From: Vermamoeba vermiformis
Taxonomy: Eukaryota
DNA length: 64,000 nt
Reading direction: 5' to 3'
Assembly: GCA_045837725.1 (NCBI GenBank)
Contig: JBEWZL010000062.1
Location: forward strand, 1-64,000
Shown: in pieces, positions 1-64,000 of the stretch
How positions within the stretch are numbered: the stretch's first letter is position 1
Layout of the letters: each line of letters begins with the position of its first letter
The notes under the pieces: model-generated
The model's input: the letters and a program-made list of their open reading frames with translations, nothing else
Told to the model about the DNA's origin: nothing
Databases searched by the model: none
Made by a program: the position numbers and the translations under genes

Positions 1-2500
1 GACCACCAATGGTCGTTTATTATTATCCAATGCTGTTTCGTTGATTTCTCGCGTTGACCAGTCCTCTCACTGCTCGCTCATGGGCTCGCCAACTCGATGG
101 CGCGATCGGATGCGTGGGACGCGTCCAAATAATACGTAAGTAATTTTTTAAATATATTAGATATTAGCACGACGCAATGAATGCGTCGATTTCATATTTA
201 AAATTATGCTTTAAGTTAATAAATTTTCAAATTACGGATCGAGCTTAGTCCTCGATTTAATTTCAAATTTACGTTATAAATATTACCTTATTAACGTATT
301 AACGTTTATTATGACAGGGATTGGGTGATTGAATTCTCACGAAACGAATCTGATCGCTCGCTGCTTCGATCCGCGAAGTACACGTTGAAAACCACTGGTA
401 AGTACTACGATATAATTTAATTAATGATTTAAAATCATTCTAACAGTTCGCAGTCAGGAAAAAAGGAGAAGAAGAGAGATCTAGATCGCGCACTTCGCGC
501 GATAATTACTATGGCTTGTCTCGTCAGTTTCCCGCAGTAAGTGTTGAAATGCGTAGACGATATCAATTACTAACACAATATAGGCTGGTAATGGATAATA
601 GCGCGTTTAATTAGCGGATGAACCGCTTCGATCCAGCGGACTCTGGATCCGTAAAATACGCTTGATTGGCTCAATGGCTATTGCAGGTAAGTAAAACGCG
701 TTCTATCTATTACTATAATCGACAAGAAACTCATGATTTGATTTTAGGAGTTGATTTATATAGTTTTTAGAGATCAGCGCGCGATCCGATCCCGCGTACC
801 AACGCAATCTACCTCGGCCCCAAGACCGCAGAACAATTCGTAAGTTTAAATAGAGCTAGAAGGTACTTAATACTAACATTTTATTTTATTATAGAGGCTG
901 TAATCGCTCACGGTGAGGATCGGAGCGATGATTAAGTGTGCGATCCGGGAGAGTCACTTTGGCGAGTTGTGCGTAGAAATTTTAACAGTAGCATTCGGCT
1001 GTGGTAAGCAATATAATTGATAGTCAATAGCGCGTTCTAATACATATTATGTAGGTTCTCGTTAAATGGTGCGAGCTGAATCCATCGGAGGAAAATTACC
1101 CAGCGGCACCGAGTAGAGCAAAAGGTAATTAATTGTAACAATATTAATAATTTCTAATACATACAGCAGCGCATAAATTCGACACGGTATTAAAACCGTT
1201 ACTTCGGGCTCAAAAAGAGATCGCGCCCAATTTCATAGACAACACAACACCAAGTAAGTTAACGCATCGCTGCAAGCACTTTATACTAACATATTTTATT
1301 ATTACTTAGGCTTTAATCGCTTACAACGGGATCCGATCACAGGAAATTTACTGCTTGGTTGATTAAGTAAGCAATGTTATAATTAATATTTTTATTTAGT
1401 AATATATAACATAATTAAAGTTGATATTTGAATTGAATTATTGTTAAAGTTTTAAAAATTTTAAAATTACGGATCGAGCTTCGTGCTCGTGTTAAATTTA
1501 AATTACTGTTTATCTTATATTTAATACAATATACTAACGTTTATTTAATAGGTTATTTGGGCGTCAGTGCAAAGACGCTAGTTCTAGATCGAGCGCGAAG
1601 TCGGATCGCTCGATGACCGATAGTGAATCAAGGGTAAGTTGCTTAGATCTTTTATCTTATTATTATTTAATATTTTAACTAACCTTATTTAGGTTTTCCA
1701 AATTCACGGTGACGGATCTCGAACGCGATCTTCTCGCGTTAACAGATCCATTACATTGACAGTACAAGACCCGTAAGTACGCTTAGGGTAAGAAAATGGT
1801 CAATACTAACACCTTATATTAGTAGATATAACGAAGGCGGTTATGGAAGAGAAATTACGAGATCGAGATCCAACGCGTCTCGATCAGCTAAACTTTCAAT
1901 ACGAGGCATCGATTGTCTTATCGGTAAGTGATCCCCCTTATATATTAATATTTTAAATAATTGATGCTAATTTTACGCCTAGGAGATGCCACGGAGCTGG
2001 GGCCAGAGATCGCGAACTCAACCTCTCGATCTCGCAGAAGTTCAATGACGCATCGATTGCGCCAAAAGTAAGTATAACGCTTTATTTTAACATATTATCA
2101 CTTACTTATACGTTTTTATTTACAGGTAAGACCAGGTTAGCTATTTTACGGGATCCGAACACGCGATCTGACGGAGCAATTTCATGAAAATTGTAACAAG
2201 TGATAGACCCGTAAGTAATATTAAACGATTATACTATATATTGACTAATGTAATCTTACAGTAGATCGGCTAAAGTAGCTAAAATGGCGAAGAAATGCGA
2301 TCCGCAACTAGAGCGGATTCGCGAACTAACTATCAGCGCAGTGGTAAATAGGTAAGCAAATTTACGATTTAGTGATCAATATAATCAATTACTAACCCGT
2401 TGATATTGGTAGAGTTATTGTGTGATTGCTTTAACGCTGATCCCCACGGGATCTGCGATGAAAGCATGCACGCACAAATTCTAATGATAGTAAAGAGTTA
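1..2500 (+). repeat. Non-coding array of ~140-bp exon-intron-like modules (plus-strand copy)
   Basis: GTAAG(T)/GTAAT donors at 136, 398, 537, 687, 840, 1004, 1125, 1254, 1367, 1634, 1773, 1924, 2068, 2211 and 2352. Each is followed by an AT-rich tract ending in YAG, most with a CTAAC/CTAAT branch point. The intervening 60-110 bp segments are rich in CpG and GATC. The ORF track has nothing here. Confidence 0.8.
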
Positions 2501-2519
2501 AGTAAATAAATACAAATCA

Positions 2520-4560
2520 ATTTTACTTACTTTCGACGCGATCGATGCGCGTCACTAACTTCTGAGAGATCCGGGTGTAGCAACGATCTCCGGCCCCAGC
2601 TCCGTGTTATACCCTAGACGTAAAATTAGTATCAATTAACTAGTATATTACTATATAAGAGGTTTTACTTACCTTTAGAGCAATCGATGCTCTACATATT
2701 AATTTTCAAGGATCGAGATGCGTCAGATCTCGATCTCGTTAACTTTTCTAAGGTCTTGTTTTTTCCGTTTCTATTTATATAAGGCGTTAGTATTACTTGA
2801 CTTCTAACGCTGAGAATACTTACAGGGTCATTGTCCATCAAGTATCGAAATTGTTGACACGGGAAGATCGAGTCCGAGATCCATCACGGTGAATTTGTTA
2901 AACCTAAATAAAACGCATAAGAATATTAAATAATAATTAAATAAAAGGTTTTAACTACTTACTCTTTATCCACTATTGGTCATCGAGCGATCTACTTCGT
3001 GCTCGATCTAGAAGTAGCGTCTTCGTACTGACGCTCAAATAACCTATTAAATAATCATTAACAGAGTGTTTTAGTAATAAAATAAACACTAATTTAAATT
3101 TTACGCGAGCACGAAGCTCGATCCAATTCTATCTAATTTTAAAAATTTAACTTGATTTTTAAATTAATAATCGACGCATTGGTACGATTATTTTACTATT
3201 ATTGAATAAATTTAAAGACTTACCAATTTATTTCCAGGGCCTAGGCGGATTCGATCTCGCCATCAAGTTGCCAAACCAACGAGCGAGCAGTGGCGATGGT
3301 CCCAGCAGCGGGACACGAACGGAAAGGGCCAGTATACCATGAAACGACCATTGGTGGTCGGGATCTCGCGAATCGAAAGTAACTGGAACTTTCGATCGCG
3401 CTAAAAATTCGTAACAATAATCTAAATAAAAAATTACACCTTAGTAAGTTGTACTTGATATACTTTTATCGATATTAATTAAAAATCCGGATAAAATCCG
3501 AGCACTTGGCTCGATCCGGGTCAGACTAATTTTGCTTTGAAAATTTAAAAATTGAAATTACGATAAAATAATGTTGTAAATGGTGGAAGGATAATTATAA
3601 AAATCTTACCTTAAATTATCTCGGTCACTGAACCGAGATTTGATCGCGTTTTGTTCGCGATCTTAAAGCCGCGCTGGAATGACGCTGAATGTCGTTTGGC
3701 GCGTGTGTGTTAATAATAAACGACCAATCTAAATAACCAAATCGACCCTTGTGGCCGACCTGTTGCGAATCTTGGATTCGCGCTGTCAATCCTCAAAATA
3801 ACTCGCACTGAACGGCTGTTGTGGCCGTGGCGCGTAACTATCTGCTGTTAATAAGCAAAAATAAATAAATAAATCGACCCTTGTGGTCGTTCTGTTGAAT
3901 TACTGACGCGAAATAGCCCGTGCGCCATTTTCGCATCAGCTCTGATCCGAAATAACTCGCGCTGTAACGGCTCTTGGGCCGTGGCGCGTTACTGTCATCT
4001 GAATAATCATCTAAATTAAAATATTGAACAATCTGCACTTACAATATGACCGTTGTGGTCGATCTGTCGCGGTTTTAGAATAACTGACGCGTACGATCTT
4101 GACGGACTTGTGTAATCGCCGTAGAAACTCCTAATAATGATTGTTAATAATATAATTATGCAATAATTTAACGCGAGTAACGAGAATCTCGTTAATCTCG
4201 CTGATTTATAATTCGATTGAGGTTTAAATCCGACCTCGAACTCAATCAATAATTAATTTGTCATTACTACGTACCTTTAATCATGTTCTTGCTGTTTTTT
4301 TCTTATAAATCTTCCTCGATCCGTCATTTCAAGTTGACGGATCGGCGCGACGATTTCTTGCTTTCTCCACCACCGAGAATTTTGGCATTAATTTCGCGCG
4401 TTGTTTCTCGGCGGTCTGAATCCAAAATAATTAATAAAAATTAATTGAGAGGTCTGGATCAAAATTTAATGATCCAGGGGCCCGTTGGCTCCCTCGGATC
4501 CCCGCGCTATTTATCGCTTACCTTCTCGTATTGACAAAAAAATTAATATGGACCTATTAG
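2520..4560 (-). repeat. Inverted (minus-strand) copy of the exon-intron module array
   Basis: ACTTAC (reverse donors) end at 2530, 2672, 2823, 2962 and 3223, and CTTAC at 3609. 3342-3359 is the exact reverse complement of 1-18. 2530-3140 is a diverged reverse complement of ~1460-2070 (e.g. GGATCGAGCTTCGTGCTCG at 1471 vs CGAGCACGAAGCTCGATCC at ~3106). Confidence 0.8.
3735..4095. repeat. Degenerate direct repeats (about 2.5 units) inside the minus copy
   Basis: AAATCGACCCTTGTGG...AATAACTCGC...AACGGCT...GGCCGTGGCGCGT occurs at ~3740 and ~3871, with a partial third unit at ~4048. Confidence 0.7.
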
Positions 4561-4879
4561 CTCATTGTTTGAGCTATTGTTTCGCGTCAAGGCGAAATTG
4601 AACACTGTTCGTTCAAGACAGTACTGTTCAATTTCGTTCGATTTTTTGCCATTAAATTCGGGGCGCCAAATTTTCCGGTTTTCCAGTCATTACGCGCCCC
4701 CCAGTGCTCCCCTAACCCTAAAAAAAGAGACTTTTTAGCCCTACTTTAGCTCTAAACCCTAACTTGATTTTCTGGATTACAAGGATAGCTACAGAGTCAA
4801 GACTAGTATCATTTTAAAGCCCTTTCAAAATCCTACTCAACCATGCATCAAACAACTGGATTGGTTAAAAGCATCTTAA

Positions 4880-5300
4880 CTTTGGATCTGCTTAGCTTCA
4901 GTACCCAGGTGCAAACTCTGATCAAGGGATCTGACTGATGTCACTTTAACTTAAATCTGTTATTTTACTGATATTAGCTATGATTCATTCGTTTAACATT
5001 GATTGCAAACTCAAATACCAACTTTTCATCTTGACTCTTGCTGCTAACTCAGAACAAGGTATTGTATCAGGTTGAGTTCAACTCAGATCTGTTATTTTCT
5101 TTATATTCACTATGATTTATTGATTTATTACTGATTTTGAGGTCAAATCCCAACTTTGACACTTGACCATTGGTGCTGATTCATACCAAGGGAGTGCTTC
5201 AAGTGAAATCTAACTCAGATGTGTTATTCTCTTCATATTCACTATGATTCATTTATTAAACATTGATTCCCAGATTAAATACCAAATTTGGTCCTTGAAT
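4880..5300. repeat. Degenerate 132-bp tandem repeat, 3 copies
   Basis: AACT(T/C)A(A/G)AT(C/G)TGTTATT...ATATT(AG/CA)CTATGATT(C/T)ATT recurs with TGTTATT anchors at 4958, 5090 and 5222 (exact 132-bp period). Confidence 0.75.
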
Positions 5301-5867
5301 CTGTCTCCAGGATATCCAATACTTCCTATTACCTATAGCCAACTTGACATTTCCACTCGAAAGCATCAGATACACTGTTTATATCATGTTTTGATATGTT
5401 CCTAATTGATTTGACAGGAATTGAATACATTTTCAAAATTGCTTCATGGCTGAAGTGGGACTCAAATGAGCCAAGTAAACATCAAGTGCCAGAACAAGGC
5501 CATACTATTATGATAAATATACATAAATATAATTGCATAACAACATGAAAGAGATTTGTCAATATGATATCAGGGCTCTAACATCTGGATGCTGCCTGCA
5601 CGCGTCAAAGGCTGCAAGCATGCAATCATTGAATAAATAGCATGTATCAATAAGAAGTCATATGATAATGCTAAAGTTTAAGTATGAGGTGATTCTGAAA
5701 TGGACAACCTTGCACTAAGAATTGTTTATAGTCACAGCACATAATGCAAACAACGAATATTTGCTAGACATTATTTAATATTAGGAGGAAGAAACAAATA
5801 TCTGAAAAAAACCCTAATCTATTTATTTATTATAAAAAAGAAACAAAAAATACTAGTCTAACACATA

Positions 5868-8800
5868 TTAAATAAGTTCTTCAACTTGATCATCAAATTC
5901 CTTGGCAAGTCTGTTGACGTGGATCAAGTAATCATCCTTTAAAGTCAGCTTCTTGGGTGTTTTGGCATAAAAAAAAGGTGTCTTCGAAGCAAGACAACTT
6001 GCATGCACTTTGTGGGGTCCTACTTCCTTCGTGAACTTGTTTGTAATAGTTTGGCAAATATCGCTGGCTAGTGCTTCGCTTTGGTGAGCCAATCGTATAG
6101 CACTGTAAGCAGCAAATTTAGCAACATAGTTAGAACTCTTCCCTGCAACGTCTTGCTTGGACAATTTTGTTGCCTGGATAACACTGGCCTTAAGGAATTT
6201 GCCGAACAGAGGATGAGCAAGCATTGATGATTTGCTCAACGGACTTCCTTCACCAGCTTTGGCTTCCAAAATGGCTGCTGATTCCAGCAGCAATTTGCGT
6301 AACTGCGAACGTTGGGATGCGTTGCTCGAAAGGTAGCTTACGGTAGAGATTGCTGAGGCGTTGCTTCCGGAAGAGCTAGACCAACTAGATGAAGGAGATG
6401 ACGCAGGGTTCAGCAAGGATAAAGGATCCTTTTCTAAAGGAAACAATCCATATTGAGATTTTGCAAAGCATCCAAAAGTACAACGCCAGAATGAAACAAA
6501 AGGAACGATGGCAAACCACTGTTTGGAGATGTGGTTCAAAAGCCCGTGCTTGGAGGACAACGTCTGGCATGAAGGATGACAATACTTGGAGTTGACGTAA
6601 AGCTTAATCAATTTCAGAGCAGGAACCCATATATCTCTTAGTTGGTGAGCATACGAATCTTGAAGCACAGTCTTGTTGCAAAACAACTTGTCGACAAGTT
6701 CGTCCAAAAGCACAGGTTTTTTCTTGTTGGGAGAAACAGGATCCAAAGGCAAGAAAAGAGGTCCAGGCTTGCCCAATAACACTGCTTTGACTTCGTTCAA
6801 ACTGAGAGTTTTGTCGGAGTGGTCTGACTTGGCTTGAGGAGGAACGTGGACGTCTTCCTCACCATCGGGTTCCAGTTCGTTTTCTTCTTCGTCGCTTTGA
6901 TCCACGAGCAGGGCAAGATTCAAAGGAACAAAGGGACTTGCCTGGTCGTTGCCGCCAGGGACCCTCTGAGATGAAGCTTGGGATGGAGCGAGACCCTTGC
7001 GTGCAAGTTCGACGACGTCCACGCCGGATCTTACCAGGCAGCAGTATCCGAACAAAACCAGGAAATAGTAAACGACGGAGGAAGCGTCGTGAGTTCCGCT
7101 GGTTAGGATAGTGCCAAACTCCAAGAGAAGGGATAGTTCGTTTTTGATCCGGTTGGTTGAAGGATGTTTTTTGCCTTGAAACCATAATTGAGGAATTCTA
7201 TCCATGAAATTGCTTTCACTCATCCATTTGCTAACCTTGATCCGATGACAGTCCGAGCACACCGTGAGTATTTCCTTGTAGGTGACGAATGGATCGGTGT
7301 TGAAGAGAAGTAAAGGAAGAGCGGGCCACTGGAAAGTGAGCAGAGACTGGTGTATATCCAAAGACTTCATCACTTTAGGACAAACTTTGTGTTTTTTGCC
7401 AGTTAACCAATAAAAAGGAGAAAACTCCAAGAAATTGAGCAGCTCTCCCTCATGCACGAAAAGAAACCCTCGAACCTGTCAAAAATACACCTCAGCACCT
7501 TTTTGACGTCTACGAGGGCACTTACTTTGGCAAACTGCTTGATTCTTTGAGCAACGTGGTCATAAACCGTCGCCAGTGCCGACAGACAATCCAATGCCGT
7601 TTCCAAGTTGCAGGTGGTTTGACAAACGTTGCCTTCTGAAAGCAGGTCGAGGAAACAGTTGCCGATCAACAGAGCGGAGCTATTGTACAGGGTCTTCAAG
7701 CAGTGCAGTCTGTCGTCGTTTCGGTGATTTCTGTTGAACTTCAAGTAGAACGTAGGTTCGAAACGAAGAGGGGAGTCGGCAATGGCGGGAAGACTGTTCA
7801 CCAAGGCGATGAATTTGGATAGAGGGCCTGCTTGATCTTCGTCGACACTCCTGGTTCCGAGCAACTTGAATAGCCACAAAAGAGCTGGCAAAGAGTGCCA
7901 CCATTCCGGATCCCGGGGATTGCAGGCGGTCGAAGAAGTTTTGAACTGGTAAATGAAAGTCGAATAAAATTGACTGGTTTCCAAGTCGAATTCAACTGCA
8001 CAGTCTGTCGCCAATTTTTTGATCGACTCCCAAGTGAAGAGCATGCATTCAGGTGGATGGCCTTCAGCTTGGACCGCAGCAAGTTCAGTGGTTCCCAACA
8101 GATAGTAAACGTTCTTCTTTCGCCCTTTTCGAAACATTGAACGCAGCTCTTTGTTCAGGAAGTCGGTTCGCCAAAACCCTGCCTTTGCCTTTTCGCAGTC
8201 AGCAGGGTACTCGAACACAAAGCCCGTCGACCAAAACATGCAATGGATTCCTTCCAAATCAAAGTTTTGCATGCTGTTACCCAACGTTCCGTCGAAAAAG
8301 TCTTCGGCTTGCAACGGGCTGCTCTTTTGCCCTAACTTTATCGTCATCGTCAGTGTTTGCAACCAATTGAGGCTTTGAGATGCGTGGTACTGCAAGCAAC
8401 GGACAAACTCGGGGAAATCAGCTCGCTTTACTTTTACCACGGCTTCAGAGGGCCAGGGATAGTCTTCGGGGGGGACTTCGGCGCTGCGACCGTTTCTTCG
8501 CATTTGGGGAAAGATGTCCAAAACAAAGTCTTTTCATCGTCGTCTTCGCAGGACACGAATATGGGCCACGACATCCAGCGCATGAAGCAGACGAACCTGC
8601 CTCGCCCGTTCGAGAAAAAGTCGCTCGATTTGCAGTTGGCTCCCGAGCCGTACTTGGATTTGGATGTGTTGAAGTCCAACACGTGCTGTCCTACAAGCAA
8701 AAAAGATTTGAGCCTGAATTTAAAACAAAACTACCAATTACCTGCAGCAAATTTGGCAATGTGCTTTGGACTAGTGCAAACCATAAAATCCTCATCATTT

Positions 8801-8875
8801 GGGGCAGGGTTTTTAATAAAACTAAGCATACAACCAGGCAAAGACACAATGCAAAGTCCATCAATGTCCTGACCT
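5868..8875 (-). pseudogene. Large orphan protein gene, apparently broken by two frameshifts (~8520, ~7430)
   Basis: Consecutive overlapping minus ORFs 8434-8700, 7403-8521 (372 aa) and 5868-7457 (529 aa) read as one polypeptide across single-base shifts. There are splice-like signals at ~8741 and ~8875. No domain was recognised. Confidence 0.55.
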
Positions 8876-9048
8876 GAATTTATTGGATGATAGTTGGTTC
8901 CAGGCTGATAGTTTTTAATGTCGCAAATAAAAATGTTTTCCTTATAACTTTTTTTGTTTAAGTATATTTAACCCCCCCCCATGTTTTCATTGGAAATAAA
9001 TGAAAATGGTTTTTTGCTTTATTTTTTTAGTTTGTTTTATTTTACACA

Positions 9049-9357
9049 ATGGATTACAACAACAGTGACTATTTCAACACTCGTAATCATGCTGTTGATG
9101 ATTCGATGGATTGTAATCAAAATAATAATGATAATTTAGTTGCCCCCCAAGAAGAACCAGCCCAAGAAATTGAAAGTCATGAAGAGGAAATCAGTGACAT
9201 ATGCTGGGATCAATTTAATTCATTTGTTTTGGATCAAGCAAAAGATCACCCTGACCTAATTAATCAAATGGTACAAAGAAAATTGAAGCATGTGCCATTT
9301 GAAGAAGAACATGTCAACCCTACCTCTGTCAAGTTAACAACAGGCATAGGATTATAG
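9049..9357 (+). CDS. Small acidic hypothetical protein
   Basis: 102-aa ATG-initiated ORF after a T-rich leader, with a plausible protein-like composition. Acidic codons continue in another frame to ~9430. Confidence 0.35.
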   Translation: MDYNNSDYFNTRNHAVDDSMDCNQNNNDNLVAPQEEPAQEIESHEEEISDICWDQFNSFVLDQAKDHPDLINQMVQRKLKHVPFEEEHVNPTSVKLTTGIGL

Positions 9358-9500
9358 ATGATTGGGGGAGACAAAGGCGGTGATGAAAATGAAGCTGAAG
9401 AAGAGGCAAACAAATCAAAAGAAATGATTTGAGTTGCTTGCAATGACTCTGGACTTACCTATTAAAATAGAAAAATAATTAGCAAATGTTTACAACTTTT

Positions 9501-12500
9501 ATCCCGAGCGAGACTCGCCAGGGATGACAATTCCATCCCAAGCGAGTCTCGTCATGGATAAAAATACTTTACTTACTTTTTTTTTGGAGTTTGAAAGTCA
9601 TCGTCATCGTCATCATTGTTGTTGTTGTTGTTATTATTGTTGTTCTCAGGCTCAACCTCCTCTTCAACAATTCCTGCAACTTTTCTCTTCTTTCTTTTGG
9701 GTTGCGTTCTCTTCTTTGTCTTCTTCGACTTGGTCTTTTTAGTCTTTTCGCCATCACCTTCGTTTTCTTCATCTTCTTCAATCTCCTCTTCCTCTTGCTC
9801 TTCTTCTTCTTCTTCTTCTTCTTCGTCTTCTTCTTCTTCCTCTTCTCTTTTTCTTTTTTGACCCTTCTTTGGCGTTTTGGCTTCCTTCTCCTTGTAAAAG
9901 TCAGCTTCAAGCTCCGCCCAAGTTTTGTGAACCAAGTCGAATTCATGAGTGTCTTGGTAAAAGATATCATTCTTCTTCATCTCTTTGTACCATTCAAGCA
10001 TTTCCTGTAATAATTGTAAGTGAAAAGGGTAATTTCATACAATTCCATCCCGAGCGAGTCTCGCCTGGGATGACTTACAGGACTCTTGGGCTCTTTGGCA
10101 TCTGCAAGCTTGTCGATGTTGTATTTACGAACAAGTTCATGTTCCCATTCAAACAACAATGTGTACAATTCGTTGGATCTGATTTTCTCTATTTGCTCAT
10201 CAACCCAAGAATTGATCGTCGATTCAGTGATTGCAGCTGTGACGTAGTTTTGCAACCAGGTAAAATTGGCAAGCTTGCCTCTGGTGGGAGAAGTTGGCGG
10301 GAGAAGTTTGAAACTGCTCTTGTAGTCATGTTCAACCAGACGAAGCACGCGTTCTTTCAAATAGTTTGCCGAAAACAAGGAAACCAAAGGCACAACTCTA
10401 CCCATTGGCAAGATTTTATCCACGTCAGTAGTCGTATCAAGGAACAGGCACCTTCTTTTGTTTTGCAAGAAGGCCTGTCCGGCAAAAGCAATGGCATTGT
10501 TGCTCATGGTTCCCATGATGATGGCACAGCTTTTACCAGATAATTCGACGAACTGCCCCAAAGATGCCATAAACTCGGTCAACAAATTGTCTTCGTCAGG
10601 AATACTCTCAGACTTGACTGTTCTCTGGATCAAGGGATTCTTGTTGGCAAAGAAGCATTGATGTTCATACGAGAAACCGACATTGGGAAGTAGGGTCTCG
10701 TAACCAATATTCCGAAGTTTGATCAGCTTGGTGTGCATGGTATGCCACTGCAGAACGACAAATAAACCAGTTCCACCAGTAGGCTTATCTGACGTCATGT
10801 GATAGCCTTTGTAAAGCATTACGGGGAAGATGAACATCTTCTTTGCAATACCCGTAGTTTCAATGATGTCCGAAAGTGTTTCTTTCAAAATGTTGCAATT
10901 TGATACAATTATAATCACAACTAAGTAAATGTTTATCCCTGGCGAGTCTCGCTCGGGATGAATTTGATTAATATTTGCTTGAAATTGTAATATTTTGAGT
11001 ACAAAAGAAGTGAAGTGTTATCCCTGGCGAGTCTCGCTCGGGATGAATTTTGAATATAATACTTACCGTTTCAAAGTCACCCAAAGTCGAAACTCCTTTT
11101 TCTTTTAAAACTTCAAGGGCTTTGTTTGCAACCGTTTGTCCTCTTGTGGTCTGTAGGACACGCGTAACGGAGGACATTTGTTGCAAGTCTTTGGGACCTC
11201 CACTGACTGATGCAAGGATGTCGTTGATAATCATCCAACTTGCATACTGAAGATCGGGGGAGCGAAGCTTAGACTGTCGGAGGTTGCCACCAGTGATGCT
11301 GAGAATAGGAAGCAAGTTGCCAACTTGAGCCTGGTTTAGCCAATAATCTTGAGCTTTAAGCACAAGAGGGGTGTTGTATTGCGCATTCTCCTTCCTTATT
11401 TCGGCAATGGTAGGGACAACCGTCTCCTTCAAGAATTTAATGACAAACTCTCGGCCTTTGAGGTAGCGACACAAAGCACGGAAACTACTGGGGCTGAGTT
11501 TGTTTACCGCAGCGTATGCCATGGCAATGTGACGTCTTCTCATGGACATGCCACTCAGTTCAGAATAGTGATGAACGGAAAGGGGTGATCGAGTTTCTTG
11601 ATCCTTCAAGTAAGTGTACCAAAGAACCCAAACAAAAGTAGGCCAACCGGGAACAACTTGGTAAGCACCTCGAAGTTTGTTGTGGTTACCAACCAAGGCT
11701 GTTGCAAAAACAGTGTTTCGGGTAGTCCGTTTTTCATCTTCTGTTTCTTTTTCCTCTTCTTGTGCATCTTTCTTCTTGCCTTTTGTTTTTGGCTTCAGGC
11801 TAACATCTACGGTGTCAATAACCTCCTTCAACTTCTTGGCAGTCGTTCCTCGCGTCATCTCCATTATTTGCGGATGGTACTTGGCAATGATCTGAACTTC
11901 TGCATCAACAGGGCTCAGCTTCTTTTCGCCAAACAGAAGATCCAACCAGGCCTCTCTCATTTGTTTTAAGAGATCTACAAGCGTGATTTGGGCCATGCTC
12001 TTTTGGACTTCGTTATACCATAGAGCAATGACCCTCTTCTCTTCTTCAGTCAATCCAACAAACAAGATCAAGCTCATTGTTGGATTCTTAATCTTCTTCT
12101 GCTGAACCAAGATCGCAGCAGCATGCAGTCTGTGCTGGCCATCCAAAGTCTCGACCAAATCATTGAAGGCTGGCTTGTGAGCCATTGGCTTGCCTGAGAG
12201 ATGAGACAGAAAGTAATCTTTTGTGTTGTCCCATTGAGTTTGCGTGATGCAGCCAACCATTGGTGTTTGGTTCCACCATTCCGAACCAATGCTCTTCACT
12301 TTCTCTTGCACGACATTCTGCTTAAGGTCACGCATTATATTTTTTGAGGCCTTCTTCATGACAGTGGATGGGTATGTTGTCAAAGTTTCCAGCTCTCTTA
12401 TCGGAGTTGAACAATTGGACTCCGTGGGCTTGGACTTTCTGCAAGTAGGATTTGTCTTTGATGTTCTTGGCAAGTTCATCGACGACCTCCTTCGTCAGCC

Positions 12501-14705
12501 CTGCAGCCGCTCTTGCTTCGGCCTCTGCGTCGCTGATTTGTTTATCCATCAGCTTCTTTGATTGCTTCTGCAACAGATTCGCTTCGAAGTCTTCCTGAGC
12601 CTTTGCTCCTTTTTCCGTCTTGGCCACAGCTAACAAAGCCTCTTCATCCTCCAACCGCAACAAAGATCGGACGAACTTTTCGTCCTTAGCTGTTGGTTCA
12701 GCAACCTACAAAGTTAACGTCAGTACCTTGTATGCATTGTTTCATCCCTGACGAGACTCGCTCGGGATTACTTTCCAACATTGTGACTTTACATTATATC
12801 TTTGTTTTCTTTGAAAAGAAATGAGTATCTCATCCCAGGCGAGTCTCGCTCGGGATGAATTCATTATTGTTTTGGTTTATGTAATATTAAATTTGTAAAT
12901 TATTTGTTGCATCCCAGGCGAGTCTCGCTCGGGACAGTTTCAATTAAATTTACCTTAATTTCTACAATTGTTGGCTTCTTTTTAGCCCCAACCACTGGAA
13001 ATTCTTTAGGATTACCAAAGGGCTCATCGTCGTCAATGACAACTGTGGGTTGCTGCACCACTCCTTGGTTCTCCTGGCTTTCAACAACCGGATTCTGCTC
13101 AGGTTGTTCGTCGACGACCATATCCGTCATCTCAATACATTCCTGCAGCTCGTTAATCGCCTGTTGTTGTGATTCTGTGTCCACTCGCCCAAAATCCGTG
13201 ACCTTTCCGGCTTCAACTGCTTGTATGTACAGGTTAACCCATTCGGGTAATGGAAAGCTTCCGGCCCATTCAAAAACATCAGCTGCTTTCTCGACAAGCT
13301 TCCATTCAGCAATGATGGGGTTGATTTTTTCCAAACCCCAAAAAGAGTTGACGTTGATGAAAATCCGGTCCTTCTCTTTAAAGCTGCCATCTATGCATGC
13401 AAACAGATAGCACATGTTGCTGAACTTCGCCGGGCGACAGATGACCAGTTCGTGCTTTTCCATAATGTCGCTCTCCACTTTTTCACCACTAACGCCAGAA
13501 CCAACGTTACGCAAAAGCTTCCCGTGAAAGACCAGTCGATCGGCTGCAGCGTTTGGCTCAATATACCAAGGACCAGAAGTATGGTAGTTGGGCTTGTATT
13601 GAGCAGTCGCCCAGCTGTCCTTTTTCTGAAACAGTTTCTGCTCCACGGCGATTCGTATGTTTTGAACCAGCGGATTTCGGGGGCTGAACAAACCAGCGTC
13701 TTCGGATACAGGCTCCTTTTCTTCCGTTGGCTTCTCCGTATTAACGTTCGTGGATCTTCTACCGGCTTCCTCGGACAAATCGGCAACAGGATTTGATCTA
13801 CCTCTGCTAATGCACGTTAGATTACCATTCATGATTTATTTTCATCCCGAGCGAGTCTCGCCTGGGATGACTAACTGAAAGTTAAGTTTATTCACTTTAG
13901 GATGAATGATTATTTGAATATCATCCTTAACGAGTCTCGCTCGGGATGAATTCTTTAAAAAAAATCTATGGTAAACATAATTCAATTTCAAAAATAGAGA
14001 TTGTTTAATCCATCCCAGGCGAGTCTCGCTCGGGATGACTTCGGAAATAAATTTCAATAAAACTTTACTTACCGTGAGCTTATCCCGGGGGTCCTTGCTG
14101 TAGTTGTCGAGGAGCTTCGGGTTTGGCGACCAGAGGGGGTACCTTTGGAATTATTGCTCATTTTTGTTATAAAAAAAAAAACAAAGTTACGGTGTTGAGT
14201 TGTGGTGGTGTGTGTGGTAAGTGAAAGTAAAATGAAAAAAAAACCGAACGGAAATTTTATAGATTTTCCTCCCTTGCTAATTTTGGGAGGCAATTTCAAA
14301 TTCTGGTGTAAAATTACGGTTTAATCACCCTTTACCTTTCAATTTCCATCGCGAGCGAGTCTCGCTTGGGATGAGAGGAGTAGCTGGTTTTTAAGGGTTG
14401 AATGGTTGAAAATTATATTATTATGCACCTTAAGCTAGTGGATTCTATCCCGAGCGAGTCTCGCCAGGGATGGAACTAACAATTTGATCGTCAGGTTATA
14501 GGGTTAATTAATTTCTATCCCAGACGAGTCTCGCTCGGGATGTCTCGCATTATTCTACATGAATACCAAGAAGAGTTAAGGTTCATCCTTAGCGAGTCTC
14601 GCTCGGGATGAAAAAATGTTGAACGAATGACTTATCAGGGGGCTCCGCCCCCTGCACCCCCCTTCTTTTTTTCTTTTCCCATCCTTAGCGAGTCTCTCTC
14701 GGGAT
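9501..14705. repeat. Dispersed 27-bp imperfect palindrome CATCCC(AG)GCGAG-W-CTCGC(TC)GGGATG, 16 copies
   Basis: Copies start at ~9501, 9534, 10046, 10935, 11020, 12743, 12831, 12910, 13843, 13922, 14011, 14347, 14447, 14517, 14584 and 14680, in both orientations. None was seen elsewhere in the window. Confidence 0.95.
9573..14161 (-). CDS. Multi-exon ParB/Sulfiredoxin-fold (DGQHR) protein with an acidic/basic tail; one frameshift near 12330-12420
   Basis: Exons 14161-14073, 13797-12954, 12705-11067, ~10920-10079 and 10004-9573. Three junctions are phase-consistent GT-AG; the 11066/10921 junction is not. ParB N-domain motifs: MRDLKQNVVQEKVKSI, ETLDGQHRLHAA (GxxRxxA) and EEEKRVIALWYNEVQ. Confidence 0.7.
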
Positions 14706-14789
14706 CAGTAATTGACCCTCCCGTATTTAATATAGTATCAATGTTTATTAGTGATAGGAATTGTATCCCTAATGCCTAACATCAGTCAT

Positions 14790-15795
14790 TTAGGTCATAT
14801 TAAATATAACACGTTAGTAACCCACCGTGGCTAACTGTACAATTACTCACCAGTACATTGTAATGAATGTAATGGATCTGTTAACGCGAGAAGATCGGGT
14901 TCAAGATCCGTCACCGTGAATCTCTAAAGCAAAAATAAAGCGCATCAGAATATTAAATAACAATAAAATAAATGAATTAAACTACTTACGCTTTACTTGC
15001 TACTGGTCTGCAAGAGATCTATTTCGCACTCGATCTAGAGCTCGCATCTTGGCTCTGACGGTGCAATAACCTATTTGATAAGGAGTAGTATATTGTTTTA
15101 ATTATAAAATAGAGAAATATTCGAATTTTGCGCAAGCACGAAGCTCGATCCGTAATGACAATTTATTTTAAATTATTAGAGCAATTTTAAATTTCAAAAT
15201 GACGCGTTCCCTGCATCTTATTGGTTGTTTTTACTATTAAAATCGAACTTACCAATTATTATGATGCGTCCAACGCATCCGATCTCGCCATCAAGTACTC
15301 TGAGCGTTCCGTGACCGCCATGAGCACCAACCAAAGCATGGCACGAGAGGAATAATATATTCAATAACACTTAACTTCCGTTTGTGGTCGCGATCGCTGG
15401 AAAATAAAGTCAAAAACACTTTCGATCGCAGTCAAAAATACAAATCCAAGTTAAAAGAAAAATTAAGATAAAATATTTATAAAAATGGGTGGATTGTATA
15501 ATTAAAAATAGTACCTGTATTTATTTCGGTCTCCGCACCGAGATTCGCGCATCAAATCTTGATCTTGCATTTTCTTGCGCTGCAACGACACTGGATGTCG
15601 TTTGGCGCGTGTCTATAAATTATCTAAATAAACAAACCAACCCTTGCAGCCGATCTGTCGCAAATCCGAGTTCACACCTGTCATTCTCCTAATAACTCCC
15701 GCTGAACAGCCGTGGCGACTGTGGCGCGTCACTTTCTGCTGTAAATAAACAAAAAAATAACAAATAATGCAACCCTGGTGGTCGATCTGTTCAAG
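14790..15795 (-). repeat. Third, truncated copy of the exon-intron module repeat
   Basis: Colinear with ~2790-3900 (e.g. GCACGAAGCTCGATCC at ~15137 vs ~3109; GATCTCGCCATCAAGT at 15281 vs 3253; TGTCGTTTGGCGCGTGT at ~15596 vs ~3690). Reverse donors are at 14989 and 15252. Confidence 0.85.
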
Positions 15796-17760
15796 TGATT
15801 AACTTAAAACGGTCAGATCTTTGTGCGATTCCCTCCCGCGGGAGCTTGTTTATCAATTTTATTAACAGGGTGAAATTTCAGCCCCTCGAAAGTTCTCCTT
15901 CCTTTTCGCTCCTCCCCGGGGAGATTTTAATCAATTTTATTTCCTCCCGCAGAGCTCTTGCAAGGGAATTTCACAGGAAACAGGTCTGATCTTCCTTGTA
16001 TTGAGTTGCACCTGTCACAACTTGCCGTCAACACCACAACACAGCGCAGAAGAGCCGAGTGCAGTGCCCGTTGTTGCTTGCTGTTGCGCTGCAATTGGCA
16101 CTACTCCCTGCTTGTCTGCGCTCTGCTTTCCCAGGTTTTGCTCGAGATGGCTGTAATGGTAAGATAAGTGTTGATTTTTTATTGAAAGCAGCTTGCATTA
16201 TATCAAATTTAGATTATTTACATTTATTAATGGTGTTAGTTTTGAATTTTTCTGACACCAAGGCTATTTTTCAGATGCGATATTTTTTTTCAGATGCAAA
16301 GCTAAATTTTATTTTTTTCTTGATATTTTACACTTGCAAGCACAAACATTGCTTGCTTTTCGCAACAGGCAGGTGCCACTTGGAACCGACCCCTATTGGA
16401 CTTGCCTTTTTCAAGGGCGGTATCACGTGAAACCTACCCTTGTTGGATAACTCTGCTCTTTCTTTATTACTTTGATATGTTTTTGTTTTTTCAAGTACAA
16501 TTTTATTGCTTATGACATAGTCTTCTTATTCTTCACTACTTTCAAGTTCAGCAATCTGTGAGGAAAAGTTCAACAAAAAATGAGTTTAAGGGCTCTTTAA
16601 ACTCTATAACCTGTGGGTTTTTATAACCCAGAAGCCTACTATAATTCATCAAACAAGAGCTAGCTATTCACCATCACAGCTCAAGTGAAGATCAATCCAA
16701 GATGGATCAACATCTACTCAGCAACACTGGCTCTAACAGAGGGCACAAGATGAGGTCAGCACTGGGAATCTTTTTCCACTTTGTTTGTGACATCATTAAA
16801 CCAGTTGTTGTCAATATTCATCACCTCCTCAACAGTAGAGTTGCAACTGCTTTCCCACAGTGGTACAAAGCAACAGGCAAAAAACCAAGCACCAATGGCA
16901 ACATGATCAAAATGATTCAAATGTTCCTCAAGTATTTACACATAAGTGTAGTTATATCACATTACAGTGTACCTTAATATAACAATTAATTTTAGGGCCT
17001 TGAGCAATTTGCAAACTATCAAAGTTATATTATGGCCATTGGTGATGCTCTGCAAGTACCTGGAGCAAGTAAGCAAATTGCTTTTTTTTCAACAAGATAA
17101 CTGACTTATAGTATAAAATAGAAGCAAAAGACATTGCTAAATCTCAGGCTAACAAAACTGTTGCTGAGAGTATGATGCTGCTCAGTGAATGGTTGAATCA
17201 AAACAAGTTGCTTCAACTCAACCAAGAGCGAAGACTCTGACAGAAGCGGCTCGGCTTCAAATTCATGATCGTTGTTTTCGAGCTCTTCATCATCAAGTTC
17301 CTCCTGCGCACCAAGCCCCTCGTCTTCTTCTTCGTCTTCATCTTCATCTTATTCATCCAAGTCTGCCGCGAGCAAATCTACCAATGTCAACAAGTCTTTC
17401 AACTTACCACTGTCTCTGTTTCGCAAACAGGAGGACTTCAAGGAGGCTCCGGTAGCTGTGGTTGTTATTGACGGTCCAAAGCCACCTGCTAAACCTGTGG
17501 TGCACCATAGCCCTTCTACAAATAAGACCAAGGCTAAACCTGTGCCACTGAAGAAGATCTCCAATCTACTTCCCACCTCTGTCTTTCGTGTTAATCTCTT
17601 CCCCAGTATGCAATGATCTGTGGGAGAGAAGAGAAAGTTGTTGCTATCTCTGTTTATGAAAGAGACAAATAAGAAACCCAAAAATATGTAATGATCAGAC
17701 CTACTTCTTTAATCTTTGATATTTAATATACAAAAACCAATAATAACTAAACTGAAAATA
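15796..17760 (+). mobile_element. Decayed CpG-depleted insertion with a fragmented coding remnant
   Basis: It interrupts the repeat copy at ~15795 and has GC-rich subterminal motifs at 15830-15960. The interrupted ORF 16702-16977 (FPQWYKATGKKPSTNGNMIKMIQMFLKYL) weakly resembles a tyrosine-recombinase core-binding domain. A Ser-rich tail runs to 17616. Confidence 0.35.
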
Positions 17761-18626
17761 AATATTCTTCTGGTCAGTGAAATCCTAACTTAACGAATTA
17801 GTTTTATTAATAAGAAATTTACTGATTCGTTTATTAAAGATCATTTGAAGGAGCAATTTGAATCTTTTTGGACTGAAGTTCATCTCAATATCTTGGCTTT
17901 GGCTACTTTCGCAGCACGAACGAGAAGGGTAGCTCATTGCTTGATTGGTGCTTGCCAACCAACACCATGCTGATTACGTTATGCTGTCACTGATGCACAG
18001 GATTACACGTAGAGTTACAACGAGGTACTTCCTTGTCCAATGAGTAGCAACAGCCTGCTTGTTGAAGACAGAAAAACTTGAGCTCACGTCATTGGTGCCG
18101 GTGCACACAGGAGTGTAGGTTGCCATTGTTGTTAGTAAGTGGTCGCTGTCACGTGCTCATGCAGACAGTGCTGGCACTGGCACTTGTGGACATTACAAAT
18201 GAAGTAAGCACACGAATGCAACCTCAAAATAAGAGTTGCACATGTCTTGTTGTGCGATGAGCTTTCCCAACTTGTACTCTGTGGAGACGTGCACCATGTG
18301 CAGATACCTCAGGTGCAGGCCTCGAGGTCTACCAGGGACAAGGAGAATGGCAAGTCCGTTAGCGATCTCCTCACTACAAGCAGAGCGCATTGCGTAGTTA
18401 GTATTGCGAGCTAAACGTTGAGTTATTCTAATAATATTGTATTTTGGTAACAAGACATTTTGAGTGTCAGTGTTAACAGTGGAACTTCCTGATCCATAAC
18501 AATAAGGAGAATATAGTTTCAGGTGAGGAGTTATTACTGAGTAATAAGACCTCCAACAGCAAAACAGGAAGAACCATTGAAGTTAATGCTTCAAAAGTTG
18601 AAAACATAATCAGCAAGGGCAATATT

Positions 18627-20935
18627 TTATTCTTCTTGGTCATCCTCTTGTATGGCCATATCAGCCATCAAATTGATAAAACTCATGCACAGAAATTGAG
18701 GCACGCGTACTATTTCACCGGTCTTCTTTTGATTTTGGATGAACGTCTCTAGACTGTTGATCACGTCTGGTTTGAAAGAAGGTGACTGGAATGGATCCAC
18801 AAACATAATCTTCTTGCGAATGCAGTAAACGAAAAATGTGAAATCCTCCCACGTTTCAATGATGTCATTTTTGCTGAGTTCGTGCATCCATGCTGGTCCT
18901 TGTGAGAAGACAAAGAGAGGCTGATGCATCATTCGGTCGATCTCCTTGAGTGTTTTGTTTGATATTTTCGTGACATCGAGCTTCAATATTGCCTGCCCGA
19001 AGCCACACTTGGCTGGATCCGAGAGCAGACTGAACGTTGTTCTTGCTTCTTCAAAGCGGCCGAGAACTATGAGCGACTCGACCTTCTTGATAAGAGCCAT
19101 ATTGAACAACTCTTCGTGGCTATTGATATAGTTGTTGATATTAACTAACTTGATGTGTCGGAATGGCTCTTCGATCGGATTTGTGCAAGGTCCTTCCAAC
19201 TCTTTTGTGATCTCTTCCTTCTTTGCCTTTGCTTCGAGAAGTATGGCGCTGTACTCTTGAACAAGATTCGTGCACAAGGTCACGATGTCATCTAATCGAC
19301 CGGCATTGTCGTACATGACGAGCAAGTTGTTCAACAAAATTGAATCCTTGTGATTACAAAGGTCAAATCCTTTTGAAAGTAGTACGAACGCCATTTCAAA
19401 ATCCTCTTCGAGCACGGCAAAACTGAAGAAATAAAGCGCTGATTAATGGATTGCGACAAATTATTTTTCCTCGAGTCTTACCTTGCTGCGAGCGAATACG
19501 ACTCGTAAAACTTTGGATTTATCTTCATAGCGATCTCTAAACATTGTTTGCCCTAAACTCAAAGTTGGTAAGGTGGGACAAAGAAAAAAACGGAAGATCC
19601 AGATCCCATACCAATTCATTTTCACCTCGATGGCAATGCAGAAGACCACGATTAACGTAAGATTTGGTGAATTCAGGACAGATTTCGACAGATTTTTTGT
19701 GATGCGCGAGTGATACATCGTCTTCCCTATCGCACAGTGAGTAATCGTACATTTTACTAGTAAATTGGTTCAGTCCTTACTCTCGTAAAAAGTAGCAATA
19801 AGCCAAGTTGTGATGAATCATAAAGTCTTTCTGCAGTTAATAGTTAGAACGACGCTGCGCAACTAACTGAAGGCAAACTTACGTCGTACGGAAATTCCAA
19901 TATTTTCAAATAATCATTGATTTCAGATGTTCTATCTTGATCTATACCGTGTGCCCGCGTTCCCAATATAAATCCTATCGGCATTTGAGTGTTAATTAAG
20001 CCTAAGGTATTATAATTTAGCTTCCGTACCTCGCTGATGTAAACATGTCAAATTATTCGGCTCTAATTCTAATGCTTTGTTGATATATTCCAAGGATTTG
20101 TCGTATTCATTTGATAAGCAATATAGGTCCGAAATGATTAAATTACGAAAGGTTTCATTATCGCAAGCCTGGATTCGAAAGTGTCAATCATCAATATTTC
20201 GATTAACGAATGCTTACTGTTAGCGCCGTGATCAAATCAGAGTATGTTTGTAGCCCTGGGAATTTCCAAGACACTCCTGGTTCAAAATCGACCCAGCAAT
20301 CAGATCTTTTGCGCCAACACTTGTAATCCCTCGGGAACATTCGTAACGCCGTATTAAACACTTGCTATAATTTTCATAATTAGTACGGCCCATTTACAAC
20401 CAATATTCCACTTACTAACGCGCCGTTATACTGTTCTCTATTTAAATAACGCAAGGCTTCGGTGTACAATCGTTTGCTCTGCAGTCACGGTTAATTTGTG
20501 TTCGTATTAATAATGGAAATATTTCTTACCATTTTTAATAAATTATTGGTCGCTAATAACGCGAAACGCTTAGAAACCATCGAAGCAGTGATGATCTCCT
20601 TCGCGTCCAAAAATTGCATAATATGGATAATGGCATCATCGAAGAGATCATTTAAACTGTCATGTACTGTAACAGATTTCGTTAATTAAAATAATTGATC
20701 GAGATCCGGATGTCAAAACTGTCCCTTCAAAATTGTTCAATCCAAAATATGAACTTTCTCAATATATTTTTGGAAAGAAAAAATCAACTAGGTACCACCG
20801 ATAAACGATGTTCGAAATAACCGAAAACCTTTTATAAAATCCGCTTACCACTACCGCTCATGTTCAATACATTCGATATATTAATAATTGTTCTTCCTTT
20901 GGTGGTATTATAACTCTGGCTATTGCTTTTGTCAT
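18627..20935 (-). CDS. F-box plus TPR-repeat protein (multi-exon)
   Basis: The exon at ~20665-20530 translates SLNDLFDDAIIHIMQFLDAKEIITASMVSKRFALLA (F-box). TPR-like segments are YDKSLEYINKALELEPNN (~20110-20050) and LAHHKKSVEICPEFTKSYVNRG (ORF 19537-19752). The last exon is ORF 18627-19415. Confidence 0.75.
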
Positions 20936-21103
20936 TCTTGCCGCGCACGTGCGTGAATCCCAGGAACCCTGGAAAATTACGGGAGAAAAAACGGTTAGAA
21001 ACTCCAACGCAATTACCTTTTCACTAAAACGATAGAGAAACACACTAGTACCTCATTAGAGGAGCGCTTATACCGGGTCTAGAAGGGTTTGTTTGCGAAT
21101 AAG

Positions 21104-23835
21104 ATGGAGCGAGACGATCGGAAAAAAACAGAACAATGACTAGAAACTAAAACCAAGCCCCTAAGGTAATTAATAAATTATAATGACAAATCACACTAAA
21201 TCATGTTAAAAAAAACGTATTTTAATTTCATTTAAAGAGAATGATCGGGAATTTTAATTAACCGGATCAAGTTTAGTGATGTACTAATTTGTTTTCTGCT
21301 TAAGGACGCGTCAACGTATAGCAAAACCTTTTGTGAAGATATACAGATGGTTCGTGAGATTCTTCAGTGACCACACGAATTTTTTCCGAATCCATCTTCT
21401 GGTTTTCGCGGTTATGAGCTTAATTGGCGCTGTAGTCATTTGGGCAATCGAGGGAAGAGAGAAAGAGTACATTGATTGCCTAATTTTGTCTGTGACAGCG
21501 TTTTGGTATGTAAATTTTTCCGTTTTTTGTTTTGATCGGATGTACTCCCGTACAAAAAGGAGGACCTCCGGTCTGAAGTTATACACTTACAATTAAAAAT
21601 TATTTATGCTAATGTACTACTTTCTTGACTAGTGTAAATGGTCTCGTTACGCTCGATCTTGCCGGTTTAAAAACAGGAACCAACGTGTTCGTTATCATAT
21701 GGACGATGCTTGGTAGCGGTGTATTAGCAAGGTATCTTTCTTGGATTCTTTTCGATTTGGTTTAATTTTCCGTAGCTAACCGTTTAAATCCAGCATTGCC
21801 CCGCTCATCATTCGCTTATACTACGTAAAGCACTCCATCAAAAAAGACCCTCGTATTTACATTATTCGAAACGGTCGCAAAGTGACAGATCCAGAGCTAG
21901 TGTTAATTGGCAACTCTCGGCTCGAGTACATTGGCACAAAGTTCATGATCTACATCGTGCTCGGCTATTACTTTGGCACTCAGCTCTTTGGTGCTCTCGT
22001 GCTATGGATCTACTTTGGTGCTTCCTCTTGGGCCTACGACCTCGTCAACAGCCAAGGCGTCAATCCCTATTGGTTCGCGTTCTTCGAGCCCATCACCGCT
22101 TTCTGCAACAACGGTCTCTCCTTGGTTAGCAACAGCTTGGTCTCCTTGAAATCTAGCGCTGGCCTGCTCATCATTTTGGCCTTCGAAGTCCTTTGGGGCA
22201 ACACTGCATTCCCGCTCTTCATGCGGCTCATAGTTTGGGTCTGCAGCAAAATCAGACCGAACAATGCCGTGTTCTCGTACTTGTTGCACCATCCCCGTCG
22301 TGTTTTCTCTCACTTGTTCCCGCACTATCAAACTATATGGCTCCTAATCGTAGTGATAGCCACCAATGTCATTCAGTGGGTCTTCTTTCTTGGTCTTGAA
22401 TGGCACGGACCGATTCTGGCCGACTTCACTGACGGCGAAAAGGTTCTCAACGGCTTCTTCCAGTCAATTAGTACGCGTACTGCCGGATTCAACAGCGTAG
22501 ATCTAAGTCTCTCTCATCCTGCAATGAACGTGCTCTACCTCGGCATGATGTATTTGGCCGTCTATCCTGTCACTGCTTTCATTCGTAGCTCCGCTGCTAG
22601 TGAAAAGAAAAAGACGGCGGCAGAGAAAGCCGACAAGAAGAAAAAGAAAAAAGAAACGGACAGCGACATTGAGCTGAGCGTAAGTTCGAACTTAGCACAT
22701 GTTTTCCAAACACGTGTATCTGACGATTTTTTTAAGCCTAGGGACGCGGTTACTTCTGACGGGCGCAAGTTTCATAACGTACACGTCGTTCATCGTTATC
22801 AAAAACGAAACTCTGCAAGAAGTCCGCCACAAGGTCTGCACGTTCACAAGTCCTCGGACTTCTTCAGTGGCTCTACTAAAGAAAAAGATCGGAGTTCATC
22901 GTCAGAGGAAGACGTCTACAAGCCTCCCAGCATCCGTTCCAAGTCCAAAATTGGATATCAAATCCAAACGCTACTTTACCGTGATATCACGTGGGTGTTC
23001 GTGAGCGTGTTCATTATATGCTGTATAGAAGGTACTATTCCGTAGCAATTGGTTGTTCGGTGACTAACACTTACTAGGCGAAAGGATCCGAACTGATCCC
23101 GATTTCACCATCTTCAAAATTCTATTTGAAGTTGTCAGTGCCTACGGTACAGTCGGCTTGAGTCTCGGCTACCCCAACGTCACCACAAGCTTCTGTTCTG
23201 TATGGACGACCGGTTCCAAAGTCATCATTTGCATTGTCATGGTGATGGGTCGTCATCGTGGTTTGCCCGAGTCCATCGATCCCTCAGTGCGATTGCCCTC
23301 GATCCCTGAGCTAGCAATGGCGAAGAGGTCTCAGCATAAGAAACTTAGGGTCACTTTGACGATGCCCCAATCAAATAGCAGTGCGAGCTCCGACAGCGAA
23401 AGCGTTCCTGATCTGAAAGAAGGGAACGAAGGCGATGTCATTATAGATATGCCTGGAAAGCCCAAGTTGGACACAAATAGTGACAGCGAGACTACCACTA
23501 CAAAGGCAAGCAAAGAGCCCATAAGCTCGTCAATGGACTTTACTACGCCAATCGTTAGACGGTTGCGCCGCCACGCTAGTCTTGAATCTATTTCATTGCC
23601 CTCTGCTAAACGAAGGAGCAAAGAAAAAGACCGCGCTAAAGAACCCTTGCCCGTGCCGTTTGAAGTGGAAAAGCGGCTGTCCACGATTAGTTTGGCCTCT
23701 AACCACACGGTCCGATCTGATCTGGGCTTTGACATCGACTTCTTGGAGCAGGACGAAGAATCTTCTAGCGAAGACTTGCAATGGAAACGCCGGGCATACT
23801 CTCTAGACGACGCCGACAGAGTTGAATACAACTAG
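21104..23835 (+). CDS. Trk/HKT family potassium (cation) transporter
   Basis: Pore-loop motifs ITAFCNNGL, FFQSISTRTAGFNSVDL and FEVVSAYGTVGLSLGYP, plus MGRHRGLP and multiple TM segments. The 5' exon is uncertain (in-frame TGA at ~21137). Confidence 0.92.
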
Positions 23836-24154
23836 CGCAGTGTTTTTAATTCTCGTCTGAATTCAAATGTAGATAAATAATTATTTATATTATTGCAAAC
23901 CACGCATAGACGTAACTCGCTTTACGATGTTGCTAAGGGTTCTACTCCCAGCAGCACGCCGGTTAACCATCCGCGGAGTAGAAAGATCCCTTGTAGGTTT
24001 CCAAACAAGGCGCCAAAGTAAGAATTTAACTACTCCTAAATATATTTAATTTGTACACGAGTTGTTTACCATTTCAAACGCTTCTGTGATTAGAGAAATT
24101 AATTTTAAAAAAAATCCGAATTACATCAATAATTAATCATTTTATGAAATAATA

Positions 24155-25020
24155 ATGTTATCTGCTGTTGTATTTATGTAATAATATTATTTTTAATTTT
24201 TGTCTCGGCAGAATCAGGTTGGCGTGACAGTGTCGTACTTCGCAATCCCTCCGCAGAAGAAAGCGACATTTTGTTCGAAGGCTTACATACCACAGGCATT
24301 ACTTCCATTAGAATACTCAACGAAGAAAATCGGGGTAATCTGGCTGAAGTGGCAAAGTCATTGCAATATCGCGAAGTAGATTCGTATGCAGGGCCACACA
24401 AGGTCGAACAGGACTTTAAGTTCTTCGACAAAGATCACGTGCTCGACAACGATCATCCATTTATGATTTTAAAAGCCCGCTACGAAGCCTGGATCAACGG
24501 TTTATTTCTGTCTAGAAACCCGCGGTCGTTCGCAACGCCGTTCTCGATCAACGAAATAACGGTGAATAAATATCACCCTCAGTCGCGTGGCATCGGCGCT
24601 CATCGAGATCACGCTAGATATTTGAACTTGGTGTCCATATTCGTCCTCGAAGGGTAACAATTACTTTGTTTTCCTACTATCTCACTAATCAGCGTTTAGT
24701 CACGGTAAATTCTTCGTTTGCTCTGACAGAAACAAGAGGTAAGCTAACAAGCCTAGTTGCGCTTCTGCAATTGCCTAATTATTCCTCGTTAGGGACTCTC
24801 GTGAAATTCTCGCCTCGCCAGGTTAGTTCAGTCCACGCACAATAGATTCAAATTTATCAATCAATCACTGACAGGAAGTGTTACGTTGATGCGAGCACCA
24901 GGCCTGTTCAATTTTACAACAAATGACCGGCCGTACCATTACTTGACGGAAGTAACGAGCACCAGGCTTGCGTTGATAATGAGACAAGACTCCAAATACG
25001 GAGCTGAATACGAGAAATAA
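24155..25020 (+). CDS. AlkB-like 2OG-Fe(II) dioxygenase
   Basis: NEITVNKY...GIGAHRD (HxD), and a later exon RPYHYLTEVTSTRLALIMRQ (distal His and RxxxxxR). The start is approximate. Confidence 0.8.
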
Positions 25021-25106
25021 TTAAGGAAGCCAGTAAGTGCAAAATAGAAGTTTTGTTTTAAAATTCAAAATTTACTATTTACAAAATATACTAACAAATG
25101 CCGCAA

Positions 25107-26022
25107 TTAGTATCCAGATTCGATACTGATACCAGTCAACTCACACCTGAAAGGCTCACCGCGGTGCTCGTCCCAGTTGTCTCCGCACTCCCAACAGAAC
25201 TCGTGCTCGCACTTGTAGCAGGTCATGTGCAAGCAACCACCGTTCTTTTCGATCATTGAGAAGCAGTTAGGGCAAGTCTTAGTGTTCTCAGACTGCCACT
25301 TGACGTTCTCGTACTCGGCTTGAACGAGTTCCATGACGTCTTCGATTTCCCAAACGGAATCGACCAAGTTCTCATGCTCTTCGCATTCGCACTTCTTGGC
25401 CATGAATGGCTTGACGTAGAAGTCCTTGTTCTTGCCCAAGAAAGTGAGACCGTAGTGGTTGTCCATAATATTCTTGTAACACTCGACGCAATCCGAGTTG
25501 ACGTGGAAGATCGCATCTCCGTTACAGAAGTAGCAAAACTTATGGAAGCACTGGTCGCAGTTGACGAATTGAGAGAACTTCTCAGGCGGAGTAACGCACT
25601 CGTCACAGACTGGGCAGTTCAAATCCTTGAAAGAAGTGAACGGAACTCCTGAGATGTACATGTCGTAGTCAGAAGGCTCCAAGATCTGTCAAAGCAGGCA
25701 TTGGTACAATCTTAGTATGAATTTACTCGCATTAAGATTTTGAAAAGAATAAAATGGGATCCGTACAAGAAAATGTGATGACGCGTCATTAGGCGTTATT
25801 TGAAAATTTGCACGAAGTAGATTCATTCATAGAACATACCTTCTCGAGATCCTCGTCCTCTAAGTTCTTCTTACACGCAAGGCAAGTCGGCTTAGCGCTG
25901 CCCTTGAAAAATCCAGGCTTTCTGATCTGAATGGTTGCCCATTGCCTAACGCAGTTTGTGCAAACTTGGTCGCAACACGCGAGTAAATCGTTGACCTCGC
26001 AACATATCATGCACTCTGCCAT
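25107..26022 (-). CDS. RBR (RING-IBR-RING, Ariadne-like) E3 ubiquitin ligase
   Basis: Exon 1 has a RING-like CMICC...CTNC...CLAC. Exon 2 has IBR CPVC...CDQCFHKFCYFC and RING2 TKTCPNCFSMIEKNGGCLHMTCYKCEHEFCWEC. Confidence 0.9.
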
Positions 26023-26913
26023 GATCGCTATTACTTTTAATTATTGTTCTTCGTTTACGCTAGTTGTAGTAAAGACCTAAATCGGATCATTCACAATTTC
26101 CGAACTCGTGTTGTCGTTGAGCTGTTATTTGTTCAGTTGTTGCTCCGAATATGACAAAATAACGCCAATGATCGATATTTCTAGCCAAATCTTCTGTTAT
26201 TTTTCCCTGGCAAGCACAGCGCAAACTGTTCTACTAATTTTCTCGAAATTCCTTTGCAGCGTGACACGTGTCAGTTCGAGATGGTCTCTGTACGACTGTT
26301 CGACAGTTTGACGAGAACACAGCAGCTCAAGCAGAACTTGCGAGCACGTTTGGAATTCCACTTTTGCTAGTCTCACTTTTACCGAGCACTGCTATAAACG
26401 CTACACCTACCCGAAAATAATAGAGAGTACATTAGGAGATTTACGAGGTATTTGATTGCGGGAGTCTCGAATTTATGTAAAGTAAATCTAGATTTGTAGC
26501 TAAGCACATTGGGAGGTACGAATTAGTCTCTGAAATAGTGACCTTGCTCAAGGAATTATTTGGGAATTTTAGTTAATTTGTAAGCTAGCAAATACTACTT
26601 AAATTAATTTAGCAATTCAGTACCTTTCTCGGATTTCATCTCCTCATTGTAGGGACAATGACTAATTAACTGGTACCACTTATGCAGTACTAGAGGGTAA
26701 GCACGTAGCTGTGGTACTGGGGTTCCACCTCGTGGTCTTGAAGCGAAGACAAAAATTGGGCAGCAAAAAAAAAACGGTTAGTTTTCGCGTATTTCTATTG
26801 TTGTTTGACCAAAGAGCACAATACCAACAGTTCTATTATTTATTTGTAATTATTTGTACATAGAGCACAGCATTTATTTGGATAAGCTTTATTATTGTTA
26901 TTATTTGAAATAG

Positions 26914-29900
26914 ATGAGCAGCGACGGCGAATTCGAGCGCTCGAGTGGGAATAACACAGATGACGAATTAGATAGCCCTTCGCGCCGCAATTATGATAGT
27001 GCCTCGAAGAGGCGCAAAAGCAAGAGCAAGCAAATCCCGATCAAAAAAGGTCACTCACGAAGCAACTCATCTGAGCTTCACGCGCGTCCTTCAGCAGAAA
27101 ATTTCTCAAAACATATGAGCCATGTACATAAAATCGAGACTTTTACGCAGCTTCATACCTCACATTCACCACCAGACGGAATTATTGATCCAAAACTTCT
27201 CGACAATAAGGCTGAAGATGTAGTGGAACAATCCTCGTCAGCACCAGAGCCTAGTATTACACCACTGCAAATTAGTGCCCAAAATCCAAAGTCAAACTTG
27301 AAGAGTGTTAGACGAGTATTGTCAGATCGGAAAATTAGATTTTCTGAAACGAAGTCTGACACGGACCAGGAAGCCGCAAGGTATGCCGATAATTTATATT
27401 AAATATTATAAAAATTTTACGTGTTGTTAATGCACGAAATACTAATGAGAATCTTGTTAATTTAGGGATTTGAGGTCTGACTCGTCTAGCGGTAAGACTG
27501 CCTAAATTTTGAAATACAAAATAATTTGTCAAAATATTAAAAAACAAATCAGTTTACGCTGCAAGATAAGCACTTCACAGCTTTGTGATGGATCCTTTAG
27601 AAATTTCGTTTTTTTGTATTTTCCTTATTTTTCGTGTCAAATCTCACTTATCTCAATTATTAAAGAGCTAATATCTCCGATTGTACGCACAATATTCTAA
27701 TAATATTTATTTATATGTGCAGACAAAGGTTCTCCACCCAAATTCGATCGTGACATGACGTTCTACCAACACGACGAAGATAGTAGTGAAGACGTACAAG
27801 TCTTAGAATACGTCGATGTGCACGTTAAATCGTTGGAAGAGAAGTAAGTCATTTCACGGTTAGCACGATTGAACGTAGCAGTTTGATCCAAAGCTACGAT
27901 CAGCTACATTACTCAAAGTTCAGCTTTACTTCTTACGACTCTCGTGCGTGTACTAATTGCCCTCTAGTTTTGGCATGCACAAGGCAGTGCAAATGTACGT
28001 CAACTTTTTGCAAGAAGTTTACACCGACATTGACGAAGAAAGCATCCCGGTACGCATTTCATTATGGAATTTGCATTTTATACGTTCATATTACCACTTA
28101 GTATCATTGAGTGGTACCATTTAGGCTCCCATAATATTTCTTACTGACTTTTCCTCGGGTGCAGAAAATTGTTGAGAGATATCAAAAGTGGTTGTTCATG
28201 AAATCAAAACGGCCAGAGAAGTTACTCTACATGCCGTTAGGTAATACCACTATACAATAGATGTCGGCTATTATCCTATGTCAAATTACAGCACCAATCT
28301 CTAGATACTGTTCGTTTATCCGTGGACCGTATTCGACAAAGTTGTGCTCATATTTTTTTATTTTTGCTTTTAATGCAATTCTAACCTATCTATTAATCAC
28401 TAACATTATTCTTTGTTGATAGATGTCTTGTTCATTTTCTCAGTGCACATCACCTTTTTGAGCAGCTGGGACAAATTATCACAAACTCTTTTCGGCAAAC
28501 TTCGAAAGCCAAGTGACTTAGGCCGACGAGACGAGAACCTACTACGACCCACGAACCGGAAGTGGCTGCGCTATTACGGAGAAACCCTTTACAAATCACC
28601 GTACTGGGAGAGCAGCAGTCACGATGTTCGTGCTGAGTTTCCTACGGAGTGGAAGGTAACCAAACCGCGAAATATATAACACGTGGCCAATCCGTCTAAC
28701 CTCTCTATTAGCAGTTAACTATTGACATAGACCTGATCGCGGCAGCCAAGGAACGACTGATGTTTTTGCGTCGATTAGAGAGCGAGCTTGATCTCAATCA
28801 ACTGACCTCAAAAGTGTTCTACAAGCAGTCTAAGAAGCAGTACCAAGAGTTCTTGTTCAAATTATATCACCCCAATATAGCACAGAATTTACGTGCCCCA
28901 CCCGACAGTGAAGATGAGGACGATGAAGAGGACGTGCGATTGGCGTCAAAAAGAAAGCGTGGTCAGAACAACGACACTACTATCGAAATGAAGCCGATCA
29001 CGCCGCGAGACAAGGGAAATGAAGCGAGCAGCAGTGACGGAGAAGTGTCCCTCAGCTTGCCAATTGGCTCACCAAGAGACAGTACGTTACATATAAACTT
29101 TACTAACACGCTTATAACGCCTCTTTTAGCTTCGAGTCGCCACTCTTCAGGCAAATCAGCCGCAGATCCGTTAGCGCTGATGACTGTATGCGCCGGTGGT
29201 GTTAAAGATGTGCGACCAAACTCAGCAGTGACCGAGCTGTTCTGGCAAACTCACTTGCAGAATCCCAAGCGCTACCGAAAAGATTTGCGAGCTTTGTCTA
29301 AGCTGGCAGAACTACTCGAAGAAGAGAAGGCCAAAGAGCGGCGCATGTTCGAACGAAGAAAACGCGAGCGAGATAACATGCAGCGTAAAAGCCAAGAGCG
29401 AAAGCGAGGCGAATTATCTGACCGTAAGACATTCCCCTTTGCTAGTCGCGATCATAATAGTAACGGTTTTGTAGGTGAGAGCGATGACTTGAAATCAAAG
29501 AAAAAGAACTCCAAGGAATCCTCCAAGGCCACACGGGAGCCTATTTCACAGTCACAAAAGAAGACTAATCGTGTCAGCAGTAGTGGCAGCGGCCTCGAGT
29601 CCCTGAAATCAAGTATCAAATCGCCAGAAAGCAGGAGCTCCGTGAGTGGTCACGATCGCACGCACGACCGAGACAATCATCGTAGCGGCCATCACCACAG
29701 TTCACGGCGCAATGGCACCTCGAATCATCATTCGCGCCGACAGATCCAGAACGAGGATAGCGACGACGATATAGAAGGTAAGGATATTCTTGTCTCTTAA
29801 GCTGTACTCATGTTTTGTTATTCGCAGCTGGTCGTCCTAGCGTGGAGCACGATGACTTCGACGAAACTGACGACATTCTCGTGGCTGCCGTAAGCTCGAA

Positions 29901-30282
29901 GAAAGTTAAAAGTGAACTGCATAAGCGTCGCTCGTTAATTAGAACGCTGGGCACGGTATTATTCGTGATTACTATTTCTTTTGCTTTGGGTAAGTTGACT
30001 TCAATGTCGCGAATCTAGATCAGATCGCCCATCTTTTGTTAGCCTGATGACTTAACATGGTTTCTTATTATGCTAGCTATATTGGTGGCTTTAGCTGTAG
30101 GAGTATCACGCGGTCCAATACCACAGGATTGGATGGCTCTCGGAATTTTCGGCATGGTGATCTGCGTCTTCACAACTATTTTTGGACTTTTTATTTGCTT
30201 ATGGTAAGTTAGCAAGTTGTACTGCCAGTAATACTAACGACTGTTATATGATAGTCCTCAACGAATCAACATCTATGTGTAA
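26914..30282 (+). CDS. Hypothetical multi-exon protein with C-terminal transmembrane segments
   Basis: ORFs 26914-27402, 28413-28679, 28760-29800 and 29815-30018 are linked by GT-AG introns. Hydrophobic helices lie in the last exons (29940-30205). No family was recognised. Confidence 0.6.
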
Positions 30283-30610
30283 ATTGTAAATAAATGTACG
30301 TAAACTCAGGCGCCGCCTAATACAGTTTCTGGCATTTATGCTTTCGATACGAGAAATCCGTTCAACTTGAAGATCTGTTGTGGAGAGTAAAGACTGGTGT
30401 GCAATCACGCGGAGGAATGTCCATTAGCAGCGATGGCAGCATCTTCTTAGCGTCGTCGGCTTATGACCTGTTTGGCACGAAAAACACTCCCTGGGTGGTG
30501 TCACTCGGTTGCTGGAACGCGCTTAAACGGCGATGGAACTAACTGTGTAAAAGATGAAAAGAATACCTTTGACATCGAAGGTGTTATTCATGTTACTATA
30601 CAATACATTG

Positions 30611-31627
30611 TTACTGCACAATACATCGTTCTTTGTCTTTTTTCTTTTCACTAGGATTTTTCTCTCGCATTAGAAGAACAATTTTGGCTACTTCTTGCAT
30701 TATCTCCTTTAAACCTCGATTTTTAAGCGAAGAACTTCGTATAATATTAGCGTTAGTATTTTACCATTGAAGCAGTCAATATTACCATTCAAAGTATTTG
30801 ACGGCTCCAATCTGCTTCGCTAATTCTTCTCCCTCCTCGTGCCTGATTATCTGGCCAGTTCGCAAAGCTTCGGGGTCAGGATGATCATCTCTTAAGTCGG
30901 TTTTGCATCCTACAAGTACAAAAGGGACTTTTGGGCAATGTTGGCGGATCTAAATTTTCGGAGAGGTACGCGAGAACATTTTATATTAAAGAGCTACTAA
31001 CGAGACTTACTTCGGGAATCCACTACTCAAGTAAACTGTTAGTCTATGTAAAAACATGTAGTGGCATTTTACCTTTGTAATGTCATTAAAGCTTGCTCGA
31101 TCTGCAACAGAAAAACACACGAGGAAGATCTCGGTATTGGGATAAGATAATGGTCGCAATCTGGCTATAAATGTGCATTAATAAGGTACAATTGGTATAC
31201 TAGCTTACCATATTCATCGGAACCACCAACAGTCCATAGTTCAATATCAACGGCAAGATCCTCGTTCGAGGCCTTGTGTAAATCGCATTAATTTTCATTC
31301 ATATATATTATTTCTTAATAATATCATATTTACCTCAAAGACATAGTTATCTTGCCACTAATAAAAATTAAAGAATAATTAATTAAAAGTAAATCGAAAT
31401 TGCTTGTAGGTTACTTACACCAGGAACGTAGTCAGTTGGGCAATGTCCATAGTGTAGCGTCCATATAAAATGTCTCTGTAATTAAACGGTAAGTGTCATG
31501 TCAATTTACCGAATCAGATCGCGTATCGCACCTTTCCGGCTAATAAATTACCGACAAAAACACTTTTGATGCTCCGTTCTATTTTATTTTTCGCTTTTTT
31601 TTCGTTATTGTCTTTATTGTGTTCCAT
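30611..31627 (-). CDS. Atypical Rho/Rac-family GTPase-like protein (paralog A), CAAX CIVQ
   Basis: The spliced translation includes [71 protein letters not shown] and ends [11 protein letters not shown]. Confidence 0.88.
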
Positions 31628-31856
31628 CTCTTCGTTTTTCAACGCATGAATGTGTCAATTTTTCTAAATTTACACTCAAAGCGAGGTGAAGATTTGCTGT
31701 AACCACGTAAATTTATTGAATTTATGAAGAAATGCATGCCGCAAGACACGACAAGTCAGCTTTTATCGTGCACCTAAATTACATTGAATTCTTAATCAAC
31801 AATTTTATTTACAATAATAAATAACATCGCAGTCGATATCGCTCGACATGCGAATC

Positions 31857-34800
31857 TTATTTATCTCGTTGCTTTTTGCGATCTTCTTTCGTCGAATCTT
31901 CGCCTAATCGTTCAAATTCTTCTTGGATCTCCTTCGAGACGGTGTATTCTCCGTCAACACCCTTGATAAATCGTGCATCTCTTCGCAATATATTCGTCAT
32001 GGCTTTTCTCCACTTAGTCTGGTTCGCTCTTCCAGGAACCAATTCGTGATTTAATTCATTTGAAAAATGATCTTCTACGTAGTCACAGATCTCGTCCATC
32101 GTGCCCTAATAATATTCTCGTAAGTATATTAGCTAGTATATGGCTATTGTATTATGCTTACGCTGTAGCCGGGCAAGTGTTTAAATGCAGACAACAACAT
32201 GTTTGCGTAGCCTGTTGTAGATCTCCACATGCCGTCTTTGCGGAACGTTCCAGAAGTGATAATTTTCTAATTAAAACATTATTATAGGAATATTAAGTAC
32301 GTGAATCAATGTATTAGCCCTTACCTTCTTTTTCTTTTTAGGCGAGAACTCTCCGGTCAGTTTCAACGCCGTGTATTTTTTGCGCACCGAATCAGCGCTT
32401 CGTTGTAATGTCGATGCAATTGCCTAGTAATTTCATTTAGTTATTTGTAAGATAGTGCGGTTCAATGAATAATAATAATAAGAAAATTTGGTAATTTGCG
32501 AAAAAAAAGTAATGGTACGAGCATAAACGCCTTACCTCCCAATCATTCGAATTGCTTGGAGCCTGTTCAACGACCAAATCGATCAACTTCAGTTTCTCGC
32601 GCGGTGACCACATTCGCCATTTCTGATCCAGCACACTGATGCTTTCGTCAGAACTTGATTCTTCCTCTGAACTGGACTCTTTCTTATCTTTTTTCTTTTG
32701 GCTTGATCTACGTCGGGTTATTAGTACCAATACTCAAATTGAAAAAAATCCGGATCCGATCCGGATCGAGGTAAAAAAGGAAGGACTGAGATCTGCGGTC
32801 GAGAAAATCTGACTAAGTGATAGTAATGACTTACTTCTCTTCTGCTTTCTTTTTCTTTGGTTTCGGAGTTTTAAAGTTATCAACACTCTTCTCTTCTTTG
32901 TCTTCATTCTTCTTCGCGGAGGTTTTGGCTTTCTTTTTAACTTTTTGAGACTCTTCTTCGTCCGACGACTCTTTCTCGTCTCGTTTTCGCTTCTTGCCTC
33001 GCTTGGATCCTTCTGCATTATTGTTCTTCTCGAAATTAGTGTTATTTTCCTTTTCCGTCGGTTGGCTATTCGCTATTTGTTCGCTTTCAATCATATCAGC
33101 GTCGTCAATCTCTTCCTCGACCTCCTTGGATTTTTTTGTGGACGATTTTTTCTTCGAATTATTTTCGTCAGACGATTTGGTTGCTTTTGATTTAGCAGGG
33201 GATTTAGCCTTTGTATAAACCTTGGTTGGTGACTTGGGGAACGCTCTTTTTTTACTAGGGCTCATAATGGCGGCGTTGTCGGACTCGTCAAAAGCAAAGA
33301 CATTCTTATCGGGCACCGGTCTCTTATTATTGTTATTTTGAACCTCTTCTTCGCTGCTACTGCTGCTATCTTCTTTTTCCTCCTTCGATTCATTTCTACT
33401 TCGTTCTTTTTCGCGAACACTGCGAGATCTGCTTCGTGATCTGGACCGACTTCGTGACCTGCTCTTGGATCGATCACGTGACTTTGATTTTTTGCCTTTT
33501 TCGTCTGTCTTTTCTTTGCTCTTTGATCGAGGTGTACGACTAGACTTTGATTTGCTCTTTTCTTTCGCGCTCTTTTGTGATGAATCGTCAATCTCCATCG
33601 CATCGTCGTCTTCGTTCTTTTTGTTCGTGTTGGATTTGGACGAAGACCTCTTTTTCTTCTTGCCTTCATTTGCACTCTCTTCTTCTTGATCTTCATCCCG
33701 ACTCTCGTCTTTCTCTTTCGACTTCGAAGATTTTTTCTTAGCACTAGCGCTAGAGCTCTTTCTCTTCTTGCCATCAGTTGCACTCTCTTCTTCTTCTTGA
33801 CCTTCATCCTGACTCTCGTCTTTCTCTTTCGACTTCGAGGATTTTTTCTTAGCACTGGCGCTGGAGCTCTTTTTCTTTGCCGGTGCTGCCTTTTTCTTCG
33901 GCTTTTCAACCTCTTCGACGCTCTCCTCTTCGTCTTTGCTCTTTTTGCTTTTTTCGGCCGCTCCGGTGTTTTTCTTGTCGTTCTTTCGGATGCTCGCCTG
34001 CGACTTGATCTCGTCACTTTCCGCTTCAGAACTCTCGCCTTGTACTTCGACATGAAAAGAGCTCTCGTTAGGAGGCACTATATTAGTCTCGACGATAGCT
34101 GCTTTCCAAGAACTTGGCTGACTTGGCGGATGATCGCTTGTCGCATCCGATCTGGCAGAATGTTCTTCTTCGTCATCATCATCCTTGGTCTGCTCGTCCT
34201 TATCGTTTGCCTCATTCTTTTTGGCAATAATTTGTGGTGGCTTATTAGTAACTTGAGCTTCAGTCGCATCGTCTTCTTCGATCTGATCCTCGATCACCTC
34301 GTCTTTGTCAGCAGTGATATTGACTAGTTGTGTAGGTTCTACTTCATTAGGCAATGCGTTATTAATTGCCGCTGTGAGTATATTACGCTGCGTCTCTTCT
34401 TCGTCAGCTTGGCTCAGATCCTTTGGTTGAGACAAGATCTGCGTTGCCTCCGGATCCACCGGCGGTTGATTGTCACTGCTAATAATATTACTTTCATTTT
34501 CACCGTTGTTATTCTCTTCATTTTCTTCGCCGTTATCGTCTTGACTAGCGTTGGGACCTTTTTTCTTCGACTTCTTTTTCTTTTTCTTTGCCGCTCGTTT
34601 CTTCGTCGGAGATTGTGCCGAGGGAATCTCTCCATCGCTAGTGTTGTTATTGTTGGTATTATTGTTGTTGTTATTATCGGAAGACGATTGAGCTGCCAGT
34701 CGGGTAGATCTTCTCGTGGGAGTTGATTGAGCCAATGGCGGCGAGTTCAGGGAGCCTCCCGAGCCACCAGAATTTGACTGGGAATTGGATTGAGCCAAAT

Positions 34801-35335
34801 GCCTAAATAAGGAAATATTATTAGCGGGTTACAAATGAGCATAAATTTGCATTAAAGCACGTTATCCCTATTCATTTTTCAAAATTCTTCGTTATTATTA
34901 TCATTATTATATGCATATAATAAATAAAATAGCTAAATTAATCTAAATATTGGGCTAGGAAAACGTACAAAAATTTCCATTGAGAGATCTCATTCTGACT
35001 ATACCCGTCACTCTCCTCGTTTTCTTGTTGCTGTAAGCGCAGCAAATTTTCTTCAGTATCTGCGATGTATCTATTTAACTTTTCTTGCGTAGTCTCATCG
35101 GGCGGGCTGCTTTGGATCGCGATCGGCTTTTCCTAAAAAGTTTTGAATGAAAATCAATTGTGACCTATTTCTCGCTTCGAAATTGTAATGTCGCGATTAA
35201 ATACTATCTCGAATAAATCTTTTTAGATTATTTCTCCTTTCCTGAATTTTTAGCTTTGCTTACCGGCTGATCTTTTTCGCTCGCTTTGCGTGTCGAGGCT
35301 CTAGTTTGTCTAGCGTTATTGTTATTGGCACTCAT
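31857..35335 (-). CDS. Large low-complexity nuclear protein with a C-terminal Myb/SANT domain and a forkhead/H15-like winged helix
   Basis: The charged 655-aa exon 32831-34798 has RS repeats. Myb-like WSPREKLKLIDLVVEQAPSNSNDWE|AIASTLQRSADSVRKKY; winged-helix-like GYANMLLSAFKHLPGYS|GTMDEICDYVEDHF...KWRKAMTNILRRDARF. Confidence 0.7.
33655..33875. repeat. Coding tandem duplication (~111 bp x2)
   Basis: SSSASAKKKSSKSKEKDES(Q/R)DE occurs twice in ORF 32831-34798. Confidence 0.8.
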
Positions 35336-35866
35336 GTTTATATGGACCGTGTTTGTCGTTGTTTTCCTCGTTTGTATGCGTGGAATTTGGATTTGGCGCG
35401 TCGATGTGCTCATCCACAACGAGCCGCAAGAAAAAATGCGGCTTAGTGCTGCCCAGACGGGAAAAATCACCTAATAATTTATTGTCAGACTTTGGCATTT
35501 AAAAATAATTGTTAAGACCGAAAAAATATCGTGGATTCGATCCGTCTGTCAAATAATAATCGTCACAAATCAGTCTACTAATAACTTATTATTTGCTTAT
35601 ATTAAATTAGCATAACATGCAAATGATTGAAACAGCGAAATTATCATCGCTAATCCTCCGTGTGAATTTCGACGGATCAGATGTTTTATTAATGACAATC
35701 CAAAAGCTCCATTCGCACTTACCTATATTACTGGTGAGAGCTACTGCTTTTAAAAATGCAGCGCAGAGGTGTTTAAGCCAATCGCGAAGATTAATTTACA
35801 GCTAACAGTTTTTGCGATTAGCGTCTTTTCCTATTAATTTACATTCATCAACACGCCTCAATAGGC

Positions 35867-37658
35867 ATGCGACGTGTTGTATTTATCACATTTTTTATTG
35901 CACTCGTGGCCATGGTTGATCGCGCAGGTAACTAACGCTTGATCTAATCCGTTCAGAAACTTTTATAATATTCTACAATAAATAACATACTGGCATTGTA
36001 AATATTCATTGAAATTCTATTCTCGTCTGATATTATAATCAGAATTTATTAATGAATATTTTTGCTTTCTAGATCAACAAGTAATTAAGCCTCCAAGGCT
36101 CAACTCGGGTGAAACAGTAGTATTTATATCACCAGCAAGTCCTATTAATTATAAATACAACGAAACGCTTTATAAAAATCATGTCCTTGATTCAATGAAG
36201 TTATTGGGCCTGAACGTCAAATTTGGCATTAATGCCTTTGATATCTATGACGGTAAGTGCCACGTTTACATACTATACTATTTTTACTATTAAAATGCAT
36301 AGAAGGAAGCATCGGATCCAGAACTGTTGATTTACCTGAATTTTTTTCTATTTAGGGTATCTCGCTGGATCTGACGAAGAACGCGCAGCTGACGTGAATG
36401 ATATGTTTACTCAGACTAAAGCTCGAGCCATTATTGCAAACAGAGGTGGATGGGGCTGCAATCGTATTTTACAATTGGTAAGCAGATCTGATCACTTGCT
36501 CAGGACGCCCGACACGTGTATTAATCTTAATAATGTATTATAGGTAGACTTTAACAATATCAAGAACAATCCTAAGCCTATTATGGGCTATTCAGATTTG
36601 ACTGCTTTGCTCAACTCGATCGCGTTCAAAACTGGACTCGTAACTTTCCATGGGTACGTCAGTTAGCCCCATTAAACCGACGCAATATGACTTACTAATA
36701 AGACCAATATCCTAGTCCCATGGGTTTGGATAGTTGGAACAATTCGAATGCCCAATTTGTTCGCAAAGTTATTATGAGTGGAGAACAAGTGTAAGTACTG
36801 CAGGAATCTTTCGATGAAATTATCGCTCTTTTATTTTAAATATGATATCTAAATACAAGCTCTATCGCTGCGGCTTTGCTGGTTGGAATCTGAGATCTGA
36901 TCGTGTACGTTGTTTGTGGTACTGATTTCTGTTTCTTTTAGTGAATATAAGACAGATGCATCTGCTTTGACGACCATCTCGAGCGGAAGATCACGCGGAA
37001 AATTAATCGGAGGAAATTTGTCGGTGTTTACCGCGATGATTGGATCGGAGTACATGTGGGACTATTTTGCCGATAAAATCCTCTTCCTGGAAGGTATGAA
37101 GCCCTACTATAATACATTACTTGTTTATTTCTTTGTATTAAGCTTATTATTACATTTAGAAATTGGAGAAGAGCCGTACAGAATCGATCGAATGATGATG
37201 CAAATTGAATTGTCGGGTGTCTTGAAAACCATCAAGGGATTCATCTGGGGAAGGCAAGTAACTGATTTAATACTAAATACAACTCTTTATGAAGCACGTA
37301 ACTTCACCAGCTGACCGGCGATCAGACCTGCAGATGCGGATCGCACCAAACACTTTTTAAATAGCCCAAATGTGCAAGAAATATTAATATCCGTCTACTT
37401 TTTATTTAATCGCAGTGGTCACATGACTTACCTGAGTTTTTTATCAGATGCTCCGGTTGCGAAGCTTCGAATCCAGACCACAGCCAGACTTGGCAAGCAG
37501 TAATCATTGAAAAAATGAAAAAATATCCCTCCACCCCCTCATTCATTGGTGCTCTTATCGGTCATATCGATCAACAGTGGACTATGCCCATCGGTGTTCA
37601 AGTGGAAATGGATGCAAGCCAAGGCACCATCAAAATGTTAGAATCGGCCGTTATCTGA
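35867..37658 (+). CDS. Secreted LD-carboxypeptidase, peptidase family S66 (LdcA/MccF-like)
   Basis: Signal peptide MRRVVFITFFIALVAM, then PPRLNSGETVVFISPAS, YLAGSDEERA, RGGWG, MGYSDLTAL (Ser), TFHGPM, LIGGNLS, LFLEEIGEEPYRIDRM (Glu) and IGHIDQQWTMPIG (His). Confidence 0.92.
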
Positions 37659-37846
37659 TAATTCTAACAACTCCGTAAATACTCTCTTTAACACTACATT
37701 TATTTTCCCTTTATCCTAAATCGACGGTGAATAGAAGCGTCGGGAAGATCTGACGAAATTTTTGTCAGTTTTCTCGCGTGATCGGTGCGTGCAAAACTTT
37801 TCGCAGCTTTAAGCATTTAAAACTACGAACAACTCACAGCACCACA

Positions 37847-40800
37847 ATGGACCAAGCAGTTAAATTTCAGTTCCGTTGGGAAGGATCCGAACGAGCAGTA
37901 GAAGTCTCTTTCCACGCAACGTTTGGCGAGGTTAGAAAAGAAATTTCAAAAATAACGGGCTTGGAGCCAGCGTTTATAAAAATATTGTTGAAAGGAAAAC
38001 ACCCGAAAGATGACGTAAGTCTGGACATCCGATCCAAAAAAATTAATTTTTAAATTTCAGAAAAATCAGAATATTATTAAATTGATCGAAACCGATATCT
38101 ACCAGTATATTCCCCTATTATCGATCGTCTTATATAATTGTGGATTATTTGAATATTAGAAATTGAATTTTTTTTAAAATTTCCATAATTAGGTCTTCAT
38201 CCAAGAATTCGGTGTCAAGTCCCCGCAAAAAATCATGGTGCTTGGAATGTCTGCCAGTGAAATGGAGAAAGTTCTTCAAGAAGAAACAGCGGCAAAAGAG
38301 CGCAGGGAAATTGAAAGGATCGCGCAAGAATTAGAACGTCAAGAACAGGAAGCACGACAACGCGAAGAGGAAGAAAGAATGCGATTGGAAGATGAAGAGG
38401 TATGTACATGCATTTACGATTGTTTTATGCTGTATAAAAGCTTTCTCTGATCTGTCGTTCGTCGCGACCACGTGGTCAGCTGTTCGATTGTCTCACAATA
38501 CAATTATATTTCCTTATATAGCATTGATTATTGATTATTGAAGGCTAAGATTTAAATTCGAGGCTAATTTTTTTGTTAACTACCTACAGAGACGAAGATT
38601 AGCGGAAGAGCGTCGAGCACAACGCGAACGAGAAATCGAAGAGAATAGAATGAATTATAGAAACAACCTGCAACAGTCTCAAGAACGAGTATGTCACGCA
38701 TTACGAGATCAGATCTGGTCTTTTTTATTAACCTTGCTTTCTTTTCTTAGACTGGCTCGGCTACGTTCAAATTGAAGGCTTTTTCTTTTGCTTTTTCAAA
38801 TCGAACGAATATTTCAGACAATAGCGACAAAATATTATTACCGCAGTCCATTCTCGATTTAATCGGTAAGTTACAGACTACAAACCTAATAACATGAATA
38901 TTAATTTGATCGCGTTATTAGAAACGAATAGAGTAGCATTTCCTATTACTTTGGAATTAAAGCCCATTAGCGAAAATAACAATAATTTGATGGATGTGGA
39001 TGCGAGTGACGCGGATCAAGCGATGAGCGAGAACAGCAATACCGACGAACGTCTCGATGATAACAAAGAAGGCCAAAATATATCAGATATGAACGATAAT
39101 ATGACAGTAGAACAACTGATAGCGAATAACAATAACACGAACACTGATCACTTGCAGATCCCGCACGTAACTCACGCATCGGTGCTTGACTTCACCGCAC
39201 CTGAGAATACAGCCTACTTGCCATATAGAGTAAGTTAGTTTGACATATATCCGAATTAGGCTAATTGAAACTTTGTGCAGATGTTGAAAAAGTTGGGTAT
39301 CGATGAAGGCGTTGAAATTGATTTCAAAACAGTCTCACTGCCTAAAGCTGAATTCGCAAAGCTGCAACCGCATAATATGAAGTGGATTGAAATTCCTGAA
39401 GTCGAACGGAGGTCAATGTAAGTCTATTTAATGCAGTTTTTATAACTCAATCCTTGGATCCGAAATCATGACCAGAAAAATATTTGCAATGATTGACTTT
39501 TTGACTTGTAACGTACCGAGTTTAACAAAGCGGTCCTGCTAACTGATGTATTTTTTAGTTTGGAGAATCATCTGCGCACATACCAAACACTGACAGTGAA
39601 CGATGTGATTGGCGTTGAATACGACAATTTCACGTACGAATTTGACGTGATTGAATTGAAGCCTCAGAATGCCGTGTCAATTTTGGATAGCGACGTAACG
39701 GTGGATATCTTGGAGCCATTAGAACTGCAAAAGATTGTCCATACTGAGCTGAAATTCGAAGAAACAAAGCAAATTAATCTAACCAAAGGACAATCTTCGT
39801 ACTTCCAAGGTAAGTCCCGGATCCAGAAAATTTATCAATTTTGTTCTTTCCCTCGAATCGCCTTCAATTAACTTTGATTCTTATAGTTAATGTCACCGAT
39901 CCATATACTAGTCTTAATATCAAGTTATCGTTTGAAGAAGGCACAGCGGAATTTTACATCTCAACGCTGAGAAAATACCCGACAAAGACGAGTTATCAAT
40001 GGACCTCGGAACAAAATTACAATGCATCGAATCCGAGCACAGCGAAGGCTGTGTTTAGTCCTATTGATGGATCGAAATCGATTGTTATTGACCAGAATGA
40101 TACCTCGTTTCAAGTTGGCATGTATTTTATTGGCGTGCATTGTTCCATGGCCGAATCATGCAAAGCCTCATTGACTGTCAAAAACGGTACGCGGCGATCA
40201 CTTTGTTATAATACTATGTTTACTAACGATACTACTATTATAGCCAAAGCACAGCAGTCACTCGGATCCACGGATGCAGCACCTTCAGCGGACACGACGC
40301 AATGCCCGCATTGCTTGAAGTTCGTGTCTAAAGCTAGCTTTTTAATGCACTCGGCTCAATGTGCGCGAAGAAATTACGTGTGTGACATTTGTAAACAAGT
40401 AATTCCAATTGCAGACAAGCAAAAACATCAACAAGTAGCGCACTCGAAGGTACGTCACTTTGAGACATTACGATAACACTCGAACGGACATTAATGAACT
40501 ATGACTTATATAGATTAAGTGTGAGTGTGGTTATGAAGGTGAGCCCGAGCTGATTCAACTGCACAAGCAATACGAATGTAAATATAGACCTTACAAGTGC
40601 CCCTATTGCGAGGTCACCATCACCTGGAACGATCGAGCCTCTCACTTGAAACTGTGCGGAAGGTAAGCCAATATGCCTTTTATAAACCATAATGATGATT
40701 TGAAAGCGAAACTTGCTCTCAGCAATGTTTAAGTTTAAGATCCGAATCTAATCCATTTACTTCAGCCGAACAACACAGTGTCCCTATTGCAGCAAAAATG

Positions 40801-40967
40801 TGAAATATAGTGGTAAGTGCTTACAATTATTTATAATAGTCTTGCGTGCGGTACTAAACCGATGTCGTGTTCAAGATTTGCAAGTTCATCAAGCGGCAAA
40901 CCATCCTGAATTTTTTCCAGAAGCAGCTCAAGAGAACGGAGACAGCAATTCCGCGATGACTAACTAA
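37847..40967 (+). CDS. Ubiquitin-like + coiled coil + UFD1 domain + TRAF-type Zn finger protein
   Basis: Ubl ATFGEVRKEISKITGLEPAFIKILLKGK. UFD1 motifs SDKILLPQS, THASVLDFTAPENTAYLP, LPKAEFAKLQP and LENHLRTYQTLTVND. C-terminal CPHC...HSAQCARRNYVCDIC and CKYRPYKCPYC. Confidence 0.88.
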
Positions 40968-41286
40968 TGTATATAATGCGAATATAAATCGGATCTAACT
41001 CCCTCTAAGGCAAGAAAAATTACATCAAAATTGCGTGATCCCTTCCGAACGGTGGACAGCAGTGCTGACTCGATTCAATATGCTAAAGATTTGATACAGT
41101 CGCACGATATACCTTACAATCTAGCAATCGTACGCGAAAAGTCGCACTTCTTTTTGGTGAATCTCTCGAGCTTTTCCTGACAGATCGAAAACCTTAAAAC
41201 CAGCCTGCTTGCTATCGGCATTTTTCAATACCATTTTCAACACTACACCACTTCCCTCTATTTTTTTTATTACTACTACGATCATA

Positions 41287-41634
41287 ATGTTAGCAACTTT
41301 GATCCACCTCGGCGTGTGGCTCGGATTGGCCGCGACTGCTTCGTTCATCGCTAGCAAATATATCCTCAAGACTGCTATCCAATCACCCTTATGGCTGGCT
41401 CTCGGAGTTTTGGGCTCGCTCTTCGGATCTTTCTTCGGCAAGCTTTTCGGATACACCACTGCCGCTGCATCGTACTTCAGCTTGGGCTTCTTAGTCTTTG
41501 GATTCCTCGGTGCACTTAGCTTTATTGTTTTGTACAACAAAGTCCTCGCCAATCCAAAGGCCCACCGAAGAATCGAATCTGCTGCCCAAACAACTCGCTC
41601 GAACATCAACGAAGTGAGCGCCAGAATGAAATAA
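41287..41634 (+). CDS. Small multi-pass membrane protein, hypothetical
   Basis: Intronless ORF from ATG 41287 with three hydrophobic Gly/Ala-rich stretches and a basic tail. Confidence 0.6.
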   Translation: MLATLIHLGVWLGLAATASFIASKYILKTAIQSPLWLALGVLGSLFGSFFGKLFGYTTAAASYFSLGFLVFGFLGALSFIVLYNKVLANPKAHRRIESAAQTTRSNINEVSARMK

Positions 41635-42429
41635 TTTGTTAATAAATTTGTCTTTTTCTTACTCTATTGACCCTTCATCTGGTTCACCAGCATAAAATGC
41701 AGCGAGATTTTAATCTCACGAAATTTAAATTTAAATCGAAATTATTTCTGCCAGTTTATACTCGTGCTCCCTTTAGTATTACCTGTAATTAATTGCTTTG
41801 CGTATTTTTTCGGTTGGATAAAAGGTTTCGAACGCATCCGTTACTTCACTGCCGGATCTTGCAACGTCCGTTAGACGTTAATTCGAAAACCATAACACAC
41901 TGCTATGAGACTTCATTTTAAATGTGTTGCTTACGATGAAGACTTTGTGCAACTCCCACATTTTATTTTTAGTCTTTTTGGCGGCTCGTCAATTCTCGCT
42001 TCCGACCACTTTCGTTATTGGGTGCTCTAATGTCAATCGATGTGTTTACGTCGCTCCCGCCTCTCCGATCTACAAGGCTGTGGGTCGGGGGGGTTTTGAG
42101 TCTAGTTCGTTGTTCAAATCCGCTTTGCTGGTTAGTTTGAACTAAGCCATGAGGAGTCACATGCGCGGCTCCTCGTAGTTGAACTAGTCTCAGCTTTATT
42201 CGCTAATAGTAAGTGGAGTGACACGATTGACGGAAACTAAATCATCACTACTCAGAATTCGTTTCTGTCGGTCTTAAACGTCATTTCGACTCAATCACCC
42301 TTTCTTTTTTTGTTTCCATCGAAATGGTTTACTGAGATACTACTCCAGCACAGTCCTTTGCGTCAAAAGCAGAGTAAGAAGCAGTAAGACTTAAAACGAA
42401 AGACTTTATTTTAGTCAAAAGCCAACTAA

Positions 42430-44960
42430 CTATTCTGGTCTATTGCTGTCAAACCCAATTTGAGTGATGAGTGAAATCCAAGGAGAGGTACCAAAGCTGA
42501 GTCCATCATGAGCAATTATGCACATCTTGTCATTGATGTCTTCCTCTGAATACTTGTAATGTCTATTTGACACCACCACAAGCAGATGTTCAAAATTTGG
42601 TAGTGCTGCTGCAAGTTTGGTAAGCTTGTCTTTGAGGCTATCTACCTCAGGCTTTGATAAAGAGCCAGTCCCTGACTTCTGTGCCAAGTGCTTAGCATCA
42701 AGCCAAACAATAACTTGTTGCTTTGTGTCATAATTGAACAACTGCAAGTGGCCATCAAACACATTGTTAGCACCGAAGTAAATGCCACGATGAGTTAAGT
42801 CCGTAAATTTAACTGTTTGCTTGCTTGCTAATAAAACCTAGTCATTGAGTTAGTGAGTGCTGAATAACAATAACATGCATACCTGGTCTGTTGCAGTGTT
42901 TGGAGTCTTGGCCCACTCACCCAATGGATTAGCAGAAGCAACACTCAGCACCTTGGTCTCAACAGCAAACTTCAGTTCTTTAAAGGCAGGTAGACAGTAT
43001 CCTCCAAAGAAGAAGTGTTTGGCAGGGATGTAGTCCACTTGTGAAGTGAAATTGAACATATTCCAACGAAAAACAAATTGGCACACAATTAGCTCTTCAA
43101 ACTTGTATGCATTCACAAAGAAATCAGAGGTAAGCTTGTTCGCTTGATGGACAAGTTCCCAATAAACTGTAAGCATAATAACCATTATTAATGCTTGTAA
43201 TTGTACTATTAAGATTTTGTACCATTTTGTGGAAGCTCCTTTCCATTAGGAAACTGCTGATCTTGTGGATTTGAAATACTCAATACACTCTTGGCAATAA
43301 CCATTGGAGTGTCTAAGATGATTGAACTATTGCCTGCTGGAAACCATTTCTCACCATTGGAAGGGCCTCGAAGAGATGCATATCCAGACTGTTCAGCCTT
43401 TTCAGCTGTCCATATCTCAATGTCATCGAGGGTGTGAGACTTCAGTTGCCAAGCCACAGGACTATTTCGAGCCGTAACTGAATAACCTGCTACTGAGAGC
43501 AATAATGGCCAAACAAATGGACCATTAGCTAGTCTGATTCTGTATCGTCGGTCTACACAACGAATTAACGTGTCAAATGCCTTTCCAGGATCATATTCAG
43601 CAGGAGTCATCTGTGAAGCTACATCTGTGCAAAAAATCTCCAAAAGGCGAGGGTTACCACCAAGTGGCGATAACAATCTATCCAAATCTGGAACATTTGA
43701 CCATGCATCTCCCAATTCACTCTTGACAATGGCTCTGGCTGATTTGATGGATAGACGGCACATACAATAGTCAGGAAATGCACCATCTGTTGGATGGGGA
43801 AACAAGTAGTTGTGATGCAAGCCAATGCCAACAAAGCTGCCAAAAATGAACAATTTTGAGAGCAAGGCACGACTAGTTGTCATGAACACACGTGCAATTG
43901 CAAGACTAAGTGGTTCCAATGCAGTTGAAGCATTGCCTGATTTAGCACTGCCTCCATAGGGAACATCTATCAGCCTCAGTGGTTGAAACTCGTCATTGGC
44001 CATGTAAAGCATTGTAAATCTTTCACTTGCTGGTTTTGCTTCATTCTCTGCTACGATTGCTCTTGCCACCTTCTCAAAATGAAATTGTTGTTGTGCTGGC
44101 TCTGGTAAGGCTGCAATTATGGTCCTAATTCGGTCAAAGTCGTAACTTTTGAACCAAAACTTTGCTGCCAATCTAGTGCCAAGCACCAACGATGCTGGCC
44201 ATCTTTCTTCGATGTCTCTCTTGTATGCATATCCACCGCTCCACCAATCGACCGTAAGGATGGCAGGATTACGCAACTTTTCTAACAATAGATCTTTGTT
44301 TGGATGCTGGCTCTTATTTGCAGCCTCTCGCATTAGTCCAATTAACTCCATCGATATCCTCGTCTTGCCTGCTCCGGACATGCCATAAAATTGTACACCG
44401 TTGACGACGAGCTTGTCGCCGAACGGCTTCCCAATAGTTCTGGTCAATAACTGCTGGACCAAATCTTGCACGCTTTGTTGCTGGTCTTCGGGTACGTACT
44501 CGAACTTAATATGCGCCATAGGCTTGTCCCCGATAACGTCGCTCTTGCGCAATAGTGACGATAAAATCTCCTTTGAATTTAGTCGGACTGAAGACGAACT
44601 GTCGCCAATCCTATAACAAAACATTAAATCGCGTTCGTGAAGCCACTCGAACATTTATTTACGTGGGCCAACCAAATAACCTGGGTTATTTGCAGATAAA
44701 CAAACAAAAAGTAATTGCTTGAATAGGCCTATCGAAATCAAAACAATATTTACCTTTTTGTGGAGACCTTGTTGGAAGTTTTCCGATATTTTTTTGGTTT
44801 AGACGGGATTCGTTTGTGTTTTCCCAAAGGACCCAATTTTGAACGCGCTTGAACAACTTTTGAGGAGTGTAAGCAGCGTACTATTTCAATTAATTAATTA
44901 TTAGTATGCATATATTCGTTTATAACTTGCATACCGAAGTACGAATAAGATCCTGGCATC
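42430..44960 (-). CDS. Crinkler-like P-loop NTPase + restriction-endonuclease-fold protein
   Basis: Walker A QFYGMSGAGKTR, Walker B LYMANDEFQ and LGGNPRLLE. The C-terminal exon FDGHLQL...VWLDAKH resembles PD-(D/E)xK. The 5' exons are approximate. Confidence 0.7.
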
Positions 44961-46218
44961 GTTCCGCCAACACCAGATGAGATGAGCTGTCGAAACATAT
45001 TGTCCTTTGTTTACGTTGCTTGCATGCAACGAACACTTGTGCTCGCGTTGTGCTGGTTAGAATAATTGAAATTATGAGCTTGCATTCAGGCGTGCTTCGG
45101 TTTGTGCCAGCCACAAATCTGCTCCTTTCAAAAATACTTTGAGCGACAAGTGGTTCAACTATTTGGAGTCCAATAGTACGTAACCGACATCTAGTATCAT
45201 ATATTAGTACCGGTATACCATTAGGCAAATACCAGCTGCTGCAGTGCCCTCCTCGTTCACGTGTGCACGGGATCATCGAACAGCCTTTCCTTACCTATAC
45301 CAGCACACTGTGCAAACGATTTAAATGACGTTCATGACAAAATAGATCGACCCGAAGCGCCGCAAGGTGAGCATCAGTTACAAGCGAGATCTGTCGCAGC
45401 AGACAATCATGCTATCAAGGTCGACCAATAGGAAGGGTATTAGCCTCGAGAAACTAGCAGGAATTAGCATTTTGTTTGAACCAACTCATAGTGTACGATA
45501 ATTTGTTATTTAGAAACAAAGTAAATAGTTGGAAGACTGCCAGGAGCAACGGTAACTTCAGATTTGAATCTCACAAAGACAGTGAGCCAAAATTATGACG
45601 ATCACGCCATTAATTGTAAAAAATAATTATGAGACTTAGGCACGTTGGCCGTATTAAAAGAAGACAAAGGAGGCAAGTTCACGTGAGCTTACATAGGTTT
45701 GGCTGCTGTAGTCTTCTGTGGCGTTCCACTCGGCAAATCTTTAATATCTAGCTGAACGCAAGTGCAATATTACTGACATTGAGTGTACGTGTCTGCAGGG
45801 ACAAGAAAAGAGACGCATTTGGTTGAACGAAGAGATGCGGACAACAGTTGCTGCAATGTTCCGTAGGTCACCCCTTATGTTCATCATCAAGTGTATTACG
45901 AAAGCGAATACAACTGCAGGACACGCAGAAACGTAGTTCTCGAAAAGCAGAAAAGGCGAAAACCTTTCTTTTGCGTGGTTTTAGGAAAACCGCAAGAAAA
46001 AGTCGACAAAACCAGGAAAAATCCCATAAATAACCCAGAGCGGAGCCAACTTTTTAACCGGATTTGTCTTGGTTATTTCCATTCTCCCTTATTTGTCACT
46101 GACAAACAACAGCATTTCTCGTACTATTTTTTATCTTAGTACCCTTGTATATATTACCACACCTTTTGCGCTGAGGTCACAATTTTGTATTTTTATTGAT
46201 CCTATGAGCAATTGAGAG

Positions 46219-49200
46219 ATGAGCTTTACTACACCTTTCTCGTTCGGTTCTCCTGCTCCGTCTGCGTTCGGTGCGACTACTCCGCAACCCTCTGCATTCG
46301 GTGGTAGCACGTTCGGCGGAACAAGCACTACAGGTAAGCGCAGGCTTGTTACCACGCGTCGATCAAGATTAGAACCTAACACTGAGAATGATACAGGCTT
46401 TGGAACTACAGGAGGTACCTCTTTTGGCACTACACCTCAATCAACATTCCCAAGCACATCATTCGGAGGCACGACTAGTACTGCAGGAGGATTCGGCTTT
46501 GGTCAGCCAACCACTGGAACCAGTACTTTTGGAAGTACAACCCCATCAACTACAGGATTTGGTTTTGGTATGTAAAATGCATAGCTTGGTATTATTAATT
46601 GTTTTTTTATATTTTTTGGGACGTAATTACAAATTTTTTATTTACCGTTTCGGCGCGATCGTGCTCTTTTAACATTTTATTTCGTTTAATTTGCATAATT
46701 TGTAGTATTATGTGCTATATATGAGCAATAGTATTTTATTTTAAATTTTAAACCTCAAGGAAGTGTCTAATAATTTATTTTTTTAGGATCGACAGCTTCT
46801 CCTTCCCCTTTCGGCGCAACAACACAACAACCCGCCTCATCTTCAGTATTCGGATCAACCACACAGAGCCCCTTTGGCGCCCCTACTACAGCAACAACAG
46901 GAGGCATGTTTGGGACTACAACCCCAGCTAATCCCTTTGGCACAACGCCAAGCACTACGACATTTGGAGCTACGACTCCTTCAACTACAGGTACGAGCTT
47001 TGGATTTGGTGGCACTACTAGCTTTGGTGGTACCACTGGAACTACGACCTCTGCTTTTGGCGCTCCAGCGACTCAATCTGCGTTTGGATCGACCACAGCC
47101 TTTGGTGCTCCTTCAACCGGATTTGCAGGTAGCCAGACTGGCACTGCAGTAGCTAAATATGCTGAAACGGCTATTAACGAGAATAACCAAATGGTTAAGT
47201 TCTTGACAATTACCGCCATGGAGCAATATAAAAACAAATCTCTGGAAGAGCTTCGATGGGAAGATTATCAAAGAGTTAAAAGCGGAGGAGGTTCGTTACG
47301 TTCAAGTCTTTTAATAATTAATTATTAGAATTTATTTTGATTTTTTTTCGACACGAGAAATTTATCAGCTTTTTCTATTCTTTTCGCTATTACGTCTTTG
47401 ATTTTGGCACGATTACTAACTTATTAATAATATAGCTCAATTTGGCACTGCAACAACAGGAGCCACTACAACTTTTGGTGCTACTACACCTTCCACTACC
47501 GGATTTGGAGGCTTCGGAACTACACCGACCACTGCCGCACCTGCTACATCATTTAGCTTCGGCTCTAGCGCCCCCACAACATCAGCTTTTGGCACTACGC
47601 CAACATCACAACCTAGCACCACATTTGGCACGTCATTCGGAACAACTCCGAGCGCCACAACCGCCACATCACCATTCTCCTTCGGTGGTACTACGGGCAC
47701 TACAGGCACTTCACTTGGAGGCACTACCTTTGGAGCCACAACAGGCACGACGGGAACCTCTCCATTTTCATTTGGTGGCACCACTGGTACTACCGGCGCT
47801 ACTTCAACTCCAAGCGCATTCTCATTTGGTGGCACTTCAAGCACACCTTCTACTTCACAGCCCTCGGCCTTCTCATTCGGAGGTACTTCGGGCACAACGG
47901 GAACTTCACAACCTGCTACTGGCTCATCGCCGTTCTCGTTCGGAGGTACTACCGGTACTTCTAGCTCAGCTCCGAGCACCTTCTCTTTTGGCAACACAGG
48001 TGGCACTTCACAGCCCTCTGGTTCATCTCCATTTTCATTTGGAGGCACCTCTTCGACACCATCGACTGGCAGTTCGACCTTCTCATTTGGCAATACTGGC
48101 AGCTCGACTGGTGCTAATATGTTTTCGACCGGACAAACTGGTGGTACTACCCCTGGCTTTGGTACCTCAAGCTTTAGCTTTGGTGGCACTTCAACGCCCT
48201 CTACCACTGGTAGCTCAAACTTGTTTGGCTTCGGTGGCACTACCGGCACAACTACGCCATCCACTGGATCTGGCATGTTCAACTTTGGAGGCACCTCCGG
48301 CACCCCTCAAACTGGTGCCACGAGCTCTTCCTTGTTTGGAAGCACCGGATTTGGAGCTCAAACTACAACTCAAGCCAATGTTCAAATCCCTATGCCGAGC
48401 ATTAATTCCACTCCTTTCGGTCCTCCACCACTTGTCATTCCTAACCCTGGTAACGTCAACAATAGCACGACTGCTACTACTCAACCACCAATGACACCTG
48501 TCGGCGCCGTCAAGACGACGCGCATTGCCGTTACTCCTCACTACAAGATGACCCCTAGATCCGCTACCAAGTTGAAGCCAAGAGGTTTCACTGGTAAATT
48601 ATTGACACCTGAAAGCGAAGTCTCTTCATCCATGGAGGCTCGTGAGGCCGATCAACTCTTCGTGCCTCGTCAAAGCATCAAAAAGCTTGACATAGAATCT
48701 TCAACTGTCGACGAGTCTCCTCTCTTTAACCGAGAGAAGCGAGCTCAGTTGATTTCTGGTGTCGCCAAGCCTGAAGACAGTGTTTCTGGCCGCCGTGTTG
48801 AGGACACAAGCCGATCGATTGATTCTTTGGCCACTCCTCAACGTACTCCGAGATTGCCCGACACTTCCTTCGTCACCTCAACTCCCTCTAACCAAGCAAG
48901 AGGCCGCCCATCAATTGACTTGGAGCAATCTAACTTGAACTTCTCCGTCGACAGCGGCGTTCAAGCTTCAACCCCTGCTCGTGCCACTACTGAAGGCACT
49001 CCTGTCAAGGCCTCTGACCTGCCGAAGATCTCCAAGCCTGGCTACTACAGCAACCCCTCGCTCGCTGAAATGCGTGCCTCTAGTCTCGAGGCTTTGCGAG
49101 CGGTGAAGGACTTTACTGTCGGTTGCGAAGGTGTCGGAAGCGTTCGTTTCTTGGGCGAGACTGACGTCCGAAAATTGGCTGTTGATGACTTGGTTATTTT

Positions 49201-52200
49201 CCACAACAAAGAAATCGAAGTCTACCCCGATGAATCCAAGAAGCCGCCCGTTGGTCACGAGCTCAACAAACCTGCCGTGCTTACTTTGCAAAAGTGCTTC
49301 CCTAAGGACAAGTCAGGCAAGCGTTTGACTGCCCCTGAAGACATTACTCGCTTTGAAAACAAGTTGAAGCACCAAACTCAAAAGTTTGGTGGTCGATTCA
49401 TTGGCTACAAAGCTGATGCTGGCGAGTGGTCGTTCCGCGTCGAACATTTCAGCCGTTATGGTTTGGATGAAGATGACGAAGACGACGATGAAGAGAAGGC
49501 CAAACAACCTCAAAAGCCGTTAGTGCCTCTCCCTGCTAACGCCAAGCAAGCGCCTCAACCCGTCAAGCCCCTCGTTAAACCTCAACCTGTTCGCGCCACT
49601 GCCCCTCCTCAAACTGCCTCGAGCGATGACGCCTCAATGAATGGCAGCGAAGAAGAATACGAAGAAGAGCATCAACTTCGTGACGCACGTTATCGTAACG
49701 AAGATTACGAAGAAGACGAGGAAGAGGAAGAATTCGGTAAGGCTAAACGCCAATATCGATTCGATGATAGACTTTTACTCGACTTTGATGAGATCTGGTT
49801 GCTCGTTAGCATGTTTGCTAATTGAAACCTTTAGACTCTCAAGAAGAGATGCAAGATGAATATGACGAAGAAGAAGAGGAGTTTGATGAGTATGAGGAAT
49901 ATCAAGCTCAACCTACTCGTATGCGCTACGAATCCACTTCTTCTCAAGATCTTGGATCTGACGACGTCGAGGTAAAAATTAATAACGATAAAATAGTACC
50001 CATTTATAAGAAAGTGGCGCGATGGGAAGTTTAATAGAATAATGATAGCTTGTATAATTTGAAAATTTTGCGTGTAAATAATGAAATTGAATTTCTTGTA
50101 ATAAATAACTTAGGATCAATGATAAATTATCGTCTATACATACTTTTAATAACAACAAGCTCTAGTTGGAATAACACTACGTTGCTATTTGCTCCAAAGG
50201 ATGGTAACTGATCTCTAATGTTATTTTCAGCCAGAGCCCGAGTACGTCTCACCCACGCGACGAACGACTGGTCAAATGGTCCCTGAACAGCTCGGCCTCA
50301 ATCCTGCCAAGATCCAAGTCATGAAGTCTTTGCTCTTTCAAGACGAAACACCGCAAGGCAACGCTGCCAAGCGAAGACGAATGGATCGTGAAGGCCCATC
50401 TCCTGCTGCTTTCACGCCTTCTCGTGTTGAACGTCCTCGACGTGAGATTACGCCCGTGTTCCAAGTCATGAAAGAACAATCGCCTGCTGCATCCGCGGCA
50501 AAAGCAGCTCCTATCGTCGTGACCAAGCAGCGAGCTGGTAAGACCGAATGTTGCCCTGTCCCACGTAGTCAAAAGTACTAACTGATATCAAGTAGAACGT
50601 GTTGCAATTCCTCTTGCCAAGTCAGTTGTTAACCAGCACACTGACGGTTTAAAGGACGCTGGCTTGTTCATGAGCAGATCATTCAGAGTTGGCTGGGGAC
50701 CCGGTGGAGTTTTGTTCCGTCTCGCACCTTCAAAGCGGCCTGTTGCCTCTGAGCCGAGCAACTTCACTCGCAGCAGCGTGATCGAGACTGCTGTTGGCAA
50801 AGAGAATCCTCCCACATTCAGCACCATTGTGATGGAGCGAATCAATCCTGTGCCTGAACTTGGCACTGTGGAGCACGCGCGACAGTTGTACCTTCCATTT
50901 TTGGAAAACCATTTGAACAAGACTTCGCCGGAACAACAGCCTCACTCGGATATTCCGCAGCTGCGAGTTGGTGAAAATTTTGACGATTTTGTCACGAGCA
51001 CTATCTTGACTTTGGAACAATTGAAGTCAAATCAATTGCCCACCGGTCAAGTCGGATTTGACATTGGTTCACTGAATCTCGATCATTATATCCAAGTTTG
51101 GAAATTGATCAAGGCACTCTGGGGCAAGCATTCTTTGGACGTGCCTTTCGAGTTGGAAGAAGACGCTCGTCGTCACTACTTGAGCATGTGGCTTAAGGAC
51201 GCTGTTTTGCCAACCGTCAAAGAAGAATTGAACGAGATTTTGAAGAACAAATCTCCGTTCGTGAACGAGGAGTCGAACAACACCACCCGACTTCGCGCCA
51301 TTTTTTCTAGCTTGACTGGCAAGAAAGTCAAAGAAGCTGTTGACCTGGTAAGAGAAGACCACGGCACTAACGTTATTGAATAGTATCTAATATGAACATT
51401 GTATAGGCTATTGAGAATAAGGACTACAGATTTGCCATGTTACTCGCACAGGCGGCAAACAACGAAGAGTTCAACAACGCAATTCGAGATCAGCTGGCTC
51501 AATGGCGCAAGTCTGGTGCCGACAAGACCATCGAACACGAGCGCATGGCCTTGTATAAGCTGTTGGCTGCTGAAGTTGACTCCGTATCAAGGTATGTTAA
51601 GATCTGATCCGAATCTGCGGTCGGATATTTTTCAACCTTGAATCTGTGTAGCAATATTTTTGTGCGTGATGACAAACTATCCCATGCTATTGAATACTCC
51701 TTCATATTTATGATTGAGACATTATGATACAAAGAGTTCCTGATACAAATAATTATTGCTCTCACATCCGTTTTTTTCACGGAAGATTTTCAATCTTTTA
51801 GTACTTGGTTTCATTATTAATGCACCTATAAATAGCTCTTTGGATTGGAAGCGAGCATTTGGTTTGCAATTGTGGTACGGCCAGCCAGCAACTTCGTCGA
51901 TCAGTCAAGTTGTCTCGGCCTTCGAGCACGCAGTGGTCAAGGGGCACGCGAGAAAGCCATTGCCTATTTACAGACCTTACAAGGACTACAAGCCCCAAAA
52001 GGTCGAGGTAAGTTTCAAGACAATTATATTGATTAATAGTGGTGAAAAAGTACCTGATGATAGAATTTATCCCATGCTATTGAACTTGCTTTTAAATTTA
52101 AAAGTATAGTCTTGATACAACGAGTTCCTGATACTTTTTTACGTTACCAACCAATCCATAATATCGTTTACTTCGTGACACGTGTCTAATTTTGATGTTT

Positions 52201-53455
52201 AGGGTTCGTTGAAGTTCACTGAAAACTTCGACACAAACTTCCACGTGCTTCGATTGTACTCGGATCGAAATCATCCTTGGCACCAAGCTATGCATCCTTT
52301 GAATAATTCTCATAATATTCAAGACTACTGGTACGTACTAGCCCGGATCCATTGGACCAAACTGCGGATCTAACGTTTTTCGTAGGATGAGCTGGAATTT
52401 GTTTAGTGCTTTGAGCGCGTTGAATTTGTTCGGAAACTCGACGCACAACGGCAAAGACTATGTGTTCGAGCTTGGCATGAGCTTTGCTAGTCAATTGGAG
52501 GTGTGCGGCTTGTGGGAATGGGCCATTTATGTCATTTATAACTTGCCCGAGACTTACCCGAACATCCGTGAACGCGCTGTCAGAGCCATCTTGTCGCGTT
52601 ACGTCGCGGACATTGAGACCTTGGATCAAGAGCAATTCCTGCGCCAACGATTGAACTTGCCTGTCGAGTGGATCGAAGAGGCCAAGTCGTGGCGTGCAAT
52701 GTCACGTGGCAAGCTTAACGATGCTGTCTGGCACATGATCAATTCGCGACAGTACGAGGGCGCGCATCACTTGATTGTGACGGCCTTGGCGAGCAAGTAC
52801 ATCTTGAACGAGGCGTACAACGAAGAGCTGTTCAATATGCTCGACACACTCGGTCGACACGTGAATCATTTGATCGACTGGGAGAATCGCGGTGGCATGT
52901 ACTACGACTACTTGGGCGTCGAAAAAGAATTCAAGCATTGCCAAGAGACTTTGAGGCACACCGAGGACTCGGCAGCTGTAAGTCAAAGACACCATTTCCT
53001 AATATGGCAATCGATTCTAATCACATTTTTAGATCGCTGAAGTCGTTGCTAGACTTAGCTCGCTCGAACAATTCGTTGCATCCTTGTCAAAACGACTGGC
53101 TGTTTGGGTGGCTGAGGACAACCAAGGACTTGCCAAAAAAGGAAACAACGGTGGTAAACCTAGTCGAAGACGTGATTGGCTCTCGAACGACTTATTCGAT
53201 CGTGTTTGCTTAGCCGAGATGTCAACGAGATTGTCGCAATATGGCGTGGCCGTGAAACAGTTGTTGACCGATAATCAACCTCACGCGGATCTGAACTTGA
53301 TGACGGATGTCAATCACTTCACAGCGGAGTTATCTGCAAATGGATTGGCTGTCGCTCATCAATTGAAAGAATTGGCTATTCCCGAAGATTATCGATTGAC
53401 CCAATTGAACGATCTTTGTGCTAATTTCTTGAGCAGCTTGCAGCAAGTTGCTTAA
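46219..53455 (+). CDS. NUP98: Nucleoporin Nup98-Nup96 precursor
   Basis: Extensive FG repeats, GLEBS motif ITAMEQYKNKSLEELRWEDYQ, autoproteolytic domain ending WSFRVEHFSRYG, Nup96 part SFRVGWGPGG, LDWKRAFGLQLWY and FASQLEVCGLWEWAIYV. Confidence 0.97.
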
Positions 53456-53560
53456 ATCCTGTAAGTAATTCGAATAAAAGTAACCGAATGATTGCTGCGA
53501 ACCAGAAACTCTTTACTTTAGTCTAGAATATACAACTAAAAAAGTTCAGCAGGTACGGAA

Positions 53561-53884
53561 CTATTCAAATACGAAGTAATTAGGGTGGAGGGGTGAGTCT
53601 TCGGTACGCTCTGGAGTGTGAGGCTCAAAAAGATCATCATAAATTGCTTTGTTTTTGATTTCTAGCTTTTCAGTTTTTTTATCAGTTTCTTTGGGTTCTT
53701 CGTCATTTGGCACATGTTTTCTTCGCGGTGTCCATTTTTTGGTTGTTTTTTGAGACTTGCCTCGTGGCGTTTGTTTTCTTCGTGGTGTCCATTTTTTGGC
53801 TGCTTTTTGCGACTTGATTTGCGGTGTCTTTTTCTTTTGTGGCAACGCAACTCTTTTTGCCTTGCTCTCCTTCTCTTCAGACAA
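53561..53884 (-). CDS. Small Lys/Arg-rich hypothetical protein with an internal repeat
   Basis: 107-aa ORF with KSQK(AA/TT)KKWTPRRK twice. The start is uncertain. Confidence 0.4.
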   Translation of the reverse strand: MSEEKESKAKRVALPQKKKTPQIKSQKAAKKWTPRRKQTPRGKSQKTTKKWTPRRKHVPNDEEPKETDKKTEKLEIKNKAIYDDLFEPHTPERTEDSPLHPNYFVFE

Positions 53885-54356
53885 AAATGCGCCAAATCTG
53901 CATATTACAAAAATTCAAGTTGCAGAGAAACTAATTCGGCAAATAGTTAAATTTAATTATCTCGCACTGTGATGCAATTAAACAAGTAGAGTATTGATAA
54001 AAATACGTACGAGTCGAGAGATCTATCCATGACTAATACGGTAGTTGGCTGTTGGTGCTAATGTTTCAGTGCGAAAGAAGACAGAGGCGTGGCAGAATTT
54101 CAAATAGAGTACGAGTATCACTTACGTTTGTTGTATTGGAAAAGGAAATATTTTGAAACTGTTGTAGTGGTGATATCTGCGAGTTTTGAAAATTCAACCG
54201 AATAAATTTGAAAACTCAAATCAGCGTCAAACTCGATCTTAGATATATAGCTCTTGTTTATAGAAAGATACGAAATAAACGAAGGTTTACTTTATTAGTA
54301 AACGACAAAATTTTGTGGTTCCAAACAGGTTGGATCCGGTAGTTTGAGCGGCGCGT

Positions 54357-55005
54357 TTACAAAGAGGCTTCGATGAGTTTGGCCAAATCATCTTCAGCAG
54401 GGCAGCCGTTGTTGGAGTCTTTAGCCTTCGAGGCCCAATCACCGATAATGGTAATATGTAACTCTTTGTCCTTCTTCTCAACCTTCCAGGACACCTCGAA
54501 TGCACCAACTTGAGCCGGATCTTGCACGACGCTAATGAGAACCTTCTCGACTTCAGATTGAATAGCTTCTTTGCCAATAGCGTCCTTAGTGACCTTCTTA
54601 AAGGCGTCGAGGATGGTCTTGAGCACGTTGTACTCGCGAGTGAAGTGCTTCAACACAGCGACAGGGGCGTCAAGTTCTTCTTTGCTGCTCCATTGGTACT
54701 TGCCCTATAAAATTATATTATCAATACTAATACTCCGAATCTACTAATTCCAGGAATAATATGAACAAATTTTTTAATCTTTAAAATTCAATTTTGTAAC
54801 GGAAAATTTTTGACGTTGCGTGAAATGGTTCGGACCAGAAATTGATACGATATAACAAATAAATATGTACCTGCAAAGCCTTAATGGACTCAATGTCGAC
54901 GGAGGCCTTCAAGTTGGGACTGATCTTGGCCAATGCTTCGTTCAAGTTAGTGAGGCCGCTGCCGGTCTCGAATTCAGCGACAGCTCGTTTCATTGCAAGT
55001 GCCAT
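54357..55005 (-). CDS. Hypothetical protein (2 exons, strongly biased codon usage)
   Basis: MALAMKRAVAEFETG...KALQ joins GKYQWSSKEELDAPV...LIEASL* across a GT-AG intron at ~54870-54705. Confidence 0.75.
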
Positions 55006-55635
55006 GATGAAGGTGATATGATAAGTAACTAAGTTGTTGACTTGTTGATGTTGTTCGTTTGATTGAACTGATGAATGAAACTCAGATCCGACGACCTTTA
55101 AATCCTTTCGCAATGGACTGCAAGGTCCGTAACCACTAAGTACTTCGTCCCATGTACGTCATCCTGTGTACGCAGGCACGTAATGGGACAGGACTTCTGG
55201 AAGCGGTTATTTTTAGTTATTGTTCGTCCTTTCTCGTTTCATTCTGATTCACAACGTGCATGGAATCACACAATGTCCGATCAAAAGGTTTGTGGAGTCT
55301 TGTTACATGCACTTCATTTATATGAGTCATCGGCATTAGTAGAAGCTGAAAATATTATTACCAATTCAAGTTAGCTTACACGATCAAAGTTCCTTACAGT
55401 ATGATGCCTTCGCTGTGCAAGAACGACAGATAGTAGTAGCGTATATAGTGGTCCAGTAACTACTACTATTGCTATCAATAAGTGCTTCAGTCATATTGGC
55501 AATGAATTCGTAGTGATAAAGATGTAGAGGACTTACGGGCTAGTTCCGTCTTGGATGTACTTTGAGAGTTGCTCGTATTACGGAAGTTAAAACTGACTAA
55601 TGTTTTTGAAACTATTACTAATATACAACCAGCCA

Positions 55636-56654
55636 TTACTGCACAATACATCGTTCTTTGTCTTTTTTCTCGCTGATCTCTCTCCGCTGAAGAACAATTT
55701 TGGCTACTTCTTGCATCATCTCCTTTACTCCCCAATTTTTAATAGAAGAGCTTCGTAATAATATTACTGTTAGTATTTTATACCGTTGAGGCGGAGTCTT
55801 CGCTGAAAAATATTACCATTCAAAGTATTTGACGGCTCCAATCTGTTTCGCTAATTCTTCTCCCTCCTCGTGCCTGATTATCTGGCCATTTTTCAAAGCT
55901 TCGGGGTCAGGATTATCATCTCTTAAGTCGGTTTTACATCCTACAAGCACAAAAGGGACTTTTGGGCAATGTTGGCTGATCTAGAGTCACCGATCAGAGT
56001 TGAACGAGAAAACTCGTTACTAACGAGACTTACTTCGGGAATCCACTGTACGATCGTATTAATAACTAATATAATATATGTATTGGTATTATACCGTTGC
56101 TTTGATTTCATTAAAGCTTGCTCGATCTGCAACAGAAAAACACACGAGGAAGATCTCGGTATCAGGATAGGCCGTCGGTCGCATTATTGCTATAATATCT
56201 CAGTAATAATACAAAATTTAGGAAATAACGTACCATATTCATCTAAACCACCAACAGTCCATAAATCAAAATCAACGGCAAGATCATCATTTGACGCCTA
56301 AAACAAATAATTATTTTTAGTATTTTATATTTTATTCGTTTAATTACCTCAAATATATAGTTCCATGGCCACTGCGAATATAACGCAAACAAAGTCTTTG
56401 AAAAAATATTATTAGTTAATAAAATTAGTTGCTACCCCTTGCTTACGCCAGGAACCTCTTCCGTTGGGCAACTTCCATAGTGTAGTGTCCATATTATATG
56501 TCTCTGTAATTAAACGGTAAGTGTCAACTGAATAAAAAAATCAGATCTCGTATCGCACCTTTCCCGTGGTTTTATTGCCAACAAATACACTTTTAATTTT
56601 CTCGTCTATTTTAATTTTCGCTTTTTTATCATTATCGTCTCTATTGTGCTCCAT
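55636..56654 (-). CDS. Atypical Rho/Rac-family GTPase-like protein (paralog B), CAAX CIVQ
   Basis: Same exon structure and high nucleotide similarity to 30611-31627: [41 protein letters not shown] and ERCIVQ*. Confidence 0.88.
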
Positions 56655-56759
56655 TTCTTTGTTTTTTTAGGTTGAGAATCGCATCCAGTGTTGTTTGATT
56701 TACGAAAGATTTATTTTAATATCAAGTCCCGCAAAAGGCACGTCGAAAATACTAGCCGT

Positions 56760-58186
56760 TTACAACAACACAAACAACGCTACAAAAAATACAGCAGCAC
56801 AAGCGCCAATGCGACGTGCCTCAGATACTGGACGCGAAGAGCGAGGCGATAACATCGGCATTGTAGTACTGGGCTGGCTGACTGGTGAAGCGATGGGGGA
56901 AGTGGGATTGGAATCTACAGGTGTATCTATAGGCGTAGATACAGGTTCTGTCGTTGGTGCAGATACAGGCCCAGCAACCGTCGGAGGAGCGACCGGCGCA
57001 ACGCCGATAGGTGCCACTGGGGGTAGAGACGGAGAGAGAAGAGAGGGGAGAAACGGAGCAGCCAGAAAGAAGACCGCAGAAGGAGAGGCGCGACCGCCCC
57101 CCGAACACGACAGAAGAGCGGGGCCCCCCAACCCGACCCACACGCCCCAGCACCGCCCCCCACCGCCGCTCAGAGACCCACCCCCCCCCCGCCCCGAGAA
57201 CCACCCCCCCACCGCGCCCCGCCCCCGGCCCGCGGCGGAGCCCCCCCGCACCCCGACAGCGCCCCCACCCCCCACCACGCTGACCAAAAGTGCGCCTGTC
57301 GTTTGTCTTTTTCTCCATTTTTTGTTTTTAGGTTGAGTGCTCCAGTATAAAGATTTTTCAGTCCCGAGGCGTGAAAAGATGCGTTGACGAAAAACAGCAG
57401 CGCGTTGGGAAGGAGAGGGGATGAGGATGGGGGAGGATTGGCATCTACAGGTGTATCTATAGGTGCTGTCGTAGGTGTTGATACAGGTTCTGTCGTTGGT
57501 GCAGATACAGGCCCAGCAACCGTCGGAGGAGCGACCGGCGCAACGCCGATAGGTGCCACTGGGGGTCCTAGGCATTGAGCGTCCGTGGAAGCTGAGTTAG
57601 TGCAAGTAGGAGTGGCAACTAAGTTAGTAGAAAGACTATTCGGATTGCAGTCCACGGCATTGAAGAAAGTGAGGGTAATAGATCCTTCCGAGTCGCAAGA
57701 TTCAGTTAATGCAGCAGATTTCGACGCGCTGCTGTCGTAATTCACGCAAACCGTTGTCCCCGAAGCCTTAACTGTTAAGAAAATGTTAGACGTAACCGAA
57801 AAACGTTTTTGGATTTAAAAACCTTACCAGCGAACAAACTGGCCGGTAGAGCGCAGTTAGAATAGAATGACGTTGCAACATAGTGCTTGCTTACATCGAC
57901 AGAAAAATCGATGGTATTAATAGAAGGGCAACTCACAGTTATGTATTGGGCGCCGACTTGTTGGCAAGTTGCTTCAGAGCATGAGCGACCAATGTCGCTT
58001 GTCTAGAAGATTATTGATTATTTTGGACGTGGTGTGATGATTCTTACTCTGAACTGTGCTATCTTGTTCGTACAACCCGAATCAGAGAAGATCTCGGCGG
58101 AGTAAGGATAGATGGTACCGCACAAAACGGTCTGAAATGCCCACAATACAACAACTAAACGTAAACTTCGAGTAGAGTTGCGCATA
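56760..58186 (-). CDS. Secreted Cys-containing, Pro/Thr-rich surface protein, probably GPI-anchored
   Basis: Signal peptide MRNSTRSLRLVVVLWAFQTVLCG, Cys-rich exons, a PVAP/PTT stalk and a hydrophobic tail AAVFFVALFVLL*. The model is disrupted by a duplicated, garbled tract at 57020-57420. Confidence 0.65.
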
Positions 58187-58716
58187 ATCGAAAAAAATTG
58201 TCGAATGAACAAAAATAAATGTACAGCTTTTTTGGTTCAAGCGCAAAACGAATTTCCTAACATTGTAATGCGGCGGTGTTTAATTCAATTGTGGAATATT
58301 CACTGAGTAAATCTACACGGTACGCCCATAAAATGACGCGATTTGGTCCTGTTATTTCTCTCCTGGTTGCTAGACAAATGTTAAATCCGAAAATTTTTTT
58401 TCACTAAAATTAGAATTAACGCACTGGAAGCGCTATAACTTAAAAATGTTTTTATATCGCGCTTGAAGAACTTAACACAAGACTGTAAATATTTTTTGAA
58501 TACCGAAGTTTCCTCAGGTGCGTAATAGCCTTCCGCCGTTCCGCCAAGCTTCTCCATGTCATCTATTGTTGATTAATATATGACGTTTAAACAGATCTTA
58601 CCAGTGCAACACGAGCGCTGAAGTCGATGAGGGGTATTGCATGTTGGCCTTTTGAGCCTTGCTTCTGGAAAGGTTAAATAAGGATCTCGTTTGCTGTCAT
58701 GTAGTCTAGCAACCTC

Positions 58717-60341
58717 TTATTGATTGGTATTCTTATTATTGGGAGTATCAAATTTGCCTTGTTCATCACTGTCATAATCGCTGTCGTCAGACTTATCCTT
58801 CTTGAGCTCCTTACGTGCTGTTGTCAGTACTGTCCAGGACTCTAGTAAGTTTTCCAACTTGAAGTGGTAAGCCCGAATAGCGACCAGCCACGTCATTAAC
58901 TTGGTCAAAGAGGCTTTGTCAAATTCGGCAAGATCGAGTTCAGGCTCGATCCAGAGCTCATAGATCGGGCTTTCGTAGTCATTTTCCGAATGAAGTTGCA
59001 CTTGCATTTGCAGTAGTTGTACGCAGTAGCCTGACGTAAGAATGCCAAAGCAGTAGAGTGTTCGCTGTTCATTTGACGGTGTTAAATGCAGGATTTGAAA
59101 CCGCAGTGCGCACCGCATCAGTTGTACGAGCTTGTGCAAGTCTTTGTGATCCTCGTTAATTTCTTTGGCAGGACTGTCTTCCCGAATGAAGTAGACAAAT
59201 TCAATCTTGCCTTTCCAGACAGCGCTTCTTGCGTCAGTAAGACGTTTGAACTTTTCAAATGGACGGGAAGAGTCATGACCGAGCATCGTGTTGACGGGAG
59301 GTCTTGGAAGAGCGGCTCGAATAGCTTGGCGTAGAGTAAGGTCCTGAAGTCTTGTTCTGACGCGTTGGAAGCTATTTTTAGCTTTTGTCCCCAGCTAATT
59401 ACAGTGGTGACAAAATCGGGCAAAATCTGTCTGAACTTCTTTGTAAAGTCGTCGTCCGAGTTGTGTGCATCAATTCCATTGGCAATAAAGTTGCGTAGAT
59501 CGGCAAACGGATCTTGTTGCATGTATTGGTGCGGACGGAACTCAATGATCTGATTTAAATGACTTAAGTTAGGACACGTCCTCATAGTTCGGGTAAATAA
59601 CACCTACGGTTGTTACTAGTACGGGAATAACTTCTTCGATGAATGCGAGCACGTTCATGTCACTTGCATCTTTCCACGGAATTTTCTTTAGTTTCATCGA
59701 AATACCGTACGCCATGGGCCATATATTCCACTCTTCACAAATTTCTCGCAATGTTACTCTTTCCAAAGGATTAGTACCGGATGTGCGTCTGCAGATCTGG
59801 ACTTACTTTTCGCCATCGATCGTGGCTACTGCGTTTTCTAGTTTGCTAAGAGCACCGCTGAATACTAGGGGGCTAGTTAGGACTTTGTTTTCCAAAGTGA
59901 GCTTTGGCACTGACATCCGCCGTAGATTTGTTAGTTTGACACCAGTCGAGTAATTGAGAACTTACGGGGATCGCCTTTGGCTTCGTTTTCTGGCAGATTT
60001 TCGAGGGGTCCCCTCGCCTTTTGTGGAGTATTGTTGGGTGCAGGTGTGGATTGCGGATTCAACTCAGTTAGCTGGGATTTCATTTCTCTAGCATCCTTTT
60101 TCTCGGGTCTTCCTTGTTTATTACGAGAATTTTTAGGCTGCGAAGCTTTAATCTTTGTCTCTGGATTTGTTTTCGGATTTGGCGCACTTTTTGATTCTGC
60201 ACCTGATTTATCTGTTTTTCTTTTTTTGTTACTGTTATTATTATCGGAATCTTCCAATTTTCTTTTTTTGTTTGGTGTTGAGCCAGATGTATTTTCATTC
60301 TCGGCTGCGATCTTCATTGTTGTTCCTCTTCGTGGCTCCAT
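58717..60341 (-). pseudogene. Frameshifted gene with a C-terminal Crinkler-type REase-like domain
   Basis: Overlapping minus ORFs 59931-60431, 59569-59766, 59118-59603 and 58717-59286. The C-terminus KRLTD...IREDS...KDLHKLVQLMRCAL...YCFGILTSG resembles eukaryotic CRN-associated REase domains. Confidence 0.5.
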
Positions 60342-60463
60342 TTTTGGCGCAGATCTAATCACTCTAAAATAATGATTTTTGTTGTGTCCTGTTGCAGCCG
60401 GCGAAAAGATGTTTTGCATCTGGCACGTCATTTTAAATCTTTCTGTCTAGACACTGCAACACG

Positions 60464-61582
60464 ATGAATGCACTAAGAAACTTATTAAAAAGAACAACTG
60501 CGGTGTCAGCAATAAGAACAATACGTAACAGCTCCACTAGGTCACTGCATTCAAGATCTTCAAACAACATCCAACAAAAACCAAGCACGATTTTTTCAAC
60601 AATATCTAAACAAAAAACAAATGTTCTAGCACCATTTGTCACGACAAATATTCGTTCTGAATTTTTTTGGAAGCGGATTAAGCAAGTTTTAGGTATGGAT
60701 GACCCCAAAGAGCAATACGTCAAAGAAGAAGAAGAATTCGAACGGAAATTTGCATGTAAGTACTTATTGTATTACAAGCTATCTTCAATATAATTATAGA
60801 GGCCATATATTCGTAGATTGAATTTTAATGAAAAATTTTCGTGTCAAATCCGCTGCACCACAGCGCTTAATTATTTCAATAATAGCGGTAATGCGATCAT
60901 TACATTCTTTGGTAATTAATGTAAATGATTTGCTAGTAAGTCATTTATTAAATATTTATTAATTCCTTGTGAGCTCAGCCTACCCACAATTTGCTTTATA
61001 CAAAGAAGCTCGTACCGCGCAACAAAGACTTCAATTTCAAAAGGCAGAGGATTTACTAGTCCAAGCGCTGAATCTGAAAGTTGAAGAAAAAGACATCGAA
61101 GAGTTATTGCCTCTGGTCAGAAAAGTCAGCTTCTTTAGAATTCTCAATTTAGATGTCATGCGCGTTGATCCTAAAGTGTTAAGAGAAGAAATGCTCACTC
61201 ATTTAGAGGAGTACGACAACGGCAACCCGAATCTCTGGATCGGATTCATCAAACTCCTGATAGAAGCCAACCAAATTGATGGTAAGCCTTAAAAAGCTCA
61301 TAAATTATACGCATATCATACAAGCACTTACAATCCCGATTGGCATGCCTAACAATCATTTTTTCAGATGCGATCGCCGCTGTACAAAGGTTCAGAAAGC
61401 TTGATATCAAATGGGATAATACGACATTAGCCAATATCGCGTATTTAGAAGGCAATATCATGGAGTCATTGGGAAAAGACGAAGAGGCTTCGCGTTTGTA
61501 CGACGATGCGTTGGCTTTAGAATTCTCTCCGGTCTACGATGACGCCAAACACCATGTAAATAAGCGATTAAAGAGGAAATAG
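60464..61582 (+). CDS. Probable mitochondrial TPR-like protein
   Basis: Arg/Ser-rich N-terminus lacking acidic residues (presequence-like). TPR-like AEDLLVQALNL and GNIMESLGKDEEASRLYDDALAL; three exons. Confidence 0.6.
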
Positions 61583-61675
61583 GAGTAATTTTGTAATATT
61601 TGGCAATAATAGCCTTTTAAGTGCTCGGATCCTTCGCTACAAAAGATTTTCTTCAATTTTCAATAATGAATCACA

Positions 61676-64000
61676 ATGTCAGGGTTTTTTGTCGACATCG
61701 AAACGGGAAGCTTTGTTTCTGACGACAAAATGAGCTTGAATGCAGAGCTGCCTAAGCTATTGTATTCTATACACGATGAAGTAAGTTCAAGCAAATCCGT
61801 TACGCAATCGTTGCCCGTGCGTGATTAATTCTAAATTAATTCCTAATATTTTTATTATGATAGCCTGATAGTTTAAAGACTATAAGATACTGCTCGGAAG
61901 GCATAGCTAAATATGATCCAAAGAAAGGAATAGTACAAGCTTGTCTTGCCGTCATTTATGGCGCTTGGAAAAAATTTAAATTATACTACGTAGCTATGTT
62001 TTTTTTCGCCCTAGTGTCGTCATCAACAGCCGTGACTTATCCAAAAATATTAGCAAAAATAGTGGATTTGCCATACAGCCAACCCGGTGAAGAGCTAACG
62101 TCAACATTTTACGTAAGTTAATTCATAATAATATTATGGAATTTTATAGCAGTGTCGATCTTCCCTTATTGTTGCGATTTCAAATTTACCTAAACTTTTG
62201 CTAACCATTAATTTTTTAATATTTAGAATTTGCTATTTCAATTGTGTTTGGCATTTTCAGCAAGTACAGTCGCGCGATTCTTATCGCAAAAGATTATATT
62301 CTATATTGCAACTCAAACAGAAGATTCGTGGCGGTATTTTGGACTGCTGAAGACTTACACTTTGCCGGTTGATTGGCACAATAGGCATTCGTCGGGATCA
62401 ACTGGTATAGCGTGTGCTATATTATAGCCGATACCTATTATTAATATTGATGTATTTCAGGTTCGAAAATTGAGCAGGGAGGCAGTGCCGTATGGGTTTT
62501 GTTGAACTCGAGCGGCGGTCAAGATCTGTTTTTGTCGTTGACAGTCCTCGTTTCAGTATTATACTCGGCTATATACGAAGCACCTGGCTTGTGGTGGTTA
62601 TTCATATTACCATGTCCTGCTTACTTATTCTTGAACGAGTACATTGGGTACGTCAGATCAAGAAATCATAATTGTTCCTTATTTGATACTAAAGATCGAT
62701 CTTTGCAGCAAAAAAATTCAAAAAGCACAAGAAATCACGTCATATTATAACCGAAAAGCAGCACAATATTTATACGACGGTCTTGCAAATGTCAAAGTCG
62801 TGAAAGCATTTGGCAGAGAATATTACGAGACAGGTACTATTTAATCATCTGATTTTGTTATACTAGTAATATTAATGTATTTACATAGCACAATACGCTG
62901 CTCGATGGTCCTCGTTTCACAAATCAGAATATGAAACGGAGGTATTGAACTTCAATCGCGTACTGATCCAAAGCTTCTTCGACTTATTCATGCGCATCGT
63001 ATTATTGTATTATTTATTCCATAATATTACTGCTGGAAAAATGACCGTTGGATCTATTGCCATGCTCATGTCCTATCAGGTGCGTCACGATCTTCAGATC
63101 TGGATCTTTTTTTTTTCTTCCTCTTGCACGAAATTTACACCAATAGTAGAGAAATTATATAGCATCAATATACAATATAATATTTATGCTAGGAGTTAAT
63201 TGCCTGAGTTAATTGTAGTCTTTTTCTAGGGAATGATTTTCGGTCCGTTGTCAATGTTGAGCGGAATTTTAGCGAGCATTAAACGTCAAACTCAACGCAG
63301 TAAAGGTATATAGTATAATATCGCAATGTTATATTAACGAATATTTGGACCAGATCTGATGGATATTTTGCGCGAGCCGGATCCGTTACGTGATAGCAAC
63401 AGACCTGTGGACATTAAGCATTTGAAACATGATATCAAGCTCGACAATGTGACGTTCAATTACATTTCTGAACCTGGTGTGCGGCCAGCTCTCGATGATT
63501 GTACGTTGACTTTACGAGCTGGAACCACGACCGCACTTGTGGGACGAAGTGGCGCTGGAAAATCAACCGTAATTTCGTTACTGCTAAGATTTTACGATCC
63601 CACTACAGGTAATACCGCTTATATAATGAGACTAAGGAAAGTAAGCTAAACATTTTTATTGCTGCGTAGGACGCATCCTTTGGGACGGAGAAGATTTGCG
63701 AAATTTCTCGAGAAAATCGCTTCATCAGCGCGTAGCAGTAGTGCCTCAAGACGTTTTGATATTTAATAGAAGTATTAGAGAAAATATTGCGTACGGTGAT
63801 CCGGATTTGCCTTTGAGCGTTGTTATGGATGCAGCCAAAAAGGCACATATCCACGATTTCATTATGAGTAAGTCCCATTTATTATATATTACGATCTTTA
63901 ATTGCTTTCGTGGCAGCGCTGCCCCATCAATACGATTCAGTCATTGGTGAGAACGGAATCCAGCTTAGTGGTGGACAAAAACAACGAGTTTCCATTGCTC
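61676..64000 (+). CDS. ABCB-type half ABC transporter (TMD-NBD), runs off the window end
   Basis: TM exons, Walker [21 protein letters not shown]-loop [13 protein letters not shown] and signature [14 protein letters not shown]. Confidence 0.93.

Follow-up and report, generated by a model that had tools for sequence, protein, structure and literature searches.

The first 4,560 positions of this stretch of Vermamoeba vermiformis DNA (the window, 64,000 nt in full length) raise the question of why so many well-formed intron signals would be kept in DNA that encodes no protein. Positions 1-4560 belong to an intron-packed, non-coding, multi-copy repeat family, which is organized as tandem units of ~1.25 kb each and has three copies within the 64-kb window. 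We consider it somewhat probable that the copies are non-coding genes, transcribed by RNA polymerase II and predicted to yield a spliced transcript, in nuclear DNA of fungus-like character. An independent relative, L101, was found on one metagenome contig; it carries two tandem units in the same exon/intron order, with ~67% identity to the window. L101 was the sole true match among at least 119 metagenome loci listed by the pattern scan, the other 118 being chance, and the scans of genome contigs (37 loci) and viral contigs (7 loci) gave only chance matches without similarity to the element.

There are 24 intron-like segments in 1-4560, in which a donor of the GTAAG type is followed by a branch site of the CTAAC/CTAAT type and then by YAG as acceptor. 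The 15 segments in 1-2480 are all plus-strand and the 9 in 2481-4560 all minus-strand, which agrees with the 15 plus-strand units counted in the first-pass annotation and raises its "at least 6" on the minus strand to nine. The donors of copy 1 read GTAAGT (11 of 15), GTAAGC (3) or GTAATT (1), and those of copy 2 GTAAGT (6 of 9), GTAAGC, GTACGT or GTAAGA (1 each); across the window, GT is present in 24/24 and GTAAG[TC] in 21/24, as expected for donors of the GTRAGT type. The branch sites of copy 1 are CTAAC in 7 of 15 introns, CTAAT in 4 and a weaker form in 3, with none in 1. Those of copy 2 are weaker (TTAAT or TTAAC in 6/9), and in L101 CTAAT or CTAAC is found in 9/12. YAG acceptors were present in 36/36 introns (24 in the window and 12 in L101), two of them being TAG after a 1-nt boundary shift, and branch sites precede YAG as in U2-type introns. 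The near-consensus signals that had been described after CpG/GATC-rich segments are well above chance: the strict triple pattern (GTAAG[TC], YTAAY and YAG at short spacing) matched 15 times in 1-4560, whereas 300 dinucleotide shuffles averaged 0.6 matches and never exceeded 4, and GTAAG[TC] alone occurred 24 times versus 4.0 in shuffles. Host-gene introns share this grammar as well as the lengths. Three TrkH introns, placed by protein alignment, measure ~50, 62 and 125 nt; their branch sites are CTAAC or CTAAT and they end in TAG or CAG, and further gene introns with like grammar can be read at 38.2-38.9 kb.

Copy 1 (1-2480, plus strand), which is truncated at the window start, comprises 16 exon-like blocks and 15 introns that we delimited by hand on the plus strand (introns 1-8: 136-317, 398-453, 537-583, 687-747, 840-894, 1004-1054, 1125-1166 and 1254-1309; introns 9-15: 1367-1551, 1634-1692, 1773-1822, 1924-1982, 2068-2125, 2211-2261 and 2352-2412). 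Thirteen of the 15 are only 42-61 nt long. The exon-plus-intron modules of this copy span 112-164 bp with a mean of ~143 bp, in line with the period of 130-150 bp reported earlier; the ~140-bp period was missed by Tandem Repeats Finder because the modules are too diverged. Copy 1 also contains a larger repeat, given that sub-units 1a (136-1366, plus strand) and 1b (1367-2520, plus strand) go back to an old duplication; 1a has a long intron and then 8 short exons, and 1b consists of the long intron 1367-1551 and exons E10-E16. Global alignment of the two gave an identity of 47%, with exon/intron labels concordant at 90% of aligned sites, and an nhmmer core profile matched 140-723 in sub-unit 1a with an E value of 2.3e-26. 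Within the 64-kb window, the unit profile matched only family copies. The long introns are spaced 1231 bp apart in copy 1 and ~1300 bp in L101, and two head-to-tail units of one size are visible in each source, an arrangement of the tandem, macrosatellite type. Spliced-leader genes were considered and rejected, given that the units are diverged and acceptors are present.

Copy 2 (2481-4560, minus strand) is convergent with copy 1 and has 9 introns on the minus strand (4521-4416, 4274-4131, 4042-3999, 3609-3422, 3223-3044, 2962-2904, 2823-2771, 2672-2614 and 2530-2481); its identity is 76% to 1443-2077 and 67% to 1-269. Its head exon of the E1 type (3224-3421, minus strand) carries the motif CGACCACCAATGGTCG, is flanked by two ~180-nt introns and falls within the most repeated stretch of the family. 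The long exon-like block at 3610-3998 (minus strand) is built of ~132-172-bp sub-repeats, each with a GACC..GGTC hairpin motif, and contains the direct repeats D2 and D3. The upstream edge of the repeated DNA, at 4561-4950 (minus strand), may contain the promoter region. Telomere-like CCCTAACCCTAA lies at ~4709-4722 as two degenerate CCCTAA units, with one further CCCTAA at 4757; these few units were all that was seen to suggest a subtelomeric repeat with a TERRA-like transcript. Degenerate telomere-like repeats mark one edge of the family and ordinary intron-bearing genes adjoin its copies, and the centromere-like locus suggested in the first-pass annotation found no support here. Copy 3 (14790-15794, minus strand) is truncated and 72-77% identical to copies 1 and 2. 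It retains, on the minus strand, a head exon, the long intron 15252-15071, an E10-type exon, the intron 14989-14924, an E11-type exon and a GTGAGT donor at 14850. The polarity of the splice signals reverses together with copy orientation, and on the proposed sense strand the introns have T>A and the exons A>T in all three sets.

The exon-like blocks are rich in GC, CpG and GATC and measure 57-135 nt, with two longer minus-strand blocks of 198 and 389 nt. Exons have a GC content of 0.48 and a CpG o/e of 1.5, compared to a GC content of 0.25 in introns, and GATC occurs 31 times in 1406 nt of exon versus ~7 expected at its frequency elsewhere in the window. RIP-type decay was rejected on the basis of these CpG-rich exons. 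Homologous exons had been said to differ by indels, and 1552-1633 and the reverse of 2963-3043 are indeed 86% identical with one 1-nt indel. The kinship proposed for other modules also exceeded chance, with 61% identity between 1693-1772 and 2126-2210 (49% for shuffles) and 74% in the 895/1310 region, between 865-930 and 1278-1343 (50% for shuffles); 0/200 shuffles reached the observed value in either comparison.

The statement in the first-pass annotation that no reading frame is conserved was confirmed via in silico splicing. Spliced copy 1 (1446 nt) has no open frame and has stops in all frames, 3 of its 16 exon-like blocks contain a stop in each of the three frames, and both spliced L101 units have stops in every frame. 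An intact conserved ORF, which that annotation had named as the sign of a decayed protein gene, was found neither in the window copies nor in the L101 units. We considered that the family could nevertheless descend from a decayed multi-exon protein-coding gene, as a pseudogene family or as transposon-captured, amplified gene fragments, with an intact coding master elsewhere. The architecture is that of host genes, the head exon of L101 unit B is open from a Kozak-like ATG and yields a 54-aa ORF after splicing, and the head exons counted from that ATG measure 127-128 nt in all four copies. However, in the remaining three copies the frame of that ATG meets a stop after 11, 15 and 36 codons, and the start-like ATG motif is lost in copy 3. 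Exon length differences and indels are mostly 1-2 nt, substitutions lack 3-periodicity, the conserved exon blocks are palindromes, and a protein search with the 74-aa head-exon ORF (lengths 40-130 aa) returned 1 candidate and 0 at E<=0.001. The family thus has neither the open frame, codon periodicity and frame-keeping indels of a protein-coding gene or pseudogene nor detected protein relatives. In addition, neutral decay would have destroyed the splice signals too, so their preservation argues against it, and we regard descent from a decayed gene as quite improbable.

What has been kept was evaluated by comparing the window to L101, the one outgroup contig on which this conservation comparison rests. 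Short-intron interiors are near random similarity, at 0.01-0.12 above the shuffle baseline, exons are 0.05-0.22 above it, and the ~180-nt intron is as conserved as the exons, a point against the main reading. Donor positions, in contrast, were identical at 49/54 sites between copy 1 and the two L101 units (binomial P 0.00025 under a generous neutral identity of 0.70), which bears out the earlier suggestion that splice motifs are better conserved than their surroundings. Aligned donors kept GT in 22/22 cases and G at +5 in 21/22, and 12/12 introns kept in L101 start with GT. The changes seen between copies are functionally equivalent forms (TAG/CAG, CTAAC/CTAAT, GTAAGT/GTATGT/GTGAGT), and homologous short introns hold their lengths (59/56/59/59/60, 50/47/53/53/52 and 59/61/59/58/58 nt), as does the long class (177-194 nt). 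Exonic GATC sites of copy 1 were retained in L101 at 8/11 and 7/13, versus 28% and 18% for other exonic 4-mers, a rate 2-3 times higher, and short-intron GATC sites at 0/2. Given that donors, intron lengths and exonic GATC are kept while short-intron interiors are near random, what selection maintains is the splice grammar together with short exonic palindromes, rather than a protein. The spliced lncRNA family first proposed for this locus thus stands as regards its non-coding nature, its repetition and its retained splice signals; the exon interiors are not free, given their conserved GATC/CpG palindromic blocks.

Within the ~180-nt intron class, a small hairpin (CGAGC-loop-GCTCG) at 1472-1490 (plus strand) is conserved better than any other block of the family, with further copies at 237-255 (plus strand) and at 3106-3124, 3499-3517 and 15133-15151 (minus strand). 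This block is identical at 17/17 positions in three window copies and L101 unit B. The stem persists in an 8-copy alignment, in which two changes are G.U-compatible, one breaks the pairing and none is a double compensatory change. A strong junction hairpin at 2413-2480, assigned to neither strand, marks the meeting point of convergent copies 1 and 2 and forms the last exon-like block of both; its RNA fold z-score is -5.97, and 0/200 shuffles fold as well. A foldback element as the form of the family was rejected, given that the L101 units are direct, not inverted. Fifteen of the 16 exons fold slightly better than shuffles, only two of them clearly so, and RNAalifold detected compensatory change in 3/12 pairs of E11 and none in the head-exon hairpin. 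Support for RNA structure is therefore weak, and the conserved palindromes could act in DNA.

Action in DNA would suit a repeat that is never spliced, in which GC-rich palindromic protein-binding or methylation sites alternate with AT-rich linkers at roughly nucleosome spacing and the splice-like motifs are an inherited consensus. A mean module of ~143 bp is consistent with this possibility, as are the weak RNA covariation and the self-complementary conserved motifs (GATC, CGCG), which suit dimeric DNA binders or symmetric methylation. We find it unlikely, given that donor, branch site and acceptor follow one another with correct order, strand and spacing in 24 cases in the window and in 12 in L101, with only functionally equivalent variants, that strand polarity flips with copy orientation and that old duplicates have kept their splice signals after losing sequence similarity.

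The intronic hairpin suggests a different alternative, a host gene with disposable exons whose ~180-nt introns release a small structured RNA around it. The single best-conserved block of the family does sit in the long intron, and introns of 177-194 nt fit the intronic snoRNA layout of Neurospora UHG-like hosts (PMC2780460). Yet there was no Rfam match in the window at the gathering score, and no C/D or H/ACA boxes of the kind that mark snoRNA hosts were seen by eye. At E<=1, Rfam gave one weak, irrelevant match in 1-4900 (LOOT, 21.8 bits versus 46.4 needed) and none in L101, and a tRNA search found none. It is also difficult to reconcile an intronic payload with the 13 of 15 copy 1 introns (42-61 nt) that are too short for such an RNA and are conserved all the same, or with conserved blocks that lie in exons as well, and we doubt this explanation.

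DNA contigs confirmed that the family is repeated, with a depth 4-27 times that of the unique region. Word depth was 6664 in the bin 3301-3850 versus ~246 in the unique stretch 5504-8843, and it fell from 1887 in 4401-4950 to 367 in 4951-5500. The contigs vary in sub-repeat number within 3610-3998, where 203, 230 or 408 bp are skipped. A selfish repeat would likewise be present in several copies, with inverted and truncated ones among them. A non-autonomous mobile element with an incidentally intron-rich interior, multiplied by transposition rather than by tandem or segmental duplication, could explain copies that lie in both orientations 12 kb apart, the truncation of copy 3 and a head part that is 3-6 times commoner than the tail in the DNA data. 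The head-to-tail order of the units, seen in L101 as in the window, argues against this origin, which we consider very improbable; among the three copies, whose element ends are not definable, no terminal inverted repeats, long terminal repeats, target-site duplications or transposase/RT remnants were found. The family may instead expand and contract through tandem duplication, unequal crossing-over and segmental (also inverted) duplication.

RNA data consisted of three runs with the same species label, X8-X10, mapped over 16.5 kb. They placed 44, 33 and 25 reads there, respectively, of which ~95% run on into unrelated or low-complexity letters. No transcript or junction of the locus was seen in these nearly blank runs, which fits a DNA repeat. 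Three large neighboring ORFs likewise have zero RNA depth in X8-X10; the runs therefore have no positive control and neither support nor oppose expression. Four reads in X10 stop precisely at 2531, where the exon ends and the donor (2530) follows, and the letters beyond are not those of the intron; this break counts against a repeat that is never spliced. These reads derive from a paralogue, their loose parts agree only at 0.8, and a 15-base piece of the loose part had no meaningful match in the window, and we take them as a hint of splicing only.

Each unit carries one or two ~180-nt introns with the conserved small hairpin plus about seven very short introns (42-61 nt), between which lie exons of 57-110 nt. 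If the family does consist of non-coding RNA polymerase II genes, the ordinary spliceosome would convert the primary transcript into an RNA in which GC-rich modules prone to hairpin formation recur. The working parts would be these modules, possibly along with the hairpin of the long intron, most likely as protein- or RNA-binding sites, and the introns may have been retained because expression in the host depends on efficient splicing. We also hypothesized that the family could be a "gene mimic", a non-coding repeat whose spliceosomal signals and GATC/CpG palindromes, not any product, are what selection maintains, splicing being selected for itself and serving to evade repeat silencing. Dense near-optimal introns, perhaps together with gene-like GATC adenine methylation, would then keep its transcripts and chromatin out of spliceosome-coupled RNAi and heterochromatin. 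This idea strikes us as improbable.

Non-coding RNAs usually lose their exon/intron plan quickly. In this family, ~eight introns per 1.25 kb hold their positions, lengths and signals in a multi-copy tandem array, despite near-random drift between them. If the RNA is made and spliced, the family would be a natural case for asking why a cell or a selfish repeat maintains splicing without a protein and what role short GATC-bearing hairpin modules play, and it would allow tests of how intron quality relates to repeat silencing, a connection known from Cryptococcus. If unspliced, it would show how faithfully gene structure can be mimicked by a DNA repeat, which is relevant to gene prediction. A literature search found no description of such a family, which is not proof of absence.

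Several known systems resemble the family in part. The introner-like elements of fungi occur in hundreds of copies across unrelated coding genes (PMC3609843). Like them, the ~180-nt introns of the family are sequence-related, longer than ordinary introns and equipped with a stable small hairpin. Unlike them, the long introns occur only inside the family and have multiplied with the unit, the short introns share signals only, and near-identical introns in many unrelated genes were not found within the 64-kb window. The Neurospora UHG/GAS5-like snoRNA host genes (clusters I-V; PMC2780460) are multi-intron genes with canonical splice sites and only short ORFs. The family is similarly multi-intron with short ORFs only, and it has conserved sequence inside its ~180-nt introns. 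It differs from these hosts in having no detected snoRNA or Rfam match and mostly 42-61-nt introns, in the conserved palindromic blocks of its exons and in being a multi-copy, tandem locus rather than a single gene.

In Cryptococcus, SCANR polices transposon transcripts via splicing, and the targeted transcripts are inefficiently spliced (PMC5851062, citing Dumesic et al. 2013). Splicing efficiency is thereby known as one determinant of whether a repeat becomes silenced. The family resembles such targets in that it is repeated and contains introns, in a host whose own introns are short and of fungal type. Its near-consensus signals would represent the opposite strategy, and such a pathway is hypothetical in the present host.

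Long non-coding RNAs built of tandemly duplicated exon modules and macrosatellite transcripts, for example FIRRE, are non-coding and multi-exonic, with a module repeated over many exons. The family shares all three properties. It departs from FIRRE-type lncRNAs in that its whole ~1.25-kb multi-exon unit is tandem and multi-copy, its introns are far denser (~8 per 1.25 kb) and its exon/intron plan is conserved after sequence saturation.

The repeat family at the start of the window appears in three copies, the first of which is itself a tandem pair. Copy 1 (1-2480, plus strand) is cut by the window start, copy 2 (2481-4560, minus strand) is convergent with it, and copy 3 (14790-15794, minus strand) is a truncated copy with 72-77% identity. 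The segment 2521-3151 repeats 1443-2077 in inverted orientation (76% identity), and 3091-3359 likewise repeats 1-269 (67% identity). A core-unit profile also matched 140-723 (E = 2.3e-26), indicating two tandem sub-units in copy 1. Global alignment of these sub-units (136-1366 and 1367-2520) gave 47% identity, with exon/intron labels agreeing at 90% of aligned positions in an alignment partly guided by GC-rich/AT-rich blocks. In each unit, a head exon carrying CGACCACCAATGGTCG precedes an intron of ~180 nt that contains a small conserved hairpin, and some seven short exon/intron modules come after it.

The first-pass annotation had proposed an array of intron-exon modules across 1-4560, with at least six units on the minus strand, and both proposals held up. 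We delimited 15 intron-like segments in copy 1 by hand, including the long intron at 1367-1551, and nine on the minus strand in copy 2. Donors were GTAAGT (11), GTAAGC (3), and GTAATT (1) in copy 1 and GTAAGT (6), GTAAGC, GTACGT, and GTAAGA (1 each) in copy 2. A strict donor-branch-acceptor pattern matched 15 times in 1-4560, compared to a mean of 0.6 and a maximum of 4 in 300 dinucleotide shuffles. The blocks between the introns of copy 1 measure 57-135 nt, with a GC content of 0.48 versus 0.25 in introns, a CpG observed/expected ratio of 1.5, and 31 GATC sites versus about 7 expected. On the proposed sense strand, each of the three sets showed T-rich introns and A-rich exons, regardless of genomic strand.

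A loose form of the pattern gave 27 further matches scattered across the remainder of the window, so the splice grammar is the host's own. The window derives from the nuclear genome of a eukaryote whose introns are short and fungal-type, and the genes it contains include Nup98-96 and a TrkH-type potassium transporter (21414-23832) whose closest protein-atlas clusters are fungal, which serves as a lead only. Alignment to a related 702-aa protein (P0001, 81% identical) placed three TrkH introns of about 50-125 nt, with donors GTATGT, GTATCT, and GTACTA, branch sites CTAAT or CTAAC, and acceptors TAG or CAG. P0001 lies on an environmental contig of 2404 nt that looks like spliced RNA, given that it is uninterrupted where the window gene has three introns, and environmental transcript data may thus contain relatives of the window organism. 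Other introns of the window hold palindromes. Across 9501-14705, 15 sites carry a GC-rich 25-nt palindrome of the ATCCCGAGCGAG.CTCGCTCGGGAT type, where none is expected by chance; read on the minus strand, most of them fall within introns of a large gene (about 9.4-14.1 kb), often one to three per intron with ~80-90-nt spacing and sometimes directly 3' of a GTAAGT donor. These may represent an introner- or MITE-like intron family. An ordinary gene carries the palindrome GACCACGTGGTC within an intron of ~190 nt (38400-38590); long introns that hold a GC-rich hairpin seem to be characteristic of this genome, and the ~180-nt introns of the repeat family fit that tendency.

The earlier claim that the array is non-coding was borne out. 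Removal of the 15 introns in silico left 1446 nt of copy 1 with stops in all frames, three individual blocks carry stops in all three frames, and a six-frame search of 1-4700 found no ORF longer than 78 aa. L101, a metagenome contig of 2964 bp (GC 0.36), holds two further units, neither of which had an open frame after in-silico splicing. The longest ORF from an L101 head-exon ATG is 54 aa, and the same frame reaches a stop after 15 codons in the second L101 unit, 36 in copy 2, and 11 in copy 1. Most gaps in exons span 1-2 nt, and alignments of window and L101 copies revealed no codon periodicity in exon substitutions. A decayed coding gene is in our estimate quite improbable.

L101 was the one truly related locus among the matches listed from a scan of metagenome contigs with a 17-base intronic block, which returned at least 119 loci. 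It is 67-69% identical to the window family across up to 1.1 kb, and its two tandem units, both on one strand, share the window's arrangement of a head exon, then the long intron, then exons of E10-E13 type (numbered as in copy 1). We counted 12 introns, excluding a possible 13th with acceptor AAG at the end of the contig (2890-2953). In segment-by-segment alignments between window and L101, identity exceeded shuffled controls by 0.01-0.12 in short-intron interiors, which are thus close to saturation, and by 0.05-0.22 in exons. Of 54 donor positions compared between copy 1 and the two L101 units, 49 matched (P = 0.00025, assuming a generous neutral identity of 0.70). Across five units, GT was kept in 22 of 22 aligned donors and G at +5 in 21. 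Splice-signal changes were confined to equivalent forms (TAG/CAG, CTAAC/CTAAT, GTAAGT/GTATGT/GTGAGT), and one lost acceptor in copy 3 was replaced by another 8 nt downstream. Intron lengths were near constant, with short classes of 56-60, 47-53, 58-61, and 50-58 nt and a long class of 177-194 nt. The expectation that splice motifs would be conserved beyond exon interiors stood in part: donors outlast short-intron interiors, but exon interiors are not neutral either. Exonic GATC of copy 1 was still GATC at 8/11 and 7/13 aligned L101 sites, compared to 28% and 18% for other exonic 4-mers. L101 exons contain 25 GATC versus 5.7 expected, and the two short-intron GATC sites were retained in no copy.

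Of the 16 exons of copy 1, 15 folded slightly better than shuffled sequence, with a marked difference confined to E11 (z = -3.6) and the terminal block 2413-2480 (z = -6.0). RNAalifold kept the E11 hairpin in six homologues, with one compensatory change in each of 3 of 12 pairs, and found no compensatory change in the head-exon hairpin. The intronic hairpin, across eight copies, showed two G.U-compatible changes and one break. RNA structure is thus weakly supported, and the palindromes could act in RNA or in DNA. A host gene with an intronic payload is a reading that we consider unlikely.

Three RNA runs bearing the same species label were mapped to 1-16500 alongside a DNA run and placed 44, 33, and 25 reads, almost all of them partial and of low complexity. 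There was no coverage of the large minus-strand ORFs without a Pfam match at 5868-8533 (536 + 376 aa) and 9977-13835 (346 + 508 + 311 aa), leaving these runs without a positive control; either the genes are silent or the runs are not representative of this strain. In one run, X10, the alignments of four reads start precisely at 2531, where the exon ends ahead of the donor at 2530, and the reads continue into unrelated letters that start unlike the intron's. They also link sequence of E13 type from copies 1 and 2 and so derive from a paralogue; as a sign of splicing they are suggestive only. A DNA repeat that is never spliced is likewise an unlikely account. A further ORF region without a Pfam match (32001-34828), with a 665-aa minus-strand ORF, overlapping ORFs on both strands, and a strong AT skew (-0.36 in 32001-34000), may be low-complexity or repeat-rich coding sequence.

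Coverage of the family by contigs of the DNA run was 4- to 27-fold that of the neighboring unique sequence (about 246), peaking over the head at 3301-3850, and some contigs omit 203-408 bp between sub-repeats or modules; copies at ≥95% identity therefore lie elsewhere, with variable module number. The run is from the same organism and may be the window's own source sample, so that independent support for the sequence comes from L101 instead. We regard a non-autonomous transposon as very unlikely. Copy 3 lies directly upstream of a neighboring gene's palindrome-rich 5' region (14164-14780) and likely start codon (about 14163, minus strand), and a family fragment may sit in that promoter. At the upstream edge of copy 2, degenerate telomere-type repeats (4709-4761; CCCTAACCCTAA, then CCCTAA again) separate the family from a tandem repeat at 4947-5290 (period 132 bp, 2.6 copies, 74% matches). 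They may represent either the remains of an interstitial telomere or a promoter element of the Tbf1/telo-box type. The centromere-like setting first suggested drew no support from the analysis, and these repeats raise a possible subtelomeric origin instead.

Collectively, a splice grammar of the host's type, consistent strandedness, conservation of intron length, and signals that outlast saturated surroundings, in both the old duplicates and L101, lead us to favor, with some reserve, a real, spliced, non-coding gene family; that the introns themselves are genuine is rather more likely. The working parts would probably be the exonic GATC/CpG hairpin modules and possibly the hairpin of the long intron. 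Splicing selected for its own sake, as the first-pass annotation proposed, is compatible with the data and is a testable idea given that poor splicing in Cryptococcus is linked to RNAi against transposons (PMC5851062). We file the family as a multi-exonic non-coding RNA gene, a known kind. Long non-coding RNAs built from repeats have single features in common with it. The same is true of introner-like elements (PMC3609843), and the closest known kind is the fungal UHG/GAS5-like non-coding host genes (PMC2780460), unlike which this family has no detectable snoRNA and most of its introns are too short for one. What is unusual here is the intron density, the tandem multi-copy form, and an exon/intron plan conserved beyond sequence similarity.
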